DNA of 32,000 nt from Synechocystis sp. PCC 6803 substr. PCC-P (lineage in GTDB: Bacteria; Cyanobacteriota; Cyanobacteriia; Cyanobacteriales; Microcystaceae), in the NCBI RefSeq assembly GCF_000284455.1, contig NC_017039.1, positions 1,950,001-1,982,000 on the forward strand. Reading direction: 5' to 3'. Below, in pieces: positions 1 through 32,000 of the stretch. Position numbers and translations under genes: made by a program. Numbering within the stretch: the first letter of the stretch is position 1; each line of letters opens with the position of its first letter. Under the pieces are notes generated by a model. That model searched no databases. It was not told the DNA's origin and saw only the letters and a program-made list of their open reading frames with translations.

Positions 1-1298
1 TCACGGGACGGGTGGAACAGGACGATGCCTATTTATTAGCTATGAGCGATGTGGTGCAGGAAATCCAAGGTTGTAAACGGTTACTGTTCACTATTTTTGA
101 AGATGGCCGTCCCTGGCCCGAAGACGGTTGGGAAGAGAAATCCACCTATAGGGAGTTAATTGAGCTGCGGCCGGAATCCTACCAGTGGGGTCCCCTAATT
201 TTTGCCCATAACACCCCCTCCCTCAAGGGTTTTTGGCAACGGAAATGGGAACGGGTTTGTGAGGTGATGTACAAAGGCGATCGGTGGATCACTGGCTGTG
301 GTAACCACGATACGGTGCGCCGGGGTAACCAAATTGACCACCATAACTCGGAAATTAACTGGAATTTGGGCACAACTTTGCCGGAAGTGTTGCACAATGC
401 CTACGACAATCCGGCCACCTTATTGTGGGTCTATGGTTTTTGCCCGGGCTTACCGATGGATTTTTTAAATGCCATGATGCACAGTCCCTGGGGGTTTTTC
501 CGCAACACCGATGAACGCTATGGCGTGAAAGTAGCTTTTGAAGAAGCGGGTTTTCTCGATTGGCAAATTTCCCCGGAGTTATACCAGCACCCCCAACTAT
601 TTCCCCAACTAAAGGCCCTGGGTTTTAAAGATTTGGCACTGTTGCAACGGTTTATGAAGGCAGTGGCCGATGCCATGGTGAAAAAAGATTTTCAGCTCGA
701 AGCGGTAGCTAAGGCCTGTCGCCATTGTTTGGGCTATGAGCCTGAGGAAGATGGGGACGCGGCGGCCTGTGATCTGGAATTACTCAGTCAGTTTAAACAT
801 GCCGAACAACCGGAATTTGTTACCCGTTTGGATGTGCCGAAGTTGAAAAAATTTGCTAGGGCTTTTATGGAAGATGGCCACGAAGCTTGTCGGGTATCCT
901 ATCATTTCGACCAAGTGGACCCAGAAAGAAGTCGTTTTAACTTGGCATTGCGCAATTACCGACGGCAACATCCCTGGTTACACCACAATCTCCAAGACGG
1001 CGATCGCTTTAACCGCATCCATGAAAATGACCACACTCTTTTTTATGGTCTCAGGACTAACCCCGCCACAGCCCACAGTGATGATCCTGAAAAGGTGGTG
1101 ATGGTGACCCATATGGAGGGAGATCCTGCCATTGTTACCTTGGGGGACTGGTTACAACTGGATTTGCAGGAATGGGAAGTGGCGATCGCCACCCCGGGGG
1201 TGAATGTGGATTCCACGGCGGATTCGTTACGGGTGTTTGAGTTGCGGGATGGCCAGGGTGTGATTTTGCGCAACAGTCGCTCGAAGAAGGAATGCTAG
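1..1298 (+). CDS. gghA: GH13-like glycoside hydrolase, 5'-truncated by the window edge. It is probably the glucosylglycerol hydrolase GghA (slr1670) that sits upstream of glpK in Synechocystis.
   Basis: The reading frame is open from nt 3 to the stop at 1296-1298, so the gene starts upstream of the window. It contains GCGNHDTVRRG, an NHD-type motif typical of the alpha-amylase superfamily. The position directly upstream of glpK matches my memory of the slr1670 locus. Confidence 0.55.
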   Translation, partial: TGRVEQDDAYLLAMSDVVQEIQGCKRLLFTIFEDGRPWPEDGWEEKSTYRELIELRPESYQWGPLIFAHNTPSLKGFWQRKWERVCEVMYKGDRWITGCGNHDTVRRGNQIDHHNSEINWNLGTTLPEVLHNAYDNPATLLWVYGFCPGLPMDFLNAMMHSPWGFFRNTDERYGVKVAFEEAGFLDWQISPELYQHPQLFPQLKALGFKDLALLQRFMKAVADAMVKKDFQLEAVAKACRHCLGYEPEEDGDAAACDLELLSQFKHAEQPEFVTRLDVPKLKKFARAFMEDGHEACRVSYHFDQVDPERSRFNLALRNYRRQHPWLHHNLQDGDRFNRIHENDHTLFYGLRTNPATAHSDDPEKVVMVTHMEGDPAIVTLGDWLQLDLQEWEVAIATPGVNVDSTADSLRVFELRDGQGVILRNSRSKKEC

Positions 1299-1350
1299 GG
1301 CCAACCAGAGCAAGGATTTTTTTTGATTAATTTTTCGGAGGTTACCGTCT

Positions 1351-2838
1351 ATGACAGCAAAACATAATCAGTATGTAATGGCCCTGGATTTGGGCACCAC
1401 CGGCAATCGAGCTATTTTGTTTGATTACGAAGGCAATATTGTCGGGCAAGCTTACAAAGAGTTAACCCAGTTCTATCCCAAGGCTGGCTGGGTGGAGCAC
1501 GATGCCCTGGAAATCTGGCGGGATACGAAAACAGTCATGCAGGAAGTGGTGCAAAAAACCGCTATCCAACCCCAACAAATTGTGGCGATCGGTCTAACGG
1601 TGCAACGGGAAACGTGTTTGCTCTGGGATAAGACCACTGGCCAACCCCTCCATCCGGCAATTGTCTGGCAGGATCGACGCACTGCTCACTTTTGTGGAGA
1701 ATTAACCGCGGCGGGCTACGTGGACGAAATTTATGAGCGCACCGGCCTCGTGTTAGATGCCTATTTTTCGGGCACCAAACTCCATTGGTTATTGGATTGG
1801 GTTAAACAGAGTAAGAGTGTCGATCCAGCTAATCTGTTGGCGGGCACCATTGATAGCTGGGCCCTCTGGAACTTAACTGGGGGTAAAGTACACCGCACGG
1901 ACCACAGCAATGCTAGCCGTACTATGGTGCTCAATTTAGACAGCCTCATCTGGGATGAAAAGCTGTTGGATTTATTCACCATTCCCGCCCAGATTATGCC
2001 GGAGGTGCAACCTAGTTTGAGTTACTTCGGCGTTACCGACCCGGAAATTCTGGGGGTAGAAATTCCCATTACCGCCATTTTTGGTGACCAACAGGCGGCC
2101 CTCTATGCCCACGGCTGCGATCGCCCAGGATTGCTGAAATGTACCTACGGCACGGGGGCTTTTTTGGTGGCGAATACGGGGCAAACGGTAACCCGTTCCC
2201 AACATCGCTTACTTTCCACTGTGGCTTGGACCCAAACCAACCGAGACAAAAGCTTGACAAGGGATTACGCCTTGGAAGGAAGTATGTTCACTGCTGGTTC
2301 CTGTGTGCAATGGCTACGGGATAAGTTGGGTTTAATTGAATCAGCGGCGGCCAGTGAAAGCCTAGCCCGCAGTGTGGATAGCAATGGCGGCGTTTACTTT
2401 GTGCCGGCCCTAAGTGGTTTGGGGGCTCCCCATTGGGACATGAATGCCTGTGGCGCTTTTCTTGGCTTAACAGCAGGGGTAACTAAAGCCCATCTAGTCA
2501 GATCGGTTCTAGAGGCGATCGCCTTCCAAGCCCGGGAAGTGGTGGAGGCCATTAACCAGGATAGTCCCGCCCCCATTCAACAACTGAAAGTAGATGGAGG
2601 AGCCTGTAACAATGACTTTTTGATGCAATGCCAAGCGGATGTTTTAGGCATTCCCGTAGAACGGCCTGCGGTGTTGGATGCCACGGCCCAGGGAGCCGCC
2701 TTTGGAGCCGGGCTAAAAATTGGGTGGAATCAGCTTCAAATTAGGTTTTTCCGAACCTTCCACCACGGGACGATAAGCTTAATTTGTCTTCAATTTCTGC
2801 CCATGCGTATTCAGGAAGGTGTATCCGTTGACCAGTGA
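1351..2838 (+). CDS. glpK: Glycerol kinase (FGGY family)
   Basis: 495-aa ORF. The N-terminus YVMALDLGTTGNRAILFD is the FGGY ATPase phosphate-1 motif. WVEHDALEIW, VWQDRRT and FGDQQAALY are canonical GlpK blocks. An RBS-like GGAGG lies upstream. Confidence 0.95.
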   Translation: MTAKHNQYVMALDLGTTGNRAILFDYEGNIVGQAYKELTQFYPKAGWVEHDALEIWRDTKTVMQEVVQKTAIQPQQIVAIGLTVQRETCLLWDKTTGQPLHPAIVWQDRRTAHFCGELTAAGYVDEIYERTGLVLDAYFSGTKLHWLLDWVKQSKSVDPANLLAGTIDSWALWNLTGGKVHRTDHSNASRTMVLNLDSLIWDEKLLDLFTIPAQIMPEVQPSLSYFGVTDPEILGVEIPITAIFGDQQAALYAHGCDRPGLLKCTYGTGAFLVANTGQTVTRSQHRLLSTVAWTQTNRDKSLTRDYALEGSMFTAGSCVQWLRDKLGLIESAAASESLARSVDSNGGVYFVPALSGLGAPHWDMNACGAFLGLTAGVTKAHLVRSVLEAIAFQAREVVEAINQDSPAPIQQLKVDGGACNNDFLMQCQADVLGIPVERPAVLDATAQGAAFGAGLKIGWNQLQIRFFRTFHHGTISLICLQFLPMRIQEGVSVDQ

Positions 2839-3643
2839 CATTGCTTCCATCACCAGCACCCAAAACCCCCTGGTTAAACAATTGCGCCAACTGCACCAAA
2901 CCAAGGGACGGAAACAACAGGGTCAACTTTTGCTGGAAGGCACCCATTTGCTCGAAGTGGCCTTAGCCCAGGGCAAAGGCTTTAACCATGGCTGTTTCAC
3001 CGCAATGTGGCAGGAAAAAAATCCCGTCTTGGCCGATCGCCTAATGGCCCAGTCTGTCCACAGTTATTTGGTCAGTGGGGAAGTTTTGGCAAAAATGGCC
3101 AGCACCGTTAATCCCGACGGCGTGGTAGCAACTTTAACCATGGATCAATTTTGGCGATCGCCGCCCCCCCATGCTCGGTTAGGCCTAGTGCTGGAAAGAT
3201 TACAGGATCCAGGTAACCTGGGCACTATTCTTAGAACCGCCGCCGCCACCGGAGTGGAAGGAATTTGGTTAACCGCTGACTGCGTTGATCCCACCAGCCC
3301 AAAGGTCTTGCGCTCCTCCGCCGGTAGTAGCTTGCTTTTGCCCCAGCAACAACTGCAATCTTTGCCGCCACTCTTGGAAAAATTTCACACCCAGGGATTA
3401 CAACTCATTGCCACCGTTCCCCAGGCAACCCAAACTCTCTGGGAAATTGATTTTCAGCGGCCCACCATAGTCATTTTTGGTAGTGAAGGCCAAGGGCTCA
3501 GCGCTCCCGTGCTGGAACTAACCACCCATCAAGTGGCCATTCCCCAGGCTCCCCAGGTGGAATCCCTCAACGTGGCGATCGCCGTCGGGGTAATGCTCTA
3601 CGAAGCTCGGCGACAACAATGGGCGGCATCAACACCAGGGTAA
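2819..3643 (+). CDS. TrmH/SpoU-family RNA 2'-O-methyltransferase
   Basis: 274-aa ORF with SPOUT motifs LQDPGNLGTILRTAAATG, IVIFGSEGQGLS and IPQAPQVESLNVAIAVGVMLYE. It has a GTG start that overlaps the glpK 3' end by 20 nt; the exact start is uncertain. Confidence 0.85.
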   Translation: MYPLTSDIASITSTQNPLVKQLRQLHQTKGRKQQGQLLLEGTHLLEVALAQGKGFNHGCFTAMWQEKNPVLADRLMAQSVHSYLVSGEVLAKMASTVNPDGVVATLTMDQFWRSPPPHARLGLVLERLQDPGNLGTILRTAAATGVEGIWLTADCVDPTSPKVLRSSAGSSLLLPQQQLQSLPPLLEKFHTQGLQLIATVPQATQTLWEIDFQRPTIVIFGSEGQGLSAPVLELTTHQVAIPQAPQVESLNVAIAVGVMLYEARRQQWAASTPG

Positions 3644-3748
3644 GTTCGGTTCTTTGCCCTCCGGTTTTTTCCTGAAATTGTTACATTGTGTTTATCCCAT
3701 CGGAATCAATCCCAAATCGAGTTCCATTACTAGAAGAGGAGATCCACT

Positions 3749-4099
3749 GTGACCCATGAACCCCAACGTCCCCAACCGTTATTCGCTGGCAATGAAGCCC
3801 CAGGCAAAGATAGTTTGTGGACATACGTTCAAGAATTAAGCCCCGAAACCATTGCCCAATTATCTCGCCCCGATTCCCAGGAAGTGTTTCAGGTGATGGA
3901 GCGCAACATTATCGGTCTGTTGGGAAATTTACCCCCGGAGCACTTTGGGGTAACCATCAGCACTAGCCGGGAAAATTTGGGCCGTCTTTTAGCCTCCGCC
4001 ATGATGAGTGGCTATTTTCTTCGCAACGCCGAGCAAAGGTTAGGATTTGAACAAGCTTTTAAAAGTAGCAGCAACAGCAACGAGAATACCGAATACTAA
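3749..4099 (+). CDS. DUF760-family conserved cyanobacterial/plastid-lineage protein
   Basis: 116-aa ORF with a GTG start preceded by GAGGAG. LWTYVQELSPETIAQLS, LGNLPPEHF and MMSGYFLRNAEQR match my memory of the DUF760 pattern. Confidence 0.7.
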   Translation: MTHEPQRPQPLFAGNEAPGKDSLWTYVQELSPETIAQLSRPDSQEVFQVMERNIIGLLGNLPPEHFGVTISTSRENLGRLLASAMMSGYFLRNAEQRLGFEQAFKSSSNSNENTEY

Positions 4100-4248
4100 C
4101 ACCGAGTTCTATGAGGTGGGATCTGTCCAGATCAAAGCCTCTGCAGGCACCCTAAAGAATAGCTAGATTTTGCTTCTAAGTTTTGGTTTTCCGCCGCATT
4201 GTTCTGGGATTGCCCTGTCTGGAAAATGAACTACCCAGAGTTAATCAT

Positions 4249-4590
4249 ATGCACGAAGTTAGTCTGATGGAGCAAACTTTGGCGATCGCCATTGCCCAGG
4301 CGGAAGACCATGGAGCCAGCCAAATCCATCGTTTAACCCTGCGGGTGGGGCAACAGTCTGGGGTGGTGGCCGATGCCCTACGGTTTGCGTTTGAAGTGGT
4401 GCGACAAAATACCATGGCCGCCGAGGCGAGATTGGAAATTGAAGAAATTCCCGTTACCTGTCGTTGCCAACACTGCCACGAAAATTTTCAGCCAGAGGAT
4501 TGGATTTACCGCTGTCCCCACTGCGACCAGATTAGCCAAACAGTAATGGATGGCAAACAGTTGGAACTAGCATCCCTAGAACTGAGTTGA
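4249..4590 (+). CDS. hypA: Hydrogenase nickel-insertion/maturation protein HypA
   Basis: Starts at the internal ATG at 4249, giving the canonical N-terminus MHEVSLM and a 113-aa length. It has the C-terminal zinc motif CxxC...CPHC (CQHCHENF...RCPHCDQ). The ORF-track start at 4183 would add a non-conserved 22-aa extension. Confidence 0.9.
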
Positions 4591-4717
4591 GCATGGGCCA
4601 AGTCCTAACCGGGGGAGGAACCGCTGTCACCATGGGCTGTGTTAAATTTCTTTAAGCAACCGTAGTTAGATTTTTTCCAAGCTGTATTAACTACGACCAA
4701 TCATCAACTTAATTAAA

Positions 4718-5209
4718 ATGATGTTTCCTCTACTGGCCCTTGAGATTCCTGAACCGATTAAAATTTATAGCCAATTTGGCCACCCCATTATGATGTGGGC
4801 GTTGTTCTTCACTTCGGTGTACGCCATGTGGCTGGGCTTCCAGTCCCGACAAATTCGCTCCGCAGAACCGGAAAAACGGAAGGAGTTGCTCCAAAAAGAT
4901 GTTAAGGGTAAACACTTTATCCTCGGCTCTCTCCTACTTTCCCTAATGGTGTTGGGGACCATTGGCGGCATGGCGGTTACCTATATCAACAATGGCAAGC
5001 TGTTTGTCGGTCCCCACTTACTCGTTGGTCTCGCCATGATTGGTTTAATCGCTACGGCGGCGGCGTTGGTGCCCTGGATGCAAAAGGGTAATGAAACAGC
5101 CCGCTTAACCCACATCACCCTAAATATCACATTGATTGGTTTATTTGGTTGGCAAGCTTTCACTGGGGTGGAAATTGTCCAAAGAATTATCAGCAAATTG
5201 GGCTCCTAG
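4718..5209 (+). CDS. DUF4079-family integral membrane protein
   Basis: 163-aa ORF with about four hydrophobic helices. The HPIMMWALFF motif near the N-terminus is typical of this cyanobacterial family. Confidence 0.7.
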   Translation: MMFPLLALEIPEPIKIYSQFGHPIMMWALFFTSVYAMWLGFQSRQIRSAEPEKRKELLQKDVKGKHFILGSLLLSLMVLGTIGGMAVTYINNGKLFVGPHLLVGLAMIGLIATAAALVPWMQKGNETARLTHITLNITLIGLFGWQAFTGVEIVQRIISKLGS

Positions 5210-5221
5210 GTTGTTACTGTT

Positions 5222-6514
5222 TTGCAAACTTTGCCCGTATTAACCAATCCCGTTGACGTTTTAATCCTGTCCAATGGCCCAGGGGAAGTGACCACCTGGG
5301 TTCGTCCTGTTGTGCAGGCTTTGCGTCAACTTTTGGGCTACAGCCACCTGAGGATTTCGGTGATGCTTTCCCCCTGTCCCCATGCCATGGGTAGGGAAGC
5401 GGAGGTGGTGCGTAGCTATCCAGAAGTGGACCGGGTGCAGAGTAGTGAACATTTTTGGAATTTCTTGCTCTGGGGGAAAACGGCCGAGTCATGGTCCTGG
5501 CATTCCCAAGGGGTGGTGCTTTTTTTGGGGGGAGATCAGTTTTTTGCCCTGGCGATCGCCAAACGGTTGGGCTATCGTTCCGTGGTCTATGCCGAGTGGG
5601 ATGCCCGCTGGCCCCGGTGGATTGATGCCTTTGGGGTGATGAATGAACAAGTACGCCAAGCTTTACCCGAAATTTATCGATCAAAAGCCACCGTCGTGGG
5701 GGATTTGATGGTGGATGTTGATGCCGCCGACGCTCCGGTAGGTCCATCGGCAAAACCTTTAATCGGTCTCCTGCCCGGTTCTAAGGCAACTAAACTGACC
5801 CAGGGAGTGCCCCTGGAAGTGGCGATCGCCGTGGAGTTACAGAAAACCCATCCCCAATGCCGATTTGTGCTTTTTTTGGCGCCCACTGTAGATTTGGAGC
5901 AATTGCAGAGCTACGGACAGGTCAAAACCAACCCCTTGGTTAGTTCCATGGGCAATATTGAAATAGAAGTAATGGAAAAAGAGGGGCAAGAATCCTATTT
6001 GTTGGCAGCAACGGGATTAAGAATTGATATTTGTCGCCAATTTCCCGCCCTGACGGAGTTGAAAAAATTGACCTTCGCCCTAACCACTGTGGGGGCCAAC
6101 ACCGCTCAACTGGGAGCTTTGGGCATCCCCATGGTGATTTTATTGCCTACCCAACACACGGAAGCGCTGAAGCATTTGGACGGTTTACCAGGATTAATTG
6201 CTCGCATTCCCTGGGTGGGACAACAATCCACCCGCCTGATTAATTACCTCATTGCCAAGAAAAAACGTCTCTTTGCTTGGCCCAATCTCTGGGCTGGTCG
6301 GGAAATTGTGCCGGAATTGATGGGGGATCTAACGCCAATGGGGGTGGCTAGTCAATTAACGCCCTGGTTAGACCATCCTGAACAGTTAACCCAGATACGT
6401 CAACAATTACAACAGGTGCGGGGCCAATCCGGGGCGGCGATCGCCATGGCCGAGTTGGTGGCAGAACAAATTGCGGTCCAGCAAACACCAGTTAGGATGA
6501 GTTTGACAAAATAG
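5222..6514 (+). CDS. Lipid-A-disaccharide synthase-related (LpxB-like, GT19-like) protein
   Basis: 430-aa ORF. The N-terminal ILSNGPGEVTTW and C-terminal TTVGANTAQLGALGIPMVILLP resemble the cyanobacterial LpxB-related family. The start codon (TTG at 5222) is uncertain. Confidence 0.7.
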   Translation: MQTLPVLTNPVDVLILSNGPGEVTTWVRPVVQALRQLLGYSHLRISVMLSPCPHAMGREAEVVRSYPEVDRVQSSEHFWNFLLWGKTAESWSWHSQGVVLFLGGDQFFALAIAKRLGYRSVVYAEWDARWPRWIDAFGVMNEQVRQALPEIYRSKATVVGDLMVDVDAADAPVGPSAKPLIGLLPGSKATKLTQGVPLEVAIAVELQKTHPQCRFVLFLAPTVDLEQLQSYGQVKTNPLVSSMGNIEIEVMEKEGQESYLLAATGLRIDICRQFPALTELKKLTFALTTVGANTAQLGALGIPMVILLPTQHTEALKHLDGLPGLIARIPWVGQQSTRLINYLIAKKKRLFAWPNLWAGREIVPELMGDLTPMGVASQLTPWLDHPEQLTQIRQQLQQVRGQSGAAIAMAELVAEQIAVQQTPVRMSLTK

Positions 6515-6650
6515 CTAGCAACTTAGAAAATAGAAGATCGCTTGTCAACTATCCCGCTCGGATCAGGTTACGACAACCATTACCCAAAAATGCCAGAGCT
6601 TAATATTTTTCTGTTGTTTCCCTAGGATCTGTTTGTAATGCCCCCCTAGC

Positions 6651-6669
6651 CCCCCAATTCTGGGGGGGA
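6651..6669. repeat. G/C hairpin CCCCCCaattctgGGGGGG, a member of a small dispersed repeat family
   Basis: Read directly: six C residues pair with six G residues around a 7-nt loop. A closely related copy (CCTCCAAATTCTGGGGGA) lies at 7560-7577. Confidence 0.6.
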
Positions 6670-6683
6670 TCAATTTCAAAGTC

Positions 6684-6699
6684 CCCCAACGTTGGGGGA
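6684..6699. repeat. Perfect 16-nt palindrome CCCCCAACGTTGGGGG
   Basis: Read directly in the intergenic region between the LpxB-like gene and rplU. It is followed by GATTTAGGGGG. Confidence 0.7.
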
Positions 6700-6785
6700 T
6701 TTAGGGGGCAGAGTTAACAAGTTCCTCAAATAAACCAGAAAACTTAACGGCGGCATACCTGTACGGCAATTTACGCAAATAAATT

Positions 6786-7160
6786 ATGAGTTACGCCATT
6801 ATTGAAATTGGGGGAACCCAAATTCGGGTTGAGCCCGGCCGTTTTTACGAGATTAACCACCTCGACGCCGCACCGGAAGACAGCTATGTGGTCGATAAGG
6901 TGTTGCTAGTCAAAGACGGAGACAATGTCACCATTGGCCAGCCCTACGTCGCTGGAGCCACTGTAGAAGGGGAAATTCTCTCCCACCGTCGGGGTCGCAA
7001 AGTCATCGTCTACAAAATGCAACCCAAAAAGAAAACCCGCAAAAAACGGGGTCACCGCCAAGAGCTCACCCGCCTATTGGTGAAATCCATCTCCGTCAAC
7101 GGCACGGCGATCGCCGAGGCCCTCGAAGTGGATGCTAAAACCCCAGTGGTGGCTGGTTAA
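6786..7160 (+). CDS. rplU: 50S ribosomal protein L21
   Basis: 124 aa. The N-terminus MSYAIIEIGGTQIRVEPG and the KKRGHRQ block are canonical L21. It lies directly upstream of rpmA. Confidence 0.97.
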   Translation: MSYAIIEIGGTQIRVEPGRFYEINHLDAAPEDSYVVDKVLLVKDGDNVTIGQPYVAGATVEGEILSHRRGRKVIVYKMQPKKKTRKKRGHRQELTRLLVKSISVNGTAIAEALEVDAKTPVVAG

Positions 7161-7267
7161 GACAACAACCAGTCAAATTTGGCTAGTATTGTAGGTCGGG
7201 TACAATCAGAACTCGCTGGCTAGCCTGAAAAAAATTTGTTAACCATTAACAGGAGACATTAATAACC

Positions 7268-7531
7268 ATGGCCCATAAGAAAGGAACGGGGAGTACCCGG
7301 AACGGTCGCGATTCTAACGCCCAACGCTTGGGAGTCAAACGCTACGGTGGTCAAACCGTTACCGCTGGCAGCATCATCGTGCGTCAACGGGGTACCCAAG
7401 TTCATCCCGGCAACAACGTCGGCCGGGGCAAAGATGACACCCTTTTCGCTTTGATTGACGGTGTGGTTAAGTTTGAGCATAAAACCAGAAGCCGCCGCAA
7501 AGTGAGTGTTTATCCCGCCACTGCTGAATAA
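7268..7531 (+). CDS. rpmA: 50S ribosomal protein L27
   Basis: 87 aa. [24 protein letters not shown] is the canonical L27 N-terminus. An AGGAGA RBS lies upstream. Confidence 0.97.
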
Positions 7532-7555
7532 ACTTCCATCAAGTTAGAATGCTTA

Positions 7556-7590
7556 AAATCCTCCAAATTCTGGGGGATTTACTGTTTTTA
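7556..7590 (+). terminator. Rho-independent terminator of the rplU-rpmA operon
   Basis: A 9-bp stem AAAUCCUCC/GGGGGAUUU (one G-U pair) with a 7-nt loop, followed by ACTGTTTTT. It begins 25 nt after the rpmA stop. Confidence 0.6.
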
Positions 7591-7609
7591 CCCCTGTAAC
7601 TCAGCTTCG

Positions 7610-8353
7610 ATGTCCTTTGATACCCCGCTCAAACCCTATCTTGCTATTCCCATCCAAGATTGTGGTGAACCCCTCGCCCCCATCAATCTTGAAGGCGTTA
7701 AATCGCTTAAACCCCATCCCTACGCACAAGTAGGAGCGGATTACCAAGGGCGATCGCCTTACGTATTGCGTACTGGAGTTTTAAAAAGATTGGATCAGGC
7801 TCGGTTGACCTTGGCTGACATTGAGCCGAGCTGGGAGATTTTAGTATTTGATGCTTACCGCCCGATCGCCGTTCAACAGTTTATGGTGGATCACACTTTT
7901 GCCGAAATTGTGGCGAGAGATGGCTTACAAGGCCAAGTTTTAACCCCCGAACAAAAGGAAAATATTTATCACCAGGTTTATCAAATTTGGGCCGTTCCCA
8001 ACAATAATCCCCTCACCCCTCCGCCCCACAGCACGGGAGCAGCTCTGGACATAACGTTGCTGGATGACTTAGGGCAACCTGTGGATATGGGGGGAGAAAT
8101 TGACGAATTATCAGCCCGTTCCCTGCCCAATTATTATCAAACAGTGGAACCGAATAGCGATCGCCAAAGGAAAGAATTTGAGCAATATCAAAGACGACGA
8201 GAACTCTTAAATACCATCATGGAAAGCGCCGGGTTTCTGCGGCATCCGGGGGAATGGTGGCATTTTTCCCAAGGGGATCAACTCTGGGCATGGCAATATA
8301 ATCAACGACATCCAGACCACCAAAAGATCGCCTACTACGGCCGGGTTGAATGA
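7610..8353 (+). CDS. D-alanyl-D-alanine dipeptidase (VanX/DdpX family, peptidase M15D)
   Basis: 247 aa. It has FDAYRP, the zinc-ligand block PPHSTGAALDITL and GEWWHF, all characteristic of VanX-type dipeptidases. Confidence 0.8.
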   Translation: MSFDTPLKPYLAIPIQDCGEPLAPINLEGVKSLKPHPYAQVGADYQGRSPYVLRTGVLKRLDQARLTLADIEPSWEILVFDAYRPIAVQQFMVDHTFAEIVARDGLQGQVLTPEQKENIYHQVYQIWAVPNNNPLTPPPHSTGAALDITLLDDLGQPVDMGGEIDELSARSLPNYYQTVEPNSDRQRKEFEQYQRRRELLNTIMESAGFLRHPGEWWHFSQGDQLWAWQYNQRHPDHQKIAYYGRVE

Positions 8354-8463
8354 TGTTCAAATTTTGTTTACAAAGCTTTAATTTGTTTATTTAATCTCGG
8401 AAAATGTTGAAGAATAAATTAAAACTTGAGCAACAGATTTTTTAAAATTCTAACAAGCAGATA

Positions 8464-10107
8464 TTAACTGGAAATCGCCTCTTGATTAGTTAGCCCACAG
8501 GTTAATAAGCGCAGGCCGTATTCAATGCCTTCCACCACCGCCTGATAGGAAGCTTCTAAAATATTGCCCGATACTCCTACAGTGGTCCAACGGCGATCGC
8601 CATTGCTGGATTCGACGAGGACACGGGTTTTGGCGGACGTGCCGGCCCCTCCATCTAAAATCCGTACTTTGTAGTCAGTCAGGTGAAAATCGGCAATTTG
8701 GGGATAAAAACGGGTCAAGGCTTTACGCAGAGCTTGGTCTAGGGCCGAGACGGGGCCATTGCCTTCCGCTACTTCCAAGATATTTTGCCCATTAACAGTT
8801 ACTTTCACCGTGGCTAAGGCATTGCGATAAGCAGGATTTTCCGCCGGGGTCAGCAAATCACAGTGTACTTGGAAGCCCTGCACTAAAAATAGGGGTTGGC
8901 GATCGCCCATGGCCTGACGCATAAGCAGTTCAAAGCTGGCCTCCGCTGCTTCAAATTGGTAACCTTGCTGTTCTAAATCTTTGAGGGTTGCCAAAATAGT
9001 GCGGCAGGCGGGATTCTGACGATCTAGGGCAATGCCAAATAACTCCGCTTTAGATAAAACATTGCTCAACCCCGCTTGTTCTGACACCACAATACGCCGT
9101 TCATTACCAACCAAATTCGGGGCAATATGCTCATAGGTAAAGGGATTACGTTGCACTGCCGAGACGTGGATTCCGCCCTTATGGGCAAAAGCCGATCGCC
9201 CCACAAAAGGAGCATGGTCATCGGGGGCCAGGTTGACTATTTCACTGATTAAACGGCTAGTACTAGTGAGATGGGCTAGCTTTTCCGGTTCAATGCAATC
9301 GTAATCGAGTTTCAGTTGTAAATTGGGAATCAGAGTGCAGAGATTAGCATTGCCACAGCGCTCTCCGTAGCCATTGATGGTGCCCTGAACCATAGTCGCT
9401 CCAGCCTCCACCGCCAGGAGGGAATTGGCCACCGCTGTGCCACTGTCGTTGTGGGCATGGATACCCAGTTGGGGTTGACGATCGGATTGACCGTCCAGTC
9501 CTAAACTCCGTCGAACTTTAGTGGTAATTTCGCTGATTTGCCCCGGTAAAGTACCCCCATTGGTATCACACATCACGAGCCATTCTGCCCCGGCCTGCTG
9601 GGCTGTGGCTAAGGTTGCCAAGGCATAATCTGGATTAGCTCGATAGCCATCAAACCAATGTTCGGCATCGTATATCACCCGCCGCCCTTGGCTACGTAGA
9701 TAGGCGATCGTGTCGCTGATCATAGCTAAATTTTCCGCCAAGCTAGTTTGTAATCCCTCCAGCACATGGAGGTCCCAGGACTTGCCAAAAATGGTTACCC
9801 AGCGGGTTCCAGCAGAGAGAATCGCCTGGAGCATTTTGTCTGTTTCCACCGCTTTGTGGGGGCGACGAGTGGAGCAAAAGGCCACAATTTCCGCCTGCTC
9901 CAAGGGCTCTTCCTGTAATTGCCAAAAAAACTGCACATCCTTAGGATTGGCTCCGGGCCAACCTCCCTCAATAAAGGGAATACCCAATTGATCCAAACGG
10001 CGGGCAATGGTCAATTTATCGGTCAACGACAAAGAAATTCCCTCCCTTTGGGCCCCGTCTCGGAGGGTGGTGTCGTAGAGCCAAAGGGAAGTTTTCTTGG
10101 TAGCCAT
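8464..10107 (-). CDS. cimA: Citramalate synthase / 2-isopropylmalate synthase family (CimA-type)
   Basis: 547 aa. LYDTTLRDGAQREGISLS, the HAHND block and a LeuA-dimer-like C-terminal domain are present. The length and N-terminus fit the CimA clade rather than the long LeuA. I recall this locus as sll1564. Confidence 0.8.
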   Translation of the reverse strand: MATKKTSLWLYDTTLRDGAQREGISLSLTDKLTIARRLDQLGIPFIEGGWPGANPKDVQFFWQLQEEPLEQAEIVAFCSTRRPHKAVETDKMLQAILSAGTRWVTIFGKSWDLHVLEGLQTSLAENLAMISDTIAYLRSQGRRVIYDAEHWFDGYRANPDYALATLATAQQAGAEWLVMCDTNGGTLPGQISEITTKVRRSLGLDGQSDRQPQLGIHAHNDSGTAVANSLLAVEAGATMVQGTINGYGERCGNANLCTLIPNLQLKLDYDCIEPEKLAHLTSTSRLISEIVNLAPDDHAPFVGRSAFAHKGGIHVSAVQRNPFTYEHIAPNLVGNERRIVVSEQAGLSNVLSKAELFGIALDRQNPACRTILATLKDLEQQGYQFEAAEASFELLMRQAMGDRQPLFLVQGFQVHCDLLTPAENPAYRNALATVKVTVNGQNILEVAEGNGPVSALDQALRKALTRFYPQIADFHLTDYKVRILDGGAGTSAKTRVLVESSNGDRRWTTVGVSGNILEASYQAVVEGIEYGLRLLTCGLTNQEAISS

Positions 10108-10424
10108 GGGCGATGGATGGTGAGGGATACGGACAAAAATCCTGCTACCCTAATTCTAGATTAACTTTTTACTATTCCTGGGCAAAAATTTTAAAGTTTG
10201 TTCCATCTTGGTATCAAGACTTTGGCTGACCAAATTTAACTCTCAGCCGATGGGTAAAGCTTTATTAGATAGTAGATAGTGTGCCGACGGAGGGAGAATT
10301 CAAGCGACGTTCAAGTGTGATTGAGACCATACTGACGAATAAGTTCCAGGATTTGGCCACGGAGAGGATTATGTAGTTACTGGATTTGAAACAAACCGAT
10401 ATTAACCAGTTTCTTTTCTATTAG

Positions 10425-10628
10425 GAGATTAAGCGGAAGGGTCTTCAAGAGGGGGAGCCCGCATTAATGGCTTCTTCGGTTGGCGCGGACGAAATTGTCG
10501 ATTTTGCGGAGGTGGAAAAGTTTCTCGATACGCAGATAAAATGCTCTTCATCGGGAATGTATGTCTGCTTAGCGTTTGCGGTGGTGGTCCATTTGGAGCT
10601 AGAGATTTTGTTAGAAATAACCCTGTAA
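10425..10628 (+). pseudogene. Internal fragment of a polysaccharide/teichoate-type ABC transporter ATP-binding gene
   Basis: The translation ...DEIVDFAEVEKFLDTQIKCSSSGMYVCLAFAVVVHLELEILL matches the region from before the ABC signature (SSGM) to the Walker B start (EILL, expected ILLVDE). It is then cut off by a stop at 10626-10628. There is no Walker A upstream. Confidence 0.6.
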
Positions 10629-10652
10629 AATAAGATTCAAGCACAAACATCC

Positions 10653-11096
10653 ATGGACAACATTAAAATCGATCAGCTGTATGAAAAAGACTATAGCCAA
10701 TGGGCAGAAACCATGGCCGATTTGCTCCAATCGGGTAAATTTACGGAACTTGATATTGAAAATTTGGTGGAAGAGGTACGGGATTTGTCGAAGCGAGAAA
10801 GGGATCGCCTTCTGAGTAGTCTGCGGTTGATTGTCCATCATTTGCTGAAGTGGGATTATCAGCCAAAACGGCGCTCTCGCAGTTGGCAAGGAACAATAGA
10901 GTAAGAAAGAGCAAATATCGATCTCTACTTGAAAGATAGTCCTAGCCTAAAACGCTATTTGATTAATGAATCCCTATCAAAAATTTATCCTGCCGCCCGG
11001 GCCGATGGATTTAAGGAAACGGGTTTGGCTCTGCCTGATACCTGTCCCTATGGCATTGATGAAGTGTTGCATCGTGTGGTTTCCCTGGGTGATTAA
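10653..11096 (+). pseudogene. DUF29-family gene interrupted by an in-frame TAA at 10902-10904
   Basis: The N-terminal part reads YEKDYSQWAETMADLLQSGKFTELDIENLVEEVRDLSKRERDRL..KWDYQP. Reading through the TAA in the same frame continues with typical DUF29 C-terminal sequence (DSPSLKRYL...YPAARADGFKETGLALPDTCPY) to the stop at 11094-11096. Confidence 0.7.
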
Positions 11097-11197
11097 TCAT
11101 CAATTGTGTCGGTCCGGGGTAACGGTTTGTTACGGGTGTTAAGGGTTGGGAGTTTGTTGAGTAAGCTAATGAATGTCGGTTCTCAATTGGGATTCCT

Positions 11198-11336
11198 ATG
11201 TCGGACGTGATGATCCGGGGGTCAAATTTAGGCAAAAAGTACATGATTGGCCACCAAGCAGAAGGACGGTCTAATTATGTGGCGCTGCGAGATGTACTGA
11301 CAGATGGAGCCAGGTCCCTGGTAAAGCGGTTTACGG
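11198..11336 (+). pseudogene. 5' fragment of an ABC transporter ATP-binding gene (TagH/Wzt-like N-terminus only)
   Basis: MSDVMIRGSNLGKKYMIGHQAEGRSNYVALRDVL is the stereotyped N-terminus of polysaccharide-export ABC ATPases. The Walker A that should follow is missing. The frame instead runs into unrelated sequence. Confidence 0.6.
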
Positions 11337-11573
11337 TTGATAAAAATCGATCGCCTGCTTGGGGTCTATTCCAGTCCCGACAGAGATCCCCGTATGCACT
11401 CCGTCACCATTTCCCTGGTGGTTAAAGCGCAAGGTGATTTGCTCATTGGCGATCGCCAGGAAGTATCCGAGGTCAAAGCTTTTGCGGTGAAAGATTTACC
11501 GTTGGGAGCATTAAGTCACGACCACGATCAACAACTACAGGATTTTTTGCAGGGGGAAACAATCACTGCCTGA
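11337..11573 (+). pseudogene. 3' fragment of a NUDIX hydrolase gene
   Basis: IDRLLGVYSSPDRDPRMHSVTISLVV...LPLGALSHDHDQQLQDFL resembles the C-terminal half of NUDIX (ADP-ribose pyrophosphatase-like) proteins. The NUDIX box itself is absent. The fragment abuts the ABC 5' fragment. Confidence 0.55.
11449..11456. repeat. HIP1 octamer GCGATCGC, the last copy before island 1
   Basis: Read directly. The next perfect copy is at 15598-15605. Confidence 0.9.
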
Positions 11574-11732
11574 TTCCCAGTACTTCATCTTGGGTAAACA
11601 TTCCGTATAAATCAGCTAAGTTTTCAATCAGATCTTCAATTTTTTTTCAAGAAGTATGGGTGATTTTCATAATGCAGTTCGTTTGATGTAATTCAAATGT
11701 TTTTCAATAGTTTTGCAAAAGTTGTCTTCTAT

Positions 11733-14513
11733 TTAAAAGATATCTGCCCCTAGTGCTTTTCGTTTCAAGACTAATACACGAGGTCTGGCTCCTTTCTCTA
11801 GAGTAAACCCAAGACCTGACCGATATATCTCCGGCATGTAGTAACGTGCAATGTCATCTTTACCTCTATCTTCATAAATCACACCTATATCTTCCAGCAT
11901 TCTAATGGTTGCTTGGTTGATAGATAACGCATCCAAAGTAAAAGGTGCACGTTTCTGCTCTGGTGTGTATTCTGTTTCTACAATGTCAACCCATTTTTTA
12001 AATTCGGGATACTCTTCTTTGACTTCGCTAACTTTATCTTTGCTGCAAGGCTCTATTGCTCGTCTAATTGCTTGAGGCGGCAGAAGACGGCTTTCAGACC
12101 AACGCTCAAATTGAACTTCTCCACTTCTATCGATAGTGATATGTGCAGCATGATAGAGGAGTCGAACAATGTCCCTCGCTTGTAAGCGCCCCTTGAAATC
12201 TGACAATGCTGCATAAATCCAATTCGCGGTATGCGCCTCTTTTCCAGTATCTTTTCCCAATTTTTTTCCCCATAAATTTTCTAAACTGGTAACCAGTTCT
12301 TCTCGACTCAAACTATCCAAGACTTCTTCGTTGGCACCAATCACAGAAGCTTGACTACAAACCCAATAAGCCAATCTTAAAAATGAGTCTGCATCCCAAG
12401 ATAAGTCGTAAGGACTATAAAGGCTTTCAAATTGTGCGAGGTTTTGTGTAACTGAGTATCTTAAAAAATCACGTCTCAGAAGAATGATTAAGCCAAAGTT
12501 AGCCTGTCTAATTTCATTTAGTCTCTTGGGCAAATTAATTAACGTTCTTAACGCAATTTGTTGCCCTGAATCTACTACAGCCTCTGCAAAAATATCCTCT
12601 AATCCATCAAACAAAAAAATAAGGCGAACATTTTTTTGCTTTAAATAATCGTTTAAGATTAGCAAACTTGAAGAATCATTATTCTGTAATAAACCAACCG
12701 ACTTAGATATTTGCTGAATCCAAAATCTTGTCCACTCTGGTTCACTGCTAGACTTTTCAAGAAAACTTTTGATGCTGTCCTGAAAATCTGAGTGATAAAA
12801 TTCAAGCATAGAATCAGACAAAGCTTTCTGAGTTGACGCCCTGGCCTCTCTGACAATATTTTCTGCCGCATCCCTCAATGTACTTGACTGAAGTAGGGGA
12901 AAGATGTGAGTCCTTGGTTCGATTTCAGCTAAGTCTCTTGTTGCACGCCTTAGAAATGTTTCCCAGTATTTTAATCTAGAAAGTTGAACATATATAAACG
13001 TTTTTCCAGCTCCCTTAGCTCCAATCGAAACTACACGAGGTAATTCATTACGAAAAGTCGTTGCTAAATTTTTCAAAGATTCAGTGACTAATAAACTTTC
13101 TCCTTCACCACTTTCTGCAAATTCATACTGTTTACACACCTTTCTAAAATTACGAACTGATTCTAGAGAATTGTCAATTGTGAGATCTGCACTTGAAATC
13201 TGAGGGTCTTCTGTTAATTGAGATGCAGCCCATTCCCTTGCAATTCTCATCACTGAAGTTGAAGCTAATTTATTTTTTGCTTCCTCCCAAGAATTAACAT
13301 AAAGTAACTCTTGAGTAAAGTCTGTTTCCTTAATTTCTAATCTTGCAGAATATAAATTTTCATCATCGGACTGATCACCAGGATTATAAGCAGAGTTGAA
13401 TTTTTCTAAAGAATTCTCAAAGGCAGAAAGCTTTTTTAATTCAGGAGTTAGAAAACTAATAATTATTGATGGATCATAAAATTTTCCACTACTAATCTCT
13501 TCTTCAGAGGGAGCAATATGACTAATTTGCTCTAAAACGAGGCTCATACCAGCAGTAGATTGTTCTGTAGCTGTCGTTACAAAGAAACGCTGAATTCTGG
13601 GGTCAAAAATGATAGGACTCGAAATTTCGCTTAAGCCTGCCCGCAAATCTATTAGAACATAATCTGCGGATAATGCTATTCCTAACTGATGAAGAGCATT
13701 TCCACAAGACCATTCACCTTCAGGACTTCGAGCCAAATGCTCGGGTAAGACTGGAGTATCTAAAAGTTGTTCATTACTCAAGCAAGCTGGCAAAAAATAA
13801 AAGGTTGATCCCTCTTCATATCTAGGAGTTTTCTTAATCTCTTCTGCTAATAGCACAATAGTTTCTTGACGATCAATAGGAGTGTAGTGATAAGCTTCCA
13901 AAAAGTCAATAAAGGAAATTGCAGGTCGTTGTTTTTCTGATTTATCCCAATAGGTTAATCCTGGGGCTTCTAAATCCGCATCTACTACTAAAACAGTGAT
14001 TCTTTTATTGTGTTCTTTAGATGCTTCTAAAAGAGCAAATAAGAAAGAGGCCAAATGTAACGTCCTACCAACACCTCCTTTGAAAGAATAAAATGCAATG
14101 ATCTTTGGCGATGATAAAGCAGTTTCTGGAAAATGAAATTTCGAAGTTAATTTAACTAAATCAATATTACTATCTGAATCACTGCTTATATATGCAATTT
14201 CCTGCCAGAAAGGACGAATAAAACCTGAAATATCAAATTGTGAAGGTTCATTTTCATAAAACTCAATAGGCAAAGCTGCATCGCCAAGATCTAAGCGAAT
14301 AAGATTCTGATCTAGCTGATACCAGTCTTGAAACCACTTAGTTAAAATTCCTTGAGCAGCCTCTATACAGTTCAAATTTGGAATCCCAATTTCTAGTGCA
14401 TCAGAAAAGCATGAAATCGAATTAATACAATCTGGCAGTTTTTCTCCATTGAAAGTAATTTTACGAATAAATCTTTTAACATCTAGCCAAGTCAAATATT
14501 TCAAAGATCTCAT
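11733..14513 (-). CDS. Large dual P-loop protein. It has an N-terminal domain of unknown function, a ParA/MinD-like ATPase with a KGGVGR variant Walker A, a NACHT/STAND-like NTPase and a C-terminal helical region. No known function.
   Basis: 926 aa from ATG 14513, or 939 aa from the upstream GTG at 14552. Numbering on the 939-aa ORF: KGGVGRT at 158-164 (nt 14061-14081), VLVVDADLEAP at 187-197, YVLIDLRAGL at 298-307. The second, canonical Walker A GAKGAGKT is at 511-518 (nt 12999-13022). Its Walker B LIFLFDGLED is at 644-653 (nt 12594-12623), followed by LIILLRRD. The gene is AT-rich and HIP1-free. I recall the locus as an unknown protein (sll1563). Confidence 0.8.
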   Translation of the reverse strand: MRSLKYLTWLDVKRFIRKITFNGEKLPDCINSISCFSDALEIGIPNLNCIEAAQGILTKWFQDWYQLDQNLIRLDLGDAALPIEFYENEPSQFDISGFIRPFWQEIAYISSDSDSNIDLVKLTSKFHFPETALSSPKIIAFYSFKGGVGRTLHLASFLFALLEASKEHNKRITVLVVDADLEAPGLTYWDKSEKQRPAISFIDFLEAYHYTPIDRQETIVLLAEEIKKTPRYEEGSTFYFLPACLSNEQLLDTPVLPEHLARSPEGEWSCGNALHQLGIALSADYVLIDLRAGLSEISSPIIFDPRIQRFFVTTATEQSTAGMSLVLEQISHIAPSEEEISSGKFYDPSIIISFLTPELKKLSAFENSLEKFNSAYNPGDQSDDENLYSARLEIKETDFTQELLYVNSWEEAKNKLASTSVMRIAREWAASQLTEDPQISSADLTIDNSLESVRNFRKVCKQYEFAESGEGESLLVTESLKNLATTFRNELPRVVSIGAKGAGKTFIYVQLSRLKYWETFLRRATRDLAEIEPRTHIFPLLQSSTLRDAAENIVREARASTQKALSDSMLEFYHSDFQDSIKSFLEKSSSEPEWTRFWIQQISKSVGLLQNNDSSSLLILNDYLKQKNVRLIFLFDGLEDIFAEAVVDSGQQIALRTLINLPKRLNEIRQANFGLIILLRRDFLRYSVTQNLAQFESLYSPYDLSWDADSFLRLAYWVCSQASVIGANEEVLDSLSREELVTSLENLWGKKLGKDTGKEAHTANWIYAALSDFKGRLQARDIVRLLYHAAHITIDRSGEVQFERWSESRLLPPQAIRRAIEPCSKDKVSEVKEEYPEFKKWVDIVETEYTPEQKRAPFTLDALSINQATIRMLEDIGVIYEDRGKDDIARYYMPEIYRSGLGFTLEKGARPRVLVLKRKALGADIF

Positions 14514-14977
14514 TACGAATTTAGCTCCTGTCGAATCCACTCTGATATACACATCAACTGCTTTTCCAGTTTATCGTCTTCTATTGTCCTCAATGAAGAA
14601 CTGCTATTGACAGTATCAATCAAGCATCCGCCATATCGCCACGCCTGATTGATTTTTCCCGCATCTATCTTTCGCTCAATCTTTTTACCTTTGATTTGAA
14701 TGGGCTCCATTTGAAGAGATGCTGATAACTTTAGAGACGGTGCTGCACTTAAATAGTCTAGCAATTTATTAATATTGTGCTGTGCTTCTGTAATTTCATC
14801 ACAAAAGCTTGTGCAGGATGCAGATTGTCGTTTCATCAAAACTGCTTTGAGTCCACATTCTATTGAATAAAATAATAAAAGTCTATGGGCATTAGTGCGT
14901 GAACAATGAGTAGATGCCTGGAGATTGTTTCGCCATGCTTTCTGCATTTCTCTGTCTGTAAATGGTACGGAAGCCAT
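14513..14977 (-). CDS. Small hypothetical protein (154 aa), possibly HEPN-like. It is the first gene of the two-gene module.
   Basis: The ATG is at 14977 and the stop TAA at 14515-14513 overlaps the downstream ATG (TAATG). The helix pair AHRLLLFYSIECGLKAVLMKR ... EAQHNINKLLDYL resembles the E-x-x-L-K-A ... H-x-I-x-x-L core of HEPN-fold proteins; this is pattern recognition only. I recall the locus as an unknown protein (sll1562). Confidence 0.6.
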   Translation of the reverse strand: MASVPFTDREMQKAWRNNLQASTHCSRTNAHRLLLFYSIECGLKAVLMKRQSASCTSFCDEITEAQHNINKLLDYLSAAPSLKLSASLQMEPIQIKGKKIERKIDAGKINQAWRYGGCLIDTVNSSSSLRTIEDDKLEKQLMCISEWIRQELNS

Positions 14978-15173
14978 AATTTTAATTGATCACTTGTCTC
15001 TCGGTTAATAGAAGTCTTGTCGGATTTTTATTGAAATTACTACGATGTAGTAGTGGCGACTAAAGAGAACTTCAATCAACCAACTAACACCCTATAATAC
15101 GTAATAATTTGAAGCAGGACCCCGATGACTCAAGAACCCTGTACAATTTTGCCTTTCTTATTCATTTACTTAT

Positions 15174-18146
15174 TTACTGATCTGCCCCCTCAATTGGTGC
15201 AAATCCTTGCCGTTGAATATTCTCCGTTACATGGCGTGGTTCTAAGAACTGTAACAAATAATCTGGTCCACCCGCTTTGGAACCAACCCCAGACATTTTG
15301 AACCCCCCAAAAGGTTGGCGGGAAACGATCGCCCCGGTGATGGTGCGGTTGATGTAAAGATTGCCTACTTCAAACTCCGCCGCGGCACGATTAATGTGAT
15401 CTGGGGTACGGGAATAGAGACCCCCCGTTAAAGCGTAGTCGGTACCATTGGCAATTTCCAACGCTTCGTCAAAATTGGCCGCCCGAATAATGGTTACCAC
15501 TGGACCAAAAATTTCCTCCTGGGCAATGGTGGCATGGCGGTCAACATTTTTGAACACCGTGGGACCGACGAAATAGCCTTCACTAGGAGCATCACAGGCG
15601 ATCGCCAATTCACATTCCGCCTTACCCTGTTCGATGTATTCCTGAATGCGGGCTTGGGCCTTGGCATCAATTACCGGACCAACCTGGGTGCTGGGGTCAT
15701 CGGTGGGGCCCACATTGAGGGAACGGGTTGCCTCTACAAACCGCTCCACAAAGGCATCGTGTACGGGGGAAAGCACCACCACCCGGGAACAGGCAGAACA
15801 TTTTTGGCCCGTGTAACCAAAGGCGGAATACACTGCCCCGGCCACCGCTTGATCGAGATCCGCACTTTCATCAACGATGATGGCGTTTTTGCCGCCCATT
15901 TCTGCAATTACCCGTTTGAGGTGTTTTTGTCCTGGTTGTACCAAAGCGGCATCGGCGTAAATGCGACAGCCCACTTCCCTGGAGCCAGTGAAAGCAATCA
16001 AATGTACGTCGGGATGATTGACCATGTGGGAACCCACCACCGACCCCTTACCAGGTACATATTGGAAGACCCCAGGGGGAACCCCCGCTGCAATAAGAAT
16101 TTCCGCAATTTTAGCCGCAATTACCGTGGAAGTTTCCGCTGGTTTTAGTAACGTACAATTGCCCGTCACCAACGCCGCCACCGTCATACCAACGGCGATC
16201 GCCATGGGGAAATTCCAGGGGGAAATCACTAGGGCAATGCCCCGGGGTTGATAGAAATAACGGTTGGTTTCACCGGGAATATCGAGGTTAACGCCTTGGT
16301 CTAGCCGTTCCATTTCATCGGCATAGTAGCGACAAAAATCGATCGCCTCGGACACCTCCGCATCAGCTTGGGGAATAATTTTGCCCACTTCCAAACAAAT
16401 CCAGGCGTTTAACTCATGGCGACGCTCTTCCATAATGTCTGCCGCTTTGCGGAGAATGCCACACCGTTCCCGTACTGGAGTTTTTTTCCAAGCAGGAAAC
16501 GCAGCCTTGGCTATTTCCAGGGCATGGTCTGCCTGTTCAACACTGATTAACCCCACTTTCCCGATCGCCTGGGATGGACGACAGGGATTAACGGAATCAA
16601 TGTAGTTAGCCGTTTCCACGTACTCGCCGTTAATGTAGGGCAGATAGGTTTTGCCCAATTGTTGTTTAACCCTGGTTAGGGCTTGAAATGCTTGCTGGCG
16701 TAAATCAGCATCGGCGTAATCGGTGTCGGGAGCGTTGCCATAACCCTTGGTGGGTAGGTCATTAATGCCTTTAACTTGGGGCGGAGCAATTAATTCTTCA
16801 ATGGGCCGCTCTTCTAGGTTTTGGCGTAGAAAAGAACTGTTAGCAGTATTTTCCAATAAGCGTCGGATTAAATAAGCCATCCCCGGTAACAGCCGACCGT
16901 AGGGTGCATAGACCCGCACCCGATGACCCCGTTTAACAATGGCCCGGGCCAGGGGTTCTCCCATGCCGTAAAGAATCTGCATTTCATAACGACGTTTGGG
17001 AATATTCAACTCTTCGGCGATCGCACAGGCCAGGGCTTGGGAACGGACATTATGACTACCAATGGCGGCGTACAAATATTCGTGGTTTTCCAGTAATAGC
17101 CGAGTCATGCGCTCGTAGTTGGCATCGGTTTGGGCTTTTTCCACATAAACCGGAATTTGCCAATGATTCTGTTGGGCTTTGATGGTTTCTTGATCCCAAT
17201 AGGCTCCTTTCACCAAGCGCACAGTCACGGGATAACCCCGATGTTTAGCCCAGGGAATTAATGCTTCCAAATCTTCGGTCGAATCCCGCAGATAGGCCTG
17301 CATGGTAATGCCCACATCGGTGCGGGAGCGGAACTCTTCTTCCACTAACAATTCCTTGAGAATATTTAAAATCAGGTCTTTGTAGTGGTACTGCTCCATG
17401 TCAAAGTGAACAGCGACACCTAATTCTTGGGCTCGCCGCAACAATTCCCGAATCCGCTCACAAACCTTGGCTTTACTACCTGCGGGGTCCAGGGGATCAA
17501 ACTGGGAATAAAAAGCCGTTAACTTTACCGATACCTGCACCTGGGGCAATATTTCCCCGTCTGCCTGATCAATTTGGGGCACCTTCGACCAGGATTTGGC
17601 TTGCTGGGATAACTGGGCCATCAGGTCCAAATAATTTTGCCAATATTCCGCCGCCTCCGATTCCGTAATTACCGCTTCCCCCAGTAAATCAATGGTAAAG
17701 CCCATTTTTTCCTTGCGGAGCCGTTCCACTGTTTTGATCACCTGGGCGATCGTTTCCCCAGCAATGTATTTAAAAGCCAACTGTTCCGTCGCTTTACTCA
17801 CCGTTCCCGCTGCAATCTGGGCCGGCGTCGAGTGGGCATCGGCAAAATTCAACAATTTTTTCAGTGCTTCTGGTAATTCCACCTCCTCTTCGCTCATATA
17901 CTGCTGGAGATGGTTGGCAATCTCACTGTTACTCTGCAACGCTGGCAGACAGTCGATAAATTTGAACAATTGCACCCGCAATCCAGGATGACCCATGGTC
18001 CAATCCAGCAACTTGTCATCGAGCCGCAGATTATCGCCAATTTTGTCCCACAGCGATCTTTTCTCCCTGGTCTGGGCTAATAGTTCCTTGGCGATCGCCT
18101 GGGTGGCCTGTTCATACTGTTGTTGTGAATCGATTTGTGCAACCAT
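15174..18146 (-). CDS. putA: Bifunctional proline dehydrogenase / delta-1-pyrroline-5-carboxylate dehydrogenase
   Basis: 990 aa. The N-terminal half is proline-dehydrogenase-like (MQILYGMGEPLA, AYLIRRLLENT). The C-terminal half is an aldehyde dehydrogenase (EMGGKNAIIVD, the GQKCSACSR catalytic Cys block, EEIFGPV). Confidence 0.95.
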   Translation of the reverse strand: MVAQIDSQQQYEQATQAIAKELLAQTREKRSLWDKIGDNLRLDDKLLDWTMGHPGLRVQLFKFIDCLPALQSNSEIANHLQQYMSEEEVELPEALKKLLNFADAHSTPAQIAAGTVSKATEQLAFKYIAGETIAQVIKTVERLRKEKMGFTIDLLGEAVITESEAAEYWQNYLDLMAQLSQQAKSWSKVPQIDQADGEILPQVQVSVKLTAFYSQFDPLDPAGSKAKVCERIRELLRRAQELGVAVHFDMEQYHYKDLILNILKELLVEEEFRSRTDVGITMQAYLRDSTEDLEALIPWAKHRGYPVTVRLVKGAYWDQETIKAQQNHWQIPVYVEKAQTDANYERMTRLLLENHEYLYAAIGSHNVRSQALACAIAEELNIPKRRYEMQILYGMGEPLARAIVKRGHRVRVYAPYGRLLPGMAYLIRRLLENTANSSFLRQNLEERPIEELIAPPQVKGINDLPTKGYGNAPDTDYADADLRQQAFQALTRVKQQLGKTYLPYINGEYVETANYIDSVNPCRPSQAIGKVGLISVEQADHALEIAKAAFPAWKKTPVRERCGILRKAADIMEERRHELNAWICLEVGKIIPQADAEVSEAIDFCRYYADEMERLDQGVNLDIPGETNRYFYQPRGIALVISPWNFPMAIAVGMTVAALVTGNCTLLKPAETSTVIAAKIAEILIAAGVPPGVFQYVPGKGSVVGSHMVNHPDVHLIAFTGSREVGCRIYADAALVQPGQKHLKRVIAEMGGKNAIIVDESADLDQAVAGAVYSAFGYTGQKCSACSRVVVLSPVHDAFVERFVEATRSLNVGPTDDPSTQVGPVIDAKAQARIQEYIEQGKAECELAIACDAPSEGYFVGPTVFKNVDRHATIAQEEIFGPVVTIIRAANFDEALEIANGTDYALTGGLYSRTPDHINRAAAEFEVGNLYINRTITGAIVSRQPFGGFKMSGVGSKAGGPDYLLQFLEPRHVTENIQRQGFAPIEGADQ
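15598..15605. repeat. HIP1 octamer GCGATCGC, the first copy after island 1
   Basis: Read directly inside putA. Confidence 0.9.
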
Positions 18147-18495
18147 GGCTTATCTTCTGGGCGATCTGTTTGGTAAGGTATTCCCAACCCTTCATTGTAC
18201 ATTCAGAAAGTGATGCTCTGATTCTTCATCCTAATGAAATGGCAAAATTAGTCTCTCTCAAGAACAGCTAAATTTCCATAATGAAAATTGCCGAAAAAGT
18301 GAGCTTTTATACCTTAAATAAGAGTATGACGTGTGTAGAATGATTATAGATTTCTCAAAATGCCTGTCATAACTAATTTTCAGCCAAATCAACCGACAAT
18401 CCTTTGTTGACTAAGCTCAATTTTTGGGTGTGGCAAAAATTTTTGGATGCTACAAAAACAGTATTTGCCTCAACAAAAATTAGAAGGAAAGGATT

Positions 18496-19458
18496 ATGTC
18501 GGTTAAATTAGCGGTTCTAAGCTTACTTGCTTCCACGTTCACATTACCATTGCTGCTACCATCCTCAGTCCAGGCCCAGACATTAATCCCGGGTAAACAG
18601 TGTGTATTTAACAACGGCGCTTTCTCGGTAAACGTAGATTGGTATGACCCCGGCTCGATTGTTTTCATCGGCAAAGATGCAACAGAGGCCAAAGACTACT
18701 CAAAATATCAAGTAACTGGGAATCCCGTAGATACTAAGAAGGATGTGACACTGGGGTTTAGTTCCTGTACTGAGGGGGCAAACCGTGTGGCAGTTGTCAG
18801 AATTGTTGGCCATGACATAGCCAATTCAGCAATTACAATTGCCGCTGGAACCCTTGCCGGGGTGGCGACAGGCGTGGGTGGTGCATTCGTTTGTGCGGCT
18901 TCAGTCGGTGCAGGTTGTATTACTCTGGCAGCGGTGGCACCTGTTACAGGAGGGGCGATTGCGGCGGTGGAAAAAGCACTGCCGGAAGTCAAAGAAATTG
19001 CCTACATTGGTTCCCCTGGCACAAAAAATTACGTGGATTTATCGGGCACAATCTGGCAAGTGGGCATTGCTAATAATGTTCCCTTGAGTGATAGCCGTGG
19101 ATTTGCTAAAGTTGGGACATTTTTCACTGGTGGAACGCCTGGGCCGAGAAGTATTAGTTTTAGTAATCAAGCCGGTTATGTGGCGGAAATGCAGGTGATG
19201 TATTTTCAAAAACAGTATCTAGGTGGGGCTTTTGTTGATCTACCAGTGGTAAAAAGTTCCGGAAATATAACCCTTGGTCGGACTGTCCACATTGATGTTC
19301 CATTGGCAATTTCTAATCAGCCCATTCAAGTATTTATTAAAGGTGTTGCGACATTGAAACCCGATGTTTACTCAACGACTATTCCTGTTAATTTTTCAGG
19401 AAACAGGTGCTATAAGTCATTTGGGACTATTTTTGATGCCCAAGGTAGCACTTGCTAG
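18496..19458 (+). CDS. Secreted hypothetical protein with a central Gly/Ala-rich glycine-zipper segment
   Basis: 320 aa. A strong RBS (GAAGGAAAGGA) precedes the ATG. The Sec signal peptide is MSVKLAVLSLLASTFTLPLLLPSSVQAQ. The hydrophobic Gly/Ala segment is AITIAAGTLAGVATGVGGAFVCAASVGAGCITLAAVAPVTGGAIAAV. The C-terminal half looks beta-rich. I recognise no family. Confidence 0.75.
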   Translation: MSVKLAVLSLLASTFTLPLLLPSSVQAQTLIPGKQCVFNNGAFSVNVDWYDPGSIVFIGKDATEAKDYSKYQVTGNPVDTKKDVTLGFSSCTEGANRVAVVRIVGHDIANSAITIAAGTLAGVATGVGGAFVCAASVGAGCITLAAVAPVTGGAIAAVEKALPEVKEIAYIGSPGTKNYVDLSGTIWQVGIANNVPLSDSRGFAKVGTFFTGGTPGPRSISFSNQAGYVAEMQVMYFQKQYLGGAFVDLPVVKSSGNITLGRTVHIDVPLAISNQPIQVFIKGVATLKPDVYSTTIPVNFSGNRCYKSFGTIFDAQGSTC

Positions 19459-19481
19459 AGCCCATTTCCAAAGAAAAAATC

Positions 19482-19517
19482 AAGCCCAAATTATCTCCAC
19501 TAAAATGATTTGGGCTT
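19482..19517. terminator. 10-bp perfect hairpin AAGCCCAAAT/ATTTGGGCTT with a 16-nt loop
   Basis: It begins 24 nt after the stop of the secreted-protein gene. An A-run (AGAAAAAATC) precedes it on the + strand, so the U-tract lies on the - strand side. There is no T-run after it on the + strand. It is possibly a terminator that insulates the gene from the IS nest. Confidence 0.4.
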
Positions 19518-19900
19518 CGCAATAAGGGTGACAGATATTTTGTATCCCTCTTCCGTCAGACTGAGGGAATTAAAATGGAGATAAAAGGCTGAAAAGCGCG
19601 GAGGGAGAATGACAAAGACAAGAGAGGCGAAAAAGACAGTACAGTGTGTAGACACATATAGTGAACTGTATAAAGATATATTTCTAGAAGTGAGGTCTTA
19701 TGAGTCATTTAAATATATCATTGTGGGAATATTAAGTGATATAAAAAGAAAGAGTTTACCTGCAATAGCATCATCACTAGGATTGAAAAATGAACAGGGA
19801 CTACTGCATTTTATGACAGATTCTCCTTGGGAATTAAAAGAATTAGAAAAAAGAAGATTAAATATTATCTTAGAAGTTTTAGAAGGAAGAGAAATAATAG

Positions 19901-19909
19901 TAATAATAG
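19901..19909. repeat. Target-site duplication TAATAATAG, left copy
   Basis: Identical 9-mers directly flank the 1174-bp element. The G that precedes each copy makes the junction ambiguous by 1 nt. Confidence 0.8.
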
Positions 19910-21083
19910 CAGAATCGTTGAATGGCACTTATGTACGACCTAAAAATAGACAGAATAATCCTACAGCAAAGCAAATTCATCACCTTAGTGCTAACTCCCT
20001 TAGCCAGTGTACATAGCTTATTTTTTCACACATGAAAGCCTGTAAATAACATAGTTTGTCTAACATTGTTGTACCTGCTTCTTTTGGGATTACCAGTAAT
20101 TTTAGTATTAAATAAGCAATTATATAGGTATAGATTTGAATCCCAATTGCATTCTCATTTTTGGCAATCAGTCTATTCAGCTTTAAGTGCATTTTTAAGA
20201 ATTTCCATAACAATTCTATTTGCCATCTTTTTTTATAAATTTCTGCTATTTTTTCATCACTAACTCCTTCTATTTCTTTACTTTCTATAGGTAAATTTGT
20301 AACCAATCTAAACTCTGAATTATCATGGGTGAATATTACCACTCTACTCTCTATTTTATTCTTTTCAGTTCCAACCATATAGTTATCATTGGCTAATTTT
20401 TCTAGCTTTATATTATTCTTTATTCTTAATACATGATATTTGTTATTCTCCTTTTGTAATCTCTTGATTCTCTGTAAGTCACAAAATCCTCTATCCATTA
20501 CTGCTACTCCATTTTCTGGAGTCTCTTCTATTGTTTCATTCCCATATTTATTATCATGACCTTGTCCAAAGTGAATTACTATTCCCCCCGGAATCCCTGT
20601 TGATAAGTTAATCCCACTGAATACTTTTACCTGATGAAATCCAAGGTTCCACATCAACTTACTAGTTATGCTGACAATGGTTGAATCGAGAGGAAATATT
20701 TCTAATTCTCCCTGCTTAATTTCCTTCCTTTTCGACAATTCCTTTTTTAAGGAAAATATTATTTCTCTAAAAACTCCCACATCCCTTTTTTTGCTTGCCT
20801 TTGAGAATGTAGATATATCGACTGTCTCTCCTCGTAAGTTCAGTCTTTTAAACATACTCCTCATGCTTGTCTGGCTCTGGTCTAACACTAATCCTAACCA
20901 GATACTCACAAACTTAAATGTGTCTAATACTGGGTAGTCATCTTTAGGAAAATTAGATAGATAAGTTTTGACAATATGTCCAAAATTTGATATCATCGCT
21001 TCAATTATTCTAATATTTCTGCCCTTTATTCTATCATTTTAAAGAGCTTTTTTTCTCTTTATCACTATCGTTCAACACTTCTG
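19910..21083 (-). mobile_element. IS4-family insertion sequence, 1174 bp (ISY203-type), nested in the IS701-like element
   Basis: Terminal inverted repeats are CAGAATCGTTGAATG (left) and CAGAAGTGTTGAACG (reverse complement of the right end), matching 12/15. It is flanked by the 9-bp direct repeat TAATAATAG. Removing it precisely restores the host transposase frame. The length matches my memory of ISY203. Confidence 0.85.
19980..20996 (-). CDS. IS4-family DDE transposase of the nested IS
   Basis: An intact 338-aa ORF fills the element. MDRGFCDL and YKKRWQIELLWKFLK are typical IS4 DDE / Y-x2-R-x3-E-x6-K blocks. Confidence 0.85.
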   Translation of the reverse strand: MISNFGHIVKTYLSNFPKDDYPVLDTFKFVSIWLGLVLDQSQTSMRSMFKRLNLRGETVDISTFSKASKKRDVGVFREIIFSLKKELSKRKEIKQGELEIFPLDSTIVSITSKLMWNLGFHQVKVFSGINLSTGIPGGIVIHFGQGHDNKYGNETIEETPENGVAVMDRGFCDLQRIKRLQKENNKYHVLRIKNNIKLEKLANDNYMVGTEKNKIESRVVIFTHDNSEFRLVTNLPIESKEIEGVSDEKIAEIYKKRWQIELLWKFLKMHLKLNRLIAKNENAIGIQIYTYIIAYLILKLLVIPKEAGTTMLDKLCYLQAFMCEKISYVHWLRELALR

Positions 21084-21092
21084 TAATAATAG
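21084..21092. repeat. Target-site duplication TAATAATAG, right copy
   Basis: See the left copy at 19901-19909. Confidence 0.8.
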
Positions 21093-22107
21093 ATGAAACA
21101 GGAGACCCCAAAAAAGGGAAAACAACAGATTATGTAAAAAGACAATATATTGAAAATTTAGGAAAAATAGAAAGCGGTATAGTGTCAGTAAATGCCTATG
21201 GTTACTGCGATGGAGTAACGTTTCCTCTAGAATCAAAAGTATTTAAACCAAAAGAAAGATTAAAAGAGGGAGATAAGTATAAAACAAAGCCGGAATTAGC
21301 AGTAGAGATAATAAAAGAACTAGAAGAAAGTGGTTTTAAAATAAAAAGAGTAGTGTCAGATAGCTTATATGGAGAAAGCCATAGCAATTTTATCAGTGCT
21401 GTAGAGGAATTAAAAATAGAATATGCAGTGGGAATCCGGAGTAATCATGGGGTCTGGCTTCCAAAGGAAGCTAAAGTAAGGGCAAATAAGTGGAGGAGGT
21501 TTGAACACATAAGATGGGATAGAAAACAGGAAGATAGGTATATCAGAGAAATAGTTTATGGCAAAAAAGCGCAATAAGATATTGGGAAATTAAAACAGAA
21601 ACAGAAAAAGAGGAGGAAAAAGCAGGATGGTTTGTAATGACTCGAATACCAGATATTAAATATAAAGAAGTTGGCAGAATATATGGAGTAAGGTCATGGA
21701 TAGAATATGGATTTAAGCAATGCAAAAGTGAATTAGGATGGGCAGATTTTAGGGTAACTCATTATGAGCAAATTCAAAAATGGTGGGAATTAGTGATGTG
21801 TGCATATTGTATGATTTGTTTTTATGATGAGAATTTTAATCCGACTCTAAATTCAACGTCAAAGTATCATCAAAAGCATGAAAAATGGGATAAAGAAAAA
21901 TGGCTAAACAACCTACGATTAGTGATCTCTGTATTTAATGCAATAAATCTTATCAAAAAGTGGTTAAAAGTATTTCCATTTGCTCATGTTTTGGATGAAT
22001 TAACTAAATTTTACAACAAGGTTGATAAGCTAGATCGATTAAAGTATTTGCTAAATTCATGGAATACATTCTATTCTTCTTCTGCCTAGATTGATGAAAG
22101 AGGGATA

Positions 22108-22418
22108 TCTCCACGGCCGCCACCAAAAAGCAACTATGTACTACATCAGATGACTAGAAGCCCTATCAACCACTGCTGGATGAACATCCCGATGCGTTTC
22201 ATATAATTAGCAAAAGAGAAACAGTAGGAATTGAGAGAAACAACTCAGATAATCGCCATTGGTTTGCTAGATTTCATCGCCGCACGAAAGTTGTATCCAG
22301 GTCAGCCCACATGGTTGATATCACCATGGCAATATTTGCCAAATTCAGGGTCAATGGTAACATAGAACTACTGCAGGACTGGCACCTCTCATTACTTTCT
22401 TGGAACTCTCCTGAATAA
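22108..22418 (+). pseudogene. 3' remnant of an IS1-like transposase gene with a premature TAG
   Basis: The translation reads STAATKKQLCTTSDD*KPYQPLLDEHPDAFHIISKRETVGIERNNSDNRHWFARFHRRTKVVSRSAHMVDITMAIFAKF... The blocks ...T..IER.N...R....R..RKT...S[KR]S..M match the C-terminus of IS1-type transposases. The TAG at 22155-22157 sits where a Trp (TGG) is expected. It starts exactly at the IS701-like right end. Confidence 0.6.
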
Positions 22419-22638
22419 AAATCTAAGCCCTACGTCCAAATGCTTTCACCCTATTAGTTCTTTTGAAAACCGGCTCGGTGAACATGACTCTAGTTAATCC
22501 CACTGGCCAAATACAGTCACAAAAAAAGAGGAGATAAATCCAAGGTCAGAATTGTTCATTCCCTGGTTTACCCCCCTCTGTGACGATATTTGGAGATCGC
22601 CGTTGTTAATATTGCTGGTTTAAGACTTTGTCAGGTGA

Positions 22639-23793
22639 TTAACCTTTAGCCAAAACCCCAGCGGCGGCGGCCACTCCAGATCCAGGGGTCACGCCCTCAT
22701 AACCTAGTTCAATCAAAGTGGCTTCCAAGGCCCCGATGCAACTGAGGATATCCCGGTCACAAACAAAACCCAGGTGCCCAATGCGGAAGATTTTTCCTTT
22801 CAGGTGATCCTGCCCACCGGCCATGGCAATGTCGAATTTTTTGCGCATGGTACTGCGAATTTTTTCCGCTTCCACTCCCAGGGGCGCAACGGCGGTAATG
22901 GCATTACTTGCCGCATTATCGGGGGCAAATAGGGGTAAATTCAACGCTTTCATGGCCCCCCGGGTCGCATTGGTGTGGCGTTGATGGCGGGTAAAAATAG
23001 CATCTAGGCCTTCCGCTTTCATCATTTGCAGAGACGCTTGCAACCCATACATTAGGTTGATGGGGGGGGTGAAGGGGGAGCTATCTTCATCGGTGGATTT
23101 TTTATATTTTTTCAAATCCAGGTAGAAGCGAGGAATAGTGGCGGTTTCGTAGGCTTGCCAAGCTTTGGCACTTACGGAAACAAATCCCAATCCAGGGGGA
23201 ATCATATAACCCTTTTGAGAACCGGATGCCACCACGTCCAGGCCCAAATCATCGATCGCCACGGGGGTAGCGCCCAAACTGGTTACGGCATCCACAATCA
23301 TTAACGCCCCACCATGGGCCTTAGCGGCGGCATTGATGGCGGCCAAGTCATTCAAGACTCCGGTGGAAGTCTCGGAATGGGTGATGATCAGAGCTTTAAT
23401 AGTTTTATCGCTGTCCGCTTCCAACAAGGTTTTGAAGTCATTGGGGTCCAACGCTTTGCCCCATTCGGCTTTAATTTCTTCTACTGCTAAACCGAAGGTT
23501 TTGGCCACCTTGACCCAACGATCGCCAAATTTACCGTTATTGCCCACCAATACCCGATCGCCAGGGCTGAGGAAGTTGATAATGCTCGCTTCCATAGCCC
23601 CCGTGCCACTGGTAGTCAGCATCAACACGTCGTTTTCAGTTTGATGTAACCATTTGAGGTTTGCCGTCAGCTCAGCGATGATTTTGCTAAAGTCACCACT
23701 GCGGTGGCCAATGGGATGTTTCGCCATGGCCAACAAAACTTTTTCTGGTACGGGAGTTGGCCCCGGAATCATCAACATTTGCTTATTATCCAT
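22639..23793 (-). CDS. Class V aminotransferase, historically annotated as the small subunit of soluble hydrogenase (serine/alanine-glyoxylate aminotransferase-like)
   Basis: 384 aa from ATG 23793, which has a GGAGGA RBS 9 nt upstream; the ORF-track TTG at 23802 is less likely. MLMIPGPTPVP and the SGSQKG PLP-lysine block are present. I recall the locus as sll1559. Confidence 0.9.
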   Translation of the reverse strand: MDNKQMLMIPGPTPVPEKVLLAMAKHPIGHRSGDFSKIIAELTANLKWLHQTENDVLMLTTSGTGAMEASIINFLSPGDRVLVGNNGKFGDRWVKVAKTFGLAVEEIKAEWGKALDPNDFKTLLEADSDKTIKALIITHSETSTGVLNDLAAINAAAKAHGGALMIVDAVTSLGATPVAIDDLGLDVVASGSQKGYMIPPGLGFVSVSAKAWQAYETATIPRFYLDLKKYKKSTDEDSSPFTPPINLMYGLQASLQMMKAEGLDAIFTRHQRHTNATRGAMKALNLPLFAPDNAASNAITAVAPLGVEAEKIRSTMRKKFDIAMAGGQDHLKGKIFRIGHLGFVCDRDILSCIGALEATLIELGYEGVTPGSGVAAAAGVLAKG

Positions 23794-24083
23794 CGCGGTC
23801 AATCCTCCCCTTCGCTAAACGCAGTCAGGTAATTTTCTAGGGTTAATTTGTCGGTAATTGTTATCAATGCCGGAGTTATTGGGCATGATAGTTAGGCTTC
23901 CCATATTACCAAAACATGGCGCTGGCAAAATCTGTGCTGTGGCCCCAGCTTGATTTCCTTGACTGCCATTGGCGTGGTTTTAAGAGGACTCTGGGGCGAT
24001 CGCCTCCACCAGAATTACCTAGGTGCAAAAGCAGGACAGACCGTACAATGGGAAACGATTAATCAAATGCACGCATAACTTGA

Positions 24084-24509
24084 ATGGCCGCCATCACCCT
24101 CACCCTCCTTCTCCCGGGTAAAAGCGTTGCTGTCCAGAGCTGGACCTTTGAATCGGAACAAACCATCCGTGTGGGTCGGGCGGCGGATAACGATGTTGTA
24201 CTTTATAGTGCTGTAGTATCCCGGCATCATCTAGAACTCCGACGGGAAGAGGAAGCTTGGGTCGCCATTAACTTGGGAGCTAATGGCACCTATATGGAAG
24301 CGGAAATGGTGGAAAAGCTTGTCCTCAAGGATGGCATGGTTCTACGCTTAGCCAGTTCCGGCCCCAAAATACAGATTAGGCTTCAGTCTGAACTCAGTAC
24401 CCTGGAACAGGAACTAGCTCAACAAGATAGTTCCCCTACTGGGCCAGGGGAAGAACAAAAATCCAGCCGTCTCCACCCTGGGGATTCCAAAGAGACCATC
24501 ATCAACTAG
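24084..24509 (+). CDS. FHA-domain protein
   Basis: 141 aa. IRVGRAADNDVVLYSAVVSRHHLEL...NLGANGTYM is a canonical FHA core (G-R...S-x-x-H...N-G). Confidence 0.8.
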   Translation: MAAITLTLLLPGKSVAVQSWTFESEQTIRVGRAADNDVVLYSAVVSRHHLELRREEEAWVAINLGANGTYMEAEMVEKLVLKDGMVLRLASSGPKIQIRLQSELSTLEQELAQQDSSPTGPGEEQKSSRLHPGDSKETIIN

Positions 24510-24602
24510 TGGTCCGACTAAAGTAGTTGATGATCTTACCTCCGGATGTTGAATGACATCATATCTAGCCCTTATCCAGCCCTTGGCCTCCGGTGATCGC
24601 CC

Positions 24603-24902
24603 CTAGCCTTTGGGTTTGGTGTTCACACTCACCGGCCCATTGACCAAGGTTTGACAGGCGAGACGGAAATTGTCGGGCTTTTTGCGCAATACCCTATTTT
24701 CAAAGTCGGTTTTCGGGGAAAGATTTTCCATACCCGCTGTGATTTCCACGATGCAAGTGCCACATTGGCCGTAGCCTCCGCAGTTCATCAGTTTTCCTTT
24801 CAAGGTATAAATATCAACGCCATTCTGCAGGGCCTTTTCCCGTAGGTTGGCACCCTGGGCCACAACAATATCCTTCTGCTCTTTAACAAAGGTAATGGTC
24901 AC
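24603..24902 (-). CDS. 2Fe-2S iron-sulfur (ferredoxin-like) protein
   Basis: 99 aa with a GTG start. The cysteine cluster is [10 protein letters not shown], with a distal C in RLACQT, as in the 2Fe-2S ferredoxin fold. Confidence 0.75.
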
Positions 24903-25046
24903 TGCAATTTCCTCCTGTCCTCAGGGGACAAACTATATTAAGAAAGTTTACGGGATTATGTTGCCCGGGGAGAATTTGTCCGTGGGGGGTTTACCGACCG
25001 ATCGCCGGTGAGAAGTACCAGGATAGCTTTATAAAGTTTTGTTACA

Positions 25047-25748
25047 ATGGCAGAAGAAATTCTCAGAAACCCAGCCATGACAGCCCTGACCCTCGAACAA
25101 ATTGCCAGCCAACTCGACAGCCCCAATTCCCGCGATCGCCTGATTGCCCTAGCTTCCCTGAGACCCTATTCCAGTGAGGAGGCGGTGCCCCTGATTAAAA
25201 AAGTTTTAGATGACGATACTTTACAGGTGCGTTCCATGGCGGTGTTTGCCCTGGGCATTAAGCAAACCGAGGAATGCTATCCCATTCTGGTTAAGCTGTT
25301 GGAAACCGATGGAGACTATGGCATCCGGGCCGATGCCGCGGGGGCCCTGGGTTATCTAGAAGACGAACGGGCTTTCCATCCCCTCTGCCGGGCTTTTTAC
25401 GAAGATACGGAATGGCTGGTGCGGTTCAGTGCGGCGGTGGCCCTGGGCAATTTAAAAGATATTCGGGCTCAAACGGTCTTGCTGGAAGCACTGAAAAGTG
25501 ACGAAGCAGTGGTACAACAAGCGGCGATCGCGGCCCTGGGGGAAATTGGTGCCGTGGATGCAGTAGATGCGATTTTGGCCTTTGCATCCCATGAGGACTG
25601 GTTAATTCGCCAAAGATTAGTGGAGGCCCTGGGAAATTTGCCCTGCGACCAGAGTCGTTCTGCTTTGACTTTCATGGTCAAGGATGAGCACCCCCAGGTG
25701 TCCCAGGCGGCCCAGTTGTCCTTGCAAAAATTAGACCTGCTTAGCTAG
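25047..25748 (+). CDS. nblB: HEAT-repeat (PBS-lyase-type) protein, NblB-like
   Basis: 233 aa of tandem HEAT-like repeats (RSMAVFALG, RADAAGALG, RFSAAVALG, QQAAIAALG, RQRLVEALG). I recall slr1687 being called an NblB homologue. Confidence 0.7.
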   Translation: MAEEILRNPAMTALTLEQIASQLDSPNSRDRLIALASLRPYSSEEAVPLIKKVLDDDTLQVRSMAVFALGIKQTEECYPILVKLLETDGDYGIRADAAGALGYLEDERAFHPLCRAFYEDTEWLVRFSAAVALGNLKDIRAQTVLLEALKSDEAVVQQAAIAALGEIGAVDAVDAILAFASHEDWLIRQRLVEALGNLPCDQSRSALTFMVKDEHPQVSQAAQLSLQKLDLLS

Positions 25749-25826
25749 GTTTTCTGTTTCTTTTCCCCTTGTCTAATCAAAATCTGCAACCGGAGAAAAA
25801 CAATTTCCCCCAGTTCTCTTCTGTGA

Positions 25827-26993
25827 TTATTCCGGCTGGAGAAGCTTGGAAATTTCCCTTTGGGATGGGTATTCTTGGCGGTATTGCACAGCGGCATGGC
25901 GAGCATCGGTGATGAGCCAGTCCAACGCCGCTGCCTGCACATCGATCGCCGCTCCGGTTTTATCTACACAGTAACGACCAAACACCAACTTATCCACTAA
26001 GCGAGCCCCGGGACCTAAACGGGAATACTCAAAAATTACACTGTTGTCCACCACCGCTCCCTGACAGATCAGGCAACTGGGGCCAATCATGGAAGGGCCG
26101 ATGATTTTTACCCCGTCCTCAATGCGGGTCATGCCGCCAATGTAAACTGGACCCTCAATTTCAATGTTGTCCCAGTTAGCGGCTACGTTGATGCCTGTAT
26201 AAACCCCCGGTCTAACTTCAATGCCGGGAATTTGCACATTTTTAATTTCCCGGGAAAGCACTCCCCGGATGGCCTGCCAATAGTCGGGCACTTTGCCAAT
26301 GTCTACCCACTCAAAGTCCATATTGACTGCATAAAAGGGTAGGCCGCTATCCACCAGCTTGGGAAATAGATCCCCTCCCAGGTCGTATTCCTGGCCAGAG
26401 GGAATGTAGTCGATTACTTCCGGCTCAAAAATATAAATGCCCGTGTTAATTTCTGTGCTCAGGGCTTCTTCCACCGCTGGCTTTTCCTGGAAAGTTAAAA
26501 TTTTGCCGTTGTCGTCCGTGACCACTACCCCATAGCTAGATACCAATTCCTGGGGCACTGTCTTGGTGATAATGGTGGCGATCGCCCCTTTTTCTCGGTG
26601 GAGCTTAACCGCAGTGGTTAAGTCTAAATCAATTAGCGCATCACCGCAAAGCACCACAAAGGTGTCGTCAAAAAAGGGGTTAAACTCCTGAATTTTCTTC
26701 AGCCCCCCGGCTGATCCCAAGGCCTTGCCCACCAGGTCACCATCAACAATATTGCCTTCAAAAGAATAGGCTATTTGTACGCCAAACCTTTGGCCATCCC
26801 GAAAATAACTTTCTATCTCCTCCGCTAGATGGCTCACATTGACCATGATCTGGTCAAAACCATGTTGGCGCAACAACTCCAGCAAAAACTCCATCACGGG
26901 CTTTTGCAAAATCGGGATCATCGGCTTAGGAATGGTGTGGGTGATTGGTCTGACCCGAGTGCCCTTGCCGGCGGCCAAAATCATGGCTTTCAT
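25827..26993 (-). CDS. Sugar-phosphate nucleotidyltransferase (mannose-1-phosphate guanylyltransferase-like) with a C-terminal left-handed beta-helix
   Basis: 388 aa from ATG 26993, which has a GAGGAAA RBS 7 nt upstream. MKAMILAAGKGTRVRPIT is the canonical NTP-transferase N-terminus. Hexapeptide-like repeats are present near the C-terminus. Confidence 0.88.
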   Translation of the reverse strand: MKAMILAAGKGTRVRPITHTIPKPMIPILQKPVMEFLLELLRQHGFDQIMVNVSHLAEEIESYFRDGQRFGVQIAYSFEGNIVDGDLVGKALGSAGGLKKIQEFNPFFDDTFVVLCGDALIDLDLTTAVKLHREKGAIATIITKTVPQELVSSYGVVVTDDNGKILTFQEKPAVEEALSTEINTGIYIFEPEVIDYIPSGQEYDLGGDLFPKLVDSGLPFYAVNMDFEWVDIGKVPDYWQAIRGVLSREIKNVQIPGIEVRPGVYTGINVAANWDNIEIEGPVYIGGMTRIEDGVKIIGPSMIGPSCLICQGAVVDNSVIFEYSRLGPGARLVDKLVFGRYCVDKTGAAIDVQAAALDWLITDARHAAVQYRQEYPSQREISKLLQPE

Positions 26994-27158
26994 CAACAAT
27001 TTTCCTCAAACTCAATCACACAAGTTGGCATAACTCACCCGCCAGTCTATCAAGATTCTTCTCACTACTCCAATAAGCATAGCTGAAAGCTTGGAGGAGT
27101 AACTAACCCCATGGTGACCGCTGGCGGGAAAGCAGAATCTATCTCCATCATCTTTGCC

Positions 27159-28067
27159 CTAATCAGTGCCCAAATGGCGACTTTCCATGGCTAGGGGCAA
27201 AAAAATGGGTAGCTCCCAGGGGGCTTCCGCCACCGGAATGTTAGCGTTCTCAAAGGCTTGTACCGTTTGCTCAACGCTGGTTAGAAGGGGACGTTTATGG
27301 GACAGTTGGTTGGCCACAATGGTGAGGGAATCGCCAAAGTGTCGTTTGATTTTTGCGCCCCGTCCTGCCAAATAGGCCACCACTGGTTTTTCAATGGCCG
27401 AGGCCACATAATCCGCCGCCCGCATTTCCCCGTTACTGTTGGGTTGCCCCAGCAATAAAATAGTTGCCGTTTGTTCGTCTTCTTCTAGCACCTGGAGCCA
27501 TTGCTCAAAGTTGGAACCATTGAGGCCGTCGGTGCCTAGACTGATCACCATGGATTGTCCCAAGCCAGCGGCGCTTAAGGTTTGGGCTATGTCGTCGGTG
27601 AGGCGATCGCAGTGGCTAATAATGCCGATGGGCCCGGGTAGATAGCAATTGGGGTCGAGGGTGCCGACGGAAAACTGTTGGGGGATCATAATGCCTTGAC
27701 TACCGGAACCAAGGATCAGGGTGTGGGTAGCTTGGGCTTCCCGCAGGAGAGTAATCATATCCAGGGGGGGGACTCCAGCGGACACAATTACTAGTTGACG
27801 AATGCCTGCGGCGATCGCCTCTAGGGCCGCATCCAAAACTCGGTAGGGGGGATTGAGAATTAAGCTAATGTCCACGGGGCCGACGGTTTTAACGGCTAAA
27901 TCCACCAAATCAAATACCGGCAAATCCCCAATTAGTTCTCCCCCATGGCCTGGACTTACCCCCGCCACCAGCTTGGTCCCACAGCTCCGCATCTGTTCCA
28001 GGTAGGTTAAACCGAGGGGATGATGTACTCCTTGTAGTAATACTTTGCTCTCTTTATGCCATTTCAT
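27159..28067 (-). CDS. sucD: Succinyl-CoA ligase alpha-subunit-like protein (divergent)
   Basis: 302 aa, collinear with SucD (GVSPGHGG, LPVFDLV, AIAAGIRQLVIVSAGVPPLDM, KPVVAYLAG). Key motifs are degenerate; see findings. I recall the locus annotated as sucD (sll1557). Confidence 0.65.
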   Translation of the reverse strand: MKWHKESKVLLQGVHHPLGLTYLEQMRSCGTKLVAGVSPGHGGELIGDLPVFDLVDLAVKTVGPVDISLILNPPYRVLDAALEAIAAGIRQLVIVSAGVPPLDMITLLREAQATHTLILGSGSQGIMIPQQFSVGTLDPNCYLPGPIGIISHCDRLTDDIAQTLSAAGLGQSMVISLGTDGLNGSNFEQWLQVLEEDEQTATILLLGQPNSNGEMRAADYVASAIEKPVVAYLAGRGAKIKRHFGDSLTIVANQLSHKRPLLTSVEQTVQAFENANIPVAEAPWELPIFLPLAMESRHLGTD

Positions 28068-28171
28068 GGGGGGATTATTAAAGGAAAACTGTGGCTTGAT
28101 GCCCTACTCCGCAGCTATCGGGGTCAACCAGTCCAAGCTTCACTGTATCGTCAACCAGAGCAAAATGTCCC

Positions 28172-29221
28172 TTAAGGTTTAGTTAACCTTTGTCCCGATT
28201 GTCTGTCCCAAAGGGGGACTTGGGCCAGTTGGGTCAGATTGGCGGCATCACAACAAAAGGCGGCGATTTGCAGTTCCCTTAGCCGTGCCTGGTAATGGTC
28301 ATAAACCCTTTGGGCGTTGATTTTCGCTTCTGCTAATACCGGTGCCGCACTACCCACCAGGGTGGCCCCCAGGGCGATCGCCTTGGCCCCGTCAATGCCG
28401 GAACGAATGCCGCCGCTGGCGAAAACCAGGATCTGCTCAGTATTTTGCACTACCTGTTGCAAACTCCAGGCTGTGGGTAATCCCCAATCGGCAAAGTTAT
28501 GGGCCACTTCCTTCGCTTGGCGATCGGTTTGTCGATGGGCTTCCACTTCACTCCAACTGGTGCCCCCAGCTCCAGCCACATCGATCGCCCCGACCCCACA
28601 TTCCTGCAATCTTTTGGCCACCGGACCGCTAATGCCATTGCCCACTTCTTTGACAATTACCGGCACTTCCAAAGCCTCTACTAAAGCTTCTAACTTAGAC
28701 CAGAGTCCCGACCACAGGCGATCGCCATCGGGTTGCACCGCTTCCTGGAGGGGATTGAGATGCAAAATCAGCGCATCGGCTTCAATCATATCCACCGCCC
28801 GCTGGGCTTGCTCCAAACCGTAACCGTAATTTAATTGCACTAATCCCAGGTTGGCAAAAAGTAAAATATCTGGGGCGACGGAGCGGACTTGATAGGTGAA
28901 GGCTAAATCAGGATTTTCAATGGCGGCCCGTTGGGAACCCAAACCCATGGCGATGCCCAAAGCCTGGGCCACCTCGGCTAAAAATAGATTAATTTGCTTG
29001 GCCTCTGGCGTGCCGCCGGTCATACTGCTGATCAACCAAGGGTAAGTCAAGGATTTACCCCAGAGGGTCAGTCCCAAATCCACTGCATCCAGATCCACCG
29101 CAGGAAGAGCGCAGTGTTCCAGCATCAATCTTTCAAAGCCGGTGGAAATGCCTTTGCCCACCACATCTTCTTCTAGGACAATGCGGATATGATCGGACTT
29201 ACGGTGGGGGGTGCTATCCAT
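28172..29221 (-). CDS. fni: Type 2 (FMN-dependent) isopentenyl-diphosphate delta-isomerase
   Basis: 349 aa. The N-terminal RKSDHIRI, then SSMTGG, VKEVGNGIS and ASGGIRSG are hallmarks of IDI-2. Confidence 0.9.
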   Translation of the reverse strand: MDSTPHRKSDHIRIVLEEDVVGKGISTGFERLMLEHCALPAVDLDAVDLGLTLWGKSLTYPWLISSMTGGTPEAKQINLFLAEVAQALGIAMGLGSQRAAIENPDLAFTYQVRSVAPDILLFANLGLVQLNYGYGLEQAQRAVDMIEADALILHLNPLQEAVQPDGDRLWSGLWSKLEALVEALEVPVIVKEVGNGISGPVAKRLQECGVGAIDVAGAGGTSWSEVEAHRQTDRQAKEVAHNFADWGLPTAWSLQQVVQNTEQILVFASGGIRSGIDGAKAIALGATLVGSAAPVLAEAKINAQRVYDHYQARLRELQIAAFCCDAANLTQLAQVPLWDRQSGQRLTKP

Positions 29222-29392
29222 CAGTGAATTACATTACAAATACCGGCAAGCAATTTTGCCATCAACTGGAGGGAGTGGAGCAATAACTTAAAAATAACCC
29301 AGGATTAAGGTGGGGGCATATTGTGGTGGTGCTGCTAGGAAAAACCAAAAAACATTAGGGATTTCGATTTCAGTACTATTGCCCTTGGAGTC

Positions 29393-30499
29393 TTAAATGG
29401 AGTCTGATTCCCAGCCCTGGATAGTAATGGTGGTGCCTTCCCCGGGGACACTGGCGATCGCCAATTTTCCACCGTAGAGTTCCGTCAGTCGTTGAGCTAA
29501 GGTCAACCCCAGCCCAGAACCCTGTTGCTCAAATTCGTGACGCCGGAACTGTACATGGGCACCGATGGAATTTAATTCTTCTTTGGCCATGCCCCTACCA
29601 TGGTCTCGGATGGTCAAGTGACAGGTGCCATTTTTAGCCACGGCTTCCAGTTGCACCAGGGTACCAGGTAGTGAAAACTTAAAAGCATTGTCCAGCAATT
29701 CTTGAACAATTTTCTGAAAATCTGGCTCCGCCACCTGGACCCGCTGGGGCACAATCATCATTTCCACATCCTGACGGCGGGGTTGATTCTGTCCCAAATT
29801 CTCCAACACCAGAGCCAAGCTCAATGGCAGTTCGGTGTATTGACTCAACCGGGATTGCCACACCTCCAGGCGGGTGGGGCTGGCCAAGAGTAGGTCCAAA
29901 TCTGCCATCAACAAAAAATTCTCCACCAAACGATGGAGTCTCTCCCCAGAGGTTTTGATGTCATGCAACGATTCCATCACTTCATTGTGGGAGAGGGAAT
30001 CATAGAAATTAATCAGCAACTGGGACGTCCCCAAAATCCCGTTTAGGGGGGTCAATAATTCATGGGGCAGGGAACGGGTAACTTGTTGGCGCAGATTATC
30101 CAGGCGGCTTTCCACCATGGCCTGGCGCTGATAATGGCGGTCCAAACGGGTGGTGATGGCATGGAGCAGTTCATCGATGGTGAAGGGTTTGGTTAAATAA
30201 TCATCTGCCCCCAATTCCATGCCCTGGCGGAATGCGTGGTGGTCTGCCTTTGCTGTTAAAAGAATAAAAGGAATAACCGCCAAGTTGGGGTCCTGGCGTA
30301 GGGACATCAATACTTCAAATCCCGTCACCCTGGGCATCATCACATCACAGAGAATTAAGTCCGGCAGATGTTGCTTCGCCAAAGCCAGACCAGTTTCACC
30401 ATCGGGGGCAGAAATAACTTCGTAGTCTTCCAGGGAGAGAATGTCCTCTATATTCTGCCTAACCTCTAGTTGGTCTTCAATTATCAAAATTTTGGGCAT
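29393..30499 (-). CDS. Hybrid two-component protein: N-terminal receiver domain fused to HisKA and HATPase_c
   Basis: 368 aa. The REC domain has KILIIEDQ...LILCDVMMP...LTAK. The H-box is SLPHELLTPLNGILG. The G-boxes are DHGRGM and GSGLGL. There are no transmembrane segments. Confidence 0.9.
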   Translation of the reverse strand: MPKILIIEDQLEVRQNIEDILSLEDYEVISAPDGETGLALAKQHLPDLILCDVMMPRVTGFEVLMSLRQDPNLAVIPFILLTAKADHHAFRQGMELGADDYLTKPFTIDELLHAITTRLDRHYQRQAMVESRLDNLRQQVTRSLPHELLTPLNGILGTSQLLINFYDSLSHNEVMESLHDIKTSGERLHRLVENFLLMADLDLLLASPTRLEVWQSRLSQYTELPLSLALVLENLGQNQPRRQDVEMMIVPQRVQVAEPDFQKIVQELLDNAFKFSLPGTLVQLEAVAKNGTCHLTIRDHGRGMAKEELNSIGAHVQFRRHEFEQQGSGLGLTLAQRLTELYGGKLAIASVPGEGTTITIQGWESDSI

Positions 30500-30913
30500 G
30501 GGTTGCGCTTAAAAAATGATGTTGTAGATAATTCTGACCTTTCTCCATTATTTTCCTACCTCATGTCTCTTTGCTCACCATGATTTTTTTGTTAGGGGAG
30601 TTTTCTGGGCGGCAGAATATCAGGCGATCGCCAAACTCAGTTGTGCCCTCAAGTGAGCAGCAGTAATGAAGTCAAATTCCATACTAGGCGGCGGTAAAAA
30701 GGACTTGAATCAAGTTTTTGGGAGTAGGGGAGCAACTTTAAGAAGAGATTACGGAAAATTTAAGGAAAATAAGATTTAAAGAAAATCTAGAAACCCCAGG
30801 AAATTTTAAGATTATTCATAACTGTCGATTGTGCTTCTATTATCTATCCATATGATCCAGAAAGGGGAATTGGGTCAAGCTCTTTTCCCTAGAACCACTC
30901 CCAGGAGCAGGGA

Positions 30914-30978
30914 TATGTAAAGAATTGTTTTGGGAAAGTCGGGGGGAGGGGGAGGACGCAGAATAAAGCTGGTAGAAT
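30914..30978 (+). promoter_or_regulatory. Candidate psaE promoter: a -10 box TAGAAT (30973-30978) with an HLR1-like element upstream (30914-30931)
   Basis: The reverse complement of 30914-30931 is AAAACAAT-TC-TTTACATA. That is one perfect and one weak half-site of the RpaB HLR1 direct repeat, (G/T)TTACA(T/A)(T/A) N2 (G/T)TTACA(T/A)(T/A). It is centred about 60 nt upstream of the putative start. This is pattern matching only. Confidence 0.3.
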
Positions 30979-31076
30979 TTGGCGTTAAGTGGGCTGGGTT
31001 GTTGCCTGGGGCTTCCTCGGGACACCAGCAAACGGGATAGTTTTTTACAAATCGCAATTATCTAAGGAATTAAATC

Positions 31077-31301
31077 ATGGCCTTAAATCGTGGTGACAAA
31101 GTTAGAATCAAACGCACTGAGTCCTACTGGTACGGTGATGTTGGCACGGTTGCTAGTGTGGAGAAAAGCGGCATTCTCTATCCGGTGATTGTGCGCTTCG
31201 ACCGGGTGAACTACAACGGTTTCAGCGGTAGTGCTTCCGGGGTAAACACCAACAACTTTGCCGAAAATGAATTGGAATTGGTGCAAGCGGCGGCAAAATA
31301 G
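31077..31301 (+). CDS. psaE: Photosystem I reaction centre subunit IV
   Basis: 74 aa. [28 protein letters not shown]...[10 protein letters not shown] is the PsaE SH3-like sequence I recognise from Synechocystis. Confidence 0.97.
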
Positions 31302-31335
31302 TCTTGACTGTGGACTAAATTTGCATTGTTGAACT

Positions 31336-32000
31336 GTGCCAGAACTACCAGAAGTTGAAACAGTATGCCGGGGGCTCAATCGTTTGACCCTGGAGCAGAC
31401 CATCGGGGGAGGGGAAGTGTTGCTTGATCGCAGTCTTGCCTACCCCGTTTCTGTTGAGGATTTTCAGAAGCAAATTACCGGTTGTCGTTTGGTGGGCTGG
31501 CAACGGCGGGGAAAGTATTTGCTGGGGGAACTTAGAAGCAATCAAGCCCCAGGGCCGGCGGGATGGTTGGGATGCCATTTACGTATGACAGGGCAGTTAC
31601 TCTGGACAGAACGGGATCAGCAGAGACCACGACACACTAGGGTGGTGCTCCACTTTGAGGGCGGGTGGGAGTTACGTTTTGTGGATACCCGCACCTTTGG
31701 CAAAGTCTGGCTCCTACCAGGCGATCGCCCTTGGGCTGAAGTAATGACGGGGCTGGGACAGTTGGGGCCAGAACCCTTTGGGGCGGATTTTACGGCGGAA
31801 TATCTCTACGAAAAGCTGAAATCCAGTCGCCGCCCTTTAAAAAATGCCCTGCTGGATCAACGGTTGGTGGCAGGCTTGGGTAATATTTATGCCGATGAAG
31901 TCTTATTTTTTTGCGGCTTCCATCCCACCATGGCGAGTAATCAGGTGAGTTTGCAGGACTGTGAACTGATACATCAACAAATTCAAGCCACTTTAACAGC
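31336..32000 (+). CDS. mutM: Formamidopyrimidine-DNA glycosylase, 3'-truncated by the window edge
   Basis: The GTG start gives (M)PELPEVETV, the obligatory Fpg N-terminus with catalytic Pro2. RRGKYLL, LRMTGQL, FVDTRTFGK and LLDQRLVAGLGNIYADEVLF follow. The frame is open to the window end. It is absent from the ORF track because it has no stop. Confidence 0.92.
   Translation, partial: MPELPEVETVCRGLNRLTLEQTIGGGEVLLDRSLAYPVSVEDFQKQITGCRLVGWQRRGKYLLGELRSNQAPGPAGWLGCHLRMTGQLLWTERDQQRPRHTRVVLHFEGGWELRFVDTRTFGKVWLLPGDRPWAEVMTGLGQLGPEPFGADFTAEYLYEKLKSSRRPLKNALLDQRLVAGLGNIYADEVLFFCGFHPTMASNQVSLQDCELIHQQIQATLT

Follow-up and report, generated by a model that had tools for sequence, protein, structure and literature searches.

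A candidate two-gene conflict cassette in Synechocystis PCC 6803 with a ParA/MinD-type ATPase fused to a STAND-class NTPase

The sll1562-sll1563 locus

The 32,000-nucleotide stretch of Synechocystis PCC 6803 DNA analysed here (the window) contains a pair of genes, sll1562 and sll1563, both on the minus strand, with putA on one side and gene debris plus cimA on the other. The debris consists of split DUF29 fragments, an ABC-ATPase N-terminal fragment and a NUDIX-like fragment. The features of the locus are:

11457..15597, unstranded: AT-rich, HIP1-free tract around the pair, from the GC and HIP1 scans
14513..14977, minus: sll1562, ORF of 154 aa, the small partner, with a weakly HEPN-like predicted fold lacking Rx4-6H; the PDC-M28 'A' component
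14511..14515, minus: TAATG stop/start overlap, read from the sequence, in which the sll1562 TAA shares one base with the sll1563 ATG
11733..14513, minus: sll1563, 926-aa fused double NTPase, stop codon at 11733-11735

The longest open reading frame for sll1563 (11733..14552, minus strand) has a GTG start and encodes 939 aa. Its homologues are 915-935 aa long and their alignment begins at an internal Met, which places the real initiation codon at ATG 14513, in agreement with the 926-aa product proposed in the first-pass annotation. The residues designated there as K517, D649 and R163, in the 939-aa numbering, are K504, D636 and R150 in the 926-aa numbering used here. That annotation had also described two co-directional, overlapping genes between putA and a patch of debris, and the reading frames, the overlap and the DUF29, ABC and NUDIX fragments were all located.

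The GC content of 11733-14977 is 0.371, compared with 0.513 for cimA, 0.508 for putA and 0.499 for the remaining window (excluding the module, the gene debris and an IS patch). HIP1 (GCGATCGC) occurs at 31 sites in the window versus 0.2 expected by chance, and at none over the 4.1 kb from 11457 to 15597; given 1.3 sites per kb in the background, a gap this long has a Poisson probability of approximately 0.005. The foreign composition noted earlier (about 37% GC, with no HIP1 for 4.1 kb) is thus confirmed. No recognisable mobile-element backbone was found around the pair at its chromosomal site between putA and cimA.

Domain organisation of the two proteins

The large protein, sll1563, joins a ParA/MinD-type ATPase, with Arg in place of the P-loop Lys, to a canonical STAND/ORC-class AAA+ NTPase. 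Its segments and motifs are:

14109..14513, minus: N-terminal domain, aa 1-135, no family match (alignment of 36 homologues)
13524..14108, minus: KGGVGR-variant ParA/MinD-type (SIMIBI) ATPase core, aa 136-330 (NCBIfam NF047398)
14061-14081, minus: P-loop KGGVGRT, aa 145-151
13953-13982, minus: switch DADLEAPGLT, aa 178-187
13626-13649, minus: ParA-like Walker B DLRAGLSE, aa 289-296
13035..13523, minus: middle region, aa 331-493, rest of the ParA-like fold, then a variable linker (homologue alignment)
11925..13034, minus: Sll1717-family STAND/ORC-Cdc6-class AAA+ NTPase, aa 494-863, as predicted by NCBIfam NF047389 and Foldseek
12999-13022, minus: Walker A GAKGAGKT, aa 498-505
12594-12611, minus: Walker B FDGLED, aa 635-640
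12465-12476, minus: RRDF, aa 680-683
11736..11924, minus: C-terminal tail, aa 864-926, a beta-hairpin plus helices in the AF2 model

All of these motifs had been quoted at first pass, and none of them varies among 36 homologues. Representatives down to approximately 31% identity normally have the fused length. Mean column identity of sll1563 over 36 sequences is 66%, which is high for an immune gene and counts against the defence reading favoured below.

The N-terminal domain has no match in Pfam, NCBIfam or PDB-sequence searches, and the PDC-M28B profile covers it with roughly its first 125 positions. Its conserved residues are T8, W9, D11, R14, S37, D38, E41, W60, F61, W64 and Y65, together with E84, R100, P101, W103 and E105. 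The ATPase core that follows is matched by NF047398 (E 2.3e-49; 168 bits against a curated cutoff of 90), bearing out its earlier identification as a KGGVGR ParA-like module, and NCBIfam classes it as a 'variant AAA ATPase' of ParA/MinD type. The KGG signature lysine, D-x-D switch and hhhhD Walker B of the ParA/MinD deviant Walker-A ATPases occur in sll1563 in the same order and spacing. The protein differs from them in the P-loop, where the canonical Lys is replaced by Arg in 74 of 76 full-length relatives and retained in none, in having no ParB or MinE partner, and in carrying a second NTPase; Pfam ParA-type models match only below threshold (CbiA and AAA_31, with a weak VirC1 match). The middle region is conserved from aa 331 to 445 and then gives way to a gapped, variable linker at approximately 446-470 in the alignment of 36 homologues.

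By its modelled fold the second module is a STAND/ORC-Cdc6 class AAA+ NTPase. NF047389 scores 77.6 bits against a cutoff of 75, and the AF2 model (pLDDT 85.9) has a helical lid followed by a winged-helix-like part, with Foldseek matches to ORC2/Cdc6 (E 3e-5), BrxC (5e-4), Apaf-1 (1e-3) and CED-4 (3e-3), and also to RdrA. GxKGxGKT is present in 76/76 full-length relatives, and the DGLED Walker B plus an Arg after strand 4 correspond to the DG-x-[DE][DE] and Arg arrangement of the STAND/ORC class. Although sll1563 itself does not reach the Pfam NACHT threshold, nSTAND1 is touched by five of 36 homologues and more distant relatives match NACHT or nSTAND1; the structural matches, DGLED and these relatives uphold the initial NACHT/STAND-type assignment. 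The C-terminal 200 or so residues, said at first pass to fit no family, are instead the lid and winged-helix part of this module. Paralogous architectures join the KGGVGR domain either to a true Pfam NACHT domain or to TPR repeats. The tail ends in a basic stretch (R910, R912, K917, R918 and K919) that is invariant in the 36-homologue alignment and may contact nucleic acid or a membrane.

The nucleotide-binding domain, helical lid and winged-helix fold predicted for the C-terminal half are common to the Avs/bNACHT, BrxC and RdrA class, and RdrA-RdrB likewise comprises a large ATPase with a separately encoded small partner. Unlike Avs/bNACHT-type systems, however, sll1563 lacks C-terminal TPR, WD40 or LRR sensor repeats, and it differs from STAND defence systems in having no recognised N-terminal effector and an extra ParA-type ATPase fused upstream. 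PADLOC reported no match to its Avs, bNACHT, BrxC or RdrA models at E <= 1, and no recognised effector domain was found in either protein.

The small protein, sll1562, has 487 homologues and an AF2 model with pLDDT 89.5. Its best-TM Foldseek matches are the classical HEPN proteins 1ufb (TT1696; also the top-probability match), 2hsb (AF_0298) and 4nqf, helical bundles matched with TM scores of 0.44-0.54 but E > 0.1, which is not significant. A conserved E-x-x-x-K helix, a helix-3 His and an R-Y motif are HEPN-like traits, whereas an inserted beta-hairpin (aa 88-104), the lack of a Pfam HEPN match and the absence of a conserved Rx4-6H from the family set it apart. Invariant residues include N29, R32, Y37, E40, K44, H67, R102, W113, R114 and Y115, and H31 is kept in 32 of 33 homologues. 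We therefore regard sll1562 as weakly HEPN-like by predicted fold: of the earlier HEPN-like assignment, the structural resemblance stands, while the catalytic-type motif and a significant E-value are missing. Rousset et al. independently arrived at HEPN when curating the E. coli orthologue. Because Rx4-6H is absent and there is no significant Foldseek, Pfam or PDB match, a role as an RNase effector is doubtful.

Relatives, genomic settings and prior catalogues

Co-occurrence of homologues of the two genes, proposed earlier as a check, is pronounced. In 85 of 88 independent loci (27-85% identity) the small gene immediately precedes the large one on the same strand, with a tight junction in 85/88 and a gap of usually 0-40 nt. 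On this evidence sll1562 and sll1563 form an obligate pair with translational coupling. Homologues mainly beside partition or division genes and without the partner, which the first-pass annotation named as speaking against its proposal, were not seen, and no such gene recurs among the neighbours of 80 non-redundant loci. One locus has the small gene deleted (L029), in another an IS splits the operon (L026), and a further one (L024) is a viral contig that carries the pair.

The pair is distributed among cyanobacteria, Desulfobacterota, Ralstonia, E. coli and a Klebsiella phage, and the module is more AT-rich than its flanks in 49 of 52 loci. It is present in 11 of 5,426 complete E. coli genomes and is therefore accessory rather than core. 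The AT-richness and patchy cross-phylum distribution support the earlier suggestion of horizontal acquisition, and the pair appears to be a mobile cassette. Nearest neighbours in the raw survey of 80 non-redundant loci are mostly housekeeping genes, so enrichment in defence islands is modest. Chromosomal loci in classic islands include L009, with MmeI restriction-modification, PemK, Fic and SNF2 genes, and L004 and L005, with TIR-CHAT-AAA_35, NACHT and WD40 proteins nearby; elsewhere the nearest neighbours include type I S subunits, BrxC, DpdE, a ZorD-like protein and MADS genes.

Two further settings bear on function. In a Klebsiella P2-like prophage, a pair with 36% identity lies between the portal gene gpQ and the replication gene gpA, a position at which a phage whose backbone is 97% identical has different cargo. 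In E. coli P4-like satellites, pairs with 35-41% identity lie between int and psu. Experiments have established each of these intervals as an anti-phage hotspot (PMC9122126), and their cargo, when tested, mostly proved anti-phage (PMC9122126, PMC13586616). Occupancy of both by orthologous pairs strongly suggests, by analogy, a role in defence, as the first-pass annotation had proposed.

That annotation overstated novelty in finding no named system with this architecture, as the pair is already a listed defence candidate in two catalogues. Rousset et al. (2022, Cell Host Microbe, Table S1B) list it as P4 system #43, labelled 'HEPN' and 'AAA_31' and 'Likely a RNAse', with 34 occurrences; the family is absent from their tested set and from the systems in the main text of a 2026 NAR paper. 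The orthologous E. coli #43 pair (WP_016245208 plus WP_100774474/WP_016245209) has the same gene order and overlap, with small proteins 41% identical (WP_016245208) and large proteins 35% identical (WP_100774474) over full length. Both modules are AT-rich relative to their hosts, and the large proteins share the KGGVGRT, D-x-DLEAPG, DLRAG and GAKGAGKT motifs, but #43 has LLVDGIED and RAD where sll1563 has LFDGLED and RRD, and it occupies the P4-like psu-int hotspot rather than a chromosomal site between putA and cimA.

The second catalogue entry is PDC-M28 of PADLOC-DB v2 (components A, B and C), one of the PADLOC candidate systems, which are predicted from genomic embedding in known defence loci (PMC12881386). 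A PADLOC run, also proposed at first pass, matched sll1563 to PDC-M28B (E 1.6e-14, KGGVGR half) and PDC-M28C (E 3.6e-7, second half), and more distant fused relatives match both more strongly. PDC-M28A is matched by 26 of 33 small-protein homologues but is not reached by sll1562 itself. Whereas B and C are separate profiles of 438 and 480 positions, sll1563 and nearly all relatives examined are single polypeptides, and the candidates for a truly split form lie either at the end of a contig or on both sides of a scaffold gap.

A conflict role and its alternatives

We consider it probable that sll1562 and sll1563 make up a self-contained conflict cassette of two genes, gained by horizontal transfer, and a cyanobacterial member of the PDC-M28/#43 family, most likely a candidate NTP-switched defence cassette of abortive-infection type. 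The large gene is transcribed in PCC 6803 (log2FC -1.36 under nitrogen starvation; PMC5714215). In such a system sll1563 would act as both sensor and switch, responding to a DNA or protein feature of an invader. The cue would trigger nucleotide-dependent dimerisation through the ParA-like module and higher-order assembly through the STAND-like module, and the assembled complex would then license an effector, either the HEPN-like sll1562 or the N-terminal domain of sll1563. If sll1562 is the effector it could be an RNA-targeting or nucleotide-binding toxin, and effector action would arrest growth of the infected cell.

The pair could instead be an addiction or inter-element competition module, a toxin-antitoxin-like stabiliser or a means of plasmid or satellite exclusion, in which a HEPN-like toxin is restrained by the large ATPase and the carrying element benefits rather than host defence. 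Classical HEPN proteins, the best structural matches of sll1562, are toxins of HEPN-MNT pairs. The pair rides on a P2 prophage, a P4 satellite and a viral contig, is a lone cassette amid housekeeping genes in most loci, and in some has HipAB, PemK or Fic neighbours. We nevertheless think this unlikely: no known antitoxin comes near the size of a 926-aa double NTPase, the canonical HEPN toxin motif is missing, the tested cargo of the two hotspots is mostly anti-phage, and the copies with a deleted small gene or a split operon persist, although these may be dead.

Somewhat less likely still is a non-immune role inside the cell, as a STAND/ParA switch for signalling or regulated cell death that is triggered by physiological stress, for instance nutrient status. 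Cyanobacteria, multicellular Nostocales among them, have very many and well-conserved members of the family; sll1563 is highly conserved in sequence, and the TIR-CHAT-AAA_35 and WD40 neighbours are typical of cyanobacterial signalling or conflict loci. In PCC 6803, an NtcA ChIP peak lies within sll1563, and expression of the gene falls under nitrogen starvation. A cellular switch fits poorly, however, with the foreign composition, the patchy cross-phylum spread, the accessory status in E. coli, and the occurrence of the pair in proteobacterial prophage and satellite hotspots and viral contigs. A housekeeping positioning or partition system of ParA/MinD type is very improbable, even though RefSeq and JGI use the names 'ParA family protein', 'BcsQ' and 'MinD-like ATPase', the KGGVGR domain is of ParA/MinD (SIMIBI) class and gives weak CbiA, AAA_31 and VirC1 matches, and the basic C-terminal tail may recall the surface-binding tails of MinD or ParA. 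Against it, those Pfam matches are all under gathering thresholds, no ParB, MinE, centromere or division gene is a recurrent neighbour, and the P-loop Lys is lost throughout the relatives. Moreover, the ParA-like domain is fused to a STAND-class NTPase with an obligate HEPN-like partner, and the pair, which is accessory and AT-rich, occupies defence hotspots.

The sll1562-sll1563 gene pair in Synechocystis

The genes sll1562 and sll1563 are situated between putA and cimA in the chromosome of PCC 6803, and the two overlapping genes described in the first-pass annotation were confirmed at this location:

14513..14977, minus strand: small gene (sll1562), a 154-aa ORF
11733..14552, minus strand: large ORF (sll1563), 939 aa when read from GTG

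For the large protein, more than 100 homologues have lengths of 915-935 aa and align from an internal methionine of the window protein, such that the true start is the ATG at 14513 and the product has 926 aa, the length originally proposed. The stop codon of the small gene shares one base with this ATG, in the sequence TAATG.

The foreign, AT-rich composition noted previously is clearly seen, with a GC content of 0.371 in the module as compared with 0.513 in cimA, 0.508 in putA and 0.499 over the remainder of the window. Of the 31 copies of the cyanobacterial HIP1 octamer in the window, none lies between 11457 and 15597, confirming a HIP1-free stretch of about 4.1 kb; the probability of such a gap at the background density is approximately 0.005. 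Exact matches to PutA and CimA are confined to PCC 6803 substrains and the B. subtilis BEST7613 chimera, with identical gene order and the module always present. No empty putA-cimA site was found among them and, because all of these matches represent the same strain, none was found in a relative. The only paper we found that mentions sll1563 lists it as an 'unknown protein', describes an NtcA ChIP peak inside the gene and gives a log2 fold change of -1.36 under nitrogen starvation (PMC5714215); the gene is thus expressed. A promoter and terminator scan gave no enrichment relative to shuffles.

Gene debris is present between cimA and the module (10653-11573), and may be the scar of earlier insertions at the same site:

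10653..10904 and 10929..11096: DUF29 (PF01724) gene split in two ORFs
11198..11425: N-terminal fragment of an ABC-type ATPase
11337..11573: C-terminal fragment of a NUDIX-like protein

Domain architecture of the two proteins

One polypeptide, the sll1563 product, holds two intact nucleotide sites of different classes, one of which has a fixed Lys-to-Arg substitution, and all of the motifs quoted in the first-pass annotation are present and invariant in 36 homologues. The proposed ParA/MinD-type module with KGGVGRT is borne out by the NCBIfam model NF047398 ('KGGVGR-motif variant AAA ATPase'), which matches aa 136-330 across profile positions 2-189 of 190 with 168.3 bits against a curated cutoff of 90 (E 2.3e-49). 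KGGVGRT lies at aa 145-151, with KGGVGR replacing the KGGxGK of the deviant Walker A, and the layout is that of ParA/MinD (SIMIBI) proteins, including the signature Lys, a D-x-D switch and an hhhhD Walker B. Among 76 full-length relatives (27-85% identity) the canonical P-loop Lys position is occupied by Arg in 74 and by Lys in none. Pfam CbiA, AAA_31 and ParA do not reach their gathering scores (14-16 bits against cutoffs of 25-27); the large protein has only sub-threshold Pfam matches (CbiA, AAA_31 and VirC1), and those of its homologues are below threshold too.

The N-domain (aa 1-135) is conserved among homologues and has no match in Pfam, NCBIfam or PDB sequences, in agreement with the earlier statement that the N-terminal 150 or so residues fit no family. 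Neither protein of the pair had a significant match in profile searches of PDB sequences. Two IMG/VR contigs encode KGGVGR fusions lacking the 135-aa N-domain, one with an above-threshold Pfam NACHT domain (contig L025, 7974-11294; 1107 aa) and the other with TPR repeats (contig L023, 2374-4239; 622 aa), and these architectures suggest a KGGVGR module that can be reused as the front end of STAND-type switches.

The remainder of the large protein contains a STAND/ORC-type module that ends in a winged-helix-like part, and a basic tail. The corresponding NCBIfam model, NF047389 ('P-loop ATPase, Sll1717 family'), matches aa 494-863 (profile positions 32-387 of 454), a marginal pass at 77.6 bits against a cutoff of 75 (E 1e-21). 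Both the Walker A (GAKGAGKT) and the extended Walker B (LFDGLED) are invariant in 36 homologues, and RRD is present after the strand following Walker B; in the set of 76 relatives, GxKGxGKT is found in all and a Walker B regular expression matched 54. The AlphaFold2 model of aa 437-926 is confident (pLDDT 85.9), with a helical lid preceding the winged-helix-like end, and was compared with the PDB using Foldseek; the hits listed below all have a probability of at least 0.96, with TM-scores of only about 0.3.

Foldseek hits to the second module of the large protein, with E values
Archaeal ORC2/Cdc6: 3e-5
BREX BrxC: 5e-4
Apaf-1: 1.2e-3
CED-4: 2.6e-3
RADAR RdrA: 9e-3

The predicted structure is consistent with the ORC/Cdc6-STAND clade of AAA+ NTPases, within which the fold is non-discriminating. 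The STAND assignment is favoured by matches in relatives, as Pfam nSTAND1 is touched by five of 36 homologues (E at least 0.002) and more distant relatives of the C-terminal half have precomputed PF05729 (NACHT) or PF20703 (nSTAND1) matches, and also by the KGGVGR-NACHT fusion. The NACHT/STAND module of the first-pass annotation is supported by its Walker motifs, and its predicted fold is compatible with the assignment, but the window protein itself has no Pfam NACHT or nSTAND match at gathering score. No TPR, WD40, LRR or other repeat family that might form a C-terminal sensor was matched, and the protein ends about 60 aa past the NF047389 match.

The extreme C-terminus (aa 909-926; window 11736-11790) is an invariant basic and hydrophobic stretch, ARPRVLVLKRKALG, that is modelled as a helix and is reminiscent of the tails with which MinD and ParA proteins bind membranes or DNA. 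A relative of the second module is also present in Microcystis phage Mic1 (L027, MN013189), where gene Mic1_05 (5010-5630) codes for a 207-aa product annotated as 'ParA family protein'. It is 29% identical (E 2e-18) to the nucleotide-binding core of the STAND-like module, and not the ParA-like module, of the large protein in prophage L022, and the stand-alone cyanophage domain could be a decoy or competitor.

The partner encoded by sll1562 is weakly HEPN-like and does not have the canonical catalytic motif. We identified 487 homologues of this protein. Conservation that extends to the most distant gene pairs comprises Y-x-x-E-x-x-x-K (helix 2), a helix 3 His, an Arg and an R-Y motif. In the confident model (pLDDT 89.5), four main helices are accompanied by a beta-hairpin (aa 88-104) and a long C-terminal helix. 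Foldseek searches gave nothing significant and no match in BFVD, with sensible TM-scores (0.44-0.54, E > 0.1) only to the HEPN proteins 1ufb (probability 0.90), 2hsb and 4nqf; the HEPN name is also used by some UniRef entries and in the curation of Rousset et al. No Pfam or NCBIfam HEPN family matches at E ≤ 1. In 33 small-protein sequences Rx4-6H is not conserved; 25 of them have R27-x3-H31, and R27 is variable. The earlier 'HEPN-like' designation is thus tenable as a description of the modelled fold, but does not extend to the catalytic motif or to a Pfam or NCBIfam family match. Canonical RNase chemistry is unsupported given the lack of both a conserved Rx4-6H and a Pfam HEPN match, and we consider it doubtful that the protein is an RNase.

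A weak likeness of aa 90-148 to Sac7d/Sso7d (E 0.012), in which 'kikkvWRvGK' aligns with 'inqmWRYGG' of the small protein, was rejected and is probably a chance match; the model has a hairpin rather than a full SH3 barrel, and Sac7d/Sso7d is absent from the Foldseek list. The WRYGG motif is invariant.

Pairing and genomic contexts of the module

The two genes constitute an obligate, translationally coupled pair. Loci were collected from genome, viral and metagenome contigs, exact-protein look-ups, and plasmid and E. coli collections, and homologues of both genes co-occur in 85 of the 88 that retain upstream DNA, with the small gene directly upstream of the large gene on the same strand. The spacing is usually 0-40 nt, and pairing is maintained down to 27% identity of the large protein. 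Three loci are exceptions: one (L024) has a divergent HEPN-like ORF instead, another (L029) has an intact large gene with the small gene reduced to an 11-codon remnant (6563-6640), and in the third (L079) no small-gene homologue was found. A Ralstonia pseudosolanacearum megaplasmid (NZ_CP069246; L026, 10340-14736) has an IS (DDE_Tnp_1) between the small and large genes, and this copy and that of L029 are decayed. The Ralstonia intergenic ORF was considered as a third component and rejected, as it is the IS transposase.

The neighbours of the pair differ between loci, indicating that it is a mobile cassette, and in 49 of 52 loci it is more AT-rich than its flanks (median difference -5 points); the horizontal acquisition proposed from the Synechocystis sequence is thus supported. 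Some loci are classic defence islands, such as L009, with genes for an MmeI-type R-M system, PemK, Fic, SNF2 and PD-(D/E)xK proteins, and L004 and L005, with TIR-CHAT-AAA_35 and NACHT-HEAT proteins; the nearest neighbours at 80 non-redundant loci (118 ORFs; 25 of 134 matched Pfam families listed) are mostly housekeeping genes. A minority have strong PADLOC matches, including type I S subunits, BrxC, DpdE, a ZorD-like protein, a type II MTase, HEC-06 and MADS mad3/mad8; this result, drawn from the listed families, is qualitative.

In two different Nostocales genomes, Anabaena CCY 9910 (L004, 13454-18714) and Scytonema hofmannii PCC 7110 (L005, 12850-16051), the TIR-CHAT-AAA_35 protein and a second AAA_35 protein with GUN4 or WD40 adjoin the pair, which could reflect either a recurrent association or a shared island. 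A truncated family member on a Phenylobacterium MAG contig (L108, 1681-8427) is in a conflict-type neighbourhood, with two HipA/HipB toxin-antitoxin pairs and a 961-aa LRR-Roc-COR GTPase downstream.

The pair is carried recurrently in anti-phage hotspots. L022 is a P2-like prophage containing terminase gpP, portal gpQ, P2 capsid, gpO, gpA, Dam and integrase genes, and a 36%-identity pair is located exactly between gpQ and gpA. Klebsiella phage ST16-OXA48phi5.4 has terminase and portal genes 97% identical to those of L022, and its cargo at the position of the pair is a different one, a hypothetical protein and a UvrD-like helicase. Eleven of 5,426 complete E. coli genomes also contain full-length relatives with 41% (small) and 35% (large) identity, which were found only in the 'distant' blastn mode, megablast giving no match. 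The region in E. coli 4/2-1 reads tRNA-Leu, int, small gene, large gene, IS21, psu, ogr/delta, sid, and the pair therefore occupies the interval between psu and int of a P4-like satellite. Experiments have established this interval and gpA-gpQ as hotspots of anti-phage systems, and P2 itself has old and tin at its hotspot (PMC9122126).

Earlier listings and predicted function

The E. coli pair has been listed previously in this P4 hotspot survey. Table S1A of Rousset et al. (2022) contains 'hypothetical + AAA_31' many times with exactly the accessions of the E. coli pair (WP_016245208 and WP_100774474). In the curated Table S1B, the pair is system #43 ('HEPN | AAA_31'), for which 34 occurrences are counted and the remark 'Likely a RNAse' is given (PMC9122126). 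Both proteins of system #43 are orthologous to those of the window (41%, E 8e-35; 35%, E 6e-173), with the same motifs and gene order, although that of E. coli is carried by a P4-like satellite, between psu and int, and the Synechocystis copy is chromosomal, between putA and cimA. The pair does not appear in the table of cloned and tested systems in the same study (PMC9122126), and no system in the main text of a 2026 NAR follow-up matches it (PMC13586616).

A second listing is PDC-M28 in PADLOC-DB v2, one of the PADLOC candidate systems predicted from embedding in known defence loci (PMC12881386). The two halves of the large protein match PDC-M28B (E 1.6e-14) and PDC-M28C (E 3.6e-7); the window small protein has no match to PDC-M28A at E ≤ 1, and 26 of 33 small-protein homologues do match it (best E 1.4e-4), as does the small protein of prophage L022 (E 0.004). 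PDC-M28 is modelled as three genes, A, B and C, whereas B and C are fused in the window and in nearly all relatives, and the fused form of about 900 aa is dominant among 579 representatives (50% clustering). A split form of B and C was verified at none of four candidate loci (P0255, P0461, P0472 and L109), since each lay at a contig end or was interrupted by an N-run where the genes meet. Membership of Avs, Gabija, Septu, PARIS, Lamassu or Menshen was rejected, as PDC-M28 accounts for all PADLOC matches at E ≤ 1. The module therefore matches none of these systems, in line with the first-pass annotation, but because the family has been flagged twice as a defence candidate the novelty first claimed was too high. 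Nothing relevant to KGGVGR, PDC-M28 or sll1717 came up in full-text searches of the literature, and we found no published report of experimental protection by this family against phage or plasmid.

The interpretation of the module as a candidate defence system is supported, its function being predicted, and we think it probable that the pair serves in defence or conflict and that the cassette acts as an NTP-driven switch. The decisive context is carriage of the pair by mobile elements, namely the P2-like prophage and the P4-like satellite. That the pair is instead an addiction module, or one of inter-element competition, seems improbable, and a role as a non-immune signalling or regulated cell death switch quite improbable. 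A housekeeping ParA function, which the ParA/MinD layout of the first module might bring to mind, is highly improbable. Partition ATPases of the ParA/MinD type have the canonical Walker A lysine (KGGxGK[ST]), whereas this family has Arg, and no partition or division genes recur beside the pair: ParB, centromere, MinE and division genes are absent from the called neighbours of six loci, and ParB, MinE and division genes from the listed 25 of 134 Pfam families among the 118 nearest-neighbour ORFs.

By analogy with STAND systems and RdrA-RdrB, the large protein of such a defence switch would sense an invader cue, assemble through ATP-dependent ParA-type dimerisation and AAA+ oligomerisation, and activate an effector, either the small protein or the N-domain, which would then arrest the infected cell. 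A more specific proposal, which we regard as unlikely, is that the family represents immune switches of a new class, governed by two-key NTP logic. The obligate Lys-to-Arg P-loop would make the first module a slow or non-hydrolysing nucleotide sensor, possibly surveying DNA, and this ParA/MinD-type dimeriser would gate the STAND/ORC-like oligomeriser of the same polypeptide; the HEPN-like partner would be a non-catalytic adaptor or trigger receptor, and the 135-aa N-domain a new effector.

The pair is architecturally unusual. We know of no characterised defence system that uses a SIMIBI/ParA-class ATPase in such a way, and there is none among the PADLOC matches. If it protects against phage, it would add an architecture that is experimentally unexplored in bacterial immunity, an Arg-P-loop ParA-type ATPase fused to a STAND-class NTPase together with a HEPN-like partner. 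This is unusually easy to test, since there are orthologues in the tractable PCC 6803 (sll1562/sll1563) and in E. coli P4 satellites, for which the pFR66 cloning and phage-panel assay of the Bikard and Rocha groups already exists. A defence role would also correct widespread misannotation of the large protein in RefSeq and JGI ('ParA family protein', 'BcsQ', 'MinD-like'). PCC 6803 would gain another candidate locus for defence, a point of importance to strain engineering and to work with cyanophages.

The window contains a second AT-rich, HIP1-free tract at 18098-23996 (GC 0.28-0.40, with an AT-rich core at 19500-22500). Between putA and the IS patch within it, a plus-strand ORF (18496-19458) has a 320-aa product that apparently starts with a signal peptide and for which no Pfam family is recorded. 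The tract consists of two nested IS elements:

19609..20016, 21182..21577 and 21637..22089, plus strand: DDE_5-type transposase fragments, split by the inserted IS
19980..20996, minus strand: DDE_Tnp_1 transposase of 338 aa, encoded by the inserted IS
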